In this document: piece after piece, positions 1-64,000 of the stretch
Layout of the letters: each line of letters starts with the position of its first letter
Position numbering within the stretch: position 1 is the first letter of the stretch
Origin: Micavibrio sp. UBA1850
GTDB lineage: Bacteria; Pseudomonadota; Alphaproteobacteria; Micavibrionales; Micavibrionaceae
DNA length: 64,000 bases
Reading direction: 5' to 3'
NCBI GenBank assembly: GCA_002338525.1
Contig: DDIM01000006.1
Coordinates: 15,315-79,314 of the forward strand
Translations under genes and position numbers: made by a program
Notes under the pieces: generated by a model
Seen by the model: only the letters and a program-made list of their open reading frames with translations
The model's database searches: none
Told to the model about the DNA's origin: nothing

Positions 1-2
1 TT

Positions 3-557
3 TTAATTCTGCATGGGCCAAGCGCAAGTGGAAAATCTCACTTGGCAGCTGTTTGGGCTGAGCGTACAAATGCAAGTTTTTGGAGTCCTGATGATGTCGT
101 GTCTGAAAAAACGTGCCAAAACCATAAAGCCATTGTAATTGAGCGCGCAGACTTGCTTATCGGGGATAAAGAGGCGGAAACGAAGCTTTTTCATTTATAC
201 AACATGGCTAAAGAAGAGCAGATGCATATATTGTGTACAATGGCACAGCCCCCCTCTCAGTTATCCTTTTGTGTTGCCGATCTCAGCTCTCGCCTTAGAA
301 GCGCACAATCAATAGGCATATCAGAACCAGATGATGCGCTATTAAGTGCTATAATTGTTAAGCTGTTTTTGGATAGGCAGATGCAAATATCGCCTGACGT
401 GTTGCGCTATATTCTGCCACGAATGGATCGTTCATTTGTTGCGGCGCGAAGGCTTGTCACAAACGCTGATAAAATGGCGCTTGCCGCTAAAAAGCCCGTG
501 TCTATTCCGCTTATGCGCCAAGTGTTGAGCCAGATGAACGATGATACTGTGCAGTAA
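3..557 (+). CDS. hdaA: DnaA-related replication regulator HdaA/Hda, 5' end cut by window edge
   Basis: The frame is open from nt 3. Nt 3-56 translate to LILHGPSASGKSHLAAVW, a P-loop of the GPxxSGKSHL type. The rest (ISPDVLRYILPRMDRSF...) looks like the AAA+ lid and C-terminal part of Hda proteins. Confidence 0.75.
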   Translation, partial: LILHGPSASGKSHLAAVWAERTNASFWSPDDVVSEKTCQNHKAIVIERADLLIGDKEAETKLFHLYNMAKEEQMHILCTMAQPPSQLSFCVADLSSRLRSAQSIGISEPDDALLSAIIVKLFLDRQMQISPDVLRYILPRMDRSFVAARRLVTNADKMALAAKKPVSIPLMRQVLSQMNDDTVQ

Positions 558-1026
558 TCATATTGGTGATAGATGCGCTGGATAGCTTCAAATCACTCCA
601 TTTTTGAATATTGATATTAAGTACGGTGAACGTGCAGGGGCTGTAGCTCATCAATCTAACGTCATCACGATATTGCGCAAGTAAGCGAACCAGTTCATGT
701 ACGCTGGGATTATGCCCAACAAGCAGTGCTTTTTCGTGCGCTTCGCCAATATTTTGAATGGCTGCAAAGTAATCTCCCGCAGTGCCTGTGTATAGATTAT
801 CGGGCGTGTCTATATTTACAGTTTTTAAATCAAGGGCCTCTAACGTCATCTGTGTGCGTTTAGCCGGCGAGCAAAGCACATATTCTGGAATGTAGCGCTC
901 TTTACCCATAACATGCCCCAAATGCGTAGCATCACGTATGCCTTTTTCGCTTAGCGGACGGTCAAAATCATCTAGATCTGGATGGCTAGGGGCTTCGGCG
1001 TGGCGGAGTATATAGATAGTTTTCAT
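511..1026 (-). CDS. sixA: SixA-type histidine phosphatase (phosphohistidine phosphatase family)
   Basis: MKTIYILRHAEA...RPLSEKG...LLVGHNP motifs. I placed the start at the internal ATG (1024-1026), which gives the usual ~170 aa instead of the 198-aa maximal ORF. Confidence 0.7.
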   Translation of the reverse strand: MKTIYILRHAEAPSHPDLDDFDRPLSEKGIRDATHLGHVMGKERYIPEYVLCSPAKRTQMTLEALDLKTVNIDTPDNLYTGTAGDYFAAIQNIGEAHEKALLVGHNPSVHELVRLLAQYRDDVRLMSYSPCTFTVLNINIQKWSDLKLSSASITNMITAQYHRSSGSTLGA

Positions 1027-1131
1027 TAAAATGCTTACTTTGAAGTTTGAGGGACTAGTCCTTGAATTATACAAGAATATAGCCGAAGATGCGAAGCTGT
1101 TTTTCAATAACTATGAAATATAAAGTGCAAA

Positions 1132-2394
1132 ATGAAATATCACGATATTCTTAATCACGCGTTTGAAGCCTGCTATAAATCGGCGCTTCCTAAAAATTGC
1201 CTGCCTTCCTATATTCCACAAACCCCACCCAATGGTAAGACTTATGTGATTGGCGCAGGTAAGGCAGCCGCAGAAATGGCCGCCATTTTTGAAGCGCATT
1301 ATGCGCATCCGTTTGAGGGTATGGTTGTTACACGTTATGGACATGCCGTTGAAACAAAGACAATAAAGGTCATGGAAGCCTCACACCCTGTACCTGACAA
1401 AGCAGGAGAAGACGCGGCAAAGGCGATGTTAGCCTATGTCGAGCAAGCACGTGAAGATGATCATGTGATTTGCCTCATATCGGGAGGTGGATCGGCGTTG
1501 CTGACATGCCCTGTCGATGGGGTTCCTTTTGACGATATTCAAGATTTAAACAAGCAGCTATTAGGGTGCGGCGCCTCAATTACCGAGATCAACACTGTGC
1601 GTAAACACCTCAATCAGGCATTTGGCGGTAAACTTTTGAAAGCAGCGTCCCCTGCCAAAGTGATAACCTTGTCAATTTCAGATGTATCCGGTGATGACAC
1701 ATCGACAATTGCCTCAGGACCGACTGTTGGAGACCCAACAACGCTATCAGAATGTTTGGAAATTATTCAAAAATACAATTTGAATACAAGCGATGCAATT
1801 TTGACGTATCTAGCGGATAAAGTACATGAAACGCCAAAACCTAATGACGCGATGTTCGAAAACTCGGAATATCACTTGATTGCAACGCCGCAAAAATCAT
1901 TAGAGGCCGCAGCCGCATATATCAAGGAACAGGGGTTTACCCCCATGATTCTCTCAAGCATGTTAGAAGGTGATACGGACCAAGTCGCCGACATGCATGT
2001 CGCACTGGTGAAACAAGTTATGCAGTATGAACAGCCTCTCAAGCGCCCCTGTGCCATAATCTCGGGGGGCGAGACAACGGTCACATTGCGTGGTACGGGA
2101 AGAGGCGGGCCAAATACGCAGTTCATGTTGAAGGCCGCCATTGAATTAAAAGGGCAAGACAATGTTTATGGCATTGCGTGTGACACAGATGGTATTGACG
2201 GAGCACAAGATAATGCAGGCGCGATCATTGATCCGGAGACATTAAAACGAGCACATCAGAAAAATATTGATGCCAAGGCATGCCTTGCCAATAACGACTC
2301 AGAGCTTTTCTTTCAAACAATAGGCAATCTTGTAACGCCGGGTCCCACATATACAAATGTGAATGATTTTCGCATGATTTTAATCACGAAGTGA
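1132..2394 (+). CDS. Glycerate 2-kinase / hydroxypyruvate reductase family (DUF4147 + MOFRL, TtuD/GckA type)
   Basis: 420 aa. GAGKAAAEMA near the N terminus, ISGGGSALL, and a C-terminal ISGGETTV...GRGGPNTQF...DTDGIDG block typical of MOFRL glycerate kinases. Confidence 0.75.
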   Translation: MKYHDILNHAFEACYKSALPKNCLPSYIPQTPPNGKTYVIGAGKAAAEMAAIFEAHYAHPFEGMVVTRYGHAVETKTIKVMEASHPVPDKAGEDAAKAMLAYVEQAREDDHVICLISGGGSALLTCPVDGVPFDDIQDLNKQLLGCGASITEINTVRKHLNQAFGGKLLKAASPAKVITLSISDVSGDDTSTIASGPTVGDPTTLSECLEIIQKYNLNTSDAILTYLADKVHETPKPNDAMFENSEYHLIATPQKSLEAAAAYIKEQGFTPMILSSMLEGDTDQVADMHVALVKQVMQYEQPLKRPCAIISGGETTVTLRGTGRGGPNTQFMLKAAIELKGQDNVYGIACDTDGIDGAQDNAGAIIDPETLKRAHQKNIDAKACLANNDSELFFQTIGNLVTPGPTYTNVNDFRMILITK

Positions 2395-2429
2395 TAAGCG
2401 GCATTGTTTAGCAGCATTGTAGTGTAGAA

Positions 2430-4418
2430 TTACTCTACAATTTTTAGCCATGCGATTTGGTGGCGGTCGAGTGTGACCGTCAATGTGTTGCCCTCTAAAT
2501 TATACAACACATCATTTCCTAGAATGTTTTCAATTTTGCATCCTTGCTTAACGGTGATGGTTCCGCTTACTGTGCGTTTATGACAGTTCGTTAATGTGAG
2601 TATTTTCTCATCATTATGAGGGCTGGTGCGTAACACAGAATATATAGGGCGACGTTTTGCGTTGGCTTCGTAATGTACAACGCCCACTTCACATTTTGCA
2701 TATGGACTAAAGGCAGAGTATTGACGACGCGTTTGGATAAGGTGTTTTTTACTATTGAATATCTTTGCGCGAAGGATTTCGTAATCCGTCACTGGATTTT
2801 CAAGTGCCTTGGCGAAATTCTCGGCGCTGACTAACCCTCTATTTTTGTTACGCCTATGTCCGGCGATATAGTATAGTTCATCTTCGTTCAAAAGTCCGGT
2901 AATCACGCCCATATAATCAGCAGGCACACAATGGGGCGCTGAATATATGAAAGATTGGGACGCAAGAAAACGGTCGACAATTTTATTTGTTTCTTCTGCT
3001 GTCAGACGGTTCCCCATCAATGCAGCATGTTCTGGTGGTGACATGGTCGCCTGTAACCATGTGATGCATGCCTCATAAGGCACACGCTTTTGCTTGCCGT
3101 TAATCACTTTACTTTTATAGTTGATGCCACCGCCACGACGCTCAATCTGGTGAAGCAACTCATCAAGCGCAGACGTACCGCGCTTAACATCTGGAACATC
3201 AGCCATCGGCAATACACCAATCCCGTCATGAGAATTTGTGAACGCAAGACCAATGCATTCGGGATCTTTGTTACGCTCTTGAGCCCAATCCATAATAGCC
3301 GACGCATCATTTTGATAGATTGAATATAAAGAAAGCGGTGCAGACGGGAATTCATATACAAGATGACCTTCGTCATGATTTTCGCCGTAGTAGGTTTTAA
3401 TCACATCTTTTGTTGCGTTAACCTCTGGCACAAGCGTAAGCGCTGGAGCCACATCAGTGAAATAAGCACGTATAGCCTTCAGAACATTGTGCGTTTCTTC
3501 AATCCCAAATGAGTGCGTAGAGGCCTCTCGAGGGGCAATACCAAACATCTTCACGAGATAACCAACAGCATCTAATCGTACCCAGCTGGCGCCCTGGCCT
3601 ATGAAATCTTTCACAAGTGCTTCCATTAATGCGCAAAACACCTTTGGGTTTTTGATGTTAATGTCAGCTTGTGTTGCGCTAAACGTACACCAAACATGTT
3701 TCGTTTCGCCTTTACTGTTTTGATACGCAATAAGCGGGTTATGCTCACGTGGGCGGAAAATAAGGTTCCAATCCAAATCTTTGATCTGATCTTCAGGGAT
3801 TGTAACAAAGAAATCTTCGTAGCCTTCCTCATCTTCCAAGAATTTCTTGAACCAGTCTCCCTCAACGGAGAGGTGGTTAAGTACAAAATCAAACATCAAT
3901 TCGGCTTCAATGCCGTCTAAATCTTCTGCTGTGCCGTAATAAGGATCCATTTTGAAGTCGAGCGCCTCAAAACCTCCATCGGCACGAGCCGCAGGCCCCT
4001 TTACGCCTTCATGTATAATAGGGCTTTTGAAATGTGGTAAAATATGAAGGTGTGAATATAAATCTGAAAGATGAGAATTGTAAAAATTCTGCAAACGCTT
4101 TGCAGGGCTTTCATCTGTTTCGCTGCGAATATGGTCAATATAGGAAATACATAGCGTTGTTTTTTCGCTGAAACGATCATGTTTTGTATAGTTTTTGGGA
4201 GCATCCTTAATAAATTGGGGCGGATTGTCACGAAGCCACTCGGCCAAATCTATGAGGTGATAACGGATCTCTTTCAGTTCACGCAACGTGTATAAACCGC
4301 GGTTTTTGCCTGCCCACTCGTTCTTTACAAGTAAATTGCCAATACGCTCTAGTGTGTCCTCAGTTAATGATGTGCCCTCAGGCGTTTTCACAGGTTTGGG
4401 AGACGATTGTACACTCAT
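2430..4418 (-). CDS. GH13 sucrose-phosphorylase-like glycoside phosphorylase (GH13_18-like) with N-terminal extension
   Basis: WVRLDAVGYLVK (nucleophile region), LVPEVNAT (acid/base region) and FTNSHDGIGV (region IV) match the sucrose / glucosylglycerate phosphorylase signature. At 662 aa it is ~100 aa longer than usual at the N terminus. Confidence 0.65.
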   Translation of the reverse strand: MSVQSSPKPVKTPEGTSLTEDTLERIGNLLVKNEWAGKNRGLYTLRELKEIRYHLIDLAEWLRDNPPQFIKDAPKNYTKHDRFSEKTTLCISYIDHIRSETDESPAKRLQNFYNSHLSDLYSHLHILPHFKSPIIHEGVKGPAARADGGFEALDFKMDPYYGTAEDLDGIEAELMFDFVLNHLSVEGDWFKKFLEDEEGYEDFFVTIPEDQIKDLDWNLIFRPREHNPLIAYQNSKGETKHVWCTFSATQADINIKNPKVFCALMEALVKDFIGQGASWVRLDAVGYLVKMFGIAPREASTHSFGIEETHNVLKAIRAYFTDVAPALTLVPEVNATKDVIKTYYGENHDEGHLVYEFPSAPLSLYSIYQNDASAIMDWAQERNKDPECIGLAFTNSHDGIGVLPMADVPDVKRGTSALDELLHQIERRGGGINYKSKVINGKQKRVPYEACITWLQATMSPPEHAALMGNRLTAEETNKIVDRFLASQSFIYSAPHCVPADYMGVITGLLNEDELYYIAGHRRNKNRGLVSAENFAKALENPVTDYEILRAKIFNSKKHLIQTRRQYSAFSPYAKCEVGVVHYEANAKRRPIYSVLRTSPHNDEKILTLTNCHKRTVSGTITVKQGCKIENILGNDVLYNLEGNTLTVTLDRHQIAWLKIVE

Positions 4419-4634
4419 ATTTATAACTCTTTGTCTTATTTGTATTTATAGCTTCACTGTGGCTATTTTTGTTTTTATAGTTTAGACAAAAGCATAGTGC
4501 TTACCGCCCATCTATACCGTTAGGAAAAAGTTTTATCAGGTCTCCTAAAATTTAGAAAGCACTTTATGTTTGCACTTTACGTAATTATATTATATAACAT
4601 GGCCACATTTTAAAAATGACAAGGGTTTAGCTGA

Positions 4635-5996
4635 ATGACAACACTGAAGCAGTCGCATAGACGTATTACTCAAGTTCCTATAATGGAAACAGCAACATTG
4701 GACATTGTAAAAAGCCATGTTGAAAACAGTGATAAAATGAAAGTCTTGGTTTTGCCAGCACTCTATCGAGAGTTTCAAAAATCTGATGGCGCGCAAAGTG
4801 CAATGGAGGGAATTCTTCCTGTTTTAAAAAATGCAGACTACATCGATCATATTGTATTGGGCTTAGATGGGGCAAATAAAGATCAATACCAAGAAGTATT
4901 ATCTTTAATGAAAAAAGCGGACCTCCCGCAAAAATTGCATGTGTTGTGGAATGATGGCCCAGAGATTGCCAATTGGCGTGAATCACTGGCGTCTCAAGAT
5001 CATGACAATAGACCTTTGGCCCCAAATAAAAAGGGGAAGGGGCGCAATGTTTGGGGATGTGCCGGATATGCTAAAGCCTTGATGGAGCAAGAAGGGGTTG
5101 CACCAGAAAACACGATTATCGCAATGCATGATACAGACATTGTCACTTATGATGAGTTTCTGGTTGCTCGATTGTTTCAGCCTATGAGTTTGGATCAGGA
5201 CAATGAAACAAAATACGTGAAGGGGAACTACCCACGATATACGGACGAAAAGCTTAACGGGCGTGTAACACGTTTGTTTGGTCCACCTCTCATAGATGCG
5301 CTTGCGCGTTCAATTCAGGATAACCCTGAATACAACACGTCAGGTACAAGAGAGCTCGTGCATTTCTTTCGATCATTCCAATACATGTTTTCTGGCGAAA
5401 TGGCATTTTCGGGAGATATGCTAAACGACATTGAATTGCCAAATGATTATTCAATGGAAATTAGAATTTTGGAGCAGGTTTACTCAGCCACAAATGATAC
5501 GATGCCTAATGCCATTATGGATGTACAACTAGCAAACCGTTATGACCATCACCATCAGGGGATGGACGGCTTGGAAGAGATGACAACGCAAATTGCCGCA
5601 GCCTTATTTGATATAGTTAACAAAAAGGTGGAATTAACGGCGTTTGACGTAAATACGATTGCAAATAAATACGCAAATCGCGGAGAGCTTTTAGCCAAAA
5701 AATTTGGCCGTGTTGCCGAAATGAATGGGCTAAGCTCAAACGTCGATAAAGAGGAAAAGTCAGTAGTGACGTTTTCCAAAACATTATTAAAAGCGTTAGA
5801 GCGTGTTGAAGCAGGTCTAGAAAAGCCAAGCCATAGCTGGAGCATGATTTCACATGTTGCCCCTGACGCGACAACGAATTTGTATAAAGCGGTACTGAGA
5901 AGCGGAGGTATCTTGGAAAAAGATATCGCGACCGTGCATGGCGCAAACGACAATACTGCAAACGCGCCGGGATTTATCTCAAAGTTAACGAGATAA
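4635..5996 (+). CDS. GT-A fold glycosyltransferase resembling mannosyl/glucosyl-glycerate or glycosyl-3-phosphoglycerate synthases
   Basis: KGKGRNVWG..., IIAMHDTDIVTY (DxD-type motif) and GNYPRYTDEKLNGRVTRL line up by eye with the GKGDGMN / FYDADI / HYFPR blocks of mannosylglycerate-synthase-like enzymes. An alternative start is at 4683. Confidence 0.45.
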   Translation: MTTLKQSHRRITQVPIMETATLDIVKSHVENSDKMKVLVLPALYREFQKSDGAQSAMEGILPVLKNADYIDHIVLGLDGANKDQYQEVLSLMKKADLPQKLHVLWNDGPEIANWRESLASQDHDNRPLAPNKKGKGRNVWGCAGYAKALMEQEGVAPENTIIAMHDTDIVTYDEFLVARLFQPMSLDQDNETKYVKGNYPRYTDEKLNGRVTRLFGPPLIDALARSIQDNPEYNTSGTRELVHFFRSFQYMFSGEMAFSGDMLNDIELPNDYSMEIRILEQVYSATNDTMPNAIMDVQLANRYDHHHQGMDGLEEMTTQIAAALFDIVNKKVELTAFDVNTIANKYANRGELLAKKFGRVAEMNGLSSNVDKEEKSVVTFSKTLLKALERVEAGLEKPSHSWSMISHVAPDATTNLYKAVLRSGGILEKDIATVHGANDNTANAPGFISKLTR

Positions 5997-6021
5997 CTAA
6001 AACCATGAAAAACCGTGAGGG

Positions 6022-7173
6022 TCAGACGATTTTAATTTGACCCTCAACAAGGCGAAGTCCAGTATCTCCCGCAATCAATGCAATGGCTGCGTCCCCAAAA
6101 ACCTTCTTACGCCATCCAGTTAGCGCTGGAACGTCGGCTTGTGCGCCGTGGCGTGCCATGGCTTCTAAATCTTCAGAAGAGGCAAGCAGGCGAGGGGCAA
6201 CATCGTTTTCTGCGGCTAAGATCTTCAACACCATTTTAAGCATCTCATAGGCCCCTTGATATTGTTTTGGAAGAGGCTTTTTCTTTTTAATCTCAGGGCA
6301 CTCTTCAATAGGGATTTGATGCGCTGTTTTAACAGCATTTAGCAAAGCATGCCCTAAATCCTTACTTTCGCACCCTTTTGGGAAATTTCTAATACGAGTT
6401 AGATCTTGCGGCTTTTTAGGTGGATTGTATGATAAATCAATAATCGTTTCATCGCGCAAAATGCGTGTGCGCGGTACATCTTTTTGCTGCGCCTTTGCCT
6501 CGCGCCACGCTGCCACTTCCTTAAGAACAGCCATTTGACGAGGTTTTGGAGATTTTATTTTCAAACGCTGCCATGCCTCGTCGGGTTTGACTTCGTAAAG
6601 GGCGGGGTTAAGTAACGCCTCAGTTTCTTCTAAAACCCACGTTTTCCGACCTCGTTTTTCCAAAAGTTCGACAAGCTTTTCGTAGGCATCAACCAGATAC
6701 ACAACATCGTTCATCGCATATTTTTTTTGCTTGTCGCTTAAGGGGCGCTTAGACCAATCCGTAAATTGCTGTCCTTTATCAACCTCCAGATCGGTCGTTT
6801 GCGTGACCAAGGGATCAAAACCAATTTGATCACCAAACCCACATACCATAGCAGCAATTTGTGTATCAAATAGCGGTTTAGGCAGTGATTTAAACATCGT
6901 GTAGAAAATCTCCAAATCTTGACGTGGAGCATGAAAAACTTTGATGATGTTTGGGTCGTTAAATAGCTCGAGAAGAGGTGTTAAATCCATATCAGGGGCT
7001 TCGATAACATCAATGAGCGCGCCATTTTTATCGGGCCCAGAGACCTGAACGAGGCATAGTTTGGCATAATATGTGCGTTCACGAAGGAACTCTGTGTCGA
7101 CAGTGATATATGGTTGATCCACAAGTTGGGCGCAAAAATCGGCTAAATCTGTGTTGTTTGTGATAATTTTCAT
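6022..7173 (-). CDS. rnd: Ribonuclease D
   Basis: [31 protein letters not shown] and [11 protein letters not shown] (DEDDy 3'-5' exonuclease motifs), followed by an HRDC-like C-terminal part. Confidence 0.9.
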
Positions 7174-7258
7174 GAATTTACACTTTGTTTTTTATTTTGG
7201 TAACGGTATAACACTTGGGTTAATAGAACAATATAAACAATTACTGAAAGACCAAATC

Positions 7259-9076
7259 ATGCACGCATATCGTACGCACCATTGTGGAGAATTGAGACAA
7301 GCAAACGTCGGAGACACTGTAAAATTGTCTGGATGGATCAATCGTAAGCGTGACCATGGGGGCGTGTTGTTTATCGATTTACGCGACACATATGGCGTAA
7401 CACAATGTGTTGTGGATGAAGGATCACCTCTATTGTCAACGGTTGAGGCATGGAGAAACGAGTCAGTAATTACAATTGTTGGTCAAGTGCGCGAGCGCCC
7501 GGGTGAGACCGCCAACGACAAATTGCCAACAGGTGCCATCGAAGTATATATCGATGAGGCAACGCTTCAATCAGCTGCAGACGTAATTCCGTTTCAAGTC
7601 GCAGAAGATGACGGAACAGGCGAAGATTTGCGTCTTAGATATCGTTACCTTGATTTGCGCCGCGAGCAAATGCAAAAGAAAATTCGCCTCAGAAACAATG
7701 TGACATCGTCATTGCGCCGTCGCATGATCGAGCAAAACTTTCAAGAGTTCCAAACACCAATTCTGACAGCCTCTAGCCCAGAAGGTGCGCGTGACTATCT
7801 TGTGCCATCTCGTTTGCACCCAGGCAAATTCTACGCGCTCCCACAGGCGCCACAGCAGTTCAAGCAATTGTTGATGATGTCAGGGTTTGATCGCTATTTC
7901 CAAATAGCACCATGTTTCCGTGATGAAGATGGCCGTGCAGACCGTTTGGCAGAGTTTTACCAACTCGACGTTGAAATGTCATTTGTCACCCAAGAAGAAG
8001 TTTTTGAAACAATGGAGCCTGTGATTAAAGGCATGTTCGAAGAGTTTTCAGACTTCACAGGCACAAAACGTGACATTCAATGGATGCCGCATATCCGCTA
8101 CGAAGATGCGATGATGAAATATGGCTCAGACAAGCCTGACCTTCGTAACCCACTAGAAATCGTAGATGTAAGTGACGTATTTGCGCGCGATGACGTTGAA
8201 TTCAAAGCCTTCAAAGGTGTGCTTGCAAATGGCGGCGTTGTGCGTGCTATTCGTGCGCCACAAGTGGCCGACCAGCCTCGCTCATTCTTCGACAAGCTTA
8301 ACAGCTGGGCGCAATCACAAGGCGCACCAGGATTGGGCTACATTGCCTTTGCCGATGGCGAGGGCAAAGGGCCAATAGCTAAATTTGTCCCTGAGGCCGC
8401 ACAAGCTCAGCTTAAAGAGATTGCAGGATTAGAAGACAGCGACGCTATTTTCTTCATCTGTGATCAAAAAGCGAAAGCCGAGAAAATGGCAGGGGCTGCA
8501 CGTGATGCAATTTGTGATGCGCTTCCAGAAGATCATACATATGCACGTGAGAAAAATGTTTATAAATTCTGCTGGATCATTGATTTCCCAATGTATGAAG
8601 CAGACGAAGCCACTGGTAAAGTTGATTTCTCTCATAACCCATTCTCAATGCCACAAGGCGGTATGGATGATTTGGAAAACAAAGACCCGCTAGACATTTA
8701 TGCATACCAGTATGACTGTGTTTGTAACGGCTTTGAACTCTGTTCAGGCGCGATTAGAAATCACAGCCCTGAAATTATGGCAAAAGCATTTAGCCTTGCT
8801 GGTTATGGCCAAGAAACACTTGAAAAAGAGTTTGGCGGGATGCTTAACGCCATGCGTTACGGCGCACCACCACACGGCGGTTGTGCATTTGGTCTAGACC
8901 GTATGGTTATGTTACTTGCCGATGAGCCAAACTTGCGTGAAGTTTATGCGTTTGTGATGAACGGTCAATATGAAGACCAGCTTATGAGCGCGCCAAGTGA
9001 CATCACGCCAGAACAGCTTAAGGATCTACACATTAAGCTTAATCTTCCTAAAGAGATTAAGACTGAGGCGGCGTAA
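7259..9076 (+). CDS. aspS: Aspartate--tRNA ligase
   Basis: [13 protein letters not shown]...[19 protein letters not shown] (OB fold), [26 protein letters not shown] and [14 protein letters not shown] class II motifs. The start is the internal ATG at 7259; the upstream 36 codons of the maximal ORF are AT-rich intergenic sequence. Confidence 0.95.
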
Positions 9077-9106
9077 GCCAGCAAACTTAAAGTGATAAAT
9101 ATAAAA

Positions 9107-9134
9107 AGAGCGGCTTTGGCGGCTCTTTTTTTTT
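9107..9134 (+). terminator. Rho-independent terminator after aspS
   Basis: AGAGCGGC-TTTG-GCGGCTCT hairpin (7 of 8 pairs) followed by a T8 run. Confidence 0.6.
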
Positions 9135-9226
9135 GTGCAAAACGGTGGGTAGGTTGGCAAGCTTATTTGACAAAAGAATGTAAAATGTGGCCTAATGTTT
9201 TCATAATAAATGAAAGGTGTAAAAGC

Positions 9227-9646
9227 ATGAGTAATTTACAAACAGCGTTCTGCTTAGTTGTGAAAAATGATCCAAGCCAAGGCGTGCAGATTGCAGTAAC
9301 AAAAGGGGAACTTGCAGATAAGCAATTTACAGGTTTGCCATGTGTAACGGGTAACCCACAAAATACACAATTTCTAAAACCTATAAAATCAATATTAGAT
9401 CAGTTTGATGTTACATCGCAGCGTGTCATTCATATACCCGAACTGATGGGTGCCAAGCATAAATCAATGGGTGTCGTGGCAGAGGTGGCAATGGATACGA
9501 CAGTAGATAAACCATTTGAGTTTATTCCCCTTACGGGCGCGTATACCCAGCTGTCAAATCCTCAAATGCAAAATGCGGTTGTGCAGCTTTGTAGTATATA
9601 TAAGCAACCACTGGTCAACCCTACGCGAAACGCATTGCCTGCCTAA
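9227..9646 (+). CDS. Hypothetical protein (139 aa)
   Basis: Open frame starting at ATG 9227, after the aspS terminator. I recognise no motif. Confidence 0.4.
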   Translation: MSNLQTAFCLVVKNDPSQGVQIAVTKGELADKQFTGLPCVTGNPQNTQFLKPIKSILDQFDVTSQRVIHIPELMGAKHKSMGVVAEVAMDTTVDKPFEFIPLTGAYTQLSNPQMQNAVVQLCSIYKQPLVNPTRNALPA

Positions 9647-9669
9647 ATGGTTATAAAGAAAAGGTATTT

Positions 9670-10131
9670 CTATTCTTTGTCTTTGGGTTTGTCTTTAGGG
9701 GCATCTTTGTGCTCGTGTGGAGCGTAGTAAAGCTTTTCATAGCTATCAACGAGCATACGCAATGACTCGACATATTTTAAGTCTGTCGTTTGTTTCGCCT
9801 TCATAGCATCAATTGTAATTTGATGAATACGCATCAATTGTGGAAGGTAATTCGTCACATCTGGTTTCAAGCGCTGCGCAAGAAAATACTGCGCCATAAT
9901 GTCTTGAATCTTTTGGGCGTGCTCTTCTTTATTCACTGTCCATCTCGTCACATCATGCATGTTATCAGTGGCACTTATTTCTTGCATCGACTTTTCAATA
10001 GTCGTGATGTGTTGTTCCAGCTGCGTAAAAACCATGGAATCGTCATATATACCGCATGGAATTTGACAGTGGGCATGCGCCATAGATAAAGGCGTTAGAA
10101 GGGCAAATAAAGTCGCGATATATTTTAACAT
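9670..10131 (-). CDS. sodN: Nickel-containing superoxide dismutase (Ni-SOD) precursor
   Basis: HCQIPCGIYDD matches the Ni-hook His-Cys-x-x-Pro-Cys-Gly-x-Tyr. The body is a four-helix-bundle-like ~115 aa. It is preceded by the 20-aa leader MLKYIATLFALLTPLSMAHA. Confidence 0.85.
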   Translation of the reverse strand: MLKYIATLFALLTPLSMAHAHCQIPCGIYDDSMVFTQLEQHITTIEKSMQEISATDNMHDVTRWTVNKEEHAQKIQDIMAQYFLAQRLKPDVTNYLPQLMRIHQITIDAMKAKQTTDLKYVESLRMLVDSYEKLYYAPHEHKDAPKDKPKDKE

Positions 10132-10134
10132 AGT

Positions 10135-11925
10135 TTAGTACACTCTCTTTTTAGGGGGAACGGCTTCAACTTCGTCAGTTAAAGTTGTCAGGATCACAGG
10201 GCGATAGCCAATGTTGGTTTTTCCTGCGTCATCGACATTGATCAATGTGTGCTTCATCCACTCATCATCATTACGATCTGGAAAGTCCTCATGGGCATGT
10301 GCGCCGCGGCTTTCGTGGCGATTTTCTGCGCTATGCATTGTGGCAACGGCTTGACCCAATAAATTATCAAGCTCTAACGTTTCCATGAGGTCTGTATTGA
10401 ACACCATTGAGCGGTCTTCCACACCAAGATCGGCTTTGCCGGCAAAACATTTATCGATTTGCACGCAGCCTTCTTTGAGTGTTTCTGATGTACGGAACAC
10501 AGCGGCGTGATCTTGCATAACCTTTTGCATGCTCATACGAAGCTCGGACGTGCGTGTTGCGCCTTTTGCGTGTCTGAAGTGGTCTAAACGCTCAAGCGCG
10601 CGTGTGCCATCATCATTGCCCAAAGGCTTGTGTTTTTGACCTGGTTTTACAGTCTCTGACGCCTGCTGAGCCGCCGCACGCCCAAAGACCACCAAATCAA
10701 GAAGGGAATTTGATCCCAAACGGTTTGCCCCATGTACTGACACACAGGCAGCCTCACCAATTGCCATTAAGCCAGGAACAATGCGGTTAGGGTCTTTGGC
10801 TGTTGGGTTTAAAACCTCAGCCTTATAATTAGTTGGAATACCCCCCATGTTGTAATGCACAGTAGGCAGTACAGGAATAGGGTCTTTGGTCACGTCAATA
10901 CCAGAAAATACGCGCGCTGTCTCAGCAATACCCGGTAGGCGTGAATGAATGATATCATCGTCGAGATGTTCTAAATGCAAATGAATATGGTCGGCATTTT
11001 CACCAACGCCGCGACCTTCACGAATTTCAATGGTCATCGAGCGTGATACAACATCACGTGAGGCGAGGTCTTTTGCACTTGGTGCGTAACGCTCCATAAA
11101 GCGTTCACCCTCAGAGTTAGTCAAATATCCACCTTCACCACGCACACCTTCTGTGATCAGACACCCTGCACCATAAACACCAGTGGGGTGAAATTGAACA
11201 AACTCCATATCTTGCAGCGGGATACCTGCGCGTAAAACCATCGCATTTCCGTCCCCTGTACATGTATGTGCAGATGTGCATGAAAAATATGCGCGGCCAT
11301 AGCCACCAGTCGCAAGGACTGTTTGGTGGGCACGGAAGCGGTGAATTTTACCGTCATCTAGATTCCATGCCATCACCCCAACACATTCGCCTTCATCACT
11401 CATGATGAGGTCTAGGACGAAATATTCAATAAAGAACTCGGCGTTATATTTAAGCGCTTGCTGGTAAAGTGTGTGTAAAATTGCATGTCCTGTACGGTCT
11501 GCTGCGGCACAAGTACGTTGCGCAGTACCTTTACCGTAATGCGTCGTCATGCCGCCAAAGGCACGCTGGTAGATTTTACCCTCTTCTGTTCGGCTGAATG
11601 GAACACCTTGATGTTCCAACTCAATGATGGCCGCAGGGGCTTCCTTACACATATATTCAATTGCGTCCTGATCGCCAAGCCAGTCAGACCCTTTGATCGT
11701 GTCATACATATGAAAACGCCAATCATCTTCACCCATGTTACCAAGCGCAGCAGATATTCCGCCTTGCGCAGCAACTGTGTGCGAGCGTGTAGGGAAAACC
11801 TTGGAAATACATGCGGTCTTTAATCCCTTTTCAGACATTCCCATCGTCGCGCGAAGGCCTGATCCGCCACCGCCGACAACAACAACGTCATATTCATGAT
11901 CAACAATTTCGTAAGATGAGAGCAT
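10135..11925 (-). CDS. sdhA: Succinate dehydrogenase flavoprotein subunit
   Basis: [16 protein letters not shown] motif, SHTVAAQGG (covalent FAD His), and HPTG...GEGG and [10 protein letters not shown] blocks. Confidence 0.97.
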
Positions 11926-11937
11926 AATAATTCCTAA

Positions 11938-12288
11938 TTAAACTGAATAAATTTGGTAAATGGCATAAAGACTAACGACACAAATTAACAAAAAGAAAAT
12001 CTTTTGCAAAATGAGCTTGGCTTTCAGCATCACACTACAATGAATATAGTCTTCTGCGATGACTTGGCTACCTAAAGACGCGTGAAGGCAGCTCACAATC
12101 ATGAAAAAGCTGATAATGATTGCATTGATAGGCGACGATAACCATGCGACAATTTCTTGATAAGGCGCGCCGCTCAACGTAATAATTGAATACATAAGCC
12201 ATAAAACGGGGGGGATCATAGCAACAGCTGTAAGGCGTTGCGCAAGCCAGTGTCCAGATCCATGTGGTTTTGTTGTATTTTCACTCAT
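11938..12288 (-). CDS. sdhD: Succinate dehydrogenase membrane anchor subunit
   Basis: 116-aa three-helix membrane protein between sdhC and sdhA. HWLAQRLTAV is a SdhD-type N terminus. Confidence 0.8.
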   Translation of the reverse strand: MSENTTKPHGSGHWLAQRLTAVAMIPPVLWLMYSIITLSGAPYQEIVAWLSSPINAIIISFFMIVSCLHASLGSQVIAEDYIHCSVMLKAKLILQKIFFLLICVVSLYAIYQIYSV

Positions 12289-12300
12289 AAAAAAGCTCCC

Positions 12301-12693
12301 TTATGAAAACATACATGCACAAATCCATGTGCCTGCTGTGAGTATAATGGTAGAGGCTATAACAGCATAGCCAGCACGCTCTGCATGTTTAATCTTAAAT
12401 AATCGGCCTGTATCCCAAAATAGGTGACGGATCCCGTTGCTCAAATGATAGTAAATGCAAACTGTCCAACCAAAGAGCATGATTTTACCAATGATTGAGC
12501 TCGAAAAGTTAAAGAAAACATTATAAGCGTCTTCTCCCATATATGTCGCAAGAAGCATCCAGGCAACGTAAAGCAAACCAATGGCTAGCGCCGCGCCAGT
12601 TGCACGATGCGTGATAGACAAAACAGATGTCATTTGCGGTTTATAAACCTGAAGGTGCGGGGATAAAGGTCGGTCTTGCTCAGTCATTTTCAT
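12301..12693 (-). CDS. sdhC: Succinate dehydrogenase cytochrome b556 subunit
   Basis: RPLSPHLQVYKPQMTSVLSITHRATG is the classic SdhC N terminus. Three TM helices. Confidence 0.9.
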   Translation of the reverse strand: MKMTEQDRPLSPHLQVYKPQMTSVLSITHRATGAALAIGLLYVAWMLLATYMGEDAYNVFFNFSSSIIGKIMLFGWTVCIYYHLSNGIRHLFWDTGRLFKIKHAERAGYAVIASTIILTAGTWICACMFS

Positions 12694-12708
12694 TCCTTCA
12701 AACAGATT

Positions 12709-13755
12709 TTATTCGTCATCTATACTAGAGATTTCAGCTGGACTTTCAACGCCTAATATACTTTCTGCTATGCGCACTGAATTGTAAGCCGCCCCAGATT
12801 GTAAATTATCCATGACTGACCAATATGACAGGCTGTTATCTATACCTTCATTGGCACGAATACGGCTTAAGAAAACGTTTGTTTCTCCATGAATTTCAGA
12901 TGGTGTTACAAACTCCATTTCAGATTCCAAATCTATGATTTCAATGCCCTCAGACGCACGCCATGCCGCTTTGATGTCTTTTACAGAGATTGTGTCTTTA
13001 AACTGAACCGTAACCGACTGCCCGTGCCCTACGAAAACAGGCGTATAAACGCAAGTCGCAGCAACCTTGGGTTCGCTTTCCATAAGCGAGGCTGTTTCGG
13101 TTATAATTGCGTGTTCTGCGCCTGTTGCGTGATTATCTTCAAATCCACCCACCTGAGGGATCACGTTAAACGCAATATGTTTTGAAAAATGCTGTGTCTT
13201 TGGTTCTTGGTTCATGTAGATGGTGCGAACCTGATTAAACAGCTCATCCATTGCAGGACGTCCTACCTCAGACACTGAATGATATGTCGACACAGTAACG
13301 GTTTCAATTGTGCCAATTTCTTCTAACGCTTTTAACGTTGAGACCAGCTGAATGGTCGCACTAGAAGGTGAGGCAATGATTTTTGCCGTCTTGGACGGCG
13401 CATATCCCAGATCAGGTATGGCCAGTAATTTGCCGTCCGTGTCGGTCAAATCAATGATTTTTGCATCAGAGTTTTCGAGTTTTTGTATGATCTTTTTGGC
13501 AACATATTCTGTACCTGTCAAAAAAACGACATCAAAACCGTCCATGTTCATTGTGTCTGCATGGATCATTTGCAATGTATCATCACCAAAACTCATTTGT
13601 TTTAACTGATTTTTGTCTTCGCCTGCGATCTTAAGCGCGGATACTGGAAAAGAGCGCTCGTGCAGATGATTTAAAACTTCTTGTCCCAAAATGGTTTCGA
13701 CGCCAATGATGGCAACTTTATAAGAAGGTTGTTGTGTTGCAGTATTTGATGACAT
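12709..13755 (-). CDS. Aspartate-semialdehyde dehydrogenase-like protein with substituted catalytic and cofactor motifs
   Basis: Full-length similarity to the short (Bacillus/alpha) Asd type (STYHSVSEVG, AFNVIPQVGGF, VAATCVYTPVFVGHGQSV, DNLQSGAAYNSVRIAE). However, NPNCST is SPSSAT and GATGAVGQ is GVETILGQ. Confidence 0.7.
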   Translation of the reverse strand: MSSNTATQQPSYKVAIIGVETILGQEVLNHLHERSFPVSALKIAGEDKNQLKQMSFGDDTLQMIHADTMNMDGFDVVFLTGTEYVAKKIIQKLENSDAKIIDLTDTDGKLLAIPDLGYAPSKTAKIIASPSSATIQLVSTLKALEEIGTIETVTVSTYHSVSEVGRPAMDELFNQVRTIYMNQEPKTQHFSKHIAFNVIPQVGGFEDNHATGAEHAIITETASLMESEPKVAATCVYTPVFVGHGQSVTVQFKDTISVKDIKAAWRASEGIEIIDLESEMEFVTPSEIHGETNVFLSRIRANEGIDNSLSYWSVMDNLQSGAAYNSVRIAESILGVESPAEISSIDDE

Positions 13756-13820
13756 GAATGTCTTTCCTTTATAATTTTAGCGTTATTACAATGGTTTTAA
13801 ACATGTTAAGATCATTTGTC

Positions 13821-15761
13821 ATGTCGAAAAAAGAAGACCATACAGATAATCATAGCGCAGATGACGTAAAGTCAAACTTTCTGGCAACGATGAGCCACGA
13901 AATGCGAACACCAATGCAGTCTGTCTACGGTCTTTTGGAACTTATTGAGCTAGAAGATACCTCCGACCATGTCAAAGACATGGTAAGAATTGCGAAAGGC
14001 TCGGCCAGCTCCCTTCTTGAAATACTAGATGACGTGCTTGAGCTTTCAAAAATGGATGCGGGTAAGATGGAATTGGATGAATTTGAAATTCCTGTCCGCA
14101 CGCTTGTTCGTGGTGTTAACGAGGCGCTCAGTGTCCGCGTTAAAGAGCGTCCCGTTGAACTCGGCGATGATGTAAGTGACGAAGTGCCTGTTGTGATTAA
14201 AGGGGACCCCAAGCGCCTGAGGCAAGTTTTAATGAACTTGGTTGGTAACGCTTTAAAATTCACAGAAAAAGGCACGGTAAAAACGCTTGTCAAAACAAAA
14301 TCCAAAACGCCCTTAATATTAAGATTTGAAGTGCACGACACAGGAATTGGTATCACACAAGACGCTTGTGATGCGCTCTTTAGCCCTTTTTCTCAGGCCG
14401 ATAGCTCTACCTCACGTAAATTTGGTGGTACAGGGTTGGGGCTGTCTATTTGTCGCAAGCTTGTTGAACTTATGGGCGGCGATATTGGTGTAGAGAGCGT
14501 TTTAGGTGAGGGGACTATATTTTGGTTTGAAATTCCCACTGTTGAAATTGACGCGCGGCAATCTGATCTCGAACTGCCTAATCTTGATGGGCTTTACGTT
14601 TTATCTGTGGAAGATCATCCACAAGGTGCAAAAGAAATTGTAAGCGCGCTCAGCTCAATGGGCGCACAAGTTGAAAGCTGCTCTAATATTGAGGACGCAC
14701 GTAAATTATCTGCAGAGCGGCCTTTTGACGTTGCCATTATCGATCAGGGGTTACCTGATGGTGATGGGCTGACATTGCTTAGACGCTTGTTGGATTTATA
14801 TCCCTTCATGGGCTGTGTGATGTATACCGCGCGCGAAGATGTTGGCCTTAGAAACTCTCTTGGAACATTAGGCGTTTCATATGTCACAAAACCAGCAAGT
14901 CGAAAGGGTTTGGGCGAGGCCGTTCTTGATGCGGCTCAAAAATCAAATTGTAAAAACAAAAGACAAGATATGAAAGAGGGCACGCGTTTGATTATTGCCG
15001 ATGATACGGCAAGTATCCGTGACCTCTTCTCTCGTCAGCTTAAATCTTTAGGCGTTGAGTGCGATATGGTGGCAAATGGTCACGAGCTTTTATCTGCGAT
15101 GAAGAACCGCTCATATGATCTCGTGATTACCGATCTTCATATGCCCGAATGCGATGGCTATGATGTGATTGAACAAATCCGCATGACAGAGCAGGGCAGA
15201 AATAACGATGATCAGGTCAAAGATCACCAAAGCGTTGTTTTATTAACCGCGGACATACAAATGGCAAACCGCCAAACATACAAACAACTCGGGTTTGATG
15301 AATGCCTCTTAAAGCCTGTGACATTGGGACAACTAAAAAGGCTTTTGATACGGTGGGGAATTTTAGATGACGCGCGTCCCTCTGTCTCATCCCCAAAAGG
15401 CTTTGTAGATCAGGGCGAAAGTGACGCAATTGATCTTAAGGCATTGGAAAGGCAACTTGGCGCCATTGATGAAATGGCAATTGAGATGCTCTCCAGCTTT
15501 ATTGAAATGACAAAGCCTTTGATTAATAAGCTCGTTATCGCCTTAAAAAACGATGACATTCATAGTATCAAGCAAACGGCACATTCATTAAAGGGAAGTG
15601 CCCGATCGGCAGGAGCTGTCGTGCTTGGCGATATCGCCTATGAAGTTCAAGAAACCGCAGAAAAAGGAAATGCAATTCATAAGGATATCATAGAAGATAT
15701 TATTGCCGAATTTGACCGTGTGAAAGAACACGTGAAGACAATTGAAGCTTTAAATAAATAG
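13821..15761 (+). CDS. Soluble hybrid histidine kinase: HisKA-HATPase-REC-REC-HPt, with no sensor domain
   Basis: H box FLATMSHEMRTPM lies only ~30 aa from the start. N/G boxes are NLVGNALKFT, HDTGIGI and GGTGLGLSICRKLVELMGG. Two receiver domains (VAIIDQGLPDGDG...TKP; LVITDLHMPECDG...LKP). C-terminal HPt is AHSLKGSARSAGA. The start is the internal ATG at 13821. Confidence 0.85.
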   Translation: MSKKEDHTDNHSADDVKSNFLATMSHEMRTPMQSVYGLLELIELEDTSDHVKDMVRIAKGSASSLLEILDDVLELSKMDAGKMELDEFEIPVRTLVRGVNEALSVRVKERPVELGDDVSDEVPVVIKGDPKRLRQVLMNLVGNALKFTEKGTVKTLVKTKSKTPLILRFEVHDTGIGITQDACDALFSPFSQADSSTSRKFGGTGLGLSICRKLVELMGGDIGVESVLGEGTIFWFEIPTVEIDARQSDLELPNLDGLYVLSVEDHPQGAKEIVSALSSMGAQVESCSNIEDARKLSAERPFDVAIIDQGLPDGDGLTLLRRLLDLYPFMGCVMYTAREDVGLRNSLGTLGVSYVTKPASRKGLGEAVLDAAQKSNCKNKRQDMKEGTRLIIADDTASIRDLFSRQLKSLGVECDMVANGHELLSAMKNRSYDLVITDLHMPECDGYDVIEQIRMTEQGRNNDDQVKDHQSVVLLTADIQMANRQTYKQLGFDECLLKPVTLGQLKRLLIRWGILDDARPSVSSPKGFVDQGESDAIDLKALERQLGAIDEMAIEMLSSFIEMTKPLINKLVIALKNDDIHSIKQTAHSLKGSARSAGAVVLGDIAYEVQETAEKGNAIHKDIIEDIIAEFDRVKEHVKTIEALNK

Positions 15762-15793
15762 GTGAAAATTTAAACAAATAAGCTTTGTTTTTA

Positions 15794-16519
15794 TTATGGG
15801 CAATCTACAACATCGCCGTGGTTTGTCGCGCTATCAATAATCATCCAGACCCGAAAACAACGGCTCCCTGACGGACATTCTCTCACGCTTGAATCGCCTA
15901 TGGAGTCGCTTGATAGCGCAACATCACCAGATGTTGCATCAATGATATCAGCTTCACATTCACTAAATTTGTCATCCACTTTTTCTAACGCGGTTCGTAA
16001 AAAGGGGTCACTTTTATCCGTTTGAATAAAAAAGAAAACGCCGTCATCACCATTATAATATTCCCAATCTTCAAAAAGACTTGGAGGTTGGGGAAGAAAT
16101 TTACCAGATGAGCCAGAGAATAAAAAAGAATGGTCAGGATCAGAGCCACCGGGATTTCCAGGGCAGCGAATGTTTGAAACATTATTATCACTAGCCGAAC
16201 CGTCAGTCGCCCCTTCATCATCAAAATAGGAATCGGCGGGGTTAATCGGGTAGGGGCTATGCTTTTGCTCGTCTGATGTCAGGCCGTTATCTTCGGAAGG
16301 ATACAGAAGGACACATTCTTGAATGGCTGATTGTATTAATGAGGCTTGATTATAAATGTCGGATACAACGCGAGTGCTGTTTTGATTTTGTGATTGCTGC
16401 CCAGACGGCTCCATGAAACTAACCGTTAGCGCCGCAAGTAACGCAATCGCAATCAAAATATAGACAAGCGCGCTTCCAGAAGCGTTATCCTCTCTATAGT
16501 TTGATCCAAATTTACTCAT
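15794..16519 (-). CDS. Pilin-like protein B (class-III-signal-like N terminus, non-canonical), 241 aa
   Basis: Charged leader ending ...NASG, then SALVYILIAIALLAALTVSF. The globular part is D/S/G-rich with 6 Cys. AGGA lies 6 nt upstream of the ATG. It is the same length as the upstream paralogue. Confidence 0.5.
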   Translation of the reverse strand: MSKFGSNYREDNASGSALVYILIAIALLAALTVSFMEPSGQQSQNQNSTRVVSDIYNQASLIQSAIQECVLLYPSEDNGLTSDEQKHSPYPINPADSYFDDEGATDGSASDNNVSNIRCPGNPGGSDPDHSFLFSGSSGKFLPQPPSLFEDWEYYNGDDGVFFFIQTDKSDPFLRTALEKVDDKFSECEADIIDATSGDVALSSDSIGDSSVRECPSGSRCFRVWMIIDSATNHGDVVDCP

Positions 16520-16550
16520 TACTTATCCTGTTATCTTTATCCCATGTGGC

Positions 16551-16578
16551 AAAAAAGGCGATCTCAGCCGCCTTTTTT
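16551..16578 (-). terminator. Weak hairpin with flanking A/T runs between the two pilin-like genes (possible attenuating terminator)
   Basis: AAAAAAGGCG-atctcagc-CGCCTTTTTT. The GC stem is short but has T runs on either strand. Confidence 0.35.
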
Positions 16579-16601
16579 ATTAAATCTACACTCTTTAGCT
16601 C

Positions 16602-17327
16602 TTAGTTTTCGCTAAGGACGTGGTAGTAATAATTCACACCACCTTGAACAAAGCATCCAAATGATTGGCCGTTAAGAACTGATCCTCCACTGGCTCCAAT
16701 TGTGTCACCATTCGCGGAGACAACACCAAGAGCGTTAGAACCATCACCGTCCTGAAATGTTGTGACATCTATACCAGTTTCTGTAGGAGGCGCGCCAATC
16801 CCTAATTCTTCATGAATTTTATTACAAATACCGTCTCTAACATTTGGTAGAAACGCTATAACTTCTACATCAGAAGATGTCGGCGTTGTCTCAGTCGATG
16901 GATTTGAACCAATATTGTGAACACTGTTTTCTCCATTAAATACCCATGCGCCTGAGCTGCCTGATGTGACGACGTCATTTGGAGCATTCTGGTGAGAGGC
17001 TGATCCGCCGCTGCTACCAAAAACACACGCATCTGGGTCGATATCTTCACAATTATCTATATCTGAAGGAGGGTTAAACATTAGCTCGTCATCACCAATA
17101 CCACCGCTAATTGACATTCTTAGAATTGACGTCTTCAAAGATGCTGGGTACTGCGTAAGGGACGCACTACTAATAAGGCTTGTTTCATCATCTGCGTTAC
17201 CTCCACCACGTGTGGATTGTGTCACAGCATAAGAAAGTGCTGCAAACAGGGCAACGGCAATCAAAATCAAGAACAAGACGTTCCCTCTTTCATGCTCCCG
17301 TGTTGACTTTTGTGTTGTACTTTCCAT
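16602..17327 (-). CDS. Pilin-like protein A (candidate major subunit), 241 aa
   Basis: Leader MESTTQKSTREHERG, then NVLFLILIAVALFAALSYAV. G/S/T/D-rich globular part with 4 Cys. Strong SD AAGGAG 6 nt upstream of the ATG. Confidence 0.5.
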   Translation of the reverse strand: MESTTQKSTREHERGNVLFLILIAVALFAALSYAVTQSTRGGGNADDETSLISSASLTQYPASLKTSILRMSISGGIGDDELMFNPPSDIDNCEDIDPDACVFGSSGGSASHQNAPNDVVTSGSSGAWVFNGENSVHNIGSNPSTETTPTSSDVEVIAFLPNVRDGICNKIHEELGIGAPPTETGIDVTTFQDGDGSNALGVVSANGDTIGASGGSVLNGQSFGCFVQGGVNYYYHVLSEN

Positions 17328-17369
17328 ATCTAACTCCTTTTGGTTTCCCTAGATCTTGTTTTTGCTGTT

Positions 17370-17891
17370 TTACTGAACGCTGACTGTGTTTAAAGCAACA
17401 ACAGCGTTTAATTTATTACCTTTGCATTCGCGCCCGACACACAATGTCTCTATTGAGGCAACCCATCGTCTATCTATATTGGCAACATGCCCGAGAGCCT
17501 CTCTAAATTGACTGTATGTCTGTAATTCTTGACCACTAAGCGTAACCTGATTCTGTTTAGTTTCAAAGTTCAAACTAGGGTAAACCTTTTTTAAAGTATC
17601 AACTTTTTTCTTGAGCGCATCGTTAGAAACGCTCGAAGTTTTTATATTCGGGATCTTAGGTTGAATGGCGGCCTTTTCAGAGAGCTCGGACTTAATACTC
17701 GCAAGCTCTTTAGTTTGCACCATGGTGTAAAGACCTAACGCAGCAACAACCGCCCATACCACACCAACCGTGATAAGGGCTGTCTTCCCAACATGGTCAG
17801 GAAGAGACTCTAAAAACTTGTTTAGGTCTTGACTGGCCCCTGGCTTTAAATATTTAGCAAGCTGGGAAAAATTAAAGTCTTGTGCGCTCAA
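17370..17891 (-). CDS. Bitopic assembly protein, GspM/PilO-like (173 aa)
   Basis: Short cytoplasmic N terminus, one TM helix (TALITVGVVWAVVAALGLYTMV), then a coiled-coil-like stretch and a small periplasmic domain. The call rests on position and topology only. TTG start. Confidence 0.35.
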   Translation of the reverse strand: MSAQDFNFSQLAKYLKPGASQDLNKFLESLPDHVGKTALITVGVVWAVVAALGLYTMVQTKELASIKSELSEKAAIQPKIPNIKTSSVSNDALKKKVDTLKKVYPSLNFETKQNQVTLSGQELQTYSQFREALGHVANIDRRWVASIETLCVGRECKGNKLNAVVALNTVSVQ

Positions 17892-18024
17892 TTTAAGCTC
17901 TTTTCCATTCTCATTCTACGTTTGTGTCTTCTAATAACTCTTATATTATACATCAAACACTATTAACAAAATTTTAATAAAAATGTAGTGAATGCGCCAC
18001 AACTATTTATTAAATATAATTTTT

Positions 18025-19116
18025 TTATGATTTTCCTCTAATTCTCATTCTTGTGGGGCCGGCCTGATTGTCATCTATAATTTCAACATTTCTAAACTGA
18101 TTACGAATGCTATTGAGGTCCTGAGCAGGAACAAGTGCTTCCCATGTGACGGCCGATTTATTAATCTCGTATTTGACAAGCGTGCCACTGATGTCAGAAA
18201 GATCACTCAAAAGCTCTTGAATGCGCGCATTATGAGTGATGATATCACTATGCATGGCCTTATATGAATTTTCGATCAGCTTATTCGTTGCTTGCTGGGT
18301 TTTAAGTTCAACGTCACTCAGGTCATTTTGTGAAAATGTTAAAGACACCATATCAATTAAAAGCACGGTAATTAAGATAAGCACAATGCCCAAGCCTGAA
18401 AACAAAAGTGTACGCGTGAGGGCTCTTGCCAATTTTTCAGTGCGAAGTTGAATGTTGCGCCATGGAATAACATGCGGGTTATCTTTACCAATTGTCACAA
18501 AGTTTGTATCCATACTTTGAATTTTTGGCAAAATTGTTCGGCTTCCTCCAATGAAGAGTTGAACGCGACCCGTCTCATCGTTCCATCGTAGCGCCGCAGT
18601 ACTAGCGTCTTGTTCGTAAACATAAACCGTTTGCTTGTCGATAAATTCAGGATTCCCAGGAAGCGCAGCAACAAGGGGGCACCAGCTATCTGGCGCTGAT
18701 GTTAATGTCGACGAAGGACAGGCAATATAGGTGACTTTTTCTTCAGCCAAATCCACAGTATAGGAAAAGTGAACCTTCTCTGTGGCACAAGCCTGCGAGG
18801 CAGCGTTCCACACGGCCTCAACTTCCATCCCAACAACGTATGGAACTTCTCCTGCAATAAGCTCTATGGGAAGGTAAGGGGTCAGTTCATCCTTAAAATC
18901 GCTGACCTCGCCTGCAATATAGTCTGCAATCGAGGGCTTAACACTTTGAGGAGTAATACTTTCCGCTGCAGGTGTCGCAAGACCTTGAGGTTGTTCTGGC
19001 TCACCGAACGTAGGCTGCATTTGATCATGAGCAAGAGGCTCTTTCTTGCCCGTTAATTTGGCAATAAAGTTTTTTGCTTTTTTTGCAAACATTTGCTGTT
19101 TTGATTCCAACGTCAT
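18025..19116 (-). CDS. Bitopic assembly protein, GspL / fused PilM-PilN-like (363 aa)
   Basis: ~225-aa cytoplasmic part, a single TM helix (LLFSGLGIVLILITVLLIDMV) and a ~110-aa periplasmic part. Its start overlaps the platform gene stop (TAATG at 19114-19118). Confidence 0.35.
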   Translation of the reverse strand: MTLESKQQMFAKKAKNFIAKLTGKKEPLAHDQMQPTFGEPEQPQGLATPAAESITPQSVKPSIADYIAGEVSDFKDELTPYLPIELIAGEVPYVVGMEVEAVWNAASQACATEKVHFSYTVDLAEEKVTYIACPSSTLTSAPDSWCPLVAALPGNPEFIDKQTVYVYEQDASTAALRWNDETGRVQLFIGGSRTILPKIQSMDTNFVTIGKDNPHVIPWRNIQLRTEKLARALTRTLLFSGLGIVLILITVLLIDMVSLTFSQNDLSDVELKTQQATNKLIENSYKAMHSDIITHNARIQELLSDLSDISGTLVKYEINKSAVTWEALVPAQDLNSIRNQFRNVEIIDDNQAGPTRMRIRGKS

Positions 19117-20336
19117 TAAAGCGCGCCTTCCATAAGTCCACCCATCATACTGTCCATACTAACGTTCATCACGGTCAAAGCATAGATCGCACTACCAAAC
19201 GCAAGTGCAAGATAAGCCCCGGTGAGAACAAACGCCAGCCAAACAATGAGTTTGTGTTTTGTCCGAGAGGATTGCGTTCGCATTTCTGCAATCGCATCCA
19301 TAATAGTAGCAACCTGATCAAGATCCGACAAGGTCGCAAGTTCTAAACGCTCTGCCCGCGTCAAAGGAGGTTTATCAAGGGCCGACCCCAAATTAATACC
19401 GCGAGAGAGTTGTTCAACGGCATTTGTCCAATATTGGGAAACCTCGGGCACTGTTGTTGCGTTTGCAGATTCTTCCAAAGCATCAATAATAGACACCTTT
19501 CCTTTAATCATACGAGAGGCCGCCGCCATCGAGTCAGAGAAACCAAGGTCTCGTAAATATCCACCAATAAGAGGGATTTTCCTAACCATACGCGCCGTCG
19601 GCCAGTCTTTTTTACCTCTGTTAATGATATAAGAAAATACAGCCCACGCCATAAACGCACCCATGGCAAAAGCAAAGTAAATCAAAAGATCCCACGTCAG
19701 CTGAAGATTACCAACCACGCGTTCAAACTTCTCAAGCTCGGCAGGGTCTGTCGGTTTGTTATCCATAAACCAATCAATAATCATGCCTTTTCCCCAAAAA
19801 AGGGATTGCACGATGGTAAAAACGTCAAATCCTAGCCATGCGAGTGTCCCCATAATCGCCTGATTGTTTTTACGTTTTTGTGTAATCGACTGAATGGCAT
19901 GGGGAATACCTTCATATAGCTTATTGGCGCGCTCACTGGCCGACAAAATAGAAAGCGTCCCATGGTCAAAAATGTTTAGGGCTTTGAGCGCGTCAATCGC
20001 ACCTAAGCCTCTTGATAACGCTTCACGGGCAGGCGCTAGAATATTCTGGCGACGCGGGCTTGTCTCAGACTCGATAAGATTCCAAAGGGCAACACCAGGA
20101 GACGTTGATGACGAGCGGAATTGAATACCGCGCAAAAGTTGAACCTGCCACCAGCTAGAGCGTGCTAAAATACGCTCCAAGGGTGTGCGTTCATGTTGAC
20201 GGATGTTGAGGACATAGCCCCCCATATTTTCAACAGCAGTACGCACGTCTTGACGCGTAGGAAGGTAAAAAGATTCCTCCCTCGTGATCACGCCACGGCG
20301 ATTTTGAAATGCGATTTCAACAATCCACTGCTGCAT
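19116..20336 (-). CDS. GspF/PilC-family inner-membrane platform protein
   Basis: 406 aa with two repeats of a helical cytoplasmic domain plus TM segments. IPLIGGYLRDLGFSDSMAAASRMIKGKVSIIDALEE...LSRGINLGSAL resembles the T2SSF repeat. Confidence 0.65.
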   Translation of the reverse strand: MQQWIVEIAFQNRRGVITREESFYLPTRQDVRTAVENMGGYVLNIRQHERTPLERILARSSWWQVQLLRGIQFRSSSTSPGVALWNLIESETSPRRQNILAPAREALSRGLGAIDALKALNIFDHGTLSILSASERANKLYEGIPHAIQSITQKRKNNQAIMGTLAWLGFDVFTIVQSLFWGKGMIIDWFMDNKPTDPAELEKFERVVGNLQLTWDLLIYFAFAMGAFMAWAVFSYIINRGKKDWPTARMVRKIPLIGGYLRDLGFSDSMAAASRMIKGKVSIIDALEESANATTVPEVSQYWTNAVEQLSRGINLGSALDKPPLTRAERLELATLSDLDQVATIMDAIAEMRTQSSRTKHKLIVWLAFVLTGAYLALAFGSAIYALTVMNVSMDSMMGGLMEGAL

Positions 20337-20364
20337 ACTGTGTCAAATCCCTTCCTTAGTTAAT

Positions 20365-22149
20365 CTACGAGTCAAGATATGAGATTGCAGAAACAGGATC
20401 GACCAAGCCACTAACGACAAGATCAACAAGACCGCTTTGTCTCGTGTAGCTGTGTACACCATCCTGCTTCACAATATTATTAACGTTACTCATTAATGCT
20501 TCAAAAATCTCGTTTCTCTCTGAAGGGCCAAGATTGATCGTCAAGGCATCCAGCAGCAATGTTCGTCCAGCAATACCCGTTCTGTTGCAAAGTTCACACC
20601 CAGACGAGTTTTGCCTACGGATCATTGTTTCTTCAGGAATATTAAACGTTTCAAGCATAGTCGGCGGCAACACATCACCAATACGGTCGCGGTGCGCACA
20701 TGCTTGGCAAAGCGTCTTAACCAATCTCTGGTTCATTATACATCTAACTTGCTGCGCAAGCGTAAAAGTTGATGAACGTTCACGATCGGTCGGCATCAAA
20801 GATTTCAAACGTTCAAATGTTTGAAGGGCGGTGTCGGCGTGAACAGTTGAAATAACTGTGTGACCAGATTCCGCTGCTTTTAACGCCGTTTCCACAGTGT
20901 CCATATCACGAAGCTCCCCGATGATAATATAGTCAGGGTCGTGACGCATTGAGGCGCGAATAAGATCAGAAAATCCACCTCCGGGCATTCCCGGGCGAAC
21001 TTGCCACTGTGTGGCATAACGAAGTTCATATTCAATAGGGTCTTCAATGGTCAAAACGTGGCGACGGCGACGATCAATTTCTTGAATACACGCATACATC
21101 GTCGTTGTTTTACCAGATCCCGTCGGGCCGGATAAGATGATAAGACCACCACCCCCCTTAATCTCAGGAGACAAAAGCCTTTGTAATGTCCCGCCGACCT
21201 CTTCATGACGTTTAAACAATTCGTTAAAGCCACGTAGTGAAGCACGGTCAAGAAGACGCATTGTTATCTTCTCACCATCTTGAGCTTGCGGGCCTGCGGC
21301 AACACGCACATCAATCATACGGCCTTGCCATGTAAAACTAAAACGGCCATCTTTAGGTGTGACGCGGTCACCAAAGTTCATGCCCGCATCACGTTTAAGA
21401 AGTGTTGTTAATCGCGCCATGGCATCATTAGGAAGCAAGTGCATCGGCAAAACGTCACCATCAATACGGTAACGAATCCAGTTTGGCGCATCCGGATTGT
21501 TATCTTGCACGAGGTGAATATCTGACACACGAAGTTGTAAAGATTCCGCCATCATATCGCGCACAAATTGATTAAGTAGCAATCCGTTATCAACATCGGC
21601 CAGCCACTCTGCCAAGGTTTTTTCACAACGCCCTGTTGAAAGGTCTCGCACCGAGCGAAGCGTTCTTAAGAGTTCCTGCCTGTCCCAAATTTCAATTTCG
21701 AGGCGTTCAACATAAAATCCTGTTCTATTCGCAGCAGATACAAGAAGATCGATTTGTTTTTCGTTCAACTCGTCAAGGGGCGCCACTTTCAAAACCCCCT
21801 CAGACAAACCAATCAAATGAATATTGAGAGGGAGCCAATATTGCACAGGCAGGTTAGAGCGAAGCGCATCCCCTGTTGCAGAATATTTTGTGCCTTCTTG
21901 TTCGTCTGATTTGTTTGGAGCTGATGCCCCTGCAATATCGAGCAATTGCTCGGTCGACATTGATTTTCCTTGGCTCAGGAACATATTACGCTCACGCTGA
22001 ACCATATCAAGGTAGCGCTCGCGCCCATCATACGCGATTAGGCGACGGTCAGGTTCCTTACGACGTTCCACACCGTTTTGAGGACCAATGTTGACCTTAC
22101 GACGATCGGCGCCTGTACGCTGCGGATCATTATCAACGTTTTCATTCAT
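20365..22149 (-). CDS. GspE/PilB-family secretion ATPase with Arg-rich N-terminal extension
   Basis: Walker A SGPTGSGKTT, Asp box, Walker B IIIGELRD, His box TVHA, tetracysteine CQAC...CELC, and a T2SSE_N-like segment (GVLKVAPLDELNEKQIDLL). Confidence 0.9.
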   Translation of the reverse strand: MNENVDNDPQRTGADRRKVNIGPQNGVERRKEPDRRLIAYDGRERYLDMVQRERNMFLSQGKSMSTEQLLDIAGASAPNKSDEQEGTKYSATGDALRSNLPVQYWLPLNIHLIGLSEGVLKVAPLDELNEKQIDLLVSAANRTGFYVERLEIEIWDRQELLRTLRSVRDLSTGRCEKTLAEWLADVDNGLLLNQFVRDMMAESLQLRVSDIHLVQDNNPDAPNWIRYRIDGDVLPMHLLPNDAMARLTTLLKRDAGMNFGDRVTPKDGRFSFTWQGRMIDVRVAAGPQAQDGEKITMRLLDRASLRGFNELFKRHEEVGGTLQRLLSPEIKGGGGLIILSGPTGSGKTTTMYACIQEIDRRRRHVLTIEDPIEYELRYATQWQVRPGMPGGGFSDLIRASMRHDPDYIIIGELRDMDTVETALKAAESGHTVISTVHADTALQTFERLKSLMPTDRERSSTFTLAQQVRCIMNQRLVKTLCQACAHRDRIGDVLPPTMLETFNIPEETMIRRQNSSGCELCNRTGIAGRTLLLDALTINLGPSERNEIFEALMSNVNNIVKQDGVHSYTRQSGLVDLVVSGLVDPVSAISYLDS

Positions 22150-23669
22150 TACTGATCACTTGTGTTTGTCGTTGTCGTTGTCGCTGCACCGCCCGAAGAT
22201 GAGCCAGTAGAAAGAGAGCGGTCAAACAACAGATTTATCTTATCGCTACCGTTTTTAAACTCTATGCCTGCAGATGTGATGCGCACATCCCACTCTACAC
22301 CGCCAATGACAACAGATTGTTTGTCTTTGACAATACGGCTTCCGCCAGGACCGACGATAATAGCTTTTTGTCCTGAGTGTGAGGTAATTGAAAAACCAGA
22401 TAAAGCATCCAATTTGCGGTAATTCTTTTCAACAACGCCGCCGCGTTCGACAATTGCCTGAGAATCTTTACTGACCGCTCGTGTGGCTTCGCCTCTCACA
22501 GGAACAACAAGAACACCACGCGCCCCGTTATGAACAATTTGAAGATCGTCAAAAATTGCACCTTCACGCACAGGTACCCAACGAAGGGTAAGCGGGCAGG
22601 CTTCTATAGGGCGTAGGATGGCGCCTTCTTGGCACCCTCTGTCCAAAATAGACAGCCCATTGTCAGTGCCTGACAAGTCTATGTCATGTATTGTTAGATC
22701 AGCATCACCGACATTTACCAATGATAGTGATATTGTTGACTCATTTTCGATACCACTTTCAAAGTCTATCTCGTCTTGTGTCGAAACCATCAAGCCACGA
22801 CCTGGAACAGCACTAGGGAAGACTTCTGCAATGTCGGATTCTTCTGGGTCAAACTCACCAGTTAGTGGAATGCTGGCAATGCGAGACGATCCTGAATGTT
22901 CTACAACAATAACAGCGTCTGCTTGACCTGATTGTTGTGGTGCCCATGTTACCGTAGCCAAACAAGCCTCACTTGGATTCAAATCACCACAATCATGGTC
23001 AAGTCTGTAACCAGATTGAGAGGCGGCTGCAATACGCACATTTTTAACCGATAATGGCGTCGCTGTGACGTTTCTGAAAACGACAGATTTGATGAGCGGT
23101 TGGCTTGACGAAAGACTTCCAAAGTCAATTTCATTTGGAATGGCCTCAATGTCACTTAGCACGTTTTGGTTATCTGTGGAGCTTGATTCAACGTCACCAG
23201 CCACCGCCGCAGACGTGATTTGTGAACGTCCATCATTTTGCACAAGCATCGATACGCGCCACGCCCCTGTTTGCAATCCCTTTACGCTAATGACAATAGG
23301 ACATTCTGCTCCGGGAGGCAGAGGCACGTCCTTACATTCGTTTAACTCTACTGCAGCAGAAATTGTAGAAGAGGGGTATAGCTTCACATCCCCAATTTGT
23401 ATAACCCGACCACCATCGTTTCTAAACAACGTAACGACCTGCCCCGTTGATCCCAAGGCAATTTCACCGCCATCAAATTCTTCTTCAACGGGTGTTAAGA
23501 CGCCGGCAGCACCCCCGCCACTAACGGCAATACCTGGATCGAAAAAACCAGAAGACGCATGAGCTGATGTAACGAATGGGGACGTCAATATAACGGTCGA
23601 CAGGCATAATAAACCTATAGATTTTATGGATCCCAATGCCGCCGATTGTGAAAAATTATACCATGTCAT
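22149..23669 (-). CDS. Secreted protein with three ASH / choice-of-anchor-D-like Ig repeats and a PilP/GspC-HR-like C-terminal domain
   Basis: Signal peptide ending SAHA. Three ~110-aa repeats each carry a Cys pair (NECKDVPLPPGAECPIVISV; HDCGDLNPSEACLATVTW; RGCQEGAILRPIEACPLTLRW). The C terminus KAIIVGPGGSRIVKDKQSVVIGGVEWDVRITSAGIEF is PilP-like. The stop overlaps the ATPase start (TAATG). Confidence 0.5.
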   Translation of the reverse strand: MTWYNFSQSAALGSIKSIGLLCLSTVILTSPFVTSAHASSGFFDPGIAVSGGGAAGVLTPVEEEFDGGEIALGSTGQVVTLFRNDGGRVIQIGDVKLYPSSTISAAVELNECKDVPLPPGAECPIVISVKGLQTGAWRVSMLVQNDGRSQITSAAVAGDVESSSTDNQNVLSDIEAIPNEIDFGSLSSSQPLIKSVVFRNVTATPLSVKNVRIAAASQSGYRLDHDCGDLNPSEACLATVTWAPQQSGQADAVIVVEHSGSSRIASIPLTGEFDPEESDIAEVFPSAVPGRGLMVSTQDEIDFESGIENESTISLSLVNVGDADLTIHDIDLSGTDNGLSILDRGCQEGAILRPIEACPLTLRWVPVREGAIFDDLQIVHNGARGVLVVPVRGEATRAVSKDSQAIVERGGVVEKNYRKLDALSGFSITSHSGQKAIIVGPGGSRIVKDKQSVVIGGVEWDVRITSAGIEFKNGSDKINLLFDRSLSTGSSSGGAATTTTTNTSDQ

Positions 23670-23780
23670 GTTCTCTACCCGTTTTAGTGCCCGTAATGCT
23701 TTGTATTGTTGTATACCCTAATAGTATAAATCAAAAATGTTTCTCGTTCGTTACCATTGCCCCATATAATTGCTGGTGCA

Positions 23781-25658
23781 TTAAAAAACAGGCCTTAAGG
23801 GCACATAGTTTTCTGGGTTTTCTGGCTCTTCAGTATCTTCGTTTGAAATATTATTGGCTGGTACGTCAAATAAAGGTGTCGGTGGGTCTATCTCTACACG
23901 CTCGATAATGACAGGCGCATTGGCTGTCTCTCTCATAGGCGCCTTAATTGGTTTTGCGACCATGGGGGCTTGCACAACGGGCGTATCAGGAGATAACGGC
24001 TGAACAATGACCTCATCTTCAGAAATCACCTCTTGAGCGCGCGGCTGTTCTTTAGACTCTTGAACCTCGTAAGTATCCTTAATAATGACGGTTTCTTGCG
24101 CAGGCTGGACTATTGATGGTGAAACTTCAGCAACAGGGGCTGGAACATCAACACTAACTTGTTTTAAAAACTGGGCGGCTGCTTTTTCAGAGGCAAGCTT
24201 TGCCTCACGCTTCATAGAAATCATTTCAGCCTCAGATGGTGTTGTATAAACAACAACACGCGGGCGAAGCAGGAACACAAGCTCAACATTTGACGTTTGT
24301 GCTGTTCGGCTTGATGGGAAAAGGGGCTCTTGAATACCCGGACCTGATTTGTCAAAATTGTCAATTTCGCGCACAAGACCGGCAATCAACAAAGAATCTC
24401 CCGGGCGGATACGAACTTGGGTAGAAAGTTCACGCTCGGTTGTTTGTGGCAACTGAACAATCGCATCAGGGTTGTCATCAAATGTATCGATGGCACGTAC
24501 CTCTTGAAGCAAAATATCAATATTACCGTATACAGTTGCTTTGTCCCAACTAGAGGCAATATCAAAAGTAAAACCAGTGTCGACGGAATCTGTTTGTGTT
24601 GACACGGTGACTTCGCCTTGGTCAACTGAACGAGAAATTTCAGACACATAGTTTTGAGTGTCTGCAACACGGAAACGAGCATTAGATCCTGATAGAACGG
24701 TAACCTGTGGCTGAGAAATCGTTTTAACAGCTCCATATTCGGAAATAAACTGGAAGACATTATCTCCATCAAATGCCACACCGTTTGTTGTCGGTAACCC
24801 AATACTCACAGGCGTTCCAAGAGACGGATCAGGCACACCTTCTAAGTTGATGCCCAGCTGATATTTACCAAAATTATCAATACTATCCCAATCAATACCC
24901 GTTGAATTTCCAGAGTTAAGCGAAACTTCCCAAATGTAGGTTTCAAATATAATCAGGGCTGTGTTTGATCTAAGGCGCTGAAAATAGCTGTCTGCAACTT
25001 CAGATGTACGGTTTGAGGCGCGGTAGACAAGCGTGCGTGTCGCCTCATCAGTAATAGGTGTTGATCCTACAATTTCTTCAAGAGCAGCAGAGACCCCCGT
25101 TAAAAACTCGTTGTCTTCACCAATTGGGGGCAACGTTACTGTGAATAGCTGCGTGTCTTTTACAACGAGCATGCCATTTTCAAACGAGCAATATAAATCC
25201 GCCAAGCTGCAAACACGAGATACGATGAACTCCAGCTCGCCTTTTAAATTTGTGATTGTAATTGTGCGCTCAAGCCCTTCTGAGCTTTCAAAGGCAATAG
25301 GAATATCAGTTTCGTCCAAAATCAACTGCAAGGCGCCGCCCAATGTCTCACCGCGTAGCTCAAAAGGGCCAACAATCTTTTTTGGCAAAACATCAGATTT
25401 TGCAATTTGCGGAACAAGAATATCATCGCCAAGAGGTAAGTACATAACAGCATCCGGACGTTCGTTGACCGCACGTTTACGTTCTTGTGCAAATTGAGGG
25501 GCGGGGATGTTAACGTTGCGCGTGTCTGGTGCAAAAACTTGTGCGCAAGACCCTAAAAACATAGAGCTTGATGCGACAAGGCCCAATAGGGCGCCCCCAG
25601 ACAATATCCGAGAGAAGAGGGGGGGCTTTAACTGTGTTTTATAATTTTTTAAGGCCAT
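23781..25658 (-). CDS. Secretin-family outer-membrane lipoprotein (T4bP PilN/BfpB/TcpC-like) with Pro/Glu-rich C-terminal tail
   Basis: Lipobox FLGSC. Secretin core KTISQPQVTVLSGSNARFRV...IRPGDSLLIAGLVRE...ELVFLLRPRVV. There are ~154 extra C-terminal residues. Confidence 0.8.
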   Translation of the reverse strand: MALKNYKTQLKPPLFSRILSGGALLGLVASSSMFLGSCAQVFAPDTRNVNIPAPQFAQERKRAVNERPDAVMYLPLGDDILVPQIAKSDVLPKKIVGPFELRGETLGGALQLILDETDIPIAFESSEGLERTITITNLKGELEFIVSRVCSLADLYCSFENGMLVVKDTQLFTVTLPPIGEDNEFLTGVSAALEEIVGSTPITDEATRTLVYRASNRTSEVADSYFQRLRSNTALIIFETYIWEVSLNSGNSTGIDWDSIDNFGKYQLGINLEGVPDPSLGTPVSIGLPTTNGVAFDGDNVFQFISEYGAVKTISQPQVTVLSGSNARFRVADTQNYVSEISRSVDQGEVTVSTQTDSVDTGFTFDIASSWDKATVYGNIDILLQEVRAIDTFDDNPDAIVQLPQTTERELSTQVRIRPGDSLLIAGLVREIDNFDKSGPGIQEPLFPSSRTAQTSNVELVFLLRPRVVVYTTPSEAEMISMKREAKLASEKAAAQFLKQVSVDVPAPVAEVSPSIVQPAQETVIIKDTYEVQESKEQPRAQEVISEDEVIVQPLSPDTPVVQAPMVAKPIKAPMRETANAPVIIERVEIDPPTPLFDVPANNISNEDTEEPENPENYVPLRPVF

Positions 25659-25753
25659 TCCTACATACTTCTTATTTCTTCATTATACTCTAAAATTATC
25701 ACGTTTGCCATGCCACTTATTAATGTACACGCATTATCCCCTTAATTTGGGCT

Positions 25754-26110
25754 TTAACTTGGTACTGATCGTGCGACCATCTTTAAAAGTCTGTCTTTTT
25801 CAACGGGTTTCATTAATGTCGCCTTTACCCCAAATGCTGATGCTTCACTTAAAAGATCCGGGCTTTGATCTCCGGTAATAAAAATAACCGGCGTTTGATT
25901 GTTTTTTGATCGTAATGACTTTACAAACTCGATGCCGTCTACAGGCTCCATGCGAACGTCAATGATGGCCAGCTTAATGTCATCTGTCATTGAGTTGAGG
26001 GCCGTTAGGCCATCAGTCGCCTCAACAACCTCATACCCGTCGGCTGTTAAGAAGCGATTGATTTGCATTCTGACGAAATCATTATCTTCTGCGAGAAGAA
26101 TTTTAGACAT
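25754..26110 (-). CDS. Single-domain CheY-like response regulator
   Basis: 118 aa. ILLAEDND, LAIIDVRMEPVDG and ATLMKP are the receiver signature residues. Confidence 0.9.
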   Translation of the reverse strand: MSKILLAEDNDFVRMQINRFLTADGYEVVEATDGLTALNSMTDDIKLAIIDVRMEPVDGIEFVKSLRSKNNQTPVIFITGDQSPDLLSEASAFGVKATLMKPVEKDRLLKMVARSVPS

Positions 26111-26152
26111 GTGAAACTCTGTGTTTGTTTATTTGTTTTTTTTGTGCGGCAT

Positions 26153-26172
26153 TGTTACCGGAGTTGGTAACA
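26153..26172. promoter_or_regulatory. 7-bp inverted repeat TGTTACC-N6-GGTAACA in the divergent RR / prepilin-peptidase intergenic region (candidate operator)
   Basis: Perfect arms at 26153-26159 and 26166-26172, 43-62 nt upstream of the response-regulator start. Confidence 0.25.
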
Positions 26173-26314
26173 GTATATGCGAATCGTTAAAAATCCATTT
26201 AACATCGTACACGCATATATAAATATGTGTAAACAATTATTTCTGTTGGTTTTTATGCCTGTTTGCTTATTATCCGCTTGATCTTATATGGTTTAGGCCG
26301 TAGCGTTCTGAACC

Positions 26315-26824
26315 ATGGATTTTGTTTTAATGCTTTCGGCTTTTTTTAGTGTTGCTACCGCTCTTGTTTTGCTGGCAACGCTTGCTGTTATTGATTTCAA
26401 AACAATGTACCTCCCCAATATTTACGTTTTTCCGTTTGCTGTGCTTGGCGTTGTATTCCATGTGTTAACAGGCTTTACGCTCATTTCATGCCAGGATATG
26501 CTGGTAGGGGCTGCATTTGGGTATGGCGTTTTGTGGTTAATACGATTTTTTGGCAACATGTACTACAAAACGGATTCCTTAGGCTTGGGCGACGTTAAGC
26601 TTATGGGGGCGGCTGGATTATGGCTTGGGTTCGCCAGTGTAACAACGGCGCTGACATTAGGGGCTGCTGCGGGGCTGTGTCATGGATTAATCGTTGCGTA
26701 TTTCAACTCAAGAAAAACAGGATCGTTTAATATTCAGCGCCTAAAAATACCCGCCGGACCCGGTTTTATCATCGGGATCACGATCATGATCATCATTGAT
26801 ATTTTTCCATATTTTACGAGGTAG
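26315..26824 (+). CDS. Short A24-family prepilin peptidase (no N-terminal methyltransferase / Zn domain)
   Basis: 169 aa, polytopic. AVIDFKTMYLP and LGLGDVKLMGAAGLWLG carry the two catalytic Asp motifs. Confidence 0.85.
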   Translation: MDFVLMLSAFFSVATALVLLATLAVIDFKTMYLPNIYVFPFAVLGVVFHVLTGFTLISCQDMLVGAAFGYGVLWLIRFFGNMYYKTDSLGLGDVKLMGAAGLWLGFASVTTALTLGAAAGLCHGLIVAYFNSRKTGSFNIQRLKIPAGPGFIIGITIMIIIDIFPYFTR

Positions 26825-26827
26825 GCC

Positions 26828-27733
26828 ATGAAACATTTATTGGATATTCAATCAATCGAGGTGGGTGATATTCACCAGATACTAAGTCGCGCAAAAGATT
26901 TTAAAGACGCTTTGGCCTCGGGTCGCTCGTGCGAAGATATTCTTTCGGGAAAAGTGATCATCAATATGTTTTTCGAAAACTCGACGCGCACATTAACCTC
27001 GTTTCAAATGGCTGCTTATCGATTAGGGGCACAAGTCATTAACTGGCAGGTCTCATCAAGCTCTACGAAAAAGGGCGAGACATTTTCGGATACAATGGAA
27101 TGCGTTGCAGGCTATCATCCAGATGCAATTGTTGTGCGTCATGAAGAGTTTAAGGCGCCTTACACAGTCAAAAAAATTGTGGATTGCCCCGTCATAAACG
27201 CGGGTGATAGCTGGCGTGCGCATCCATCTCAGGCTCTTTTGGATGTCTTTACGATGCAGGAAAACTTAGGCGATATAGCTGGTAAAACGATTGCAATATG
27301 TGGTGATGTGGCACATAGCCGCGTTGCCAGCTCAAATGTTGAGATATTAGGCAAGCTAGGGGCGCGTGTGCATATAGTTGCACCCGATAGCCTGCTTCCC
27401 AACATGTCAAAACACACCCATGTTGAAACGTTCAATAGTTTAGAAGATGGTTTGGTGGGGTGTGATGTTGTGATGATGTTACGCAATCAAAAAGAGCGCA
27501 TGGAAGCAGCAGACGTGCCTGATGATGTCGAGTATTTCCATGCGTTTGGCTTAACGCAGGAGCGCTTGGCGCGCGCAAATGAAGACGCGTTTGTGATGCA
27601 CCCGGGGCCCATGAACCGAAACGTAGAGATTGCAGACGATGTCGTCGATGATCCCGTAAAATCAAAAATATTTGAACAAATGGCCAATGGCCTACCTGTT
27701 CGTATGGCCATTTTTGAATGGGCCTTAAAGTAA
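26828..27733 (+). CDS. pyrB: Aspartate carbamoyltransferase catalytic subunit
   Basis: FFENSTRTLTSFQMAAYRLGAQV, HPSQALLD and HPGPMNR motifs. Confidence 0.95.
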   Translation: MKHLLDIQSIEVGDIHQILSRAKDFKDALASGRSCEDILSGKVIINMFFENSTRTLTSFQMAAYRLGAQVINWQVSSSSTKKGETFSDTMECVAGYHPDAIVVRHEEFKAPYTVKKIVDCPVINAGDSWRAHPSQALLDVFTMQENLGDIAGKTIAICGDVAHSRVASSNVEILGKLGARVHIVAPDSLLPNMSKHTHVETFNSLEDGLVGCDVVMMLRNQKERMEAADVPDDVEYFHAFGLTQERLARANEDAFVMHPGPMNRNVEIADDVVDDPVKSKIFEQMANGLPVRMAIFEWALK

Positions 27734-27757
27734 AAAACAATAGAAAGTGAAAAAGAA

Positions 27758-28378
27758 ATGGAAACGATGATCCCTTCAATATTAGCCTCACTCGGTTTTG
27801 GATACATACTTGGCTCTATTCCTTTTGGTTTGGTGTTGTGTTTTCTGTTCGGCTATGGCGATGTAAGAAAAATTGGCTCTGGGAATATTGGCGCGACGAA
27901 CGTACTGCGCACAGGTAACAAGCTATTAGCTTTTCTTACTTTAGTCTTGGATAGTGGAAAGGGCGCCATTGCTGTTTTAATCGCAATATATCTTCTCTCA
28001 GATGTTGAGCCGCAAATACAACCCGCCCTTGTGGCACTTGGGGCTGTTTTGGGGCATAATTTCCCTGTTTGGCTCAAATTCAAAGGCGGTAAAGGTGTGG
28101 CAACAACGCTTGGGGCTATTCTTGCGCTATCGTGGCCTATAGGCTTGATGGTGTGTGTGACATGGTTATTGATCGCGCTGATATTTAAAATCTCATCTCT
28201 GGCAGCCCTCGTTGCGCTGGCCGCGGCACCGTGGTTTGCTTTGCTAACCGATGATAGTCGCTACGCATTCGTGCTGGGCTTACTAGCACTGCTTGCCTTT
28301 ATCCGTCACCGTGAAAACATAAAACGTTTGTTAAAGGGGCTGGAGAGCAAAATCTCGTTTAAAAAGGGCAAATCATGA
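27758..28378 (+). CDS. plsY: Glycerol-3-phosphate acyltransferase PlsY
   Basis: GSIPFG...GSGNIGATNVLRTG...HNFPVWLKFKGGKGVAT. Confidence 0.95.
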   Translation: METMIPSILASLGFGYILGSIPFGLVLCFLFGYGDVRKIGSGNIGATNVLRTGNKLLAFLTLVLDSGKGAIAVLIAIYLLSDVEPQIQPALVALGAVLGHNFPVWLKFKGGKGVATTLGAILALSWPIGLMVCVTWLLIALIFKISSLAALVALAAAPWFALLTDDSRYAFVLGLLALLAFIRHRENIKRLLKGLESKISFKKGKS

Positions 28379-29520
28379 GCGTTGCGCAAAAGGAGCGGAT
28401 CGCATGGTTAAGGTTGTATCGCAGTCCCAATGTGGGACCCATCACCTTTAAGCGTTTGATCGCTAAATTTGGTTCTGCCGAAAAAGCACTTGAGGCGCTT
28501 CCTGATATGGCGCTTCGCGGCGGAAAAAGTAAAACCCCTAAAACCCCTAAAGCCCCTAAAGTTTATACCGAAGAAGAGGCGCTTGCTGAAATTCGCGAAG
28601 TGAAAAAACTGGGGGGGCGCTTTTGTCTATCCTGTGATGATGATTATCCTGAAAGTCTTTTGGCAATTGAAGATACGCCTGCCGTGTTAACGCTTTTGGG
28701 GCGGGGCAAAATAGATGATATAAAGCCTAATATTGCAATTGTCGGGGCAAGGAATGCATCGATTAATGGCCGTAAATTCACTCATAAGTTAGCCAAACAA
28801 TTAGGCGAGAGCGGCGTGAATATCGTCTCGGGCCTTGCGCGTGGTATTGACAGCGCGGCTCATGAAGGGGCGTTAAATACAGGAACGTGGGCTGTTGTGG
28901 CGGGTGGAGCCGATGTTGTCTATCCCCGAGAAAATCAAGGGCTTTATGAAAAAATTCTAAAAGACGGTTTGATTATTTCTGAAAATAAATTAGGGACAAG
29001 TCCTGCGGCACATCATTTCCCGCGTAGAAACCGAATTGTGTCGGGGTTGTCATTGGGCACAGTGATTGTTGAGGCCAATACTAAATCAGGCTCGCTCATC
29101 ACTGCACGTATGGCCGCAGAACAGGGGCGTGATGTATACGCCGTGCCAGGCTTTCCAAACGACCCGCGCGCTGGTGGGCCTAACAAATTGTTACGAGATG
29201 GTGCTATACTGGTGGAAAGTGCCGAAGACATATTGTCTCAAATCGCAAGTCCTAAGATGATCCAACCGATTATGTTTGATGCGATAAATCAGCAAGAAGA
29301 ACTTGTCCAAGGTGTTGATTTAGATTGTGAAAAAAATACAGCTCTTGATGCTGATGATGTTGTCTCTATGTTGTCTCATGTGCCAATATCTGTTGACGAA
29401 ATCGTCAGGGCGTGTCATGTCAGCGTATCAGAAGTGCAATCTGTGTTATTAGATTTAGAGATTGCGGGTCGAGTTGAAAGACTGTCTGGTAATCGTATAG
29501 GATTGGTAGATGCGGGGTAA
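28375..29520 (+). CDS. dprA: DNA-processing protein DprA (Smf)
   Basis: IAIVGARNAS...SGLARGIDSAAHEGAL...FPRRNRIVSGLS...VVEA..KSGSLITA Rossmann-like DprA core, followed by a winged-helix-like C terminus. Confidence 0.9.
   Translation: MSVAQKERIAWLRLYRSPNVGPITFKRLIAKFGSAEKALEALPDMALRGGKSKTPKTPKAPKVYTEEEALAEIREVKKLGGRFCLSCDDDYPESLLAIEDTPAVLTLLGRGKIDDIKPNIAIVGARNASINGRKFTHKLAKQLGESGVNIVSGLARGIDSAAHEGALNTGTWAVVAGGADVVYPRENQGLYEKILKDGLIISENKLGTSPAAHHFPRRNRIVSGLSLGTVIVEANTKSGSLITARMAAEQGRDVYAVPGFPNDPRAGGPNKLLRDGAILVESAEDILSQIASPKMIQPIMFDAINQQEELVQGVDLDCEKNTALDADDVVSMLSHVPISVDEIVRACHVSVSEVQSVLLDLEIAGRVERLSGNRIGLVDAG
28531..28557 (+). repeat. In-frame 9-bp tandem repeat x3 (aaaacccct) inside dprA, encoding KTPKTPKAP
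   Basis: Read directly: aaaacccct aaaacccct aaagcccct. Confidence 0.9.
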
Positions 29521-29565
29521 AACAATGAAAATGTGTCCCGCAATATTTAAGGAAGTGAGTATATA

Positions 29566-32070
29566 GTGAGTGCGTCAAATGTTGTAATTGTTGAGTCGCC
29601 TTCAAAGGCAAAAACAATCAATAAATATCTTGGAAGTGACTATAAGGTTCTCGCTTCTATGGGGCATGTAAGAGATTTACCATCAAAAGATGGCTCAGTT
29701 GCCCCGGACGAAGATTTTGCCATGAAGTGGGAGGTCAGTGCCCGCGGTAAAAAAACGATGAAAGAAATTTCAGATGCCGTAAAAGGCGCAGACACTCTTT
29801 ATCTCGCGATGGACCCGGATCGCGAGGGAGAGGCGATTGCATGGCACGTTCATGACTTGTTAGAAAAGAAGAAATTATTAAAAGACAAAGCCGTACACCG
29901 CGTTGCTTTTAACCAGATCACGAAAAAAGCCGTTAATGAAGCCTTTGAAAAGGCGCGTGACGTTGATGCGTCATTGGTCGAAGCCTATCTTGCCCGCCGT
30001 GCGTTGGACTATCTGGTTGGGTTTAACTTGTCGCCTGTTCTATGGCGCAAATTACCAGGTTCAAAATCAGCAGGTCGTGTGCAGTCTGTTGCGCTACGCC
30101 TAATATGTGAGCGCGAGTCTGAAATTGAAAAATTTATCGTTGATGAATATTGGTCAGTAGAAGCCCAGCTTCAAACATCGTCAGGTGCACCATTTTTGGC
30201 GCGCTTGACACACTTGGCCGGTAATAAGCTTGATAAGCTTGATATCACGAATGAAGCAGACGCAAAGGCAGCTGTCGAAAGAATTAAAAACAAGTCATTA
30301 TCAGTTCAAAGCGTTACCAAAAAACAAACACAGCGCAAGCCATCTCCACCGTTTATTACATCGACATTGCAACAAGAGGCATCCAGAAAACTGAGAATGT
30401 CTGCCAGCCAGACGATGCGTATTGCGCAACAATTGTACGAAGGTGTTAGTCTTGGTGGTGAAACCGTTGGTTTGATCACATATATGAGAACGGACGGCAT
30501 CACGCTCTCAGGTGAAGCAATTGCGCAAGCCAGACAGGTCATTGGTAAAGAGTATGGCGATAATTATTTGCCAGAGTCTCCGCGCGCCTACAAAAGTAAG
30601 GCTAAAAACGCACAAGAGGCACACGAAGCCATTCGTCCAACAGATTTGTCTATCACGCCTAAGCAAGCACGCAAATTTTTAGATAAAGATCAGTTTGCGC
30701 TCTATGAGCTTATCTGGAAGCGGACAATTGCGTGCCAAATGGAAAATGCAATCATGGATCAGGTCAGCGCCGATATCTCTGATGGAACAGATGATGTTGT
30801 TTTGCGTGCGACAGGATCGACTGTAAAATTTGATGGATTTTTAACGCTTTATATCGAGAGTAACGATAATGAGGACGATGTAAAGTCAGCTGACGATGCG
30901 GATCGTCGTTTGCCGCCATTAATCGAAAATGACCCGTTAAAGACACTGTCTGTTACCCCTAATCAGCACTTCACGCAACCACCACCACGCTACACGGAGG
31001 CGTCATTAGTGAAGATTATGGAGGAAAAGGGGATTGGTCGTCCATCAACATATGCCTCTATTCTTCAAGTATTAAGAGACCGAAGCTATGTGAAAATGGA
31101 TGCGCGCCGATTTGTGCCAGAAGATCGTGGGCGTATTGTAACGGAATTTTTGAAACGCTTCTTCTCACGCTATGTCGATTATGATTTTACGGCGAATATG
31201 GAGCAGCAATTAGATGCGATCACCGAAGGCGAAGTGTCATGGAAGGATACCCTAAATTTGTTTTGGGTGGACTTTAAACGCGCGGTTGATGAAACAAAAG
31301 AGCTTCGCATTACAGAAGTGATTGATCATTTGAATGATGAATTGGCGATGCACTTCTTTCCTGTTTCAAAAGACAATCCAGAGCCTCGAAAATGCCCATC
31401 TTGTGACACGGGAGTTCTCTCATTAAAGCTCTCTAAAAATGGTGCTTTCATCGGATGTAACAATTATCCTGAGTGTAAGGAGACGCGTCCGCTGTCTGTA
31501 CAGGACGGAAGCGAGCCTGCACGTGTAGAGCCTTCGGAGCTAGGCGTTCATCCAGATACGGGACGGGCTGTATTTCTGAAATTAGGCCCGTACGGCCCCT
31601 ATGTTGAGATGTCTCCAGAAGAAGGCACGAAAGACAAGCCTAAGCGCCAAGGGTTGCCAAAGGGCATGGAGATGGCTGACGTGACATTAGAGGGTGCGGT
31701 AAAGCTTCTCGAGTTGCCTCGTGATGTCGGTCTTCACCCAGAAACGCAAAAAATGATTACAGCCGGTGTTGGTCGTTTTGGCCCCTTTGTGAAACACAAC
31801 AACGTTTTTGTGTCTATCCCGAAAAGCTCGGGCGAGGATGTGTTGACGATTGGTATCAACCGAGCGGTTGATCTTATTGCACAGCATGCAATTAAAAAGG
31901 CAGCAAAAGAAGCGGCAAAAGAAGCAGCAGGAGACGACGCAAAAGCCGACACGAAGAAAAAGGCGCCTGCGAAGAAGAAGTCAACGACTAAGAAAAAGAC
32001 TCCTGCGAAAAAGACTCCTGCGAAAAAGACTCCTGCGAAAAAGAAAACTACAACAAAGAAAAAGGCCTAA
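29566..32070 (+). CDS. topA: DNA topoisomerase I with Lys-rich C-terminal tail
   Basis: VVIVESPSKAKTI (Toprim), active-site region YMRTDG, one CPSC...CNNYPEC zinc ribbon, and the tail KKTPAKKTPAKKTPAKKK. GTG start. Confidence 0.97.
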   Translation: MSASNVVIVESPSKAKTINKYLGSDYKVLASMGHVRDLPSKDGSVAPDEDFAMKWEVSARGKKTMKEISDAVKGADTLYLAMDPDREGEAIAWHVHDLLEKKKLLKDKAVHRVAFNQITKKAVNEAFEKARDVDASLVEAYLARRALDYLVGFNLSPVLWRKLPGSKSAGRVQSVALRLICERESEIEKFIVDEYWSVEAQLQTSSGAPFLARLTHLAGNKLDKLDITNEADAKAAVERIKNKSLSVQSVTKKQTQRKPSPPFITSTLQQEASRKLRMSASQTMRIAQQLYEGVSLGGETVGLITYMRTDGITLSGEAIAQARQVIGKEYGDNYLPESPRAYKSKAKNAQEAHEAIRPTDLSITPKQARKFLDKDQFALYELIWKRTIACQMENAIMDQVSADISDGTDDVVLRATGSTVKFDGFLTLYIESNDNEDDVKSADDADRRLPPLIENDPLKTLSVTPNQHFTQPPPRYTEASLVKIMEEKGIGRPSTYASILQVLRDRSYVKMDARRFVPEDRGRIVTEFLKRFFSRYVDYDFTANMEQQLDAITEGEVSWKDTLNLFWVDFKRAVDETKELRITEVIDHLNDELAMHFFPVSKDNPEPRKCPSCDTGVLSLKLSKNGAFIGCNNYPECKETRPLSVQDGSEPARVEPSELGVHPDTGRAVFLKLGPYGPYVEMSPEEGTKDKPKRQGLPKGMEMADVTLEGAVKLLELPRDVGLHPETQKMITAGVGRFGPFVKHNNVFVSIPKSSGEDVLTIGINRAVDLIAQHAIKKAAKEAAKEAAGDDAKADTKKKAPAKKKSTTKKKTPAKKTPAKKTPAKKKTTTKKKA
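31996..32040 (+). repeat. Perfect 15-bp tandem repeat x3 (aagactcctgcgaaa) in the topA 3' end
   Basis: Three identical units at 31996-32010, 32011-32025 and 32026-32040, encoding (KTPAK)3. Confidence 0.95.
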
Positions 32071-34353
32071 ATGCCCATACCTTCACAAGACGACCTTCTC
32101 GACTACATAAAAGCGATAAAAGAACCTGTTTCGAAGCGAGACCTTGTGAAAGCCTTTGGTGTGAAGGGTGATGAAAGACGCCCGTTCAAGGCGTTATTGT
32201 CACAACTAGAAAAGGCAGGGTTAGTGATACGCCAGCCGGGTCAGATGTATAACATTCCCGAAGGCTTGCCGGCTGTGACAATCATCGAAGTTGTAGCACT
32301 AACTAAAGAAGGGGATGTGCTGGCTGAGCCTGTTGAGGGCGCGCAAAGCGTGGGAAAGCCTCGAATAGAGGTGCTTCATGATAGTAAAAAAGGCGCCGCT
32401 CTTGGTATAGGGGATCGTGCGTTGGCGCGTCTCACGCGAGATGGAAATGACGGGTATAGAGCCCGCGTTATAAAGCGTATTGAAAAATCCAAAGTCAAAA
32501 CCATTATGGGTTTGGTAGTGCGTCAGGCTAAAAACTGTGTGCTTCGTCCAACAGACAAGCGTGCCCGTCATGATTTTGACATTCACCAAACTGACTTAAA
32601 CGGCGCCAAAGACGGCGACTTTGCAATTGCTGAATTGCTCCCATCACGGGGTATGAAAAACAAGCGTGTAAAAATCATTAAAATTTTGGGGCAAGAAAAT
32701 GACCCAAGCGCAATTTCGCTTATTTCTCTTGCAGAAAATGATTTGCGGGTTGAATTTCCTCAATCTGTGATAAAAGAGACCGAAGGCATGACGGTGCCTG
32801 ATCTTGGCAAGCGTGAAGATTTGCGTGATATGCCTTTGGTTACAATTGATGGCGCAGATTCTCGAGATTTTGATGACGCTGTGTTTGCGGAAAAGACAAG
32901 CGATGGGTTTCATTTGGTTGTTGCGATTGCCGATGTTGCCTATTATGTGAGGCCGGGCTCAGCATTGGATAAAGAGGCGTGGACACGCGGAAACTCGACA
33001 TATTTCCCCGATCGTGTTCTACCGATGTTGCCAGAGGCGCTTTCAAATGTCTTGTGTTCTCTTATGCCTCACGTCGAGCGTGCCTGTATGGCTATTCATA
33101 TGTGGATCGACGACAAGGGCGCGTTAAAGGATCATAAGGTGACGCGCGGGCTCATGAGATCGCATGCACGGCTCACGTATGAACAGGTGCAAGCCGCGCA
33201 TGATGGGCAGGTTGATGATGTGACTGACACATTAATGGATGATGTCATAAACCCGTTATATGATGCTTATAAAGTTTTGTTAAAGGCACGTCAGAGGCGC
33301 GGGGCATTAGACCTTGATATGCCAGAGCGCCAAATCCTGATTGATGATAAAGGGATCATGACGGGGGTTAAGCCTCGCTCGCGTGTGGACAGCCACAAAT
33401 TGATCGAAGAGTTTATGGTGCTTGCCAATGTGGCCGCTGCGACCGCACTAGAGGCTAAGCGAGCCCCTTGCATGTACCGTGTGCATGACACACCCAAATC
33501 TGAAAAGCTTGATTATTCTCGTGACTTCTTAGAGAGTTTTGGTCTGACCCTGCCGCCGACTGTCTCTCAACCAAAACAACTTAATCATCTTCTGACGAAA
33601 GCCAAAGAGCATGAATACTCTCACTTAATCAGTGAGATGATTTTAAGAACACAGTCTCAAGCGATTTACTCTCCGCAAAATATTGGGCATTTTGGATTGG
33701 CGTTAGAGCGTTATGCCCACTTCACATCACCCATCCGCCGTTATGCGGATCTCATCGTGCATAGAAGCCTCATTCGCGCCTATGGTTTAGGTGAAGGTGG
33801 GTTAAGCGACGGAGAGGTTGCGCGTATTGAGGATACAGCAGAACATATTTCAACGACCGAGCGTGCCTCTGCAAACGCAGAGCGAAGCGCCGTTGACCGT
33901 TTTACCGCGTCCTTTTTGGAAAGCAAGGTTGGGGCGCAATTTTCTGGGCGCATTAGCGGCGTTGCGAAGTTCGGGTTATTTATCCGTCTTGATGAAACAG
34001 GGGCAGACGGGCTTGTGCCTGTCAGAACGCTGGGAAGTGATTATTTCGTACACGATGAAGAAGAACACGCCCTGATCGGGAGAAAAAGCAAAAAAGTCTA
34101 CCGCCTCGGCGCGCCGGTGACGATCGTTGTGCGAGAAGCTGATATGATGACGGGAAGCACAATCTTTGAGATTATCAATGATAAAAACGGCGCCGATATT
34201 GAAGGGTTTGAAAGTAAGAACAAGCGCTCTCGTGTTGGGCGAAAAAAACCACCCAAGATGAGCGGTAAAGATAAATCGTTTAAGAAGGAGAAAGCGGGCG
34301 TAAAAAAGCCGTTTAAAGGAAAGAAAAAAGGCGCACCGAAAAAGAAACGCTAG
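32071..34353 (+). CDS. rnr: Ribonuclease R
   Basis: RNB domain motifs (TIDGADSRDFDDAV, YFPDRVLPMLP, HFGLALERYAHFTSPIRRYADLIVHR), an S1 domain (GRISGVAKFGLFIRL) and a Lys-rich tail. The ATG directly abuts the topA stop. Confidence 0.95.
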   Translation: MPIPSQDDLLDYIKAIKEPVSKRDLVKAFGVKGDERRPFKALLSQLEKAGLVIRQPGQMYNIPEGLPAVTIIEVVALTKEGDVLAEPVEGAQSVGKPRIEVLHDSKKGAALGIGDRALARLTRDGNDGYRARVIKRIEKSKVKTIMGLVVRQAKNCVLRPTDKRARHDFDIHQTDLNGAKDGDFAIAELLPSRGMKNKRVKIIKILGQENDPSAISLISLAENDLRVEFPQSVIKETEGMTVPDLGKREDLRDMPLVTIDGADSRDFDDAVFAEKTSDGFHLVVAIADVAYYVRPGSALDKEAWTRGNSTYFPDRVLPMLPEALSNVLCSLMPHVERACMAIHMWIDDKGALKDHKVTRGLMRSHARLTYEQVQAAHDGQVDDVTDTLMDDVINPLYDAYKVLLKARQRRGALDLDMPERQILIDDKGIMTGVKPRSRVDSHKLIEEFMVLANVAAATALEAKRAPCMYRVHDTPKSEKLDYSRDFLESFGLTLPPTVSQPKQLNHLLTKAKEHEYSHLISEMILRTQSQAIYSPQNIGHFGLALERYAHFTSPIRRYADLIVHRSLIRAYGLGEGGLSDGEVARIEDTAEHISTTERASANAERSAVDRFTASFLESKVGAQFSGRISGVAKFGLFIRLDETGADGLVPVRTLGSDYFVHDEEEHALIGRKSKKVYRLGAPVTIVVREADMMTGSTIFEIINDKNGADIEGFESKNKRSRVGRKKPPKMSGKDKSFKKEKAGVKKPFKGKKKGAPKKKR

Positions 34354-34369
34354 TCTTGCACGCTTTTGC

Positions 34370-34397
34370 TTGACATTATTTGAAAAAAAGTTATTTT
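34370..34397 (+). promoter_or_regulatory. Candidate sigma-70 promoter for rpmG (-35 TTGACA, 16-bp spacer, -10 TATTTT)
   Basis: TTGACA at 34370-34375 and TATTTT at 34392-34397, ~45 nt upstream of the rpmG ATG. Confidence 0.4.
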
Positions 34398-34441
34398 CTG
34401 CACTCGTTTCTATAAGAATTGAAAGATTAAAGGTTTTAACA

Positions 34442-34669
34442 ATGGCTAAAAAAGGTCCAATTACAAAGATTCGCTTGGTAAGCACAGGTAAAAATGTGAA
34501 AGGCGAGCCAACAGGTTACACATATTATATTTCTAAAAACCCACGTAATATCACGGAAAAAATGAAATTCCGTAAATATGACCCTCGTGCGGTGCACCCT
34601 GATACAGGTAAAGTTGGATGTCACGTTTCTTTCGAAGAAAAGAAAATGCCTCCACATAAGAAAAACTAA
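34442..34669 (+). CDS. rpmG: Ribosomal protein L33, unusually long (75 aa)
   Basis: MAKK...IRLVSTG...YYISKNPRNITEKMKFRKYDP...HVSFEEKK follows the L33 pattern, but with two internal insertions and a C-terminal extension. Confidence 0.75.
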   Translation: MAKKGPITKIRLVSTGKNVKGEPTGYTYYISKNPRNITEKMKFRKYDPRAVHPDTGKVGCHVSFEEKKMPPHKKN

Positions 34670-34698
34670 TATCGTTTTATATTTTCTAGAATTTAAAA

Positions 34699-34722
34699 GC
34701 CTCTGTTTCAGGGGCTTTTTTT
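34699..34722 (+). terminator. Rho-independent terminator after rpmG
   Basis: GCCTCTG-TTT-CAGGGGC hairpin (one G-U pair) followed by T7. Confidence 0.6.
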
Positions 34723-34800
34723 ATATGCGCGTAAAATACATCAAATTTTAACTAAGCTTTGATATCCTCTTAAATTAGAGGTTTTTAATGGGGGTTTATA

Positions 34801-35220
34801 ATGGAATTATTTAAATTGTTGCTTGTTCCTAGTTTATTATGCGGTGTATCCGCATTTATATTAGGGTTTTTATGGTATCATCCAAAGATCATGGGGGAGA
34901 AGTGGCGCTGCGCGAGGCGTGAGGAGGCTGCGGAGCGCCGTAAATCATACAGCACACTTCCATTTTCATTAAATTTTCTGCTTTGGATTATTGCAGGATT
35001 TTTCTATTCATTTATCGCAATGACATTTGAAGTGAGGGATTTTAACGACTTAATTGCACTATCTTGTCTGCTGTGGGTTGGGTTTGCGATGCCGCCTGTG
35101 GTCATGGGAGCCTTTTACATTGGTGCTCCTTTCAAGGCGGCGGCAATCGATAGTGGGTATCAACTTGCAGGATATTATTTATTTGCCGTTGTCTATTACG
35201 GCTCAATTGCGATTATTTAA
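34801..35220 (+). CDS. DUF1761-like small membrane protein
   Basis: 139 aa, 4 TM helices. The N terminus ...FILGFLWYHPKIMGEKW resembles the DUF1761 family. Confidence 0.45.
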   Translation: MELFKLLLVPSLLCGVSAFILGFLWYHPKIMGEKWRCARREEAAERRKSYSTLPFSLNFLLWIIAGFFYSFIAMTFEVRDFNDLIALSCLLWVGFAMPPVVMGAFYIGAPFKAAAIDSGYQLAGYYLFAVVYYGSIAII

Positions 35221-35860
35221 AAGTCTCTCGGTCTTCTTTAAGTAGAACACGAATATGGGTTTTGCCCTGCGTCTCTTCGTACTTCTCGTAGTATTGCTGG
35301 TGGTAGTCTTCTGCTAGCCAAAATTTATGATCTTGAGCGCTTTGTAGGGTTGTGACAATCGGTGTGTCGTCATAATAATCTGACGCATTGACCTCTTTAA
35401 TGGCCTCTTCGGCGGCTTGTTTTTCTTCCTCCGAGCTGTAGAAGATGGCGGACCGATACTGTGTCCCAACGTCGACCCCTTGACGGTTAAGCTGTGTCGC
35501 GTCATGTCCTTTTGTTAGAAAGAAAATAACGAGATCTTTATAGGAGATGATGTCTGGGTCATATGTGATGGCGACGACTTCTGCGTGTCCCGTGTTACCT
35601 GTGGTGACTTGCTCGTATGTAGGCATCTCAACGTGACCGCCCTGATAGCCTGATGCAGTGAAGACAACGCCTTCCAATGCTCTAACCTGACTTTCCAAAC
35701 ACCAAAAGCACCCGCCGCCTAAATAGGCGGTAGGGAGGTTGTCGGGATTTTGCGTTTTAATGGTTGAGCTTAATGGCATGCTGGCTCCTTTTTTTGTAAT
35801 TGTAGTGTATATAAAAACAGCTGTGACGGATAAAATGGCAACTAAAATAATTTTCATCAT
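35213..35860 (-). CDS. msrA: Peptide methionine (S)-S-oxide reductase MsrA with N-terminal membrane anchor or signal
   Basis: GGGCFWCLES active site, GYQGGH, and GHAEVV..YDP. Confidence 0.92.
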   Translation of the reverse strand: MMKIILVAILSVTAVFIYTTITKKGASMPLSSTIKTQNPDNLPTAYLGGGCFWCLESQVRALEGVVFTASGYQGGHVEMPTYEQVTTGNTGHAEVVAITYDPDIISYKDLVIFFLTKGHDATQLNRQGVDVGTQYRSAIFYSSEEEKQAAEEAIKEVNASDYYDDTPIVTTLQSAQDHKFWLAEDYHQQYYEKYEETQGKTHIRVLLKEDRETFK

Positions 35861-35906
35861 GTATAAGTATATCTCCTTATAGAATTATTCGTCTAAGCTG
35901 GGTAAA

Positions 35907-36611
35907 ATGTTACATATGGATATAATTAAGAAAAAATCACCTAACTTCAATGACCGTGTCGGCGACGCTAAGCCTGACTACATCGTTCTACACTATACCG
36001 GTACAAAAGACGCACAGGAGGCTTGTGAGGCGTATATGGACAGCAGCGTGGCGCTAAGTCCGCATTATATGGTTGATGTCGATGGTACGATTACACAATT
36101 TGTAGATGAAGACAAAAGGGCGTGGCATGCAGGCAAATCGTCTTGGGGTGGATGCGAAGATATGAACTCAGCCTCTATCGGCATTGAAATTGTTAATGGT
36201 GGACACGCCCACGGCCTTCCCGAATATCCAGCAGACCAAATTGAGGCGTTAATTACATTATGTAAGGATGTAATTGCGCGTCACGATATACCCCCTCTTA
36301 ATATCTTGGGGCATTCCGACATATCAACGGGGCGAAAAGTTGACCCAGGCGAAAATTTTCCATGGGAATATTTAGCGGATAATGGGGTTGGGTTTTGGCC
36401 GCACCCTGATGAAGATGATTATAAAGCCAATATCGGCGTGCGTTCAGGCCTGTTGGGGTTAGGTTATTCGTCTCAGTGCGAGGATGTTGTCCTGATTAGA
36501 GAGTTTCAGCGCCGATATCAACCTGAAATCTTCCATAAAAATGCAACCAATGTCGTTTGTGAATATACGCATGCATTGGTAAATGCGCTTTTGCGAGAAA
36601 AACATAGATAA
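35907..36611 (+). CDS. N-acetylmuramoyl-L-alanine amidase, AmpD / amidase_2 family
   Basis: SPNFNDR...IVLHYTGT...AWHAGKSSW...IGIEIVN...LGHSDI...RKVDPGENFPW. Confidence 0.85.
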   Translation: MLHMDIIKKKSPNFNDRVGDAKPDYIVLHYTGTKDAQEACEAYMDSSVALSPHYMVDVDGTITQFVDEDKRAWHAGKSSWGGCEDMNSASIGIEIVNGGHAHGLPEYPADQIEALITLCKDVIARHDIPPLNILGHSDISTGRKVDPGENFPWEYLADNGVGFWPHPDEDDYKANIGVRSGLLGLGYSSQCEDVVLIREFQRRYQPEIFHKNATNVVCEYTHALVNALLREKHR

Positions 36612-36640
36612 GTTTTTTATAATTTGGCATAGTGCCTCTC

Positions 36641-36976
<336 letters not shown>

Positions 36977-36982
36977 ATTTTA

Positions 36983-37210
36983 TTATTTTGAGAGGTTTGC
37001 GTAAACAAACGCCTCATCACGGCGCGCCCATAAAATTTGGTTTGCAGCATTTCCATCTTCAATAGATTGCTTTTGCTCTTCGCTCATGCTGGCGTTAGAG
37101 TTTGTCAGCTTTGCCGCTAAAAATGATGCAGAAGCGCTCGTTCCTTCAGCGACTTTTTGTGAAAGCGTATCTTCGTCCATGCCGAAAAATTTGTGATCAG
37201 TAAAATCCAT
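36983..37210 (-). CDS. Hypothetical small acidic protein (75 aa)
   Basis: ORF only. No motif recognised. Confidence 0.3.
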   Translation of the reverse strand: MDFTDHKFFGMDEDTLSQKVAEGTSASASFLAAKLTNSNASMSEEQKQSIEDGNAANQILWARRDEAFVYANLSK

Positions 37211-37315
37211 TGTTATCTCCTAATAATTATGAAAAATAAAATTACATAAAAAACTTGGCGATGTCAAGAAAATCTTGTGTGTAGAATTGTTGTAAAATGA
37301 CTCATTAAATTGACT

Positions 37316-37341
37316 TCCCATGTAATCCCATGATATCCCAT
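37316..37341 (+). promoter_or_regulatory. Three direct TCCCAT repeats with exact 10-bp phasing upstream of mraZ (candidate MraZ operator)
   Basis: TCCCAT at 37316-37321, 37326-37331 and 37336-37341 (complement ATGGGA). They lie 68-93 nt upstream of the mraZ start, and a TTGACT hexamer immediately precedes them (37310-37315). Confidence 0.55.
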
Positions 37342-37408
37342 ATATAGAAAAGGTGCGAAGTCTGCGCCTATTTTTTCTGGGTTAATGAGATAAATTCAAA
37401 GGTTTTAC

Positions 37409-37867
37409 GTGGCGTTATTTTTGGCAACCACACATAATAAAATCGATAAAAAGGGGCGTGTATCGTTACCTGCGCCCTTTCGTGTGCATTTGTCGCGCTC
37501 AGAAATTGTGCTTTTCCCCTCCCCCAAATTTGAATGCCTTGAAGGTGTTGATGTCTCGTTTATGGAGGAGGTAAGCGAGCGTCTTGATCAGTTTGATATG
37601 TTTTCAGAGGCGCAAGATGAAATGGCTATGGCGGTTTTTGGCGAGGCGGTATCTGTAAGTTTGGATGAAAATGGGCGTTTTGTGATGCCGACAAGCTTGG
37701 CACCGCATGCGGGGCTATCTGATCATGCTGTGTTTGTGGGCTTGGGGAAAAAATTCCAAATATGGAATGCGGATGCATTGTCTAAGCGTAAATCTGCTGC
37801 GCGCCAATCAGTCTCGGAGAAGGGGTTGACTATTCCATCTCAGAAAACAGGAGGTGCGCATGAGTGA
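37409..37867 (+). CDS. mraZ: Transcriptional regulator MraZ
   Basis: HNKIDKKGRVSLPAPFR and a second ...LDENGRFVMP repeat (duplicated SpoVT-AbrB-like halves). GTG start. Confidence 0.9.
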   Translation: MALFLATTHNKIDKKGRVSLPAPFRVHLSRSEIVLFPSPKFECLEGVDVSFMEEVSERLDQFDMFSEAQDEMAMAVFGEAVSVSLDENGRFVMPTSLAPHAGLSDHAVFVGLGKKFQIWNADALSKRKSAARQSVSEKGLTIPSQKTGGAHE

Positions 37868-38804
37868 TGCGCCACACATTCCCGTAATGTTGGAAGAAGT
37901 CTGCGAGCATATGAGTTTGCGTGATGGAGGTGTTTACGTTGATGGCACCTTTGGCGCGGGAGGGTACACGCGGGCAATGCTTGATCGTGCTGATTGTCGA
38001 GTCATTGCGTTTGATCGCGACGAAACGGCCATTGAGGCTGCGCAAGATTGGGTTGGAGAATACGGCGATCGCTTAACGCTTGTGCATGGTGCTTTTGGTG
38101 ATATTGCAGATCATCTCGCTCAAATCGGCGTTGCTCATGTCGATGGTGTGGTTATTGATATCGGTGTATCATCGATGCAAATTGATCAGGCTGATCGCGG
38201 ATTTTCATTTCGTTTTGATGGGCCGCTTGATATGCGGATGGATACCTCAACAGGTGAGACAGCAGCCGAGCTCATTAATTCCCGTAAAGAAGAAAATATT
38301 GCCAATATCATTTATCAGTATGGCGAGGAACGTTTGTCACGTCGTATTGCCAAGGCGATCATTAACAAGCGTCCAATTCATACAACTTCTGAGCTGGCTG
38401 ATTTGGTTCGCTCTTGTGTGCCGCGTTCTAAAAAGGATGGGATTGACCCTGCAACGCGCACATTCCAAGCGTTAAGAATTGCTGTCAATGATGAGTTGGG
38501 CGAGCTTGAGCGTCTTTTAAAGGCGACGCCTGATTTGCTGGCAGATGGGGGTGCGTTGGTAGTTGTGTCTTTCCATTCGTTAGAGGACAAAATTGTTAAA
38601 AACTTTATGCGTGGAAAAGTAAAGTCTGTTTCTAGACATGAACCCATCATGCCGCATAATGAAAGAAGCGATAACGCTCCCCCCTTATCAATAGTTTCGA
38701 GAAAAGCTATTTTGCCAACAGAAGAAGAAAAAAAGATTAACCCGCGTGCGCGGTCTGCACGCCTTCGCGCTGCCGTCAAATTGATGTCTGAGGGTGATGA
38801 TTAA
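37860..38804 (+). CDS. rsmH: 16S rRNA (cytosine1402-N4)-methyltransferase RsmH
   Basis: HIPVMLEEV...YVDGTFGAGGYT...DIGVSSMQID...ERGFSF-type motifs. AGGAGG lies 5 nt upstream of ATG 37860. Confidence 0.95.
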   Translation: MSDAPHIPVMLEEVCEHMSLRDGGVYVDGTFGAGGYTRAMLDRADCRVIAFDRDETAIEAAQDWVGEYGDRLTLVHGAFGDIADHLAQIGVAHVDGVVIDIGVSSMQIDQADRGFSFRFDGPLDMRMDTSTGETAAELINSRKEENIANIIYQYGEERLSRRIAKAIINKRPIHTTSELADLVRSCVPRSKKDGIDPATRTFQALRIAVNDELGELERLLKATPDLLADGGALVVVSFHSLEDKIVKNFMRGKVKSVSRHEPIMPHNERSDNAPPLSIVSRKAILPTEEEKKINPRARSARLRAAVKLMSEGDD

Positions 38805-39318
38805 TATGAATACGAATAAAATCGTTTTTAGCTTAATTATTATATCTGCTCTTGTTATGGGCGGTCTTCTTTTTATCGTGTCAGAAAAGTCACGCGCCAT
38901 TGAGTCTGATATCAGAACTGTTGATAATTATGTGGATAACGAGCGTGAGGCGCTGCGCGTTTTAAATGCTGAGTGGCACTATCTTAATCGTCCAGATCGC
39001 TTAGAAAAGGTTCTTGTGGATCGTCAGAACGGGTTTCGTGCAGCAAAAGTACAGCGCATTGAAAAGCCAAGCGTTGCAGCAGAGGCTATACGTCTGCGTC
39101 AAGAAATGCAGGCATTGCCACGTCCGTCTCTTAAGCCTGTCTATGTTAATAAGTTTTCTAATCCGGTCTCTGCGCAGGGCACGCCAAGCGTGGAAAGCAC
39201 AAAAAAGTTTCCAAATCAGGCGTTGAAGGCAAGTGTTTTGAAGAAAAAAGCACAAGATGCCAAGACGCAAAACTTCCAAAGTCTACTTGATGGGTTGGAG
39301 GCGCGCGATGGTCAGTAG
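38797..39318 (+). CDS. ftsL: Cell division protein FtsL (alphaproteobacterial type)
   Basis: One N-terminal TM helix, then ...LRVLNAEWHYLNRPDRLEKV typical of alpha FtsL, and its position between rsmH and ftsI. An alternative ATG is at 38806. Confidence 0.75.
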   Translation: MINMNTNKIVFSLIIISALVMGGLLFIVSEKSRAIESDIRTVDNYVDNEREALRVLNAEWHYLNRPDRLEKVLVDRQNGFRAAKVQRIEKPSVAAEAIRLRQEMQALPRPSLKPVYVNKFSNPVSAQGTPSVESTKKFPNQALKASVLKKKAQDAKTQNFQSLLDGLEARDGQ

Positions 39319-41065
39319 GAGTGCGTTTAACCGGTTATCGGTCACAATCAAAGGCGGGCAAGGTGGCGCGTTAGAGGTTGCATGGTCTCGCGTTAATGTT
39401 ATTCGTGTGGCGTTCCTCGTTTTATATTGCGTTGTAGGGCTTCGTTTATTTGATTTAATGGTTTTGCAAGAGTTCAAGATTGGTGAAAATCCGTTTTCAC
39501 ATACTCCGGCACCTGAGCTTTCGCATGCGGAAGATAAAATTGAGGTGCGTCGTGCCGACATTGTTGACAGAAATGGGGTCTTGCTGGCGACCTCTTTGAA
39601 AACCGCTTCTTTGTATGCTGACCCAAAACATATTATGAGCCCGGAGATTGCGGCCAAGGCGTTGGTCGAGATATTTCCCGATTTGACTTATGGCACAACA
39701 TTGAAGAAATTGCGACGGTCTGGACGTTTTGTTTGGATAAAGCGTGGAATTGTCCCTGAAGACCAAATGAAGGTTATGAAAATTGGTGAGCCGGGCTTTG
39801 GTTTTCGTGATGAATATAAGCGCTTTTACCCCCAAGGGAGCATGGCCGCCCATCTTGTCGGTTATGGCAACACAGATGGTACTGGTTTGATGGGCATTGA
39901 ACGTGCGCTGCAAGGCACACTGGTTGCGCATGATGAGGATCATAATGTTGTTAAAACCACGCTGGATGTGCGCTTTCAACATGCGCTTCGATCTGAAATA
40001 ATGTTGGCCAAAGACAAGTTCGAGGCGCGCGGTGCGTCAGGCATTATTATGAATGCAAAAAGCGGCGATGTGCTTGCGATGGTCTCGCTTCCTGATTTTG
40101 ACCCGCACGCCCCCATGGCGGCACCAAAAAAGACGCAATTCAACAGCGCAACTCTTGGTGTATATGAGTTAGGGTCTGTGTTTAAGATTTTTTCAACGGC
40201 GGCACTGCTTGAAAGCAACAAGGATGCGCTAAGCATGACATTTGATGCGCGTGAACCATTAAAGCGTTACGGGCATACAATTAACGATTTTCACGCTGAA
40301 AAGCGCATTATGAGTGTGCCAGAAGTCTTTATGGTATCCTCCAACATCGGAACGGCGCTGATGGGCGAGATGGTTGGCACAGAGGCTATGAAGGCGTTTT
40401 ATAAAAAGCTAGGTCTGATGGATAAACCAGATGTTGTTTTTTCAGAAGTTGGCTCGCCGTTATATCCGCGTCCTTGGCGTGAAATCAATACATTGACGGC
40501 CTCATATGGCCACGGAATTGCGGTAAGCCCTCTACAATTGGCAACAGCTGTATCTATGATTGTAAATGGAGGATATAAGATCACGCCTCGCTTTGTGTTA
40601 CCCGATACCCCATCACAGGGGGGCGGTGCGGATGATGACGCCTCGTCTCATATTCAAACAAGAATTGTGTCTGAGGACACATCAAAAATCATGCGGTCTT
40701 TAATGCGTTTGGTTGTAACAGATGGGACAGCAAGTAAAGCCGCCGTTGAAGGGTTTGATGTTGGTGGCAAAACGGGAACGGCTGAAAAACCGGGTAAAAA
40801 AGGCTATGATCGAAAGCGTTTATTATCTTCTTTTGTCGGTGCGTTCCCAATTGATGATCCAGAATATGTTGTGTTTGTGGCTCTTGATGAACCAAAAGGG
40901 CTCAAGGAAACATATGGATATGCCACAGCAGGGTGGACGGCCGCTCCTGTGTTTTCAAATGTTATAAAACGCATGGTTTCAATAGAGGCTAAAAGCACTG
41001 GATTTGCTGACATTAAAAAACAAATACAGCCTGTGTCGAATGCATCATATAAGGGGGGTAATTGA
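39308..41065 (+). CDS. ftsI: Peptidoglycan D,D-transpeptidase FtsI (PBP3)
   Basis: R..I.DRNG dimerisation-domain motif and GSVFKIF (SxxK), SSN and KTGTAEK transpeptidase motifs. The start is placed at ATG 39308 and could be 39257. Confidence 0.92.
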   Translation: MVSRSAFNRLSVTIKGGQGGALEVAWSRVNVIRVAFLVLYCVVGLRLFDLMVLQEFKIGENPFSHTPAPELSHAEDKIEVRRADIVDRNGVLLATSLKTASLYADPKHIMSPEIAAKALVEIFPDLTYGTTLKKLRRSGRFVWIKRGIVPEDQMKVMKIGEPGFGFRDEYKRFYPQGSMAAHLVGYGNTDGTGLMGIERALQGTLVAHDEDHNVVKTTLDVRFQHALRSEIMLAKDKFEARGASGIIMNAKSGDVLAMVSLPDFDPHAPMAAPKKTQFNSATLGVYELGSVFKIFSTAALLESNKDALSMTFDAREPLKRYGHTINDFHAEKRIMSVPEVFMVSSNIGTALMGEMVGTEAMKAFYKKLGLMDKPDVVFSEVGSPLYPRPWREINTLTASYGHGIAVSPLQLATAVSMIVNGGYKITPRFVLPDTPSQGGGADDDASSHIQTRIVSEDTSKIMRSLMRLVVTDGTASKAAVEGFDVGGKTGTAEKPGKKGYDRKRLLSSFVGAFPIDDPEYVVFVALDEPKGLKETYGYATAGWTAAPVFSNVIKRMVSIEAKSTGFADIKKQIQPVSNASYKGGN

Positions 41066-42576
41066 TGAAGTTATCAGACCTTTTCCCAGATCATGATGTG
41101 CCCAGCTGCGCTATAAATGGTGCCAGTATGAATAGTCGTGAAATCACGAACGGATCATTGTTTTTTGCAGTCCCCGGCCATACACAAGATGGAACAAAAT
41201 TTATTCCCGACGCGATTGAACGAGGCGCGGTGGCCATCGTCGCAAACAAAAACAAACGTGATGATGTGCTTAAGATTATGGCAGATATCCCTGCTAACTG
41301 CCCCGTTGTCTATGTTGAGGATACGCGGGCCGCATTAGCATCAGTCGCAGCAAGGCTCTACCCTTGCCAGCCTCAAAATATCGCAGCCGTCACGGGCACA
41401 AGCGGAAAAAGCTCAACCGTTTGGTTTGTGCGACAAATTTTGGAAAGCCTCGGCGAGAAAGCGGCAAGTTTGGGCACGATTGGGCTTCATGCGGGTGATG
41501 TGTTTGAAAAAAGTGCGCTGACCACAGCAGACCCTATAACACTTCACAAAACGTTAGAAACGCTTGCAAAAAAGAATATTAATTATGTTGCAATGGAAGC
41601 CTCCAGCATTGGCATCGAACAGATGCGTATGGACGGTGTGTGCTTAAAAGTGGCTGCTTTTACTAACCTATCACACGAACATCTGGACTACCACGCGACG
41701 ATGGACGACTATTTTAAGGCAAAGCAGGATTTGTTTACTCGTTGCCTTAAATCTCAAGGTTTTGCTGTGCTCAATACTGATATTTCTGAGTATAAACGCT
41801 TACATGATGTGTGCACGCATCATGGGCACACCATCGTGCCATATGGCACGCATGCAGAAGGGAAGCATGCGATTAGGCTTGTAAACCGAAGTGTCACGCC
41901 AAGAGGGCAAAATCTTGTCGTGTCGCTAAACGGCCAAATGCTTGAATGTCACTTACCCCTCATCGGTACGTTTCAGGCTCAAAACGTGCTATGTGCATTG
42001 GCTATGGTCTATAGCCTTTGCGACTTAGGCGATAATAAAACGTTAGATATTAAAGCGCTTGAACATGCGCTATCGACCCTGCGTACGGTGCCGGGTCGAC
42101 TTGAAAGAATTGACGGGCATCCTGAAGAGGCCTCTGTTTATGTGGATTACGCACATAAGCCGGGCGCGTTGAAGGCTGTTCTCGATGCTGTTCGCCCTCA
42201 CACAAAAGGCAAGCTCTGGGTTGTCTTTGGCTGTGGCGGCGATAGAGATCGTGCAAAACGCCAACAAATGGCGCACATTGCCTACGATCTTGCGGACGAA
42301 ATTGTCATCACTGATGACAATCCTCGCTCCGAAACCCCTGCTGATATTCGCGCCGAGATTACGGCAGGGGTTCCCTCCTTTAAAAATATCGGCGATCGTC
42401 GCAAGGCTATAGACTTTACGATGAAATCTCTCCAATTGGGTGACTCTCTCATCATTGCCGGCAAAGGCCATGAATCCGGGCAGACAATTCACACCCAAAC
42501 CCTCCCCTTCGATGATCGTGATGAAGCACGAAAATCAATCAAAACACTTATCTCTGACGACGAGGACAAAAAATGA
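41065..42576 (+). CDS. murE: UDP-N-acetylmuramoyl-L-alanyl-D-glutamate--2,6-diaminopimelate ligase
   Basis: VTGTSGKSST, VAMEASS and DDNPRSE with the DNPR motif indicating a meso-DAP-adding enzyme. Confidence 0.93.
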   Translation: MKLSDLFPDHDVPSCAINGASMNSREITNGSLFFAVPGHTQDGTKFIPDAIERGAVAIVANKNKRDDVLKIMADIPANCPVVYVEDTRAALASVAARLYPCQPQNIAAVTGTSGKSSTVWFVRQILESLGEKAASLGTIGLHAGDVFEKSALTTADPITLHKTLETLAKKNINYVAMEASSIGIEQMRMDGVCLKVAAFTNLSHEHLDYHATMDDYFKAKQDLFTRCLKSQGFAVLNTDISEYKRLHDVCTHHGHTIVPYGTHAEGKHAIRLVNRSVTPRGQNLVVSLNGQMLECHLPLIGTFQAQNVLCALAMVYSLCDLGDNKTLDIKALEHALSTLRTVPGRLERIDGHPEEASVYVDYAHKPGALKAVLDAVRPHTKGKLWVVFGCGGDRDRAKRQQMAHIAYDLADEIVITDDNPRSETPADIRAEITAGVPSFKNIGDRRKAIDFTMKSLQLGDSLIIAGKGHESGQTIHTQTLPFDDRDEARKSIKTLISDDEDKK

Positions 42577-44045
42577 CACAAAAGCAACACGCATCATCGG
42601 ATGTGATTTGGACAGCAAGCGATGCCGCAAATATTACAAGCGGTAAATTGATTGGTGATTCAGCCGCGACACAATGGAGCGCAACAGGAATTGCGATCGA
42701 TAGTCGTGAGGTCGTGGCAGGAGATATCTTCTTTGCATTGCAAACAGGGGCCACTGATGGTCATGACTATGTCGCGGATGCGTTTAAAAACGGCGCGGTA
42801 TGTGCTGTTGTAAGCAAGCATAATGATGAGATCGGTTCACATGGTTCTATTTTGTTGGTGGATGACACGCTTCGTGCGCTTCAGGATTTGGGCCAAGGTG
42901 CGCGCTATAGATGCGCCGCTAAAGTCATTGGTGTGACGGGCAGTGTCGGTAAAACAGGCACAAAAGAGCTTTTGGCAGCGGGTTTAGGTGTTCAGGGACA
43001 AACACACGCAGCTATTCGAAGCTTTAATAATTATATCGGTGTGCCTTTGACATTGGCTTCAATGCATGCAGGAACAGATTATGGCGTATTTGAAATAGGT
43101 ATGAACCACGCAGGCGAAATTACGCCTCTTGCAAAACAGGTCAAACCAGACATTGCCATTATCACAACGGTAGCCCCTGTTCATTCCGAGCATTTTGAAG
43201 ACGGCGTAACAGGTATTGCCAAGGCAAAGTCTGAAATATTTAGCGGCATGAACCAAGGGGGGCATGCGGTTGTAAATGCTGATATCGATACATTTGCTAT
43301 TGTAAAGGCGCAAGCCCAGCTTGATGGCGTTTCATTGATAACTTTCGGTCGTGCAGATAACGCAGATTCTCGTCTCATTGATTGCCTTATTGCGGCCAAC
43401 GGATCGCGTGTGCGCGCAAATATTTTAGGCGAAGAAATCACATATAGCCTACAATGGAGCGGCGAGCACATCGCGATGAACTCGATTGCGGTTCTAACGG
43501 CCATTAAACTTGCCGGTGCAGATATTCATAAAGCGGCCAAAGCTTTGGGTCAGTTGCAACCCCCAGAGGGGCGCGGGCATCGCGAAGAAATCGATAGTGG
43601 TGAGAAAGACAATCCCATTACATTAATTGATGAAAGCTATAACGCATCACCAACGTCTATGAAGGCGGCCTTTAAAGTGCTAGCCTTGGTTGATCCGGGT
43701 CGTGGCGGACGCCGCATTGCGGTGCTTGGCGACATGTTGGAGTTGGGTAAAGATTCTGCAAAAAAACATGCGGATCTGGCGCTACCGTTGAGAGCCAATG
43801 ATATTGACTTGGTTTACACATGCGGCTCATTAATGAAAAACCTTCACGAAAATCTGCCCAATGATAATAGAGGCGCGCATTGTGACACCAGTGACGAATT
43901 GTCTGAAATTGTGACAGATGTACTTGTCCCCGGCGATGTTGTCATGGTAAAGGGATCATTGGGCAGCAAAATGAAAGTTGTTGTCGAAGCAATGCGTGCA
44001 TTGCCTAAGAAGAAACAAGCCAAGAAAGAAAAGCATGTTATATAA
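42573..44045 (+). CDS. murF: UDP-N-acetylmuramoyl-tripeptide--D-alanyl-D-alanine ligase
   Basis: [23 protein letters not shown] and IDESYNASP. Confidence 0.93.
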
Positions 44046-45120
44046 CCTCCTTGTTCCGTTATCGGATGAATATCAAATATTCAACCTGTTTCGTTATTTA
44101 ACGTTCAGAACAGGGGGCGGCATTATGACCGCGCTTGTTTTATCTTTCATTATAGGCCCTAAAATTATTCGGTGGCTAAAATCAAAACAAAAAGAAGGCC
44201 AGCCCATTCGCCAAAGCGGACCTGAAACGCATTTCAAAAAAGCCGGTACACCGACAATGGGCGGGCTGATGATTTTAATATCGGTCACTGTGTCGACGTT
44301 GTTATGGGCTGATTTATCTAATCAGTTCGTATGGTATGCTCTTGCTGTGATGGTTGGTTTTGGTCTCGTGGGCTTTGCTGATGATTATGCCAAGCTAACT
44401 AAAAAGTCATCTGACGGCGTGAGCGCGCGGACACGATTGATTGTTCAAATCCTGATCGTAGCAGGGGTGACGATAGGCATTAATCAGGTTTTGCCAGCAG
44501 ATATCAATACACATGTGGCCATTCCATTTTTTAAGGATCTCTACATTAATTTGGGGTGGGGCTTTGGGCTTTGGGCGCTGCTTGTTGTGATTGGGTCAGC
44601 CAATGCGGTTAATCTGACAGATGGGCTTGATGGTTTGGCTATTGTTCCTATCGCGATTGCATGCGCTAGTTTTGGTGTTATTACATACTTAGTCGGAAAT
44701 GCTGTATTTTCTGATTATTTACAGATTTCATATGTTGAGGGCACGGGTGAGCTTTCCGTTATATGTGGTGCCGTGGTGGGCGCAGCTCTAGGGTTTTTAT
44801 GGTACAACGCGCCCCCTGCACAAGTGTTTATGGGGGACACAGGATCGCTTGCAATGGGCGGACTTTTAGGAACGATTGCCCTTATTACCAAGCATGAACT
44901 TGTTTTGGCAATTATTGGAGGTTTGTTTGTCCTTGAAGCCCTTTCTGTTATCATTCAGGTGGCCTCGTTTAAATTAACGGGCAAGCGCGTGTTTCGAATG
45001 GCGCCCATTCATCACCATTTTGAAAAAAAGGGCTGGTCAGAGCCTACCGTCGTCATACGTTTTTGGATCATTGCGTGCGTGCTTGCATTAATTGGTCTTG
45101 CCACATTGAAATTAAGATAA
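44035..45120 (+). CDS. mraY: Phospho-N-acetylmuramoyl-pentapeptide transferase
   Basis: MLYNLL...[30 protein letters not shown] and [12 protein letters not shown]-type motifs. The ATG at 44035 overlaps the murF end. Confidence 0.96.
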
Positions 45121-45138
45121 GGGCATTTGATACCCCCA

Positions 45139-46278
45139 ATGAAGTTATTTGACCGATCAAGCAAGAACGTTGTTGCATCATGGTTTTGGACCGTTGATCG
45201 CACAATGTTGCTTTTGATCGCGGCCCTCATTGGGTATGGCATTGTATTGGTTGCCGCCGCAAGCCCAGCCGTTGCGTCTCGCATTGGTTTGTCAGAACAG
45301 CATTTCTTTTTAAAACATATTATCTTCTTAATCTTGTCTGTTTCGGGAATGATTTTTATCTCGTTCTTGTCACCTCGTGGGCTTTGGCGTGTTGCAATTC
45401 TTGTCATGGGTGCGGGCCTTGTTGCCATGATCCTTATACCGTTCATTGGTATGGAGATCAAAGGGGCGCAGCGTTGGATACATTTACCATTTATTTCGCT
45501 GCAACCCAGTGAATTGGTCAAACCGGCGCTTGCTATTATTGCGGCGCGTTTGATGGCTATGCAAAAGGAAAAAGAGGGGTTCCCCGGTGAAATATATGCC
45601 GCACTTCTTTATGCCTTTATTGTTATGTTGCTTATGGCGCAGCCTGATTTTGGAATGACATTTGTTGTCACCTGTATTGTGATGTCACAGATTTTCATGG
45701 CAGGTTTCCGTTTTAAATATCTCATTTACGTGGCCGTTGGAGGGGTTGTTGCATTGGTCTTGGTCTATAGCAGTTTTGATCACGTTCAAAGCCGCGTTGA
45801 CCGTTTCTTTGACCCCGCAAGCGGAAACACTTACCAAGTTGACAAATCCCTAGAATCATTCCGTCATGGAGGTGTGTTGGGAACGGGCCCTGGCCAAGGT
45901 ACCGTTAAATTGAACCTGCCGGATGCGCATGCTGATTTTATCTTTGCTGTGTCTGGTGAAGAATTGGGGCTGGTATTTACGCTTCCTCTTGTTGGATTAT
46001 ACTTGTTTTTATTGCTTCATGGTTTTCGGAAAATGGAAGAATCGGAAGATTTATTTGCGATTTTGGCGGTAGGCGGCTTGCTAACTATGGTCGGCGTACA
46101 GGCCTTTATCCACATGGGCTCTGCGCTGCACATCTTGCCAGCCAAGGGTATGACTCTCCCCTTTATTAGCTACGGGGGGACATCGCTTTTATCTGTTGGA
46201 TTTGCAATGGGGGCTGTGTTATCTCTTACAAGACATAAAACACGCACAGGTATCGTAAGCAAACGTGCCTCTCGCTAA
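45139..46278 (+). CDS. ftsW: Peptidoglycan glycosyltransferase FtsW (SEDS family)
   Basis: QPSELVKP, PDFG and LPAKGMTLPFISYGGTSLL motifs. It starts 19 nt after the mraY stop (a TTG alternative is at 45127). Confidence 0.9.
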   Translation: MKLFDRSSKNVVASWFWTVDRTMLLLIAALIGYGIVLVAAASPAVASRIGLSEQHFFLKHIIFLILSVSGMIFISFLSPRGLWRVAILVMGAGLVAMILIPFIGMEIKGAQRWIHLPFISLQPSELVKPALAIIAARLMAMQKEKEGFPGEIYAALLYAFIVMLLMAQPDFGMTFVVTCIVMSQIFMAGFRFKYLIYVAVGGVVALVLVYSSFDHVQSRVDRFFDPASGNTYQVDKSLESFRHGGVLGTGPGQGTVKLNLPDAHADFIFAVSGEELGLVFTLPLVGLYLFLLLHGFRKMEESEDLFAILAVGGLLTMVGVQAFIHMGSALHILPAKGMTLPFISYGGTSLLSVGFAMGAVLSLTRHKTRTGIVSKRASR

Positions 46279-46306
46279 TGTTATGAATTAAACAGGCGCT
46301 GATGAA

Positions 46307-47434
46307 ATGACAGACAACACACACATAGATCAAAAACAAATTAAAATACTTCTGTCCAGCGGTGGCACAGGGGGGCATGTTTACCCTGCAATCGCTTTGG
46401 CGCATGATTTAGTCTCGCGCGGATATCAGGTGCATTTTGCAACCGATAATCGTGGCGAAAAATACATTAAAGGTCATTTTGATTACACAATTTTACCTGC
46501 GGGCACATTAGGGGCTGGTGTTAAGGGCAAGGCTTTAGGGCTTATGAGTTTAGGGCGCGGATATATCAAGGCGCGTTCGTTAATTAATAAATACGCGCCC
46601 AATGCTGTTATTGGGTTTGGTGGCTACCCAAGTGTTCCGGCTGTGGCGGCGGCACAACATAAAAAAATTCCAACGATTTTACATGAACAAAATGCCGTGG
46701 TTGGTAAGGCAAACCTGTTTTTAGCGCCAAAAGCAGCCCGTATTGCGCTTTCATTGGAAGGTGGATTTGGCTTAGAGGCCGAAGACCGCGTTCGGAGTGT
46801 CGTGACAGGAAATCCTGTACGCCCGGAGATCGCAGCTCTTTACACAAAAGCTTATCCCACAATTCATGGCGATTCTAAAATCAACATTTTAATATTTGGG
46901 GGCTCATTAGGGGCCAGCGTATTAAGTCAAGTTGTACCAAAAACGATTGAGCGTTTAAGCGATAGCTACAAGGCGCGCCTTCATATTACGCAACAATGTA
47001 AAACCCAAGAAGAAGTAGATGAGACACAAAGCTTATATGATAAAAATAACGTAAGTGCAGAATGTACGACATTTTTACATGATATGCCTCAACATCTAGA
47101 TAAAGCACATTTTGTAATTTCACGTTCTGGCGCAAGCACAGTCGCAGAAGTAAGTGTTGCAGGGCGCCCTGCTATTTTCGTACCGTTGATGCTTCATGCC
47201 GACCAACAGCAATTGAAAAATGCTGAAAGCATCGCCAATAATGGTGGCGCATGGGTTATGCCAGAAACAGGCTTTACAATAGACGCACTGCAAACTCAAA
47301 TTGAGATGTTTTTGCAATCGCCAGAAACCTTATTCAAAGCAGCAGAAAAAGCGCGTGAATGCGCCCACCCTGACGCCTCTAGAAAGTTAGGAAATCTTGT
47401 CACCGCAGTGGCATTGGGGTGGTCGGATAACTAG
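46307..47434 (+). CDS. murG: UDP-N-acetylglucosamine--N-acetylmuramyl-(pentapeptide) pyrophosphoryl-undecaprenol GlcNAc transferase
   Basis: SSGGTGGHVYPA N-terminal G-loop, and HEQNAV and RSGASTVAE motifs. Confidence 0.95.
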   Translation: MTDNTHIDQKQIKILLSSGGTGGHVYPAIALAHDLVSRGYQVHFATDNRGEKYIKGHFDYTILPAGTLGAGVKGKALGLMSLGRGYIKARSLINKYAPNAVIGFGGYPSVPAVAAAQHKKIPTILHEQNAVVGKANLFLAPKAARIALSLEGGFGLEAEDRVRSVVTGNPVRPEIAALYTKAYPTIHGDSKINILIFGGSLGASVLSQVVPKTIERLSDSYKARLHITQQCKTQEEVDETQSLYDKNNVSAECTTFLHDMPQHLDKAHFVISRSGASTVAEVSVAGRPAIFVPLMLHADQQQLKNAESIANNGGAWVMPETGFTIDALQTQIEMFLQSPETLFKAAEKARECAHPDASRKLGNLVTAVALGWSDN

Positions 47435-47539
47435 GCACCAACATTCAGTGTCTACACGCTATTTTTCATAGACTTTTGAAGCTCTATATGGTTTGTTGAC
47501 CTACTTATTTAGACTTTTAAAAATACAAGCGAACAGCAT

Positions 47540-48952
47540 ATGCGTAAAATCCCCTTAGATATTGGTCCTTTGCACTTTGTAGGTATTGGAGGCATCGGTA
47601 TGAGTGGCATTGCCGAGATCCTCAACTCCATGAATTATGACGTGCAGGGCTCGGATATGAGCGAGAATGCAAACGTGAAAAGATTGCAGGATAAGGGAAT
47701 GACCGTCCATATTGGTCACAACGCTGATGTTATCACGGATGATATCGCAGCCGTCATTATCTCCTCTGCTGTTAAAGACGACAATGTCGAGCTTGTTGCG
47801 GCTCGCAAAAAACACATACCGATTGTCCGTCGTGCTGATATGCTGGCTGAGTTAATGCGTTTGAAGTGGGCTGTATCTGTTGGAGGAACACATGGAAAAA
47901 CGACCACAACCTCAATAGTTGGTGCTGTTTTAGAAGAAGGGCAACTTGATCCGACTGTCATCAATGGCGGTATTATCCACGCGTATGGTACAAACACGCG
48001 CCTCGGCGAAGGCCGTTGGATGGTTGTGGAATCTGATGAAAGTGATGGAACATTTACGCGATTGCCTTCAACGGTAGCCATTGTGACCAACATTGATCCA
48101 GAGCATATGGATCACTACGGGTCATTTGACGATGTTCGTGCTTCATACCGCCAATTCGTTGAGAATATCCCGTTTTACGGCTTTGGCGTTTTATGCTCAG
48201 ACCATCCTGAGGTTCAGGCGTTAATCGCACATGTCGGAGACAGAAAAATCGTAACTTACGGATTTAATCCGCAAGCTGACGTGCGCGCTATAAATGTTCG
48301 CTACGGACAAGATGGCAACACGTTCGATGTTAAAATTGGCGGCACTGACATCAAGGATATCTATTTACCTATGTTGGGAGACCACAACATCCAAAATGCG
48401 CTCGCCGCAATTACTGTTGCTGTTGAGCTGGAAATTCCTCATGCGGCAATCAAGAAAGCTTTGCGTCATTTCCAAGGGGTTAAGCGTCGCTTTACAAAAA
48501 CCGGGATCGTTAATGGTGTAACAATTGTTGATGATTATGGGCATCACCCCATTGAGATCAAGGCTGTCCTCAAGGCTGCAAGGCAATCGTTGGAGGATAC
48601 GGATAATAAGGTAATCGCTGTGATGCAACCGCATAGATATTCTCGATTGCATGAGCTAATGGATGATTTTTGTGCCTCGTTTAACCAAGCCGATACTGTA
48701 TATGTCTCTGATGTTTATGCCGCTGGCGAAAAACCAATTGACGGATCGGGCCATCATGAGTTGGTGAAGGGGATTGCGGCATTTGGACATAAAGATGTTC
48801 ACGTACTTGAGACGCCTGATAATTTGCCCTCTCTAATACATGAAAAGGCAAGTGCCGGAGATCTGGTGATATGTCTAGGGGCTGGTAATATCACACAATG
48901 GGCACAAGATCTTCCTGAGCAACTAAGACAATTTTCAAAAAAATCTGCTTAA
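47540..48952 (+). CDS. murC: UDP-N-acetylmuramate--L-alanine ligase
   Basis: [27 protein letters not shown] and DDYGHHP. Confidence 0.96.
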
Positions 48953-48981
48953 TAAAATAAAACAAAAATAATAAGAATAAA

Positions 48982-49944
48982 ATGATGCATATGCCGCAAT
49001 TTGGTGCTGAAGATAGATTAACAATCAATGACTTGCCTATGGTGCGAGGGCGCTATACTGAAAACGCGCCTCTTGGTGAGGTGGGGTGGTTTCGCACAGG
49101 CGGTCGCGCAGAAATTTTATATAAGCCCGCGGATAAGCAAGATTTGATCGATTTTCTCAAATCGTGTCCTAAGTCCATACCTGTACATGCAATTGGTGTG
49201 TTGTCTAACACGATTATTCGCGATGGCGGTCTAAGAGGTGTTGTTGTTCGTTTGGGGCGCGACTTTGCACATATTGATGATATGGGTGACCAGATTATAC
49301 ATGTGGGTGCAACAGCTCTTGACATGAATGTTGCGTTGAAGGCGGCACAATATGGAATAGGCGGTTTGGAATTCTTAAGTGGGATTCCTGGATGTATTGG
49401 CGGCGCACTAAAAATGAACGCAGGTGCCTACGGAACAGAGACGAAAGATGTGCTTGTTGAGGCGGAGTATGTGACGCGTGATGGCACGCTTGTCACCGCC
49501 ACAGCTGATGACTTGAATATGTCATATCGACACACTGACACGCCTGAGGGAGCCGTATTCTTAAGTGCTAAGCTTAAAGGGTTTCCTCAAGCAGAAGATG
49601 TGACGCAGGGCAAGATATCTGAGATCAAAGCCAAACGATCTGAATCGCAGCCGATCAAGGCTAAAACGGGGGGGTCGACATTTGCAAATCCAAGTGCAGA
49701 AGAGCTAAAATCAGTTGGTTTGCCAGAAGATATGCGTGTTTGGCAAATTATAGATGCCGTTGAGGGGCGAGGCCTAAGCATCGGTGGCGCGCAGATGTCC
49801 GAGCTTCATTGTAACTTCATGATTAATAATGGCGACGCCACATCACATGATCTCGAGCAGTTAGGCGATGAAATTAGGCATCGTGTGTTTAAAAAGTTTG
49901 GGTTACAATTACGGTGGGAAATACGCAGAGTCGGAGAAAAGTAA
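48982..49944 (+). CDS. murB: UDP-N-acetylenolpyruvoylglucosamine reductase
   Basis: FRTGGRAE, GIPGCIGGALKMNAGAYG and GGSTFANP. Confidence 0.93.
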   Translation: MMHMPQFGAEDRLTINDLPMVRGRYTENAPLGEVGWFRTGGRAEILYKPADKQDLIDFLKSCPKSIPVHAIGVLSNTIIRDGGLRGVVVRLGRDFAHIDDMGDQIIHVGATALDMNVALKAAQYGIGGLEFLSGIPGCIGGALKMNAGAYGTETKDVLVEAEYVTRDGTLVTATADDLNMSYRHTDTPEGAVFLSAKLKGFPQAEDVTQGKISEIKAKRSESQPIKAKTGGSTFANPSAEELKSVGLPEDMRVWQIIDAVEGRGLSIGGAQMSELHCNFMINNGDATSHDLEQLGDEIRHRVFKKFGLQLRWEIRRVGEK

Positions 49945-49947
49945 GCC

Positions 49948-50925
49948 ATGAACATGAAACATGATGTGCTTGATGTAGCGCTTTTGGTCGGGGGATGGTC
50001 GGCAGAACGTGCTGTATCGCTTGAAAAAGGAAAAACCGTAGAGGTCGCACTCATTGAGCTAGGCCATAATGTTCGGGTCATTGATGTTCAAAAAGATTTA
50101 CCATCCCTTATTCAGTCACTAACGCCTAAGCCGGATGTTGTGTTCAATAACCTTCATGGTACAGGTGGGGAAGATGGCGTCATTCAAGGTGTGTTAGAAA
50201 TGCTTGATATACCATACACGCACTCGGATGTGTGCGCCTCGGCGATTGCCATGGATAAACCGCGTACAAAAATTCTGGTTGAAACGGTCGGTGTGCCTAC
50301 GCCTAAAGGTGTTGTGCTTACAAAAAATCAAATTGTAAATGGTCAAATCCCTTACGCCCCCCCTTATGTTATAAAACCCCCTCATGAGGGCTCTAGTGTG
50401 GGTGTTCACATGATTCGCGCACAAGACAACCGCCCCATCAATATTGGTTTGGATATTGAAGATCATGACCTGCTATTGGTTGAAGAATATATCGCAGGAC
50501 GCGAGTTGACGGTAGCGGTGCTGGATGGCAAGGCGCAGGCTGTTACAGAAATTGTCTCTCATACAGAATTCTTTGATTATGAAGCAAAATACCAAGATCA
50601 AACGACAGAATATGTTCTTCCTGCAAAAATTTCATCAGACATATACGATTTAGCCTTGGATTATGCTGAGCGCGTGTATAATATTGTAGGATGTGCTGGT
50701 TTGGCGCGTTGTGATTTTCGTTTTGATGAAAGCTTGGGCACAGAAGGCCTCTTTCTTTTGGAAATCAACACACAGCCAGGCTTTACGGCGCAATCAATCG
50801 GCCCCTCTCAGGTCATCTACAACGGAACATCATTTAATGCGCTTTGTGAGCGTCTCATCGAAACTGCTTTATGCCCAAAAAACGAAAACAAAATAGTAAA
50901 ATTCTCAAAAAGAAAAGTCGCCTAA
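49948..50925 (+). CDS. ddl: D-alanine--D-alanine ligase
   Basis: GGWSAERAVSL, HGTGGEDG, KP..EGSSVG and LEINTQPG. Confidence 0.95.
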   Translation: MNMKHDVLDVALLVGGWSAERAVSLEKGKTVEVALIELGHNVRVIDVQKDLPSLIQSLTPKPDVVFNNLHGTGGEDGVIQGVLEMLDIPYTHSDVCASAIAMDKPRTKILVETVGVPTPKGVVLTKNQIVNGQIPYAPPYVIKPPHEGSSVGVHMIRAQDNRPINIGLDIEDHDLLLVEEYIAGRELTVAVLDGKAQAVTEIVSHTEFFDYEAKYQDQTTEYVLPAKISSDIYDLALDYAERVYNIVGCAGLARCDFRFDESLGTEGLFLLEINTQPGFTAQSIGPSQVIYNGTSFNALCERLIETALCPKNENKIVKFSKRKVA

Positions 50926-51761
50926 CGCGTGATGCCTTTATTAAGGTCGCGCGCCGTACAGGGATTATCGTTTGCGCGCTTGCCGCACTATTGTGGGTGG
51001 GGGCATGGGTATGGTTTGGCGGCCTTATTCAGCAAGGCGCTTCATGGACTGAGCAAAAAATATACGCAGTCACTGCGGATGCAGGCTTTCAACTCGATAA
51101 TCTATTGGTTGAGGGGCGTGAAAATCTATCGGCTGATACCGTCATGCAGATTTTGGACATAGAGCAAGGGCAATCTTTGTTTGCAGCAGACTTAGAGGAT
51201 GTCCGCATGCGCCTTGAGGCGCTTGAGTGGGTTGAAACAGTTGTTGTTCAGCGCCGCGCGCCTAATGATTTGTATATTAAAATTACAGAGCGCCAGCCCA
51301 TTGCACTGTGGAAACGCGCTGGACAAAATAACCTTTTCTTAATTGATCACAAAGGCCACGTCATTGATGTGCCGTTATTGTCAAAGTTCAAAGATCTTAT
51401 AATCATCTCGGGCGAAGGTGGGCGCGATGAGGCGTTTTCTTTGATATCTCAATTAGCCATCTACCCCGAGATTTTATCAAATGTTGATGTGGCACAGTTC
51501 ATAAGTGATCGTCGTTGGGATTTTGTCACCAAGGCAGGCATTCGCATTCAAATGCCCGAAGACAATTTTGATTATGCGTTGGGTCGTCTTGAACAGTTGC
51601 GTATTCAATCCGAAATATTGGCACAGCCCATAGATTTGTTGGATTTGAGACAAGAAGATCGCGTTGTAGCACGCCCAAGCGAGGGGCATGTTTTAGAGTA
51701 TGATTACATTGCGCCTGTTAGCACAAAAGCAGGTGAGGGAGCGTCAGGCTATGAGCTTTAA
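50871..51761 (+). CDS. ftsQ: Cell division protein FtsQ
   Basis: Basic N terminus, a single TM helix, POTRA-like ...VVVQRRAPNDLYIKITERQPIALW, and position. It overlaps the ddl end by 55 nt, and there is no later in-frame start before the TM helix. Confidence 0.85.
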   Translation: MPKKRKQNSKILKKKSRLTRDAFIKVARRTGIIVCALAALLWVGAWVWFGGLIQQGASWTEQKIYAVTADAGFQLDNLLVEGRENLSADTVMQILDIEQGQSLFAADLEDVRMRLEALEWVETVVVQRRAPNDLYIKITERQPIALWKRAGQNNLFLIDHKGHVIDVPLLSKFKDLIIISGEGGRDEAFSLISQLAIYPEILSNVDVAQFISDRRWDFVTKAGIRIQMPEDNFDYALGRLEQLRIQSEILAQPIDLLDLRQEDRVVARPSEGHVLEYDYIAPVSTKAGEGASGYEL

Positions 51762-53022
51762 ACAACCATTAAAAGCAGGGTCTATTATTGCCACTCTTGA
51801 TGTCGGCTCAAGCAAAGTTTCGTGCTTCATTGCGCAAATGACAGATGATAACGGCGGGTTTGAAATTGTAGGCGTGGGTCACCAAGCGGCACAAGGCGTT
51901 AAAAACGGGATCATTACAGATATATACCAAGCGGAAATAGCAATTTCTAATGCGGTTCATGTTGCTGAAAAGATGGCCTCAAAAATCATAAAAGGATATC
52001 CCTTGCGTGATATCGTGCTGGCTGTGCCTGCTACATCATCATCATCACATTACATGGATGCGCATGTTCAGATGATGCGCCAGACTGTGACGGAAAATGA
52101 TGTGCGACGCGCGCTTGCAAAGGCGCAAATCAAGGCACAAAAAGATGATCGGGAAATTGTACACACCATTCCTGTCGATTATGTACTGGATGGACATAAA
52201 GGCATTCAAAGTCCTTATGGCATGAGCGGTCAGGTCATGGATATTGACATTCATATGCTGGACGCGGATTTTTCACACCTCAAGCATATCAGCCAATGTA
52301 CTGAACAAAATCATCTGGATATTGTCTCCCTTTGTTCTGCTCCATATGCGGCGGGGCTGGCCATGTTGGTCGAAGATGAGATCGAGCTAGGCTCAATCGT
52401 AATTGATATGGGCGCAAATATTACCTCATATGCCGTCTTCCAATCGGGGCGATTGTTGTATGCTGGCGCAGTGCCAGTCGGCGGGCATCACATTACATCT
52501 GATATCGCACATGGCCTCACAGCCACGCTTGCAGATGCCGAGCGTATAAAAACACTTTATGGAAGTGCATTGGCGACAATTAGCGATGAGCATGAATATA
52601 TAGATGTACCCATGATGGGGGAGCAATCAGGCAAGGGTGAGCAGCAGGTTACGCGCGCGCTCCTCATAAACATTATACAAGCCCGCCTTGAAGAAACGTT
52701 CGAGATGGTAAGGCAAGGACTTGCCGATTCAGGCGTAGAAGCGGCGCAATGCCGACGCGTCGTCCTGACAGGTGGGGGGAGCCTTATGCCAAACGTGCAA
52801 GATTTAGCGCAACGAATTTTAAGTAAGCAAGTGCGATGCTCTCAAACATTGAAGGTCAAGGGCTTACCAGATGCAACAAGCGGGCCTGGTTTTGCCGTGT
52901 CTATGGGCTTGATTAAATACTACTCCGAGCGGCCTCACGAGATGCCAATGGAGATTGCCTCTTATGCTGATTCTCGCTCGGTTGTTGAAAAATTCAAAAG
53001 CTGGTTTAAAGAAAACTGGTAG
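51751..53022 (+). CDS. ftsA: Cell division protein FtsA
   Basis: ATLDVGSSKVSCFIA, VIDMGANITS and VLTGGGSLMP actin-fold motifs. The ATG at 51751 overlaps the ftsQ stop. Confidence 0.93.
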   Translation: MSFKQPLKAGSIIATLDVGSSKVSCFIAQMTDDNGGFEIVGVGHQAAQGVKNGIITDIYQAEIAISNAVHVAEKMASKIIKGYPLRDIVLAVPATSSSSHYMDAHVQMMRQTVTENDVRRALAKAQIKAQKDDREIVHTIPVDYVLDGHKGIQSPYGMSGQVMDIDIHMLDADFSHLKHISQCTEQNHLDIVSLCSAPYAAGLAMLVEDEIELGSIVIDMGANITSYAVFQSGRLLYAGAVPVGGHHITSDIAHGLTATLADAERIKTLYGSALATISDEHEYIDVPMMGEQSGKGEQQVTRALLINIIQARLEETFEMVRQGLADSGVEAAQCRRVVLTGGGSLMPNVQDLAQRILSKQVRCSQTLKVKGLPDATSGPGFAVSMGLIKYYSERPHEMPMEIASYADSRSVVEKFKSWFKENW

Positions 53023-53057
53023 GTCTATACCTTTCCTAAATGCGGATACTTCTTGAT

Positions 53058-53094
53058 TGTGGATAAAACTGATCTATTTATACACTTATCCACA
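53058..53094. promoter_or_regulatory. Two perfect consensus DnaA boxes in inverted orientation (TGTGGATAA-N19-TTATCCACA) in the ftsA-ftsZ intergenic region
   Basis: TGTGGATAA at 53058-53066 and TTATCCACA at 53086-53094. Confidence 0.55.
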
Positions 53095-53149
53095 GGCTCT
53101 GTTCTGAGCCAGGATTTCGTTGACGAAAGGTTTGAAGGCAGAAAAAAAT

Positions 53150-53175
53150 GAATCGCGAGAATCGGTTACGGACTC
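53150..53175. promoter_or_regulatory. Cluster of three GANTC (CcrM-type methylation) sites upstream of ftsZ
   Basis: GAATC at 53150-53154, GAATC at 53159-53163 and GACTC at 53171-53175, all within 26 bp. Confidence 0.4.
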
Positions 53176-53351
53176 TCTTTGATGTATTTGTTCAGATGTA
53201 GCTAAGGCTTGTTATTCATTTTTTTGTTAATTGTCTGGAAAACGTGCTTTTTTATTAGGTTATTTGCGCATACCCTAAATAAATAGAGCGAATCACTTTC
53301 GTTCATATTTGCTTTAAATGACTATATAATTATCCAGCTCTGGAGGTTTAA

Positions 53352-55136
53352 ATGATTAATGTTCGTCCAACACAACCCACTCAAAGACAAAGCCTGAGTC
53401 CCAAGATTACGATCTTTGGTGTCGGCGGAGCTGGGGGTAACGCTGTGAATAACATGATCGAAGAAAATCTCGCAGGTGTTGAGTTCGTCGTTTGTAACAC
53501 AGACGCACAAGCACTAGAGCAAAGCGCATGTAACACAAAAATTCAACTTGGAGCAAATGTAACAGCTGGACTAGGTGCAGGCGCAAAGCCAGAAATTGGA
53601 CGTATGGCAGCCGAAGAATCTTTGGACGAGGTTTTGGCGCACATTGAAGACACGAATATGGTGTTTGTAACCGCTGGTATGGGCGGCGGAACAGGAACCG
53701 GCGCAGCGCCAACGATTGCTAAAGCATGCCGTGAGCGCGATGTATTGACAGTCGGTGTTGTGACAAAACCTTTCCACTTCGAAGGAACGCTTCGTATGAA
53801 GATGGCCGAAGAGGGAATTAAGGAAATGCAAGAATACGTAGATACGTTGATTGTTATTCCAAACCAAAACTTATTCCGTATCGCAAACGAAAAGACAACA
53901 TTTGCTGAAGCCTTTAAGATGGCCGACAGCGTGTTACAATCTGGCGTGCGCGGCGTAACAGACCTAATTGTAAACCCTGGTTTGATCAACCTAGACTTTG
54001 CTGACATTCGCTCAATTATGCTTGAGATGGGTAAAGCGGTAATGGGTACAGGTGAGGCAACATCTGATAAACGTGCCATCGAAGCCGCTGAAAAAGCCAT
54101 CAGCAACCCACTTCTGGATGATATGTCTATGAAGGGTGCGAAGGGTGTTATCATTAACGTTACTGGTGGTTCAGACATGACACTGTTTGAAGCAGATGAA
54201 GCATGTAACCGTATACGTGATGAAGTTGATCCAGACGCAAATATCATCTTTGGAACATCTTTTGACGAGACAATGGACGGCGCAATGCGTGTATCTATTG
54301 TCGCAACAGGAATTGATAAAGAAACGACACGTAAGACAAAGCCATTTTCAACAGGTGGAGGCCTTGAAAGAGCGCGTCCGATTACAACAGGCACTGCAAA
54401 CACAACGTCTCGCGGCACAGCAACAGCAGGTTCTGGATTTGGGAGCGTTTCGGCATCACAAGCATCAGTAAATAGTTCTTCAAGATCAATGGGCACGTCA
54501 CAAAGTTCTTCTGGTCTAGGTTCGTCTCAACAGTCTTCTGAAGAGACAAGTGAGTCTGTTCAAACTGACCTTGTACAGCAATTAGAAGAACAAAAAATTG
54601 AGGTCACTGAACCTCGTCGTGGCACAACACACGGTGAATCATTTATTCCACCAAAAGCCGCACAGCCTGAGGAGTTTGCAGATAGTGTAAGTTATGCCTC
54701 TGGTACAACTACAGGGTCATATGCGACGCATCAGTCACGTCAAGTGAACATGCAGCAGCAACCAACAACGGCCTCTACAAGCCCTTCAATTTCAATGACA
54801 ACGCAGCAGCAGATGCAACAGCCTCGTGGAACAACACCCTCTTTGAACTTGCAACCGCCAGTTCCTGGTTCGAACAAGGTTAAAAAACCACAAAGCTTGT
54901 TTGACCGTATCAAAAACGTAGGCTGGGGCTCAGACGAAACAGACGATCTTTCAACAACACAAGAAACAGAGTCTAACAACGGCGAGACGCAAACAACAAG
55001 CGGCGGCCTAGGTTTAAAAGCACCACAAAGACCGTCTTCATCAGGACAGCTTAACGTTGCAAGCTCAAACCCTTCAAAAGGTAACTTTGAAGATGAGCTA
55101 GACATCCCGGCTTTCCTTCGTCGCGAAGCCAACTAA
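53352..55136 (+). CDS. ftsZ: Cell division GTPase FtsZ with long S/T/Q-rich linker
   Basis: [13 protein letters not shown] and [12 protein letters not shown] tubulin signatures, a ~240-aa low-complexity linker, and the C-terminal peptide [11 protein letters not shown]. Confidence 0.98.
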
Positions 55137-55166
55137 GGTTGCTAATTAAAAATTAGGTTTAAAGGA

Positions 55167-55193
55167 ACAGCTCGTTTTTGAGCTGTTTTTTTT
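55167..55193 (+). terminator. Rho-independent terminator after ftsZ
   Basis: ACAGCTC-GTTTTT-GAGCTGT perfect 7-bp stem followed by T8. Confidence 0.7.
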
Positions 55194-55231
55194 AGGCTGT
55201 TTTTTTGTGGCGTGAAAAATGATTTATTAAT

Positions 55232-55852
55232 TTACGGACGTTTATTCCACTCAGTAATTTTCCAAAACTTTTGGTTATCATCTTTTTCAAGGACGCAAAA
55301 CGCGCCCGTTGAGACTTTCAAATCTTGTGTAAAATGCTCTGTTGTTTCAAGGAGGTGGGGTAGAAAACGGGCGACACCATTTGATGTGATGGCCAAAATA
55401 GTCTCTCCGTGGTGGTTTTCAACGCACATCTGCGCAAACTCTTTAAGGTCTTGAATAATTTGTTTTGTATCTACAATCCATCCTTGGGGAGGGGTGGCTG
55501 TTTCGTTCCATTTTTCTATGGCCTCAATGCCAATACGTTCAATGACCTTGTCTTCTGGCATGTTTTCGTCAGGCCCATAGTCAATTTCATTAAAAACAGG
55601 AAGAGCCTTTGCCGAGGCGTTCAGCATGGCTGTTTCTTTAATGATTGCGGCCATCTCAATGGTGCGTTTTAATTCCGATGTATAAATTGCAGTTGGGGTA
55701 ATGCCCTTGTCTTTAAAATACGTGCCAATACGCAAAGCTTGTGTACGGCCGCTTTCAACAAGGGGAATATCAGTGCGGCATCCTACGCGTGTAGGTGTCT
55801 GGTCAGATGTAAAGGTATTGCCGTGGCGGGCGACGATCAATCTAGTGCTCAT
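55232..55852 (-). CDS. Histidine phosphatase (phosphoglycerate mutase) family protein
   Basis: LIVARHGNT (RHG motif), and SELKRT. 4-nt overlap with kdsB. Confidence 0.75.
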   Translation of the reverse strand: MSTRLIVARHGNTFTSDQTPTRVGCRTDIPLVESGRTQALRIGTYFKDKGITPTAIYTSELKRTIEMAAIIKETAMLNASAKALPVFNEIDYGPDENMPEDKVIERIGIEAIEKWNETATPPQGWIVDTKQIIQDLKEFAQMCVENHHGETILAITSNGVARFLPHLLETTEHFTQDLKVSTGAFCVLEKDDNQKFWKITEWNKRP

Positions 55853-56667
55853 GATCGGGCCGCTCTTTCCAGCATTGCCTCTGCGCGTTCTACATCCTCT
55901 GGAGAATCAATGCCTGCTTGCGCAAGTCCCATATCCACTTCAACAGGAACCGCCGTAATCTCAATTCCATTTTCGATCATGCGCAGTTGTTCTAACCCCT
56001 CTAGTTGCTCGTACGTGCCAAGGGGGAGTTCGACAAATGTCTTTAAGGTATCAAGTGCGTAGCCATATAGGCCTAAATGTTGATGAACAGGAGAAAACGC
56101 GCTTTCGAGCCTAAGTGATTCTTCTTTACGCATTGCAGGCAATATATTTTTTGAAAACCATAAAGCTTTGTAGCCAGCTTTTGCATCTCTTGTAACAATC
56201 GCCGTTGTGCCACTAAAAGGTGTTACTTTTTTATGTGTTCTTAATGTGTCTAATTCAGCCCATCGAAGGGGGATGACAGGGGTGGCTATTCTCGTGTCAG
56301 GTTTATTTTGAAGCGTTGAAATAAGCGCCTCTATAACATGCAATGGCGTAAAAGGCGCATCGCCTTGTAGGCCAATTACAAAATCAGGTTTAATGGAAAG
56401 CGTAAGCGCTGCTTCTAAAATACGATCAGACCCTGTTTCACAGCTATCAGATGTCATTATGCATTGTACATCAATGTCTTTGCAATGCTGTGCGATCCGC
56501 TCATCTTCGGTGGCAACGGCCAATTGAATATTGGGAAAGCGCTCTTTTACGCTTCGGCCAAGAGAGACGACGCGCGATAGCATGCTTTCGCCAGCAATCT
56601 TAACGAGGGGTTTTCCAGGAAAGCGTGTAGAGCCATAACGGGCTGGTATAATAAGGGCAATATTCAT
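55849..56667 (-). CDS. kdsB: 3-deoxy-manno-octulosonate cytidylyltransferase
   Basis: IIPARYGSTRFPGKPL and LQGDAP motifs. Confidence 0.9.
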   Translation of the reverse strand: MNIALIIPARYGSTRFPGKPLVKIAGESMLSRVVSLGRSVKERFPNIQLAVATEDERIAQHCKDIDVQCIMTSDSCETGSDRILEAALTLSIKPDFVIGLQGDAPFTPLHVIEALISTLQNKPDTRIATPVIPLRWAELDTLRTHKKVTPFSGTTAIVTRDAKAGYKALWFSKNILPAMRKEESLRLESAFSPVHQHLGLYGYALDTLKTFVELPLGTYEQLEGLEQLRMIENGIEITAVPVEVDMGLAQAGIDSPEDVERAEAMLERAARS

Positions 56668-56680
56668 ATCAAAAAGTAGA

Positions 56681-58387
56681 TTAGTTCATTTCTTGATGCT
56701 TTGAAATAATATCTTTGTAAAAATTAATTGTGTCAGGTTCTGCGGGATATTGAAGTCCGTGAAATGCAATCGTTGCGGCTTCATTGAGGCGATCTTGTTC
56801 GATCAAGATATTCAAAAAATACGCGCGAATGGTTTGATTTGACGGGTCTTTTTGCATGGCGTCCCACATCTTGCCTTTTGCCTGTTTGACCTCACCTTTT
56901 TGCAGCGCCATCAAGCCTTGTATAAATGACGGCATAGCGCAAGGATCACAACGCGTTTGAGCATTATCAAGCGCCGTCACATCTCCACGTTTACCAGAGA
57001 CCATCAAATGTTCATAAAAATAAGGGCTGCCCCATGCTTCCACCTGTTCTATCTTGTCGAACGCGGCGTTTGCGTCCATACGCATCATATCGTCTTTTGC
57101 TAATTGAGTAAGATAGATTGACCCTGCCGCTTGTATCGATAAAGCGCATATAATAACGGTAAACATAACAATAGCTATCTTATGAATTTTAAGATGTGTG
57201 ACCTTATTTTGGCTCATAAGGCATGTATCAAAATAAGCCAAACATAGACCTAAGATGAATAAAAAAGGCATTGCCAAATAAAGGTATGTGAAATGCCCTT
57301 GTACAAATAAGCCAAGAACCACCGCAGCGCAGATGACGGCAACAGGGGAAAGTGCTTTACGGGCTTTGAATATCGACACTAACAAAACACACCAGAATAA
57401 ATACCAGCACAGCGCGCCAAAAATGCCAATTTCGCTGAGTATTTGTAAACCATCCCAATGGGCCCAATCGCCAACAGATGGGTCTAAAGGCAGTCGATAT
57501 GGCGGATAGTTGAGGTAAAATGTTCCAAAGCCTGTGCCGGTCGAAATATGGTCTTTTGCAAGCGTCCACGCACCCTGCCATATCACGATACGGCCATTTG
57601 TGATGTCGTGGGCGGCGCTTGAAAAACTCTGCCAAACACGCATGAAGGCATCAGTATCAAGCGCGTAGAAAATTGAACCCAGTATAAAATACGTGGCAAC
57701 GAAACCAAAACCCCATCTGAGTTTTTGTGCACGGCCCAAAAACAGCCAGATAAAACCTGTCGTTGAAAGGGCTGCAACCAATCCAGAACGAGAACCTGTA
57801 AGCATTAAAATAATGAGTAAGAAAATAGCAGTGATAAGCCATAAAGCTTTACTCACCTTTGCGCTAGGTGCAGCTAACGCAGCAAACCCAATAGAAATTG
57901 TTAAGCACACAACAATAAAGGCAGAAAATAAATTAGGATTTGCAAAAATAAAAGTCAGGCGATTTGCGTTAATCAAGTAGCTTTGAAGTCCGCCTATAAG
58001 CCCACAAGAAACACCCACTATGACGAGAAGATAAAGGCCTAATGGTGTTTTTTGTGCATTGGTGGTGGTTCGCCCTATGAAATAGGTGAGGGGCATGATT
58101 GATAAAACAAGAAAGCTCGCCAAACTAGCGTAGGAGACATTTGACCAAAAAATAGAAAGGGCACAAATGCCACAAAAGGCAAAATAGATTAATGTATGAA
58201 AGGGAACTTCAACCTGCTTGTTGTTCGACCATGCGATAATGAGTGCAACCGTACAAAACACGAGTGCCGGCATAAACGAAATGCCCATTCCTCCTGCAAA
58301 AAACAGTGTACATAGCCCGCCAGACAAAGCAAATAGGCTTATTGCCATGTGGCGAGACGTGATGGCTGCGCCATAAGTATTTCTCAT
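56681..58387 (-). CDS. O-antigen ligase / Wzy_C-family polytopic membrane protein with C-terminal TPR-like domain
   Basis: ~12 TM helices. LTGSRSGLVAA followed by a large loop (GTGFGTF...H..) is typical of Wzy_C. The soluble ~150-aa C terminus has helical repeats. Confidence 0.6.
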   Translation of the reverse strand: MRNTYGAAITSRHMAISLFALSGGLCTLFFAGGMGISFMPALVFCTVALIIAWSNNKQVEVPFHTLIYFAFCGICALSIFWSNVSYASLASFLVLSIMPLTYFIGRTTTNAQKTPLGLYLLVIVGVSCGLIGGLQSYLINANRLTFIFANPNLFSAFIVVCLTISIGFAALAAPSAKVSKALWLITAIFLLIILMLTGSRSGLVAALSTTGFIWLFLGRAQKLRWGFGFVATYFILGSIFYALDTDAFMRVWQSFSSAAHDITNGRIVIWQGAWTLAKDHISTGTGFGTFYLNYPPYRLPLDPSVGDWAHWDGLQILSEIGIFGALCWYLFWCVLLVSIFKARKALSPVAVICAAVVLGLFVQGHFTYLYLAMPFLFILGLCLAYFDTCLMSQNKVTHLKIHKIAIVMFTVIICALSIQAAGSIYLTQLAKDDMMRMDANAAFDKIEQVEAWGSPYFYEHLMVSGKRGDVTALDNAQTRCDPCAMPSFIQGLMALQKGEVKQAKGKMWDAMQKDPSNQTIRAYFLNILIEQDRLNEAATIAFHGLQYPAEPDTINFYKDIISKHQEMN

Positions 58388-58417
58388 TTAATAACCCTAT
58401 TTATTTGCGATCGTGCT

Positions 58418-60229
58418 TTATTGTTTGGCCCACCATGTGTCTGTAATGCTAGGGGACAGAGGCGACAGCGTTTCTGGATGCTCTAGATGGCTCCAATAGG
58501 CGATACGCCATTTATTATAATGCCAGTGAGGTATAATATAATATGAATGCAACAGCACACGATCAAGCGCACGTGTTTTTACAACAAGGTCATCGCGCGA
58601 CGTGGCATTGATAATCCCTTCAATCAGCTCGTCAACAACAGGGTCTTTCACGCCAATATAGTTGCGAGAGCCCGGCATGTCAGCTTTAGCAGAGCCCCAA
58701 AAGTCTCGCTGTTCGTTTCCAGGTGAACTAGATTGGCCAAACACTGAAATCGTCATGTCAAAATCAAAATCATTCATGCGGTTTTGATATTGTGCAGAAT
58801 CGACCACGCGAAAACTTGTCTCAACACCCAAACGTTTCAAATTTTGCACAAACGGTAAAACCCAACGTTCAAAAACGGGATTGGAATCTATGATCTCAAA
58901 GGAAAGGCGCTGCCCTGTTGTCTCATGAACGCGAATACCATCAGGGCCTAATTTATACCCCGCCTCGTCTAAAATTTTCATGGCACTACGAAGGTTGCGG
59001 CGATTATTGCCCGATCCATCGCTTTTAGGCGCTTTGTACGTGGTTGTAAAAACTTCATCGGGAATTTTGCTGCGGTAGGGGGCTAAAATCTCAAGCTCTT
59101 TTGCTGAGGGAAGACCTGAAGAGGCAAGGTCAGAGTTTGCAAAATAGCTGTTTGTACGTTTGTAAGCACCATAGGCAAACTGTTTATTTGACCACTCAAA
59201 ATCAAATGCGTAAGCAAGGGCTTTTCGTACATTAATATCTTGAAAGATAGGACGGCGTGTATTCATAACAAACCCTTGCATACCGGCAGGGCGACCATGC
59301 TCAAGCTCTTGCTTAATAATCTCGCCTCTATCAACAGCAGGCACGTTATAGCTGCTTTCCCATAACTTGGCTGTGTTTTCAAGGCGCACGTCATACTCAT
59401 GTGCAAAAAATGCCTCAAGGGCAACATTGCCGTCACGATAATAGTCATACTCAATGACATCGAAATTATAACGCCCCTTATTAATCGGCAAATCCTTGCC
59501 CCACCAGTTAGGGGCACGTTTGTAAGAGATTGAGCGGCCTGCATCTATTTTATCAATAATATAAGGCCCACTTCCTAGCGGCGGTGTAAGTGTTGTGCTA
59601 CCAAAACTATGTGCATCATCTGTCCAGTAGTGTTTTGGTAAAACCGGAAGTTGGCTAATGATGAGGGGCAGTTCAGCATTACCGCTATGTTTAAATGTGA
59701 ATTTCACGCGTGAAGCAGTGGGGGCTGTGACATTATCAACATCACCATAATATGCTTTGAAAAATGGCGTACCCTTTTCGATAAGCGTATTAAACGTCCA
59801 AACAACATCTTCGGCCGTAATCGGTTGCCCATCGTGCCACTTTGCTTGGGGACGTATGTTAAAGGCCACCCAAGAGCGGTCTTCAGGAAGCTCAATGCTT
59901 TCGGCAATTAAGCCATACATTGAAAACGGCTCATCATGGCTTTGTTCCATGAGGCTCTCTGTGATCATATCAGCCCCTAAAAAGGATAGTCCTGCCGCGG
60001 GCGTACCTTTGACAATATAGGGGTTGAGGCTATCAAATGTGCCTTGAGCTGACAGCGTTAGCTTGCCACCCTTTGGCGCATTTATATTTGTATATTCAAA
60101 ATGTTTGAAATCAGGTGCGTATTTGACCGTCCCATGCATCGCCACGCCATGTTGAGGCTCAACGTCTTGCGCTAGCGTAGGCGTGGATAGCCCAAAAAGT
60201 ACAAGTGAGGTAAGAAGAAGATGTTTCAT
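58418..60229 (-). CDS. ABC transporter substrate-binding protein, family 5 (YejA / oligopeptide-like)
   Basis: Signal peptide MKHLLLTSLVLFGLSTPTLAQ. A ~600-aa SBP_bac_5-like body (FDSLNPY..., WHDG.P.TAEDV). Confidence 0.75.
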   Translation of the reverse strand: MKHLLLTSLVLFGLSTPTLAQDVEPQHGVAMHGTVKYAPDFKHFEYTNINAPKGGKLTLSAQGTFDSLNPYIVKGTPAAGLSFLGADMITESLMEQSHDEPFSMYGLIAESIELPEDRSWVAFNIRPQAKWHDGQPITAEDVVWTFNTLIEKGTPFFKAYYGDVDNVTAPTASRVKFTFKHSGNAELPLIISQLPVLPKHYWTDDAHSFGSTTLTPPLGSGPYIIDKIDAGRSISYKRAPNWWGKDLPINKGRYNFDVIEYDYYRDGNVALEAFFAHEYDVRLENTAKLWESSYNVPAVDRGEIIKQELEHGRPAGMQGFVMNTRRPIFQDINVRKALAYAFDFEWSNKQFAYGAYKRTNSYFANSDLASSGLPSAKELEILAPYRSKIPDEVFTTTYKAPKSDGSGNNRRNLRSAMKILDEAGYKLGPDGIRVHETTGQRLSFEIIDSNPVFERWVLPFVQNLKRLGVETSFRVVDSAQYQNRMNDFDFDMTISVFGQSSSPGNEQRDFWGSAKADMPGSRNYIGVKDPVVDELIEGIINATSRDDLVVKTRALDRVLLHSYYIIPHWHYNKWRIAYWSHLEHPETLSPLSPSITDTWWAKQ

Positions 60230-60311
60230 AATCGGTTCCCGCATTTCAAATCTTATTTGTCTTATCTATTATAGTTATAGTCTGAAATGCGCATTTGTTC
60301 TAGCCCCATAC

Positions 60312-60337
60312 AAAAAAGCCCCACGTGAAGTGAGGCT
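60312..60337 (-). terminator. Rho-independent terminator after recA
   Basis: On the minus strand: AGCCTCAC-TTCAC-GTGGGGCT (8 bp, one G-U pair) followed by T6. It lies 36 nt after the recA stop. Confidence 0.7.
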
Positions 60338-60373
60338 TTCTTCTGCTTTCAAGTGTTGGATGACACTAAAAAA

Positions 60374-61480
60374 TTATGCTTTTTTGTCAGTCGCTTTTAC
60401 TGGCTGATCATTATCTTCGACCGCATCAGGCCCGACAAGCATGGCATCGGCGACAAGTCCTGCATTCGCACGAATTTGTCCCTCTAGCTTTGCAAATTTG
60501 TCTGGGTTATCAAGAAGATACTGTTTCGAGTTCTCGCGCCCTTGGCCCATACGCTCTCCATCATAGGAGAACCACGCACCAGATTTCTCGACAAAGTTTC
60601 CTTGAACTCCAAGGTCAAGCATTTCACCTGTTTTTGAAATCCCTTTACCATACATGATGTCGAATTCAATTTGACGGAATGGAGGCGCCATCTTGTTTTT
60701 AACAACCTTCACACGCGTTTGGTTTCCAACCACCTCGTCTTTGTCTTTAATTTGTCCAATACGACGAATATCAAGACGAACAGATGAGTAGAACTTCAAC
60801 GCATTTCCACCTGTAGTTGTCTCAGGAGATCCAAACATAACACCAATTTTCATACGAATTTGGTTAATGAAAATCACAACTGTTTTTGATTTAGAGATAG
60901 ACCCTGTTAATTTACGAAGGGCTTGTGACATAAGGCGGGCTTGTAGTCCCACATGCGTGTCGCCCATCTCGCCTTCAAGTTCTGCCTTCGGTACAAGAGC
61001 GGCCACAGAGTCGACAACCAAGACATCCAACGCGCCAGAGCGCACAAGTGTATCGGCAATTTCAAGAGCCTGCTCACCAGCGTCAGGCTGTGAGATTAGA
61101 AGGTTTTCAACATCAACGCCAAGCTTTGAAGCATATCCAGGGTCAAGGGCGTGTTCCGCATCAACGATGGCACATGTGCCACCTTTTTTCTGCGCCTCTG
61201 CAATGACGTGCAAGGCCAATGTTGTTTTACCAGAACTTTCAGGGCCATAAATTTCAGTAATACGTCCGCATGGAAGCCCCCCGATACCAAGGCCGATGTC
61301 AAGACCAAGAGAGCCCGTTGAAACCGAGGCAATCTCTATGTTATTGTTTTCGCCGCTCAATTTCATGATCGATCCTTTACCAAAGGCGCGTTCAATTTGG
61401 GTGAGGGCTGCGTCTAGCGCTTTTTGTTTGTCATTTGACATTGGTAATGTGTCTCCAGTGTTCTTTTTTAATGCTGTCAT
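60374..61480 (-). CDS. recA: Recombinase RecA
   Basis: [31 protein letters not shown] and [15 protein letters not shown] lies upstream of ATG 61480, and an alternative ATG is at 61441. Confidence 0.98.
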
Positions 61481-61600
61481 AGGCTTTAAGCCTCCTTATT
61501 TCTCTCATAGATAATGCATAGTTGCAAAATGTTTAGGACTTTTGATGTCTCTTATCTATGGACAATAAAATCATGTTTTGTTCCTACCGTCAACAAATAA

Positions 61601-61615
61601 GAACAAAAAATGAAC
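61601..61615. promoter_or_regulatory. Alphaproteobacterial LexA (SOS) box GAAC-N7-GAAC upstream of recA
   Basis: GAACaaaaaatGAAC (GTTC-N7-GTTC on the recA strand), ~120 nt upstream of the recA start. Confidence 0.5.
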
Positions 61616-61632
61616 AAAGGGAGCTCGATGGG

Positions 61633-63879
61633 TTATCCCATAGAAAGAACCTTGGCAGATGGCGCGGCTTCATATCGTTCATCAGAACTGCTAAAGAGGT
61701 CTAATTCAATATTTTCTAATCCATGCCTAGACAGAATTGTTTTAAGTCTGTTGAGTGCTTCAACTTGAATTTGGCGCACGCGCTCTCTGGTAAGAGACAT
61801 TTCTTCTCCGACTTCTTCCAATGTTTGCGGGTCTTGCCCTAACATGCCAAAGCGGCGAATTATGACGTCTTTCTGTTTAGGCTTGAGCTCGTCTATAATG
61901 CTCAACATCTTTTCTTCTAAATCACTGGTCTCTTCCTTTAAAGCAGGGTCATTGTCAGGCGTATCAGCGATGATATCTGCCATAGTACCGCCCCCTTCTT
62001 CAGTGATGGGCGTATCCATAGAGGCGTAGTGTCTATCGTGCTCGAAAGTTTTTTCAATATCTTTAACAGAAATGCCTAATTCTGCTGCAATATCATCGTG
62101 AGTGGCCGCGCGACCAAAACTTTTGGTGAGTTCTTTTTCTGTTCTGCGATACAAACTCAAATCTTTAAGAACGTGAATGGGCACGCGAACATCCCTTGTT
62201 TGGTTCATGATGGCACGTTCTATTGTTTGTCGTATCCACCATGTTGCATATGTCGAAAATCTGTTGCCCGTTTCTGGGTCAAATTTTTCAACCGCTGTCA
62301 TCATGCCTATATTACCTTCTTGGATCAAATCTAGCGGTGCTAGCCCACGGTTTTGATACTTTTGGGAGATTTTTAAAACAAGACGAACATTAGATTCTGC
62401 AAGACGTTTGGCAGACTCCTCACAGCCTGCCTGAACCTTACGCGCAAGGGCTGCTTCTTCTTCTCTAGTAAGCAAAGGAGCGGCCCTATTAACGTCTCGT
62501 GCATACGCGCTAGACGCATCAAGCCCCGTGTCTGCTTGGGTGGATTGGATTTGTCTGCCGGGCCCCTCATTTATTTTTAACCCCTTAAGGTCTGCTCCGG
62601 ATTTATCTGAAGGCCGTCTTAATCCAACAAATTCTTTGACGGTATCATAGACGCCATCAGTATCGCCAGTAACAGACAGAAGTACGCTTAATGCTTCTGA
62701 TTTATATTTGGTAACTGTTTGTACTGAAATACGAGTTTGCTCGGAAATCTTGGCATTTGTTAAGGCGTCTTCAATACCGATCCCCATAGATAGCCCTAAA
62801 ACGTTTCTATGCTTAGGCGGTAGGTTATCAAGCCACTTTTGAATAATTCCTCGATTTTTATCATCTGATAAAAGCTGCGTAAAACTCTCTACAACAGAAT
62901 TTGTTGCGTTTTTAAAAGATTGAGAGGCGCCTGTTTTACTCTTTTCTTGTGGTTGTTTTTGCTCTTCACCGGTCTCTGGTTTTACGACAGGTATTGTCGG
63001 TGTTGTCGGTTTTTTTGCCGTTGGTCTTTCTGATGCAGTCGGTGCTGGCGCCTCAGGTGCTGCAAAATCATCACTTTTATTAATTTTTAGATGTGTGAAA
63101 TCAAACTGATTCTTTTTCTCTTCGCTCATACGACTATATTTTCTAAGCGCCAGAAGAAGAGGGTGCTTTTCTCCTATTTCAGCTTCAAGAATATCAAAGG
63201 CTTGCTTTTTACGATTATGGATCGTCGCAGATCCTACGTCTAACTCTTCACAGATTTCACTATGCGTATATGGCGCGTCCTCGACCCCCATCAAAAGGGC
63301 CATAACCGTTTGACTTTTTGAAGGCATGTTATCAAGCCAAAGCTGTAAAATCTGGTTATGGGCATCGTTTTCGAAAACAGCTTTTAATTCGTGTGAAGCA
63401 TCATTTTTATCATTATTTGCGGTTGTCTGTATGCTTACTGGCTTATCTACTGATAAGACAGGCTTATCTGAGGCTTTTATATTTTGGATGGGCAAGGTGT
63501 TTTTAGTCTGTTCAGCCTCGGCTGCTTTCAAAAATTTCAAATCTATCAGGTCTCTTTTTTCTAGACCCGCACGAGACAGTTCCAAAACGGTATCATATAA
63601 GACAGGTGTTGAGGTATCGGACTTTGTTGCGCGTGTGTGCAAGGCATCAAAAGCTTTCTTCTTATGGTTGCTAACTGTTGCAACCGATACATGCAAGGCT
63701 TGGGCAATGGCATCGATCTCTTGTGCTTTCATACCGATACCAAGCGCTCTTTCTAATACCCTTTTTGTTTTAGGCTCTAGCGCATAAAACCAGTTTTGTA
63801 GGACGGGCTTATTTTCGTCGGATAAAAGAATATTTTGAAGAAGAGCAGCCTTTTCTTGCATTTTTTCTTCTAGTGACAT
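61633..63879 (-). CDS. Sigma-70 family RNA polymerase sigma factor: compact RpoD/RpoS-like core preceded by three tandem region-4-like HTH modules
   Basis: The C-terminal 293 aa carry regions 1.2-4.2 (DLIQEGNIGMMTAVEKFDPETGNRFSTYATWWIRQ; TLEEVGEEMSLTRERVRQIQVEALNRL). The N-terminal ~455 aa contain three similar modules (see findings). The frame stays open to the window edge, so the N terminus is provisional. Confidence 0.8.
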   Translation of the reverse strand: MSLEEKMQEKAALLQNILLSDENKPVLQNWFYALEPKTKRVLERALGIGMKAQEIDAIAQALHVSVATVSNHKKKAFDALHTRATKSDTSTPVLYDTVLELSRAGLEKRDLIDLKFLKAAEAEQTKNTLPIQNIKASDKPVLSVDKPVSIQTTANNDKNDASHELKAVFENDAHNQILQLWLDNMPSKSQTVMALLMGVEDAPYTHSEICEELDVGSATIHNRKKQAFDILEAEIGEKHPLLLALRKYSRMSEEKKNQFDFTHLKINKSDDFAAPEAPAPTASERPTAKKPTTPTIPVVKPETGEEQKQPQEKSKTGASQSFKNATNSVVESFTQLLSDDKNRGIIQKWLDNLPPKHRNVLGLSMGIGIEDALTNAKISEQTRISVQTVTKYKSEALSVLLSVTGDTDGVYDTVKEFVGLRRPSDKSGADLKGLKINEGPGRQIQSTQADTGLDASSAYARDVNRAAPLLTREEEAALARKVQAGCEESAKRLAESNVRLVLKISQKYQNRGLAPLDLIQEGNIGMMTAVEKFDPETGNRFSTYATWWIRQTIERAIMNQTRDVRVPIHVLKDLSLYRRTEKELTKSFGRAATHDDIAAELGISVKDIEKTFEHDRHYASMDTPITEEGGGTMADIIADTPDNDPALKEETSDLEEKMLSIIDELKPKQKDVIIRRFGMLGQDPQTLEEVGEEMSLTRERVRQIQVEALNRLKTILSRHGLENIELDLFSSSDERYEAAPSAKVLSMG

Positions 63880-64000
63880 TTGTCCCTTTGGATTATATGA
63901 AGCGGTTGAGCTTGTTGTTTTCCATGCGCGGTGTAATCCTGTATTTTTAGGCTCAATGGCAATGGGGCTGACATTTTGGTGAGGGGTATAGTGGTCATCA

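Follow-up and report, generated by a model that had tools for sequence, protein, structure and literature searches.

A putative type IV filament machine of a separate lineage, conserved in Micavibrio-like bacteria

The window analyzed here, a 64-kb stretch of the core chromosome of a Micavibrio-like alphaproteobacterium, carries nine co-directional minus-strand genes (positions 15794–26110), flanked by a divergent A24 prepilin peptidase gene and a convergent hybrid histidine kinase gene. To which class of type IV filament (T4F) machines, if any, does this locus belong? The first-pass annotation had described a mosaic of the hallmarks of several classes. All eleven ORFs are present at the coordinates and on the strands it reported, as are the TAATG stop/start overlaps at 19118–19114 and 22151–22147 of the minus strand. 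Pfam agrees with the domains it had assigned to the regulator, secretin, Ig protein, ATPase, platform, peptidase, and kinase. The G/FTLIE pilin signature, said to be missing, is indeed absent: a G-F/M-T-L-I-E motif occurs in no frame of the window.

The 594-residue assembly ATPase (20365–22149; Pfam T2SSE, 256 bits) is of the GspE/PilB type. It has an Arg-rich N-terminus, a Walker A motif at 341, an Asp box at 369, a Walker B motif at 408, a His box at 428, and a tetracysteine motif, both CxxC motifs being found in 80 of 80 orthologues. In PDB sequence searches it scores 177 bits with GspE, 146–159 with PilF/PilB, 83 with BfpD, and 44 with CpaF. This Zn-finger ATPase would power the divergent GspF/PilC-type inner-membrane platform (19116–20336, 406 residues), which matches Pfam T2SSF with 26.4 bits (gathering score 25.2) and in its C-terminal half only (residues 274–387). 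The 625-residue lipoprotein secretin (23781–25658; Pfam Secretin, residues 306–469) has the NCBIfam model of MshL as its best curated match (100 bits, cutoff 250), scores 68 bits with the T4b PilN family (cutoff 288), and found BfpB as its sole match in a PDB sequence search (40 bits). Every NCBIfam class model (T2SS, T4aP, T4bP, MSH, Tad, and Com) falls far under its curated cutoff; for the ATPase, the scores and cutoffs are 222 and 630 bits for GspE, 189 and 300 for ComGA, and 56 and 373 for the TadA family.

Much higher scores were obtained with a set of relatives, 310–517 bits for the ATPase versus 146–177 for the solved GspE and PilB-family sequences. They are found on plasmid RPME01 of Methylibium petroleiphilum PM1 (NC_008826, 361252–370107), on a plasmid of Rhodoferax ferrireducens T118 (NC_007901, 159397–172194), and on the metagenomic contigs L082, L083, and L084. 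Their ATPases are 33–36% (plasmids) or 37–42% (metagenomes) identical to that of the window, and the L082 platform scores 413 bits by BLASTP, against 30 for GspF. These cassettes follow the gene order of the Micavibrio locus, from the secretin through a small periplasmic protein, the ATPase, the platform, and two bitopic proteins that we call L and M to the pilin-like genes. Their L, M, and pilin-like proteins are homologous to those of Micavibrio, and their subunits likewise lack Glu5. L082, L083, PM1, and Rhodoferax all carry these private families; the gsp, bfp, and R64-like loci examined do not. The related cassettes are uncharacterized, with all genes annotated as hypothetical, and they are mobile, whereas the Micavibrio locus is part of the core chromosome. 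They carry four or five pilin-like genes and extra large downstream proteins, compared with two pilin-like genes in Micavibrio.

In small neighbor-joining trees that left out MSH, Tad, Com, and archaeal references, the ATPase, platform, and secretin group apart from the Gsp/Hof and Bfp/R64-type references with bootstrap values of 61, 99, and 88, respectively. The idea of a mosaic does not survive this comparison: the three proteins share one set of relatives, which carry the same private genes in the same order. The locus represents one coherent lineage. The features invoked as class hallmarks are not class-exclusive, and the secretin cited as T4bP-like best matches MshL. Conversely, the proposal of an undescribed T4F system outside the established classes stands, as all class models score under cutoff, four of the nine proteins (L, M, and both pilin-like proteins) belong to no described family, and a literature search found no paper describing this system. 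On the sequence evidence, we conclude that the locus encodes a predicted complete and functional T4F machine of a separate, unnamed lineage of the superfamily.

L (18025–19116) and M (17370–17891, 173 residues), both with homologues in L082, L083, L085, and L090, would hold the ATPase and platform together. Each has one transmembrane segment, at residues 33–60 in M. L consists of a cytoplasmic alpha/beta domain, a transmembrane segment with a coiled coil, and a small periplasmic beta-beta-alpha-beta-beta domain; its AF2 model (pLDDT 85) gives weak Foldseek matches, with E of 0.05 or worse, to PilM, PulL-PulM, EpsM, and PilO. M combines a conserved cytoplasmic DLN-FLE-LP motif with a periplasmic domain containing a CVGREC motif. 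Neither matches anything in Pfam, NCBIfam, or PDB sequences. The bitopic architecture behind the earlier labels "GspL-like" and "GspM/PilO-like" is thus real, but no similarity to these families is detected by Pfam, NCBIfam, PDB sequence, or hhalign comparisons.

Two bitopic proteins behind the platform, a GspE-like ATPase with the GspE-type tetracysteine Zn motif and GspE as top solved match, a secretin-x-ATPase-platform...L-M order resembling gspD-E-F...L-M, and an operon without a retraction ATPase all recall a T2SS. A short periplasmic endopilus (pseudopilus) made of the two pilin-like proteins might then drive hydrolases or toxins, already folded, through the secretin and onto or into prey at attachment. 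However, the locus lacks GspC and the GspG-K pseudopilin set, L and M are unrelated by sequence to GspL and GspM, and the secretin and platform can hardly be aligned with GspD and GspF (GspD 31 bits, cutoff 351). The GspE score of the ATPase is also far under its cutoff. The two subunits, the only ones encoded, are about 225 residues long when mature, far above the size of GspG-type endopilins.

Searches of Pfam, NCBIfam, and PDB sequences matched neither subunit. Both pilin-like protein 1 (16602–17327) and pilin-like protein 2 (15794–16519), of 241 residues each, have a single N-terminal hydrophobic segment. Their leaders differ in length and sequence but end in Gly; the helix that follows is almost invariant across the order. 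In pilin-like 1, a variable basic leader and E-x-G precede NVLFLILIAVALFAALSYAVTQS, and the 23 residues past Gly15 hardly vary among the listed orthologues, unlike the leader. In pilin-like 2, the leader and G are followed by SALVYILIAIALLAALT; alignment shows six conserved Cys, and homologues exist in the plasmid-borne relatives. This N-terminal signal appears class-III-like from its sequence. Neither Glu5 nor any acidic residue is present in the hydrophobic helix, and Glu5 is required for assembly in characterized bacterial systems. Pilin-like 1, with two invariant Cys, would polymerize as the major subunit; a minor, priming, or tip role would fall to pilin-like 2. The AF2 model of pilin-like 1 (pLDDT 86.5) comprises a transmembrane helix, a Gly-rich break, a 31-residue helix, and a four-stranded sheet; Foldseek retrieved no similar fold from the PDB, its globular domain matching no solved pilin. 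Unlike in known pilins, the N-terminal helix is broken by a Gly-rich loop.

The leaders would be cut behind the conserved Gly, without N-methylation, by the short A24 peptidase (26315–26824, plus strand; 169 residues, Pfam Peptidase_A24, 69 bits). It lacks the methyltransferase domain according to Pfam, in contrast to T2SS peptidases, and its catalytic D27 and GLGD93 are kept in 67 of 67 orthologues. The gene always adjoins the locus in related genomes and holds the divergent position there and in the distant relative L082. A short peptidase of this kind recalls TadV/CpaA, and in other predators Tad pili take part in predation that depends on contact. However, the ATPase is of the GspE/PilB type, a single two-domain platform stands in place of TadB and TadC, and Flp, TadE/F, TadZ, and RcpC are all missing.

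On its way out, the fiber would pass the periplasmic Ig protein and then exit through the self-anchored lipoprotein secretin. A lipobox, [LVI]-x-[GSA]-C, is kept in 53 of 72 secretin orthologues; the other 19 showed no match and are assumed to be truncated start calls, of which only one (L001) was inspected. The C-terminal tail of the secretin is Pro/Glu-rich and variable. The Ig protein (22149–23669; Pfam ASH, HYDIN_VesB_CFA65-like_Ig, and DUF1573) has a signal peptide and three ASH/HYDIN-type repeats, in each of which a Cys pair is invariant; its C-terminal domain, at about residues 410–490, is conserved. The protein is a candidate link from platform to secretin. The repeats were not detected in L081, L083, PM1, and Rhodoferax, and a 214-residue protein of L081 retains the C-terminal domain alone; L082 and L084 each match the Ig-protein profile in two separate stretches, which we read as fewer Ig repeats. 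A search of PDB sequences gave no match, and the "PilP-like end" of the first-pass annotation reflects architecture only, as Pfam, NCBIfam, PDB-sequence, and hhalign comparisons show no similarity in its favor.

Could the locus instead belong to an established class, T4bP or MSH being likeliest, and simply evolve fast, its accessory proteins having diverged past sequence recognition? The MshL, T4b PilN, and BfpB matches of its lipoprotein secretin would fit, as would leaders of 10–25 residues, large subunits with a non-Phe +1 residue, and a compact, peptidase-equipped operon with conjugation-linked relatives, which recalls the R64 thin pilus among T4b pili (BFP of EPEC, R64/IncI thin pilus, PAPI-1 type). 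We nevertheless consider it quite unlikely. The ATPase and platform are no nearer to BfpD/BfpE or PilQ/PilR than to Gsp/Hof: the ATPase scores 83–102 bits with BfpD and 86 with R64-type PilQ, against 169–182 with GspE/HofB, and BLASTP detects no similarity between the platform and R64-type PilR. Neither the L and M profiles nor those of the Ig protein and the two pilin-like proteins match anything in bfp or R64-like loci, BfpC/U, PilO2/PilP, and TcpQ have no sequence counterparts, the bitopic proteins lie behind the platform rather than ahead of the ATPase, and no subunit has Glu5. As for the MSH pilus (MshI-Q of Vibrio), its model demands MshM and its loci are without a peptidase (Denise et al.), whereas this locus has a peptidase and neither MshM nor MshN; by eye, the ATPase N-terminus also lacks a RLGxxLL-type MshEN motif.

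The locus is not unique to one genome. In 80 related genomes, all long contigs agree in locus order and flanks; 39 of the 80 loci preserve the full gene order unchanged, and nearly all others are fragments of it ending at contig ends. Mean identity across the order reaches 73% for the ATPase and 70% for the platform, above the 51–55% of pyrB, dprA, and plsY. The locus is under strong purifying selection with strict synteny, and it is core and vertically inherited in the Micavibrio-like epibiotic predators sampled. The peptidase gene and dprA share a synteny block in related genomes, about 1.5 kb apart, and secretin-dependent T4F machines import DNA in many diderm bacteria. A DNA-uptake pseudopilus is nonetheless highly improbable: the locus lacks ComEA, ComEC, and ComF, its ComGA score is under those for PilB and GspE, and the plasmid relatives have no nearby dprA. 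As dprA belongs to an opposite-strand housekeeping block (pyrB, plsY, dprA, and topA), its adjacency looks incidental.

In M. aeruginosavorus ARL-13, the orthologues, assigned by order, lengths, annotations, and flanks rather than by sequence, are GMV_1930–1939, with GMV_1935 as the ATPase; most are annotated as hypothetical, including the platform. One RNA-seq data set, displayed without replicates, contains transcripts from the entire locus, most genes being higher in the attachment phase; GMV_1931, encoding pilin-like 1, is the most strongly expressed gene of the locus, with values of 9.9 for the attack phase and 53.8 for attachment. Elsewhere, the ARL-13 genome carries a separate genuine Tad locus as well as a T4aP-like cluster that encodes canonical prepilins, a full-length PilD, and two PilT proteins. 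The operon does lack a retraction ATPase, as reported, but with these clusters elsewhere in the genome the missing components carry little diagnostic weight.

Regulation appears to be encoded alongside the machine. A single-domain CheY-like response regulator (25754–26110; Pfam Response_reg, 84 bits) occupies the first-gene position in 70 of 80 related loci, the missing cases coinciding with cut contigs, and the Rhodoferax plasmid cassette also has a response regulator upstream. The soluble hybrid kinase (13758–15761, plus strand; HisKA-HATPase-REC-REC-Hpt by Pfam) is convergent in 49 of the 50 related loci that have a detected copy, and GMV_1929 takes the same place in ARL-13. We infer that it is probably the phosphorelay partner of the regulator, and the two would control filament assembly. 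The divergent intergenic region (26111–26314) is the presumed promoter region from its position; sigma-70-like matches there are not above chance level, an Rfam search gave no match, and a CtrA box was looked for and not found.

What might the filament do? Micavibrio must deliver many hydrolases. Wang et al. classed its T2SS-type genes as a secretion system with raised expression on prey, and they report higher levels of secretion genes in the attachment phase. The similar rise of most genes of the locus would suit T2SS-like secretion. Given its closest relatives on conjugative elements, where the precedent is an adhesive pilus, we hold secretion to be somewhat unlikely, if less so than membership in an established class. 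The best reading, to which we give about an even chance, is an extension-only pilus for prey contact. The fiber is probably extension-only because the locus has no dedicated retraction ATPase. A role in cell–cell contact is suggested by the related cassettes, some of which lie on conjugative plasmids and one within a VirB-type T4SS operon, and by expression in ARL-13. From this context and the one RNA-seq data set, adhesion to other bacterial cells is the most likely function: the filament would serve prey attachment in Micavibrio and mating-pair contact on plasmids.

The locus comprises nine co-directional minus-strand genes (15794-26110 in the ORF list of the window), flanked on one side by a divergent gene for a 169-aa Peptidase_A24 protein devoid of a methyltransferase domain (26315-26824; Pfam, 69 bits) and on the other by a convergent plus-strand gene for a 667-aa soluble hybrid kinase (13758-15761). 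Pfam recognizes seven of the eleven proteins. Besides the peptidase and the kinase (HisKA-HATPase-REC-REC-Hpt), these are a response regulator of a single domain, a secretin, an ASH/HYDIN-type Ig-domain protein, a T2SSE ATPase scoring 256 bits, and, adjoining the latter, a 406-aa T2SSF platform protein whose marginal match covers the C-terminal half only (26.4 bits for a gathering score of 25.2). The bitopic proteins L (18025-19116) and M (17370-17891) and the pilin-like proteins pil1 (16602-17327) and pil2 (15794-16519) gave no meaningful E-value in Pfam or NCBIfam. The gene positions and strands of the first-pass annotation are thereby confirmed, and its two TAATG overlaps are real in the sequence. 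The whole 64-kb window is devoid of the canonical prepilin motif G-F/M-T-L-I-E. The hybrid kinase, with its two receiver domains and Hpt, has no TM segment or recognizable sensor domain before HisKA. Outside the locus, the window consists of housekeeping chromosome (sdhA, aspS, asd, pyrB, plsY, dprA, topA, rnr, ftsZ, and rpoD), and the base composition of the locus is unremarkable. In this otherwise housekeeping region, a 453-aa ORF (4635-5996, +) has no Pfam match at E <= 1e-5.

The locus holds every catalytic and structural core part of a type IV filament (T4F) machine, all of them intact and under strong conservation. The ATPase belongs to the PilB/GspE family, with its Walker A, Asp box, Walker B, and His box all intact; the platform protein fits GspF/PilC in size and position; and the A24 prepilin peptidase keeps both catalytic Asp residues. 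The proposal that the locus falls in no canonical class is supported, as all NCBIfam equivalog models score far below their cutoffs. The ATPase reaches 225 bits with PilB (cutoff 676), 222 with GspE (630), 189 with ComGA (300), and 56 with the TadA family (373). The corresponding values for the secretin are 100 bits with MshL (250), 68 with the T4b PilN family (288), and 31.5 with GspD (351), and for the platform 25 bits with ComGB (240) and 22.7 with GspF (424). Among solved proteins, the ATPase matches GspE (177 bits), PilF/PilB (146-159 bits), BfpD (83 bits), and CpaF (44 bits); the sole match of the secretin is BfpB, at 40 bits.

A T2SS-like secretion role is a serious rival to a role in adhesion: the ATPase resembles GspE most, the genes are ordered much as in gsp, and a predator must export many hydrolases. 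Compared with a T2SS, the locus has a secretin, ATPase, and platform below the curated equivalog scores of GspD, GspE, and GspF and no Pfam or NCBIfam match for GspC, the pseudopilins GspG-K, GspL, or GspM, the fold matches of L to PulM/EpsM being weak. T4aP was rejected on the PilB score, on the lack of Pfam and NCBIfam matches to PilM, PilN, PilO, and PilP, on the absence from the window of a PilT-type gene and of the canonical prepilin motif, and on the peptidase without a methyltransferase domain. For T4bP, the ATPase scores with BfpD (83-102 bits) and PilQ (86 bits) are both lower than those with GspE and HofB, the platform has no BLASTP match to PilR, the profiles of the locus match nothing in bfp or R64-like loci, and Glu5 is missing. 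The secretin keeps its lipobox, but it scores only 68 bits with the PilN family and 40 bits with BfpB, and in the secretin tree the window protein falls outside the group formed by BfpB and PilN. MSH was rejected because of gene content, since according to the model definition no MshM- or MshN-type gene should be missing and no peptidase present, and the eleven genes include a peptidase and neither of the other two; MshL is also below cutoff. The Tad class is at odds with the CpaF and TadA family scores, with the single platform gene, and with the lack of Pfam matches to Flp, TadE, and CpaB. Similarly, ComGA and ComGB are below cutoffs, and there are no ComEA/ComEC neighbors.

When 1.8 billion representative proteins were searched exhaustively, a graded series of ATPases much closer than these references emerged: the first are 42% identical (517 and 486 bits) and the next 35-40% identical (about 310-350 bits). 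Several are encoded in the same cassette as that of the window. The metagenomic contig L082 carries, in this order, genes for a secretin, an A24 peptidase, a 409-aa protein, the ATPase, the platform, a 341-aa and a 175-aa protein, and two pilin-like proteins. Directly after the latter, a 704-aa protein (L082:16062-18176) carries a Peptidase_S74 domain (endosialidase chaperone, tail-spike type) and may be a tip fiber or adhesin. A second contig, L084, encodes a secretin, a 386-aa protein, an ATPase, and a platform. In a third (L083:7799-19518, Logan SRR29476910_19107), genes for a secretin, ATPase, platform, L, M, and five pilin-like proteins are nested inside a conjugative VirB-type T4SS operon. 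They are bordered on one side by virB9/CagX and on the other by a VirB10/TrbI protein that itself has ASH/HYDIN Ig domains, with VirB11 and the coupling protein coming after.

Two conjugative plasmids in the plasmid collection carry the cassette: the megaplasmid of Methylibium petroleiphilum PM1 and one from Rhodoferax ferrireducens T118, the latter with a response regulator ahead. Upstream of the PM1 secretin, two tandem small proteins (146-154 aa; L085:5607-6629) each show a leader, a Gly, and a hydrophobic N-terminus, and one bears the annotation "cell fusion protein". Both are candidates for major subunits of the PM1 cassette, and nothing in the Micavibrio locus corresponds to them. The T118 plasmid (NC_007901; L090:7848-23335) has two tandem secretin genes with the response regulator upstream, a PPIase-domain protein among the pilin-like genes, and downstream a >890-aa protein without Pfam match; a PRTRC cassette adjoins. 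A match on a Methylobacterium plasmid was discarded, as it is a lone ATPase gene with no other cassette genes adjoining. Outside the Micavibrio cluster, the nearest ATPase (42% identity; L081:5193-9662, JGI 3300022697) lies on an apparently AT-rich, alphaproteobacterium-like contig. Its sole companions are a secretin and a 214-aa protein, which keeps no more of the Ig protein than its C-terminal domain, and there is no platform gene beside it. Many of the nearer ATPase relatives, among them P0259, P0262, P0264, P0266, and P0268-P0272, are about 1000 aa long with two T2SSE stretches, and are thus tandem double ATPases.

HMMs built from the Micavibrio alignments of L, M, pil1, and pil2 match counterpart genes in L082, L083, PM1, and Rhodoferax. 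They match nothing in E. coli gsp, EPEC bfp, or the Burkholderia R64-like locus used as T4b reference, except for a borderline 12-bit match of pil2 to the N-terminus of GspK. In small, distance-based neighbor-joining trees (100 bootstraps), built without MSH, Tad, Com, or archaeal references, GspE and HofB, BfpD and PilQ, and their platform and secretin partners are separated from the window proteins and their relatives with supports of 61, 99, and 88 for the ATPase, platform, and secretin, respectively. The first-pass annotation had regarded the locus as a mosaic; this does not hold, as the three proteins all fall in the same separate lineage, whose members share the L, M, pil1, and pil2 families. 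Judged from these sequence comparisons, the locus is a coherent separate lineage. It is an undescribed lineage within a known superfamily.

The pilin-like proteins pil1 and pil2 (241 aa each) consist of a leader, a hydrophobic helix, and a globular part. The leaders, about 8-27 residues long, are variable in sequence and basic, and end with a Gly. The pil1 helix, NVLFLILIAVALFAALSYAVTQS, is almost invariant across the order, and identity to the window protein is about 47% outside it. In pil2, the helix SALVYILIAIALLAALT is followed by FMEPSSQQ and six conserved Cys. Neither helix contains an acidic residue, and therefore no Glu5, and residue +1 is not Phe; Pfam identified no N_methyl or other pilin domain. 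Type IV pilins show just this pattern of conservation, and the dedicated peptidase is always adjacent. Both proteins are candidate subunits with a class-III-like N-terminus and a predicted cleavage site. The inspected pilin-like proteins of L082, L083, and PM1 also lack Glu5, and none of the PM1 and Rhodoferax proteins tested has a known pilin domain. In the confident AF2 model of pil1 (pLDDT 86.5), a Gly-rich break separates the TM helix from a helix of 31 residues, and there is a four-stranded sheet; two Cys are invariant. Foldseek retrieved no solved structure in the PDB resembling it, solved pilins included. The pil1 family comprises about 3000 sequence clusters; among its 120 best matches, every named one is a "hypothetical protein" and none has a Pfam domain.

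L and M each have one TM segment. In the AF2 model of L (pLDDT 85), a cytoplasmic alpha/beta domain is connected by one very long helix, forming the TM segment and a coiled coil, to a small periplasmic beta-beta-alpha-beta-beta domain. Its Foldseek matches to PilM, the PulL-PulM C-terminal complex, EpsM, and PilO are weak (E >= 0.05) and agree with, without proving, a GspL/PilMN-type role. The L profile has no usable similarity to GspL or BfpC (best hhalign hit BfpC, 11% probability), and M matches neither GspM nor any PDB sequence. The probabilities of hhalign comparisons of the L, M, and Ig profiles with E. coli GspL, GspM, and GspC are <1%. When distant L homologs were included in a profile search, the matches listed were all within the Micavibrio family. 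In the Ig protein, an invariant pair of Cys marks every one of the three repeats; its C-terminal domain is conserved as well, and is the part kept in distant relatives. We found no sequence support for the suggestion that this end is PilP-like, either by hhalign or in the profile search of PDB sequences, where pil1, pil2, L, M, and the Ig protein all remained without a match.

A scan of one genome per GTDB species yielded 224 relatives of the ATPase. The best 80, 70-84% identical, all come from metagenome-assembled genomes labeled Micavibrio, Alphaproteobacteria, Rhodospirillales, Pseudomonadota, Bdellovibrionales, or Pseudobdellovibrionaceae, which we read as one Micavibrio-like group, a lineage of obligate epibiotic predators. 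Gene order is kept among them: with RR, D, E, F, and HK standing for the response regulator, secretin, ATPase, platform, and kinase, the arrangement dprA-plsY-pyrB-A24 / RR-D-Ig-E-F-L-M-pil1-pil2 / HK-asd recurs unchanged in 39 of the 80 loci, and nearly all the others are fragments of it cut at contig ends, four showing a gap or local difference. Mean identity to the window proteins is 73% for the ATPase and 70% for the platform, above pyrB, dprA, and plsY (51-55%) and asd (40%). Together with the synteny, this makes it a core locus that is old, inherited vertically, and strongly constrained. The locus is not an island. The secretin lipobox is conserved in 53 of 72 orthologs, the 19 without a match being taken as truncated start calls, both catalytic Asp residues are present in all 67 peptidase orthologs, and two CxxC motifs occur in 80/80 ATPase orthologs. 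Residues 1-60 of the ATPase (21970-22149, -) are Arg-rich and without Pfam match, and include the motifs GG(V/I/L)ERR, (D)RRK, and EGRERYLDMVQRER, kept across Micavibrio orthologs. In the divergent promoter, a suspected CtrA box was rejected for its N8 instead of N7 spacing, and TTAA-N7-TTAAC occurs neither in the window nor in 67 orthologous intergenic regions. Matches to sigma-54 and sigma-70 consensus sequences were not above chance, and an Rfam scan of 15000-27500 found nothing, such as a c-di-GMP riboswitch.

The locus is transcribed in a cultured relative, M. aeruginosavorus ARL-13. Its published expression table contains a block whose orthology we infer from gene order, lengths, annotations, and flanks; order and flanks are the same, followed by pyrB, dprA, and topA. 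The table gives gene expression indices (GEI, attack/attachment phase) for pil1 (GMV_1931, 9.9/53.8), L (GMV_1933, 10.8/9.5), the Ig protein (GMV_1936, 2.8/9.5), the platform (GMV_1934, 3.7/5.1), pil2 (GMV_1930, 1.8/4.1), and M (GMV_1932, 2.6/3.8), all six annotated as hypothetical. [quoted passage not shown] ARL-13 also has a Tad locus (GMV_527-539) and, at GMV_1530-1544, a T4aP-like cluster that includes canonical prepilins, a full-length PilD, and two PilT genes. That such parts are missing from the locus is therefore not informative. The ARL-13 genome paper attributes to Micavibrio a "functional" T2SS without GspC, G, H, and K, as well as pil genes that are dispersed, and in the part of the Denise et al. 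supplements available to us the Micavibrio entry is a Tad system only. Our literature search found no paper describing this third filament system.

We propose that the A24 peptidase would cleave pil1 and pil2 after Gly15, without methylation, and that the ATPase, platform, L, and M would build a fiber from pil1, in which pil2 would be a minor subunit. The Ig protein would bridge to the lipoprotein secretin, and the hybrid kinase and CheY-like protein would control assembly. The machine would be an adhesive, extension-only pilus for cell-to-cell contact. We favor this contact pilus over the secretion role because relatives lie on conjugative plasmids and inside a T4SS operon, with T4b thin pili as precedent, because the subunits are large, and because expression of pil1, present in the prey-seeking phase, increases during attachment. 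A broader reading, which taken as a whole we hold to be possible rather than probable, is that of a seventh, previously unrecognized class of bacterial T4F machine. It would be defined by unmethylated subunits of new fold without Glu5, by an N-terminal helix with a Gly-rich hinge, and by L/M alignment proteins of its own; it might have arisen or spread as the mating-contact pilus of conjugative elements, then been fixed in the Micavibrio-like ancestor as an organelle docking the predator onto its prey, and be essential for epibiotic predation.

The locus adds four protein families without described relatives, and surveys based on pilin HMMs probably miss such systems. That the cassette also occurs on conjugative plasmids and within a T4SS operon suggests a type of mating pilus that has been overlooked. 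A subunit lineage without Glu5 and, as predicted, without N-methylation challenges the accepted picture of subunit register in the filament core, and the locus yields specific, testable hypotheses on filament assembly without Glu5 and on predator-prey contact. Given its conservation throughout the group, an ATPase and platform conserved above neighboring housekeeping genes, and its published RNA-seq expression before and during attachment, it is a concrete, testable candidate for how Micavibrio recognizes and holds its prey.

What the first reader, a model, noticed from the sequence alone, without database searches (positions are those of the whole stretch)
15794..17327. Tandem 241-aa pilin-like paralogues lacking Phe+1 and Glu+5
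Both proteins have a short charged leader ending in Gly followed by a ~20-residue hydrophobic helix (HERG/NVLFLILIAVALFAALSYAV and NASG/SALVYILIAIALLAALTVSF). That is the class III signal architecture. However, the residue after the Gly is Asn or Ser, and position +5, almost invariantly Glu in type IV pilins and pseudopilins other than GspK, is Leu or Tyr. The globular parts are Gly/Ser/Asp/Thr-rich, have even Cys counts (4 and 6), and share no pilin motif I recognise. The first gene has a strong SD (AAGGAG) and is followed by a weak hairpin with a T run, an arrangement typical of a major subunit followed by a minor one. They could be a new pilin family processed by the adjacent methylase-less peptidase. 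Alternatively they could be signal-anchored substrates of the machine.
Basis: partly seen in the sequence, partly recalled or inferred. Interest (0 to 1): 0.65.

Follow-up and report, generated by a model that had tools for sequence, protein, structure and literature searches.

The report
New Glu5-less pilin-like pair, Micavibrio-type machine
Two adjacent genes encode proteins that look like the subunits of a bacterial type IV pilus but lack the family's signature residues. They sit at the end of a pilus/secretion-machine operon conserved in hundreds of relatives of the predatory bacterium Micavibrio, so they are probably an unrecognised kind of pilin.

Summary
There are two 241-aa ORFs on the minus strand, P1 (16602-17327) and P2 (15794-16519). 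Each has a short charged leader ending in Gly, followed by a ~20-residue hydrophobic helix. Position +1 is Asn in P1 and Ser in P2; position +5 is Leu in P1 and Tyr in P2.

They are not detectable paralogues beyond the first ~33 residues. Neither matches any Pfam, NCBIfam or PDB sequence family.

Both are large, uncharacterised families confined to Micavibrio-type alphaproteobacteria. They almost always end one operon: lipoprotein secretin, Ig-like protein, GspE/PilB-type ATPase, PilC/GspF-type platform, two orphan membrane proteins, P1, P2. A dedicated methylase-less A24 prepilin peptidase is transcribed divergently.

In P1, Gly(-1), Asn(+1) and the following 21 residues are amino-acid-identical in 78 gene copies (77 of 81 sources), while their codons are saturated with synonymous change.

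P1 is the most expressed gene of the cluster, both in published M. aeruginosavorus RNA-seq and in marine metatranscriptomes. It is often followed by a terminator.

Best reading (about 0.7): P1 is the major and P2 the minor subunit of a divergent type IV filament that works without Glu5 or N-methylation. Cleavage, polymerisation and a pilin fold are not shown.

The parts
16602..17327 (-). P1: candidate major subunit. Leader of 15 aa ending E-R-G; predicted mature N-terminus NVLFLILIAVALFAALSYAVTQSTRGGG; globular part has two Cys pairs (C93/C101, C168/C225).
   Evidence: ORF. Family size and N-terminal invariance. AF2 model with pLDDT 79.5. Cys pairing pattern. Expression.
15794..16519 (-). P2: candidate minor subunit. 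Leader of 15 aa ending A-S-G; predicted mature N-terminus SALVYILIAIALLAALTVSFMEPS, with invariant Tyr+5 and near-invariant Pro+23; six invariant Cys.
   Evidence: ORF. Family. AF2 model with pLDDT 82.6. Best-probability Foldseek matches are C. difficile PilA1 but not significant. Low expression.
17334..17339 (-). Shine-Dalgarno AAGGAG, 6 nt upstream of the P1 start codon.
   Evidence: Read directly from the sequence.
16550..16579 (-). Weak hairpin plus U6 run between P1 and P2: a candidate leaky intrinsic terminator.
   Evidence: Fold, not significant alone. Unrelated, strong G+C hairpins with a T run sit at the same place in 29 of 59 related loci. A metatranscriptome contig ends at 16585.
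17370..17891 (-). p173: bitopic membrane protein (short cytoplasmic N-terminus, one TM helix, ~110-aa periplasmic part). Travels with P1 and P2.
   Evidence: No Pfam, NCBIfam or PDB match, even as a profile. Present next to P1 in 77 of 80 loci, including loci where the machine is elsewhere. A PilO/GspM-like role is inferred from architecture only.
18025..19116 (-). p363: bitopic membrane protein (~225-aa cytoplasmic part, one TM helix, ~110-aa periplasmic part).
   Evidence: No match in any library. Conserved in 62 of 80 loci. A GspL/PilM-N-like role is inferred from architecture only.
19116..20336 (-). Inner-membrane platform protein, PilC/GspF type, divergent.
   Evidence: Pfam T2SSF 7.5e-6, just above its cut-off; NCBIfam ComGB/GspF/PilC hits are weak. 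Median 69% identity across loci.
20365..22149 (-). Assembly ATPase of the GspE/PilB type.
   Evidence: Pfam T2SSE 4.3e-76. Closest solved relatives are GspE (5e-51) and PilF/PilB; BfpD (1e-22) and CpaF/FlaI (about 1e-10) are far.
22149..23669 (-). p506: exported protein with Ig-like (ASH / choice-of-anchor D) domain. Role unknown.
   Evidence: Pfam ASH 1.6e-13; NCBIfam choice_anch_D 1.1e-10. Conserved between the secretin and ATPase genes in 55 loci.
23781..25658 (-). Outer-membrane secretin with a lipoprotein signal (…FLGSC).
   Evidence: Pfam Secretin 5e-15. Best NCBIfam hits are MshL (1e-28) and type IVb PilN (4.9e-19), both below cut-off. Lipobox pattern in 44 of 52 orthologues.
25754..26110 (-). 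Single-domain response regulator at the head of the operon.
   Evidence: Pfam Response_reg 8.9e-24. Syntenic in 50 loci.
26315..26824 (+). Dedicated prepilin-type aspartic peptidase (A24) without a methyltransferase domain, transcribed divergently.
   Evidence: Pfam Peptidase_A24 only. Asp27 and the G-L-G-D93-V-K motif are invariant in 15 orthologues. Syntenic in 47 loci.
13758..15761 (+). Hybrid histidine kinase (HisKA-HATPase-REC-REC-Hpt), convergent with P2.
   Evidence: Pfam domains. A homologue is found in 55 of 80 loci, usually convergent right after P2.

Best explanation
P1 and P2 are the filament subunits of a compact, divergent type IV filament machine that is characteristic of Micavibrio-type alphaproteobacteria.

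Proposed mechanism. Both are inserted in the inner membrane by their N-terminal helix. The operon's own A24 peptidase cuts after the invariant Gly, giving mature N-termini Asn1 (P1) and Ser1 (P2). Because that peptidase has no methylase domain, the new N-terminus is not methylated.

The GspE/PilB-type ATPase and the PilC-like platform then lift subunits out of the membrane and stack them into a helical fibre. The core of the fibre is the invariant hydrophobic helix. The fibre passes the lipoprotein secretin.

P1 is the abundant major subunit. P2 shares only the N-terminal module and is made at about a tenth of the level, so it is a minor subunit that primes or caps the fibre.

The canonical Glu5/N-terminal-amine salt bridge is absent, so packing must be purely hydrophobic and polar, as in archaeal type IV filaments. 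The invariant T-Q-S-x-R-(x)-G-G-G segment of P1 and the M-E-P-S segment of P2 lie where canonical pilins have the melted or kinked part of helix alpha-1.

I lean towards a surface fibre used in prey contact rather than a purely periplasmic pseudopilus.

What is shown: sequence features, conservation, synteny, and relative transcript levels.
What is inferred: cleavage, lack of methylation, polymerisation, major/minor roles, and the function of the fibre.
For: 1. Gene context. In 80 species-level genomes the order is peptidase(-), RR, secretin, p506, ATPase, platform, p363, p173, P1, P2. Counts: P1 80, P2 74, ATPase 58, secretin 52, peptidase 47; the shortfalls are largely short contigs and the split loci. 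This includes cultured M. aeruginosavorus HCB189. At least 432 genome hits were confirmed.

2. No canonical G|FTLIE prepilin gene lies within 10 kb of the machine in any locus, nor anywhere in the window.

3. Gly(-1) and Asn(+1) are present in 253 of 253 canonical P1 members. Gly(-1), Ser(+1) and Tyr(+5) are present in every P2 member matched by the pattern, 103 of 120.

4. The 22 residues GNVLFLILIAVALFAALSYAVT are identical in 78 gene copies (77 of 81 sources). Every codon is synonymously scrambled (mean nucleotide identity 77%) and there is not a single I/L/V swap.

5. P1 and P2 share only this module. That is the pattern seen between major and minor pilins of one system.

6. An internal control exists. 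P1-like proteins fused to an anti-sigma-type N-terminus keep the globular domain but have a variable membrane helix.

7. AF2 models (pLDDT 80 and 83) show an N-terminal helix, a break, a ~30-residue helix, then a four-stranded sheet with one helix. For P2 the highest-probability PDB matches are the C. difficile pilin PilA1, with TM 0.59 on the target.

8. Cysteines are paired: C93/C101 are present together or absent together (24 versus 6 of 30), and C168/C225 are invariant. The six Cys of P2 are invariant. This indicates an oxidising, exported location.

9. P1 is conserved at the N-terminus and variable, with indels, in its C-terminal half. Overall it is among the least conserved proteins of the cluster (median 47% identity, against 72% for the ATPase; only p173 is lower at 38%).

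10. Expression. In M. aeruginosavorus ARL-13 the syntenic gene GMV_1931 has GEI 9.9 in attack phase and 53.8 in attachment phase. GMV_1930 (P2) has 1.8 and 4.1, and the machine genes 0 to 10.8 (PMC3189940 Additional file 4). In three marine metatranscriptomes the longest and deepest contigs lie on 16585-17924 (P1 and p173) and none lies on P2; a few short, shallower contigs fall on machine genes and the kinase.

11. Strong hairpin plus T-run terminators follow P1 in 29 of 59 loci.

12. The peptidase keeps both catalytic Asp motifs. The ARL-13 annotation lists three 'type IV leader peptidase family' genes; two were seen beside the Tad and type IVa clusters and GMV_1939 beside this one, which suggests one per system.
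Against: - No experimental evidence exists for cleavage or for a fibre.
- Neither protein matches N_methyl, any pilin or pseudopilin HMM, or any PDB sequence.
- Foldseek finds no significant structural neighbour for P1 and only E 0.2-0.7 for P2.
- Glu5, thought to be needed for assembly of canonical pilins, is absent.
- Only two pilin-like genes are present, whereas type IVa pili and T2SS use about five.
- The same globular domain occurs on a plain membrane anchor in an anti-sigma-like protein, so it can function while tethered in the membrane.
- The window's own P1-P2 hairpin is weak.
- Contig-based transcript evidence is coarse, and the ARL-13 orthology rests on synteny and gene lengths rather than on sequence.
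Confidence: 0.7

Rival explanations
1. Pseudopilins of a type II secretion-like machine. P1 and P2 are cleaved and polymerised as above, but only into a short periplasmic piston that pushes folded hydrolases through the secretin onto or into the prey. No surface pilus is made.
For: The ATPase is closest to GspE (5e-51). No retraction ATPase is in the operon. The ARL-13 genome paper counted a 'functional' T2SS lacking annotated GspC/G/H/K and reported T2SS genes up in the attachment phase; this cluster is a plausible candidate for what they counted (PMC3189940; cluster GMV_1930-1939). Epibiotic feeding needs secreted enzymes.
Against: The secretin is a lipoprotein and scores best with MshL and type IVb PilN, not GspD (3e-8 range). 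No GspC/H/I/J/K/L/M homologue is detectable. P1 is large (226 aa mature) and its C-terminal half is variable with indels. That is usual for exposed pilins and unusual for GspG, which is conserved throughout (own knowledge).
Confidence: 0.25
2. Uncleaved bitopic inner-membrane proteins. The helix is a permanent anchor, and P1 and P2 act in the periplasm as assembly-platform, scaffold or signalling components rather than as polymerising subunits.
For: The P1 globular domain also exists on an ordinary anchor, fused to an anti-sigma-type cytoplasmic domain, next to an ECF sigma gene. There is no significant pilin fold match. Glu5 is absent.
Against: A mere anchor tolerates I/L/V exchange, as the anti-sigma sub-family itself shows. 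Here 22 residues, with Gly(-1) among them, are frozen. A dedicated A24 peptidase with intact catalytic motifs is conserved beside the operon and has no other candidate substrate nearby. P1 is expressed 5- to 50-fold above the machine genes. A machine with ATPase, platform and secretin but no filament subunit would be without precedent.
Confidence: 0.12
3. Ordinary Sec-exported substrates. The hydrophobic stretch is a signal peptide removed by signal peptidase I (for example after S-Y-A in P1 or T-V-S in P2), and the soluble proteins are cargo of the secretin machine.
For: Small residues at -3 and -1 exist at the end of both helices (sequence). Even numbers of Cys fit exported proteins.
Against: Signal peptides are the least conserved part of exported proteins, yet here the helix is the most conserved part: 18 of 20 positions are invariant in residues 21-40, with no substitutions in 78 gene copies. 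The hydrophobic region is 20-22 residues, longer than a typical Sec h-region. Two unrelated globular domains share the same 'signal'.
Confidence: 0.04

Closest known systems
Type IVb pilins and their compact operons (TcpA/TcpB, CofA/CofB, BfpA, R64 PilS/PilV)
   Same: - Long leader (median 15 aa here) and a non-Phe residue at +1.
- Large mature subunit (~226 aa).
- A long-range Cys pair in the C-terminal half (C168/C225).
- One major plus one minor pilin gene at the end of a single operon.
- A lipoprotein secretin related to PilN/MshL.
- No retraction ATPase in the operon.
   Different: - Type IVb pilins keep Glu5 and are N-methylated by a bifunctional peptidase (own knowledge). Here +5 is Leu or Tyr and the peptidase has no methylase domain.
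- The ATPase is much closer to GspE/PilB than to BfpD.
- There is no sequence or significant structural match to any type IVb pilin.
Type II secretion pseudopilins (GspG major; GspK, a minor pseudopilin that naturally lacks Glu5)
   Same: A GspE-like ATPase, a GspF-like platform, a secretin and an A24 peptidase in one locus. GspK shows that a Glu5-less subunit can be built into a type IV filament (own knowledge). IMG annotates some P2 homologues as 'pseudopilin PulG'.
   Different: No T2SSG or N_methyl HMM hit. Here the presumed major subunit also lacks Glu5. No GspC/H/I/J/L/M are recognisable. The secretin is not GspD-like.
Archaeal type IV pilins/archaellins and bacterial Tad (Flp) pilins
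   Same: They are processed by A24 peptidases that lack the methyltransferase domain. Archaeal subunits also lack Glu5 and pack by hydrophobic contacts (own knowledge).
   Different: The ATPase and platform here are of the bacterial GspE/PilB and PilC type; FlaI and CpaF score only about 1e-10. Flp pilins are 50-80 aa with a G|xxxxEY motif. M. aeruginosavorus has a separate Tad locus with its own Flp gene and peptidase (GMV_527-538).
Canonical type IVa pilins (PilA/PilE; Pfam N_methyl, TIGR02532 GFxxxE)
   Same: Gly at -1, a ~20-residue hydrophobic alpha-1N, then a helix break about 20-25 residues into the mature protein (Pro+23 in P2). Several positions agree in register with the recalled consensus (L3, I8, A11, L16); that comparison is from memory, so it is a lead and not a test.
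   Different: Phe1 and Glu5 are absent and no HMM match is found. ARL-13 encodes canonical prepilins and a separate PilB/PilC/PilT/PilD/secretin set elsewhere (GMV_1530-1544). The odd signal is therefore specific to this system and is not drift across the lineage.

Membership tests
Type IV pilin superfamily (class III signal peptide) | Short, charged leader ending in Gly(-1), immediately followed by a ~20-residue hydrophobic helix | tested here: met
   Read from the sequence. Gly(-1) is present in 253 of 253 canonical P1 members and in all 103 pattern-matched P2 members.
Type IV pilin superfamily (class III signal peptide) | Glu at mature position +5 | tested here: not met
   +5 is Leu in P1 and an invariant Tyr in P2.
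Type IV pilin superfamily (class III signal peptide) | Match to the N-terminal cleavage/methylation models (Pfam N_methyl PF07963; NCBIfam/TIGR02532) or to any pilin or pseudopilin domain model | tested here: not met
   No hit at E<=1 for the window proteins. Among 61 family members only stray hits appear: PilE_C in 2 members (0.01) and PilX_N in 1 member (0.043).
Type IV pilin superfamily (class III signal peptide) | Pilin fold: long N-terminal helix packed on an antiparallel beta-sheet | tested here: inconclusive
   The AF2 secondary-structure order fits. Foldseek against PDB gives nothing for P1. For P2, C. difficile PilA1 is the top match by probability (0.47 and 0.35; TM 0.59 on the target) but at E 0.2-0.7.
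Type IV pilin superfamily (class III signal peptide) | Encoded with, and dependent on, an assembly ATPase, a platform protein and a prepilin peptidase | tested here: met
   Co-location is conserved in the loci examined. Dependence was not tested.
Type IV pilin superfamily (class III signal peptide) | Cleavage after Gly(-1) by an A24 peptidase, and polymerisation into a filament | not testable with these tools
   Needs N-terminal mass spectrometry or Edman sequencing with and without the peptidase, plus EM.
Type IVb pilins | Long leader, variable +1 residue, ~190-aa or larger subunit, C-terminal disulfide-bounded region, compact operon with one minor pilin | tested here: met
   The disulfide is inferred from invariant or co-varying Cys and has not been observed.
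Type IVb pilins | Glu5, N-methylated +1, a bifunctional peptidase, and a BfpD/TcpT-type ATPase | tested here: not met
   No Glu5. The peptidase is 169 aa with an A24 domain only. The ATPase scores GspE 5e-51 against BfpD 1e-22.
Type II secretion system | GspD-type secretin, GspC/L/M platform partners, and GspG-K pseudopilins | tested here: not met
   GspD model only 6.7e-8, against MshL 1e-28. p363 and p173 have no GspL/M match, even as profiles. No T2SSG-K hits.
Tad/Flp pilins | 50-80-aa subunit with a G|xxxxEY motif, and a CpaF/TadA ATPase | tested here: not met
   Subunits are 241 aa with no E-Y motif. CpaF scores only 8e-11.

The most novel reading that the evidence does not exclude
This would be a previously unrecognised branch of bacterial type IV filaments. 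Its major subunit dispenses with both hallmarks of bacterial pilins, Glu5 and the N-methylated hydrophobic residue 1, and has an N-terminal helix frozen across an entire order.

The fibre would be the prey-contact or feeding organelle of epibiotic Micavibrio-type predators. Its pilin pool or assembly state would be monitored by an ECF anti-sigma factor whose periplasmic sensor is itself a pilin domain.
Probability: 0.3. Interest if true: 0.8.

Novelty: new variant of a known kind. Interest (0 to 1): 0.62.

Why it matters
Three reasons.

1. Detection. Tools that find type IV filament systems require a recognisable pilin. For example, the 'generic' MacSyFinder model of Denise et al. 2019 needs an ATPase, a platform and a major pilin (PMC6668835). 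A machine whose subunits escape every pilin model is therefore miscounted or called incomplete. The M. aeruginosavorus genome paper annotated these two genes as hypothetical and noted missing pseudopilins.

2. Mechanism. Glu5 is treated as close to essential for assembly of bacterial pilins. A natural major subunit without it, with a frozen 22-residue core, would test what is really needed for extraction from the membrane and for packing.

3. Biology. How Micavibrio attaches to and drains its prey is unknown. This operon is conserved across the group, is regulated by its own two-component genes, and its major gene rises about five-fold in the attachment phase. It is a concrete, knock-out-ready candidate in a culturable species.

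Tried and rejected
Searches that found nothing
- Pfam and NCBIfam scans of P1, P2 and the whole operon found nothing for P1, P2, p363 or p173.
- The per-member Pfam scan of 61 homologues gave only stray sub-threshold hits.
- Profile searches of PDB sequences with A1, A2, A3 and A4 found nothing credible. The best was Francisella PilE at E 0.14, over a helix.
- Foldseek of both AF2 models against PDB gave no significant hit.
- Literature searches for Micavibrio/Micavibrionales with pilin, secretin, pseudopilin or non-canonical pilins found no description of this family.
- The sigma-70/terminator consensus scan did not call the P1-P2 hairpin.

Ideas rejected
- P1 and P2 as full-length paralogues: only the N-terminal 33 columns align.
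- ARL-13 GMV_1540-1544 or GMV_902/903 as the orthologous cluster: gene sizes and neighbours show these are the type IVa set and canonical prepilins. The true syntenic cluster is GMV_1929-1941.
- A mobile island: the flanks are housekeeping genes (asd, sdhCA, aspS, pyrB, plsY, dprA, topA, rnr), and pyrB, dprA, topA and rnr follow in the same order in ARL-13.

Not done
- I could not search whole genomes for further proteins carrying the same N-terminal module. The 2,600-odd representative clusters scoring between 1e-10 and 1e-30 against the P1 profile may be fragments or further families; only the top 150 could be seen.
- The third large homology search and the third fold search were left unused, because their top-hit lists would have been filled by the same two families.
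Full report
**1. The observation**

The window carries two minus-strand ORFs of exactly 241 codons, P1 at 16602-17327 and P2 at 15794-16519. Taking Gly as -1, residue +1 is Asn in P1 and Ser in P2, and residue +5 is Leu in P1 and Tyr in P2.

P1 has 4 Cys and P2 has 6. AAGGAG lies 6 nt upstream of the P1 ATG, whereas P2 has only AGGA. Between the genes lies a weak hairpin with a U6 run at 16550-16579, built from four G-C pairs, one G-U pair and an A/U extension. On its own it is not better than shuffled sequence (z -0.31).

A six-frame scan finds the shared motif only in these two ORFs of the 64-kb window.

One word needs correction. The proteins are not demonstrable paralogues. BLASTP finds nothing (E 59), and profile-profile comparison of the two families aligns only the first 33 columns (probability 95%, E 3e-8).

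**2. What surrounds them**

Upstream on the same strand the genes are:
- a single-domain response regulator (25754-26110);
- a secretin (23781-25658; Pfam Secretin 5e-15; best NCBIfam models MshL 1e-28 and type IVb PilN 4.9e-19, both below their cut-offs);
- a 506-aa exported protein with Ig-like ASH/choice-of-anchor-D domains (22149-23669);
- a GspE/PilB-type ATPase (20365-22149; T2SSE 4e-76);
- a divergent PilC/GspF-type platform protein (19116-20336; T2SSF 7.5e-6);
- two bitopic membrane proteins of 363 and 173 aa.

The two bitopic proteins match nothing in Pfam, NCBIfam or PDB, even as family profiles.

Transcribed divergently is a 169-aa A24 prepilin-type peptidase with no room for a methyltransferase domain (26315-26824; Peptidase_A24 4.5e-19). 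Convergent with P2 is a hybrid histidine kinase (13758-15761).

Among solved structures the ATPase is closest to GspE (5e-51) and PilF/PilB (about 1e-45). It is far from BfpD (1e-22) and from CpaF/FlaI (about 1e-10). The secretin starts with a lipoprotein signal (…FLGSC), and the lipobox pattern is found in 44 of 52 orthologues. The flanks are housekeeping genes (asd, sdhCA, sodN, aspS, pyrB, plsY, dprA, topA, rnr), so this is core chromosome and not an island.

**3. Relatives**

P1 has more than 3,000 homologues at 90% clustering and P2 about 1,000. Sources name nearly all of them 'hypothetical protein', and they come from alphaproteobacterial or Micavibrio MAGs. A few P2 homologues carry IMG's 'pseudopilin PulG' label.

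An exhaustive HMM search of 1.84 billion representatives finds 3,906 clusters at E<=1e-3 and 436 at E<=1e-30.

A scan of one genome per GTDB species confirmed at least 432 genomes. The 80 best are all Micavibrio or Micavibrionales-type organisms, some filed under old Bdellovibrionales labels. Two look like mis-binned contigs, labelled Gemmobacter and Patescibacteria. The set includes the cultured M. aeruginosavorus HCB189.

In those 80 loci the gene order peptidase(-), RR, secretin, p506, ATPase, platform, p363, p173, P1, P2, HK(-) recurs almost without change. Components are missing largely where contigs end, plus the split loci described next. The same order is seen in HCB189.

In about a dozen genomes the trio p173-P1-P2 sits alone, more than 9 kb from any machine gene. 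It therefore behaves as a separable 'subunit module', as pilin genes often do.

No ORF with a canonical G|FTLIE-type signal exists within 10 kb of the machine in any locus, nor anywhere in the window.

**4. The N-terminal module is frozen**

In an alignment of 30 P1 homologues that are only about 50% identical overall, E13, G15 and residues 16-36 are invariant. In P2 homologues, G-S-A-L-x-Y-x-L-x-A-x-A-L-L-A are invariant or nearly so, followed by M-E-P-S-x-Q-Q-x-Q.

Across 253 canonical P1-family proteins, Gly(-1) and Asn(+1) never vary, and position -3 is Glu or Gln in 239. P2-family members all show Gly(-1), Ser(+1) and Tyr(+5).

At the DNA level, the 22 codons for GNVLFLILIAVALFAALSYAVT were recovered in 78 gene copies (77 of 81 sources). 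All synonymous codons are used freely (mean nucleotide identity 77%, minimum 64%), yet there is not one amino-acid change, not even an Ile/Leu/Val exchange.

This is far beyond what a membrane anchor or a signal peptide needs. It is what is expected of a helix that must fit a peptidase, a platform and many copies of itself.

The family supplies its own control, described in section 8. In a sub-family where the same globular domain hangs on an anti-sigma-type N-terminus, the membrane helix is freely variable.

**5. The rest of the proteins**

AlphaFold2 with the family alignments gives usable models: P1 with pLDDT 79.5 and pTM 0.74, and P2 with pLDDT 82.6 and pTM 0.76.

Both show a membrane helix (residues 17-33 or 17-35), then a short low-confidence break, then a ~30-residue helix, and finally a domain with four strands and one helix. 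The break is TQSTRGGGNAD in P1 and MEPS in P2, with Pro at mature position 23. The order of elements in the final domain is beta-beta-alpha-beta-beta. This order fits a pilin 'lollipop', but I could not superpose coordinates.

Foldseek against PDB finds nothing for P1. For P2 the matches with the highest probability are the C. difficile major pilin PilA1 (4tsm probability 0.47; 6t8s TM 0.59 on the target), but at E 0.2-0.7, which is not significant. The fold test is therefore inconclusive.

The cysteines behave as disulfides. In P1, C93 and C101 are present together in 24 of 30 sequences, absent together in 6, and never alone; C168 and C225 are invariant. All six Cys of P2 are invariant. This indicates an exported, oxidised location.

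P1 is most conserved at its N-terminus (18 of 20 positions invariant in residues 21-40). It is most variable, with indels, in residues 141-220. Overall P1 is among the fastest-evolving proteins of the cluster (median 47% identity, against 72% for the ATPase and 69% for the platform; only p173 is lower, at 38%). This gradient is typical of exposed major pilins.

**6. Expression**

The M. aeruginosavorus ARL-13 genome paper provides RNA-seq indices for every gene (PMC3189940, Additional file 4; column header checked). The cluster syntenic with this window is:
- GMV_1929: histidine kinase
- GMV_1930: 774 bp, P2
- GMV_1931: 738 bp, P1
- GMV_1932: 531 bp
- GMV_1933: 996 bp
- GMV_1934: 1221 bp
- GMV_1935: ATPase, 1842 bp
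- GMV_1936: 1632 bp
- GMV_1937: secretin
- GMV_1938: response regulator
- GMV_1939: peptidase, 507 bp
- GMV_1941: pyrB

The gene sizes closely match those I read in strain HCB189. The orthology is inferred from synteny and length, not from sequence.

P1 scores 9.9 in attack phase and 53.8 in attachment phase. P2 scores 1.8 and 4.1, and the machine genes score between 0 and 10.8. P1 and P2 are annotated 'hypothetical protein' there. The authors remarked that pseudopilins GspG/H/K were missing from the annotated type II system.

For the window's own organism, a marine bacterium, three independent metatranscriptomes hold matching contigs. Their longest and deepest contigs lie on 16585-17924, that is on P1 and p173. 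A few short, shallower contigs fall on machine genes and the kinase, and none lies on P2. One contig stops at 16585, 6 nt before the hairpin. Contig evidence is coarse, but it agrees with the ARL-13 data.

In 29 of 59 related loci the P1-P2 spacer holds a strong G+C hairpin (-12 to -30 kcal/mol) followed by a T run. The hairpin sequences are unrelated to one another. The other loci have short, coupled spacers.

A major-subunit gene with its own strong ribosome-binding site, followed by a leaky terminator before a minor-subunit gene, is the simplest reading.

**7. How it most likely works**

I conclude, at about 0.7, that P1 and P2 are type IV pilin-like subunits of this machine.

Inferred steps:
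1. Both proteins insert in the inner membrane.
2. The operon's own A24 peptidase cleaves after Gly15. Both catalytic aspartate motifs, I-D27 and G-L-G-D93-V-K, are invariant in 15 orthologues.
3. No N-methylation follows, because the enzyme lacks that domain.
4. The GspE/PilB-type ATPase and the PilC-like platform extract and stack the subunits, with p363 and p173 as GspL/M- or PilN/O-like partners. That role is inferred from their architecture only.
5. The fibre exits through the lipoprotein secretin.
6. P1 forms the bulk of the fibre, and P2 primes or caps it.

From established knowledge, Glu5 is not needed for prepilin cleavage in P. aeruginosa but is needed for methylation and assembly. 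In canonical filaments it pairs with the N-terminal amine of a neighbouring subunit. Archaeal type IV filaments manage without it. The frozen polar residues here (Asn1 or Ser1, Ser17-Tyr18, Thr21-Gln22) may take over that role; this is speculation.

ARL-13's annotation lists three 'type IV leader peptidase family' genes. Two were seen beside the Tad and type IVa clusters, and GMV_1939 sits beside this one. ARL-13 also has canonical Glu5 prepilins elsewhere. The unusual signal is therefore specific to this system and appears to have co-evolved with its own peptidase.

Whether the product is a surface pilus or a periplasmic pseudopilus is open. For a pilus speak the variable outer half of P1, the MshL/PilN-like lipoprotein secretin and the two-pilin layout. 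For secretion speak the GspE-like ATPase, the absence of a retraction ATPase, and the general rise of secretion genes during attachment.

**8. A related finding outside the window**

Among the representatives of the P1 family, eight (P0254, P0263, P0276, P0325, P0327, P0334, P0335, P0361) keep the globular domain and usually the SYAVTQS-R-S-G-G-G segment. They replace the leader by a ~55-residue cytoplasmic extension (M-N/D-D-D-x-L-K-x-M-M…), followed by a variable membrane helix with no Gly-Asn.

In the four contigs that extend upstream (L082, L083, L085 and, with the upstream gene cut, L081), the gene overlaps by 8 nt the end of the gene before it. In L082, L083 and L085 that gene is an ECF sigma-factor gene. 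In all five contigs (L081-L085) another gene follows; in the four that could be read (L081, L082, L084, L085) it encodes a normal P1-type protein with the E-x-G-N-V-L-F-L… signal, about 40% identical to the window's P1.

That is the layout of a sigma/anti-sigma pair whose periplasmic sensor is a pilin-like domain. It has two consequences. It keeps alive the rival that the domain can work while tethered. It also suggests a way for the cell to monitor its pilin pool.

**9. Comparison with what is known, and novelty**

In layout the system works most like a type IVb pilus: long leader, non-Phe +1, large subunit with a long-range Cys pair, one major plus one minor pilin, lipoprotein secretin, single operon. 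In its motor it resembles a type II secretion system.

It fails defining tests of every named family. It has no Glu5, no N_methyl or pilin HMM match, no methylase, no GspD/C/L/M or GspG-K, no Flp motif, and no FlaI/CpaF-type ATPase.

I found no paper describing it. The current detection logic for type IV filaments requires a recognisable pilin (PMC6668835).

I therefore file it as a new variant of a known kind: a type IV filament system with a non-canonical, Glu5-less, unmethylated subunit signal. It is taxonomically broad within Micavibrio-type predators and testable in a culturable species. Interest is 0.62. The case is strong and coherent but entirely computational, and the key steps (cleavage, fibre, function) remain to be shown.

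Noticed in passing
L082 4698-6879; L083 3855-5520; L085 6091-8296; L081 202-1838; L084 425-1845 (not in the window): A three-gene module: an ECF sigma factor, then an anti-sigma-like protein, then a normal P1-type gene with the E-x-GNVLFL… signal. The sigma-factor gene is identified in L082, L083 and L085; the upstream gene is cut and unidentified in L081 and L084. The anti-sigma-like protein has a periplasmic domain homologous to P1, about 42% identical for L082's copy, on a variable membrane helix with no Gly-Asn. This looks like a pilin-domain anti-sigma factor.
   Followed up: partly
window 17370-17891 and 18025-19116: The 173-aa and 363-aa bitopic membrane proteins of the operon have no detectable relative in Pfam, NCBIfam or PDB, even as family profiles. 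By topology they could stand in for GspM/PilO and GspL/PilM-N. p173 stays with P1 and P2 even where the machine genes are elsewhere (about a dozen of 80 loci).
   Followed up: partly
window 22149-23669: A 506-aa exported protein with Ig-like ASH/choice-of-anchor-D domains is conserved between the secretin and ATPase genes in 55 loci. It has no counterpart in textbook type IV pilus or type II secretion operons. Its role is unknown.
   Followed up: no
window 13758-15761 and 25754-26110: A hybrid histidine kinase (HisKA-HATPase-REC-REC-Hpt, with no obvious sensor or membrane segment) and a stand-alone receiver protein bracket the operon. A kinase homologue is found in 55 and the receiver protein in 50 of 80 loci, usually in the same bracketing positions. 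This suggests a dedicated phosphorelay controlling the machine.
   Followed up: no
L001 5349-7672: The closest relative's contig carries P1, P2 and then a second P1 copy with a nearly identical leader (HKKNGGDR[T/A]NEQG). This is a tandem duplication of the major-subunit gene.
   Followed up: partly
L024 and L079: Contigs carrying this Micavibrio-type locus are filed in MAGs labelled Gemmobacter sp. and Patescibacteria group bacterium. They are probably mis-binned contigs rather than true occurrences outside the group.
   Followed up: no
window 9670-10131: A nickel superoxide dismutase (Sod_Ni, 2e-25) lies next to the sdh genes. This fits the marine origin indicated by the sequencing runs that hold this DNA.
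   Followed up: no
window 17100-17919 (run X15): One metatranscriptome contig over p173 and the start of P1 differs from the window at 38 positions. A closely related strain is therefore also transcribing this module.
   Followed up: no

What the first reader, a model, noticed from the sequence alone, without database searches (positions are those of the whole stretch)
61633..63879. Sigma factor with three tandem N-terminal region-4-like HTH modules
The last 293 residues are a complete, compact sigma-70 core. It has region 1.2 AYARDVNRAAPLLTREEE, region 2 DLIQEGNIGMMTAVEKFDP..FSTYATWWIRQ, region 3 VRVPIHV and region 4.2 TLEEVGEEMSLTRERVRQIQVEALNRL, with no non-conserved insert. In front of it are ~455 residues made of three similar ~110-130-aa modules. 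Each module has the pattern (I/V)LQxW(L/F)xx(L/M)(P/E)PK-x-(R/Q)xV(L/M)…(I/V)(S/G)xxT(V/I)xxxK(K/S)xA(F/L)xxL, for example PVLQNWFYALEPKTKRVLERALGIG…HVSVATVSNHKKKAFDAL, NQILQLWLDNMPSKSQTVMALLMGV…DVGSATIHNRKKQAFDIL and GIIQKWLDNLPPKHRNVLGLSMGIG…RISVQTVTKYKSEALSVL. Each ends with D(L/F)xxLK(I/F)(N/L). These look like extra copies of sigma region 4 / LuxR-type HTH. I know of no described sigma-70 with a triplicated region-4-like N terminus in place of region 1.1. It could act as a built-in anti-sigma mimic, an extra DNA-binding array, or a docking platform.
Basis: partly seen in the sequence, partly recalled or inferred. Interest (0 to 1): 0.75.

Follow-up and report, generated by a model that had tools for sequence, protein, structure and literature searches.

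The report
RpoS-type sigma with N-terminal sigma4-copy array
A marine alphaproteobacterium encodes an RpoS-like transcription initiation factor whose front end carries three clear copies, and probably a fourth decayed one, of its own promoter-binding tail domain; almost nothing like it exists in public sequence data, and its function is still unknown.

Summary
The frame stays open to base 64000, and the real protein is 970 aa, seen intact in at least 20 independent metagenome contigs.

The last 293 aa are a compact RpoS-type sigma core, 51% identical to E. coli RpoS. This is unusual for an alphaproteobacterium. The gene sits as a roughly 3 kb insertion inside an otherwise conserved histidine-kinase–recA pair.

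Upstream lie three clear modules of about 105 aa and one degenerate module, separated by disordered linkers. Each module is a diverged copy of RpoS region 4 plus its C-terminal tail. This rests on Pfam, a PDB profile search, and AF2 with Foldseek (1.3–2.0 Å to genuine sigma4). The -35-reading residues are replaced by a motif specific to this family. The modules evolve under purifying selection (20 synonymous vs 6 nonsynonymous changes); the linkers do not.

Exhaustive searches found only three other proteins with such modules, two of them fused to different sigma cores. The predicted fifth helix lies roughly where the RNAP beta-flap-tip helix sits in engineered sigma4–flap chimeras.

The mechanism is inferred, not shown. 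The modules may be extra self-capped HTH units that bind DNA, or in-cis sigma4 decoys. I rate it a new variant of a known kind.

The parts
61633..64000 (-). Sigma gene. The window holds codons 183-970 plus the stop. The 5' end (182 codons, including most of degenerate module M0) lies beyond the window.
   Evidence: ORF listing. The frame is open to the window end. The 970-aa record is P0001. The intact gene with a Shine-Dalgarno is seen in L084-L089.
63511..63819 (-). Module M1 (P0001 aa 243-345): a sigma4-like HTH plus a fifth helix and the DLKFLK end motif.
   Evidence: Foreign-module HMM 51.1 bits. Pfam Sigma70_r4 18.9 bits. BLASTP to M3 E 6e-13.
63367..63510 (-). Linker 1 (aa 346-393), low complexity.
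   Evidence: Coil with pLDDT <50 in the full-length model. 0 synonymous vs 4 nonsynonymous codon differences against L084.
63055..63366 (-). Module M2 (aa 394-497), acidic (net -5).
   Evidence: Foreign-module HMM 40.2 bits. Pfam Sigma70_r4 21.7 bits. Charge. 4 synonymous vs 0 nonsynonymous differences.
62863..63054 (-). Linker 2 (aa 498-561), rich in P, T, K, E and Q.
   Evidence: 77% of residues are P/S/T/A/Q/K/E. 4 synonymous vs 10 nonsynonymous differences. Coil in the model.
62551..62862 (-). Module M3 (aa 562-665), tethered about 18 aa upstream of region 1.2.
   Evidence: AF2 pLDDT 81, pTM 0.75, five helices. All Foldseek top hits are sigma region 4 or sigma4-flap-tip chimeras. Foreign-module HMM 38.4 bits.
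61636..62514 (-). RpoS-type sigma core (aa 678-970). Region 1.2 is at 62425-62505, region 2 at 62194-62403, region 3 at 61942-62157, region 4 at 61741-61896 and the C-terminal tail at 61636-61725.
   Evidence: Pfam domains. NCBIfam RpoS 369.6 bits against a cut-off of 394. PDB RpoS 269.6 bits vs E. coli RpoD 170 bits. 51% identity to E. coli RpoS.
61601..61615 (-). GTTC-N7-GTTC, a motif like the alphaproteobacterial LexA (SOS) box, in the sigma-recA spacer about 120 nt upstream of recA. It suggests recA has its own promoter. It belongs to the context, not to the sigma gene.
   Evidence: Pattern search. The count is not above chance for the whole window (2 found, 1.7 expected); only the position is suggestive.
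60374..61480 (-). recA, the downstream neighbour. In relatives it is directly preceded by the hybrid histidine kinase, which here lies upstream of the sigma gene.
   Evidence: ORF. RecA loci. Synteny.

Best explanation
Shown: this is a lineage-restricted, RpoS-type (group 2) alternative sigma factor of an uncultured marine alphaproteobacterium. Its gene was inserted between a conserved hybrid histidine-kinase gene and recA. In front of a normal core (regions 1.2 to 4) it carries about 677 aa built as beads on a string: three well-preserved copies and one decayed copy of an RpoS-like C-terminal domain (region 4.1, the region 4.2 HTH, and the RpoS tail), separated by disordered linkers. The copies keep the sigma4 fold and hydrophobic core. 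They have exchanged the -35-reading residues (R584/E585/R586/R588/Q589 in sigma70 numbering) for a family-specific recognition-helix motif, T-phi-x-N-(Y/H/R)-(R/K)-K-x-A.

Inferred mechanism: the fifth helix, which corresponds to the RpoS tail, folds back into the groove that normally receives the RNAP beta-flap-tip helix. Each module would then be a self-capped, RNAP-independent HTH unit. The array would act in cis as extra DNA-binding modules with a specificity different from -35. These would give the holoenzyme additional contacts around the promoter, or tether free sigma to DNA. This could supplement the typically weak -35 recognition of RpoS-type promoters.
For: Architecture and reality of the gene:
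- The intact gene occurs in at least 20 contigs from at least 6 samples, plus a TARA fragment.
- It has a Shine-Dalgarno and ATG.
- Modules show 20 synonymous vs 6 nonsynonymous codon differences; linkers show 9 vs 15.

Sigma4 origin of the modules:
- Sigma70_r4 is the best Pfam hit for every module.
- The module profile hits RpoS region 4 first in PDB sequences, at E 1e-4 over profile positions 2-80, including the WLxELxxKQRxV motif and the tail.
- The alignment with RpoS sigma4 runs end to end.
- The AF2 model has pLDDT 81 and superposes on genuine sigma4 at 1.3-2.0 Å over 57-66 residues.

Self-capping:
- The best Foldseek hits are engineered sigma4-beta-flap-tip-helix chimeras (7kug_B, 6ido_A, 7kuf_B, 8cyf_B). 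They align over 81-92 columns, the whole chimera, at 3.4-5.5 Å.
- Helix 5 has a phi-phi-x-(A/T)-phi pattern like LLRAI of the flap tip. The flap-tip sequence is recalled from my own knowledge.

DNA binding:
- The recognition-helix motif is conserved across proteins below 30% identity.
- M1, M3 and the P0006/P0007 modules have net charges of 0 to +3, similar to the genuine sigma4 at +1.

Generic function with different sigma cores:
- Homologous arrays are fused to a divergent RpoS-like core (P0007) and to a FliA-like core (P0006).
Against: - No DNA-binding test was possible, and no candidate target motif was identified.
- M0 and M2 are acidic (-7 and -5).
- One homologous module (P0008 aa ~53-150) lacks the recognition helix altogether. 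Not all modules can therefore bind DNA, and the helix 1-2 and helix 5 parts seem to have their own conserved role.
- The position of helix 5 is inferred only from Foldseek alignment lengths and rmsd, because no coordinates were available.
- The model rests on an 8-sequence alignment.
- AF2 tends to place any amphipathic helix in an exposed groove.
- The full-length model was uninformative (pLDDT 46.8, pTM 0.23).
- M3 is tethered only about 18 aa from region 1.2, which limits where it can reach on promoter DNA.
Confidence: 0.38

Rival explanations
1. In-cis sigma4 decoy or autoregulatory array. The modules do not bind DNA. Instead they mimic sigma4 towards proteins that normally dock on it, such as the beta-flap tip, an anti-sigma factor or sigma4-contacting activators. 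Alternatively, their flap-tip-like fifth helices sequester the genuine sigma4. Either way, sigma activity would be buffered or gated, in a manner analogous to PhyR-type sigma mimicry or to region 1.1 autoinhibition.
For: - The modules are copies of RpoS sigma4 plus its tail.
- The most conserved stretch is the 4.1-like phi-Q-x-W-L-x-x-L-x-P-K-x-R helix pair, not the HTH.
- One homologous module has lost its recognition helix but keeps the rest.
- M0 and M2 are acidic.
- The -35 residues are lost.
- Sigma mimicry is an established principle in Alphaproteobacteria: PhyR/NepR/EcfG (PMC8103513).
- The array sits at the position of region 1.1, with M3 about 18 aa before region 1.2.
Against: - No anti-sigma or partner gene is conserved next to any of the four genes.
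- The same modules accompany RpoS-like and FliA-like cores, whose known partners differ.
- The recognition-helix surface motif is conserved, which a pure decoy of another sigma4 would not need.
- If helix 5 caps the flap groove, the modules could not bind the flap.
- No docking onto the core was predicted.
Confidence: 0.27
2. Multivalent scaffold. Folded modules joined by long disordered linkers self-associate or cluster RNAP and sigma, for example by swapping helix 5 or the phi-x-phi-K-phi end motif between modules. This would form assemblies or condensates that store or concentrate the sigma factor.
For: - Folded modules alternate with 48-64-aa low-complexity linkers.
- A short strand-like motif is conserved at the end of every module (DLKFLK, HLKINK, GLKINE, NIEIAD, TIKIVD). 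It has no partner within a single module: it is coil in the M3 model.
- Module number changes quickly. P0006 has two copies that are 100% identical in DNA.
Against: This is purely architectural reasoning. No strands or inter-module contacts appeared in the full-length model. It does not explain the conserved recognition-helix motif.
Confidence: 0.1
3. Evolutionary relic. Internal duplications of region 4 are decaying and have no function of their own. The protein works as a plain RpoS-like sigma with a long inert N-terminal tail.
For: M0 is degenerate, at 3.7 bits, which is within the shuffle range. The family is extremely rare. The full array is dispensable in nearly all sigma factors.
Against: - The modules are under purifying selection (20 synonymous vs 6 nonsynonymous) while the linkers are not (9 vs 15).
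- The modules are recognisably conserved between proteins whose cores share only 25-34% identity.
- There are no stops or frameshifts across 2 kb in at least 20 contigs.
Confidence: 0.06
4. Artefact: a mis-assembled or frameshift-fused upstream gene, or a wrong start codon.
For: The window itself shows only an ATG at 63879 with open frame upstream, which could suggest uncertainty about the start.
Against: - The same 970-aa ORF occurs in at least 20 independently assembled contigs.
- A 183-aa TARA fragment covers the N-terminus.
- There is a Shine-Dalgarno and ATG after a 140-nt AT-rich spacer.
- Substitutions in the modules are codon-aware.
- The modules are homologous to each other and to those of other sigma proteins.
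Confidence: 0.01

Closest known systems
RpoS (sigma-S/sigma-38), group 2 sigma-70-family factor of Gamma-, Beta- and Deltaproteobacteria
   Same: The core (aa 678-970) has regions 1.2, 2, 3 and 4 with no non-conserved insert and is 51% identical to E. coli RpoS with essentially no gaps. The region 4.2 recognition helix LTRERVRQIQVEAL is nearly identical (E. coli has G for the A), and the K of the K173 position and the RpoS-type C-terminal tail are present.
   Different: - It falls just below both NCBIfam RpoS equivalog cut-offs (369.6 vs 394; 355.6 vs 378.7).
- The host is an alphaproteobacterium, a class reported to lack RpoS (PMC8103513).
- It has a 677-aa N-terminal array instead of the roughly 50-aa RpoS N-terminus.
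- It is not next to nlpD but inserted between a kinase gene and recA.
Engineered sigma4-beta-flap-tip-helix chimeras used for crystallography (e.g. 6ido sigmaS sigma4-FTH, 3t72 PhoB-sigma70(4)-FTH, 7kug/7kuf/8cyf sigmaA(4)-FTH)
   Same: These are the best structural matches of the module model over their whole length: sigma4 body, linker, then one extra helix.
   Different: The modules are natural. Their extra helix derives from the RpoS tail, not from RpoB. Whether it really occupies the flap groove was not verified with coordinates.
PhyR sigma-factor mimicry (EcfG/NepR/PhyR) of Alphaproteobacteria
   Same: A sigma-derived domain is used for something other than promoter recognition by the holoenzyme, in the same bacterial class (PMC8103513).
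   Different: PhyR has an ECF-like sigma2+sigma4 domain fused to a receiver domain and is not itself a sigma factor. Here the domains are only sigma4-like, repeated, fused in cis to a functional-looking sigma, and there is no receiver domain.
ECF sigma factors with regulatory N- or C-terminal extensions (e.g. ECF41/42; planctomycetal N-terminal extensions)
   Same: A sigma factor carries an on-board extension presumed to regulate it, with no adjacent anti-sigma gene (PMC8103513).
   Different: Those are group 4 sigmas whose extensions are not sigma4 copies. Here a group 2 core carries tandem sigma4-derived modules.
Region 1.1 of primary sigma factors
   Same: It has the same topological position, N-terminal and a short tether before region 1.2.
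   Different: Region 1.1 is a single, strongly acidic small helical domain. The modules are five-helix sigma4-like HTH domains, with net charge +3 for the one next to region 1.2. There was no Sigma70_r1_1 hit.
MzaA, the sigma-70-family factor of the MZA anti-phage system (long N-terminal extension)
   Same: It is a long sigma-70-family protein. The core matches at 242 bits (NCBIfam) and 140 bits (PADLOC).
   Different: The match covers the sigma core only. It is far below the cut-off of 800, and there are no Mza partner genes nearby.

Membership tests
Sigma-70 family, group 2 (RpoS-like) | Regions 1.2, 2, 3 and 4 present in order | tested here: met
   Pfam r1_2 27.9, r2 68.5 and r3 57.4 bits, with the best r4 stretch at window-ORF aa 662-713. 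All are above their gathering scores.
Sigma-70 family, group 2 (RpoS-like) | No region 1.1 and no non-conserved insert between regions 1.2 and 2 | tested here: met
   There was no Sigma70_r1_1 or Sigma70_ner hit. The alignment to E. coli RpoS runs over 259 aa with a single 1-residue gap.
RpoS (NCBIfam equivalogs NF004207 / TIGR02394) | Score at or above the curated equivalog cut-off | tested here: not met
   369.6 against 394, and 355.6 against 378.7. RpoS is the best family by a wide margin, but the score is just under the cut-off.
RpoS | Closer to RpoS than to primary sigma factors | tested here: met
   PDB sequences: RpoS 261-270 bits, SigA/RpoD 154-203 bits.
RpoS | Stationary-phase or general-stress role; RssB/ClpXP control | not testable with these tools
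   No expression data are available, and the rest of the genome could not be reached.
Sigma region 4 domain (Pfam Sigma70_r4), applied to the N-terminal modules | Profile score at or above the gathering score for each module on its own | tested here: not met
   18.9, 21.7 and 20.7 bits against 24.1. Sigma70_r4 is nevertheless the top family for all three.
Sigma region 4 domain, applied to the N-terminal modules | Sigma4 fold (a region 4.1 helix pair plus the region 4.2 HTH) | tested here: met
   The AF2 model of M3 has pLDDT 81. Foldseek gives rmsd 1.3-2.0 Å and TM (target) 0.79-0.85 to sigma4 of SigA, sigmaE and SigF, at probability 1.00. Foldseek E-values are only 0.03-0.5 because the domain is small.
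Sigma region 4 domain, applied to the N-terminal modules | -35-contacting residues of region 4.2 (R584, E585, R586, R588, Q589 in sigma70 numbering, from my own knowledge) | tested here: not met
   These positions are V/S/V, A/A/Q, T/T/T, S/H/T and N/N/K in M1/M2/M3. The core's own region 4 keeps TRERVRQIQ.
LuxR/GerE HTH | Pfam GerE at or above the gathering score | tested here: not met
   16.2 and 14.3 bits for single modules against 23.5, always below the Sigma70_r4 score.
PhyR-type sigma mimic | ECF-like sigma2+sigma4 domain fused to a receiver domain | tested here: not met
   There is no Response_reg hit and no second Sigma70_r2 hit in the protein.
MzaA (MZA defence system sigma) | NCBIfam NF041931 cut-off of 800 bits, with full-length coverage | tested here: not met
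   242 bits, covering core positions only. PADLOC gives 140 bits over the core only.
New module family (sigma4+tail repeat array fused to sigma cores: P0001, P0006, P0007, P0008) | A unit of about 105 aa, phi-Q-x-W-L-x-x-L-x-P-K-x-R ... G-phi ... I ... T-phi-x-N-x-(R/K)-K-x-A-phi-x-x-L ... L-Y-x-x-phi ... phi-x-phi-K-phi, in two or more tandem copies | tested here: met
   Alignments A1. phmmer E 4e-15, 1e-8 and 5e-7 to the three relatives. The foreign-only HMM detects M1-M3 at 38-51 bits.

The most novel reading that the evidence does not exclude
The array is a set of interchangeable or competing sigma4 domains acting in cis. When the capping fifth helix is released, an N-terminal module could dock on the RNAP beta-flap in place of the canonical region 4, giving one sigma polypeptide several alternative upstream-element specificities. 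That would be a built-in version of phage T4 AsiA/MotA 'sigma appropriation'. Conversely, the flap-tip-like helices could sequester the genuine sigma4, so that the factor carries its own anti-sigma. Either would be a previously undescribed way of programming or gating a sigma factor. It would also be portable between sigma classes, because the same modules occur on RpoS-like and FliA-like cores.
Probability: 0.1. Interest if true: 0.9.

Novelty: new variant of a known kind. Interest (0 to 1): 0.62.

Why it matters
Sigma factors are among the best-studied bacterial regulators, and their domain order (1.1)-1.2-2-3-4 is treated as fixed. A factor that carries three or four extra, selectively maintained copies of its promoter-binding domain (region 4 plus tail) at the opposite end would be a new regulatory layout.

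If the copies bind DNA, this sigma brings its own 'activator' modules. That may explain how an RpoS-type factor can find promoters with poor -35 elements. If they are decoys, it would be sigma mimicry built into the sigma itself.

The predicted self-capping by a flap-tip-like helix also raises a testable idea about the unexplained C-terminal tail of ordinary RpoS.

It is also a clear case of an RpoS-like gene in an alphaproteobacterium, a class usually described as lacking RpoS.

The family is very rare: four protein clusters among about 15 billion sequences. Its importance is therefore mechanistic rather than ecological.

Tried and rejected
- Word-indexed homology search with the 457-aa N-terminal part: no hit.
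- The same search with the module profile A1: no hit.
- GTDB genome scan with the N-terminal 679 aa: no relative.
Two JGI metagenome scans with sub-alignments A2 and A3 found no relatives.
- Two viral-contig scans gave a single hit, L090. It is a 51-aa chance match (ENKPHVEAWLN) inside a 1412-aa phage protein with no sigma4-like context, and I rejected it.
- The look-up of encoding contigs on P0001 itself found nothing on record. Its 97%-identical variant P0010 worked.
- The full-length AF2 model built from a 10-row alignment was too poor to judge docking of modules on the core (pLDDT 46.8, pTM 0.23). Model coordinates are not exposed, so the position of helix 5 could not be measured directly.
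- A functional link to the upstream hybrid histidine kinase is rejected as specific evidence. The kinase-recA adjacency is ancestral in Alphaproteobacteria (40 of 80 loci), and the sigma gene is the insertion.
- Membership in the MzaA defence sigma family is rejected.
- There is no DNA-level repeat between the window's modules, so the duplications are old.
- No second sigma gene occurs in the 64-kb window. The presence of rpoD elsewhere in the genome could not be checked.
- Literature searches for a described sigma with an N-terminal region-4 array, or for GCA_024279035/JAJRSA, found nothing relevant.
Full report
**1. What is in the sequence**

The minus-strand ORF ending at 61633 has its first in-window ATG at 63879, giving 748 aa. 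The frame contains no stop up to the last window base. The protein on record for this locus, P0001, has 970 aa and is 100% identical over the 748 aa.

A 97%-identical variant, P0010, differs at 25 residues. It is encoded as an intact 970-aa gene on at least 20 independently assembled metagenome contigs from at least six samples, the longest 887 kb. A 183-aa TARA Oceans surface-water fragment covers the N-terminus. In locus L084 the ATG follows an AGGAGA Shine-Dalgarno and a 140-nt AT-rich spacer.

The gene is therefore real. The window simply cuts off its first 182 codons. No other sigma gene lies in the window.

**2. The core**

Residues 678-970 give Pfam hits to Sigma70 r1.2, r2, r3 and r4, all above threshold. 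The best NCBIfam models are the two RpoS equivalogs: 369.6 bits against a cut-off of 394, and 355.6 against 378.7. These are far ahead of the RpoD models at about 247 bits.

Against PDB sequences, RpoS chains score 261-270 bits and E. coli RpoD scores 170. Identity to E. coli RpoS is 51% over 259 aa with one 1-residue gap: 68% in regions 1.2-2, 29% in region 3 and 51% in region 4. There is no region 1.1 and no non-conserved insert. Its own region 4.2 keeps LTRERVRQIQ.

**3. The host and the locus**

RecA, the next gene downstream at 60374-61480, is at most 81% identical to any of 600 or more genome hits. All 80 best hits are Alphaproteobacteria, led by a Micavibrio-like MAG, Micavibrio sp., Algihabitans and Pelagibius. 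A review states that Alphaproteobacteria harbour no RpoS homologue (PMC8103513).

None of the 80 alphaproteobacterial recA loci has a sigma gene within 6 kb. In 40 of them, a homologue of the PAS-HisKA-HATPase-REC hybrid kinase lies directly upstream of recA. One example is Micavibrio sp. L005, at 52% identity, ending about 210 nt before recA. In the present organism that kinase lies upstream of the sigma gene instead.

The sigma gene is thus a lineage-specific insertion of about 3 kb into an ancestral kinase-recA pair. The kinase adjacency carries no specific functional message.

**4. The modules**

In P0001 numbering, M1 is 243-345, M2 is 394-497 and M3 is 562-665. They match each other at BLASTP E 8e-11 to 4e-13 over 104-110 aa, at 26-33% identity. 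A further copy, M0 (~81-190, outside the window), matches M2 at E 8e-5.

An HMM built only from modules of other proteins finds M1, M2 and M3 at 51, 40 and 38 bits. It finds the core's own region 4 at 9.2 bits and M0 at only 3.7 bits. The best of 300 shuffles scored 5.1. M0 is therefore a degenerate copy.

There is no DNA-level repeat in the window, so the duplications are old. Between the window and L084, codon differences are 20 synonymous vs 6 nonsynonymous in the modules, 9 vs 15 in the linkers, and 1 vs 0 in the core. The modules, but not the linkers, are under purifying selection.

The linkers of 48-64 aa are rich in P, S, T, A, Q, K and E, and come out as low-confidence coil.

**5. What the modules are**

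Every module's best Pfam family is Sigma70_r4, at 18.9-21.7 bits. This is just under the gathering score. GerE/LuxR is weaker. PHROGs gives a phage 'RNA polymerase sigma factor' family at 67 bits.

A profile of eight modules (A1) searched against PDB sequences hits RpoS region 4 first: 7f0r_F at E 1e-4, then 7vf9, 6fi7, 6ido and 5ipl. RpoD, SigF and LuxR-type regulators follow further down. The alignment covers the RpoS-typical WLxELxxKQRxV helix pair, the HTH, and the RpoS C-terminal tail: GLNIEALF aligns with the modules' LYDTV, LYEAV and LADAL.

AF2 on M3 with alignment A1 gives pLDDT 81 and pTM 0.75, with five helices. Foldseek against the PDB returns sigma region 4 almost exclusively. Plain sigma4 domains superpose at 1.3-2.0 Å over 57-66 residues. 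The very best hits are engineered sigma4-beta-flap-tip-helix chimeras (7kug_B, 6ido_A, 7kuf_B, 8cyf_B, 3t72_o), aligned over their full 81-92 columns at 3.4-5.5 Å.

From these numbers I estimate that the extra roughly 18 residues lie about 6 Å rms from the flap-tip helix position.

The -35-contacting residues of region 4.2 are replaced (V/S/V, A/A/Q, T, S/H/T, N/N/K). A motif specific to this family, T-phi-x-N-(Y/H/R)-(R/K)-K-x-A, is conserved instead.

Net charges are M0 -7, M1 +1, M2 -5 and M3 +3, compared with +1 for the genuine region 4.

**6. Distribution**

The N-terminal 455 aa were compared by phmmer with 1.84 billion representative proteins. Only three hits appeared.

- P0006 (1114 aa): two modules identical even at the DNA level with 534-nt spacing, plus a partial third, in front of a FliA-like core.
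- P0007 (863 aa, from MAG GCA_024279035.1): two modules in front of a divergent RpoS-like core with an insert in region 2.
- P0008 (282 aa): two modules only, one lacking the recognition helix. Its contig ends 69 nt after a stop that follows an A-run, so its completeness is uncertain.

P0006 and P0007 also share an unrelated N-terminal region of about 300 aa. The P0001 core is closer to E. coli RpoS (51%) than to the P0007 core (34%) or the P0006 core (25% over 111 aa). The module array therefore travels between different sigma cores.

Word-indexed searches, a GTDB genome scan, two JGI metagenome scans and two viral scans added no members. No gene context is shared among the four loci.

**7. 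Interpretation**

The following is shown. This is a real, selectively maintained RpoS-type sigma carrying an N-terminal array of diverged copies of RpoS region 4 plus tail. The array belongs to a tiny family in which it is fused to different sigma cores.

The mechanism is inferred. My preferred reading (confidence about 0.38) is that each module is a self-capped sigma4-derived HTH. Its flap-binding groove would be filled by its own tail helix, so it folds and acts independently of RNAP. The array would then provide extra DNA contacts of a non-(-35) specificity.

The main rival (about 0.27) is in-cis sigma4 mimicry or autoinhibition. It is favoured by the acidic M0 and M2, by a homologous module without a recognition helix, and by the strongest conservation lying in the 4.1-like helices. 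A multivalent-scaffold role (about 0.1), a functionless relic (about 0.06) and an artefact (about 0.01) are less likely.

The full-length AF2 model was too poor to discriminate between these (pLDDT 46.8, pTM 0.23).

**8. Comparison and novelty**

The core works like RpoS and very nearly qualifies as RpoS, but it misses the curated equivalog cut-offs and sits in an unexpected class. The modules have the sigma4 fold but fail the per-module Pfam threshold and lack the -35 residues.

The protein is not PhyR-like (no receiver domain, no sigma2 copy). The array is not region 1.1 (wrong fold and charge). The protein is not MzaA (242 of 800 bits). I found no paper describing a sigma factor with an N-terminal array of region-4 copies.

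I rate it a new variant of a known kind, with interest 0.62. The architecture is surprising and offers testable mechanistic ideas, but it is very rare and the function is unproven.

Noticed in passing
window 61601-61615 (- strand): GTTCATTTTTTGTTC, a perfect GTTC-N7-GTTC motif like the alphaproteobacterial LexA/SOS box, lies in the sigma-recA spacer about 120 nt upstream of the recA start. Window-wide the count is not above chance (2 found, 1.7 expected), but the position is the canonical one. No intrinsic terminator was detected after the sigma gene on its own strand.
   Followed up: partly
window 61636-62514 vs 62515-64000, compared with L084: Synonymous divergence between the two strain variants is very uneven. 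There is 1 difference in the 879-nt core, against about 55 in the 1,489 nt coding for the N-terminal array. This suggests a recent recombination or sweep over the core, or unusually strong constraint on it.
   Followed up: no
L001 1637-1936 and 2171-2470 (P0006 gene): Two module-coding stretches of 300 nt are 100% identical with 534-nt spacing, and a third partial copy follows. This is either a very recent tandem duplication of a module plus linker unit or an assembly collapse or expansion.
   Followed up: partly
P0006 aa ~40-300 and P0007 aa ~45-290 (L001, L002): The two relatives share an additional N-terminal region of about 250-300 aa, made of two similar halves (RFLVPYHLVADRI... / RFLVSYNVVSDVL...). 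It has no Pfam hit and is absent from the window's protein.
   Followed up: no
L003 2440-2511: The modules-only protein P0008 ends at a TAA just after an A-run. Another frame stays open to the contig end, 69 nt later (TKPEVLQNLRKKHQKHLKKYGKE). The stand-alone status of this protein may therefore be a frameshift or truncation artefact.
   Followed up: partly
window 36642-36979 (+) and about 37400-55200: There is a bacterial class A RNase P RNA (328.7 bits), followed by a run of same-strand ORFs ending in a 594-aa ORF at 53352-55136. In L084 the corresponding genes are annotated FtsQ/FtsA/FtsZ, so this is probably the dcw cell-division and cell-wall cluster. It is ordinary housekeeping context.
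   Followed up: no
L084 1-3446 and 3548-7252 (upstream of the window's end): Flagellar export genes (fliQ/fliR/flhB-type Bac_export_1/2/3) and an unusually long 1234-aa RNB-domain (RNase II/R family) protein lie upstream of the hybrid kinase.
   Followed up: no
core region 4.1, P0001 aa ~866-880 (window ~61906-61950): The core's own region 4.1 reads MLSIIDELKPKQKDV and lacks the tryptophan of the RpoS-typical (K/Q)WLxEL motif. All the modules retain that tryptophan. The modules seem to preserve an older RpoS-like state than the core at this position.
   Followed up: no
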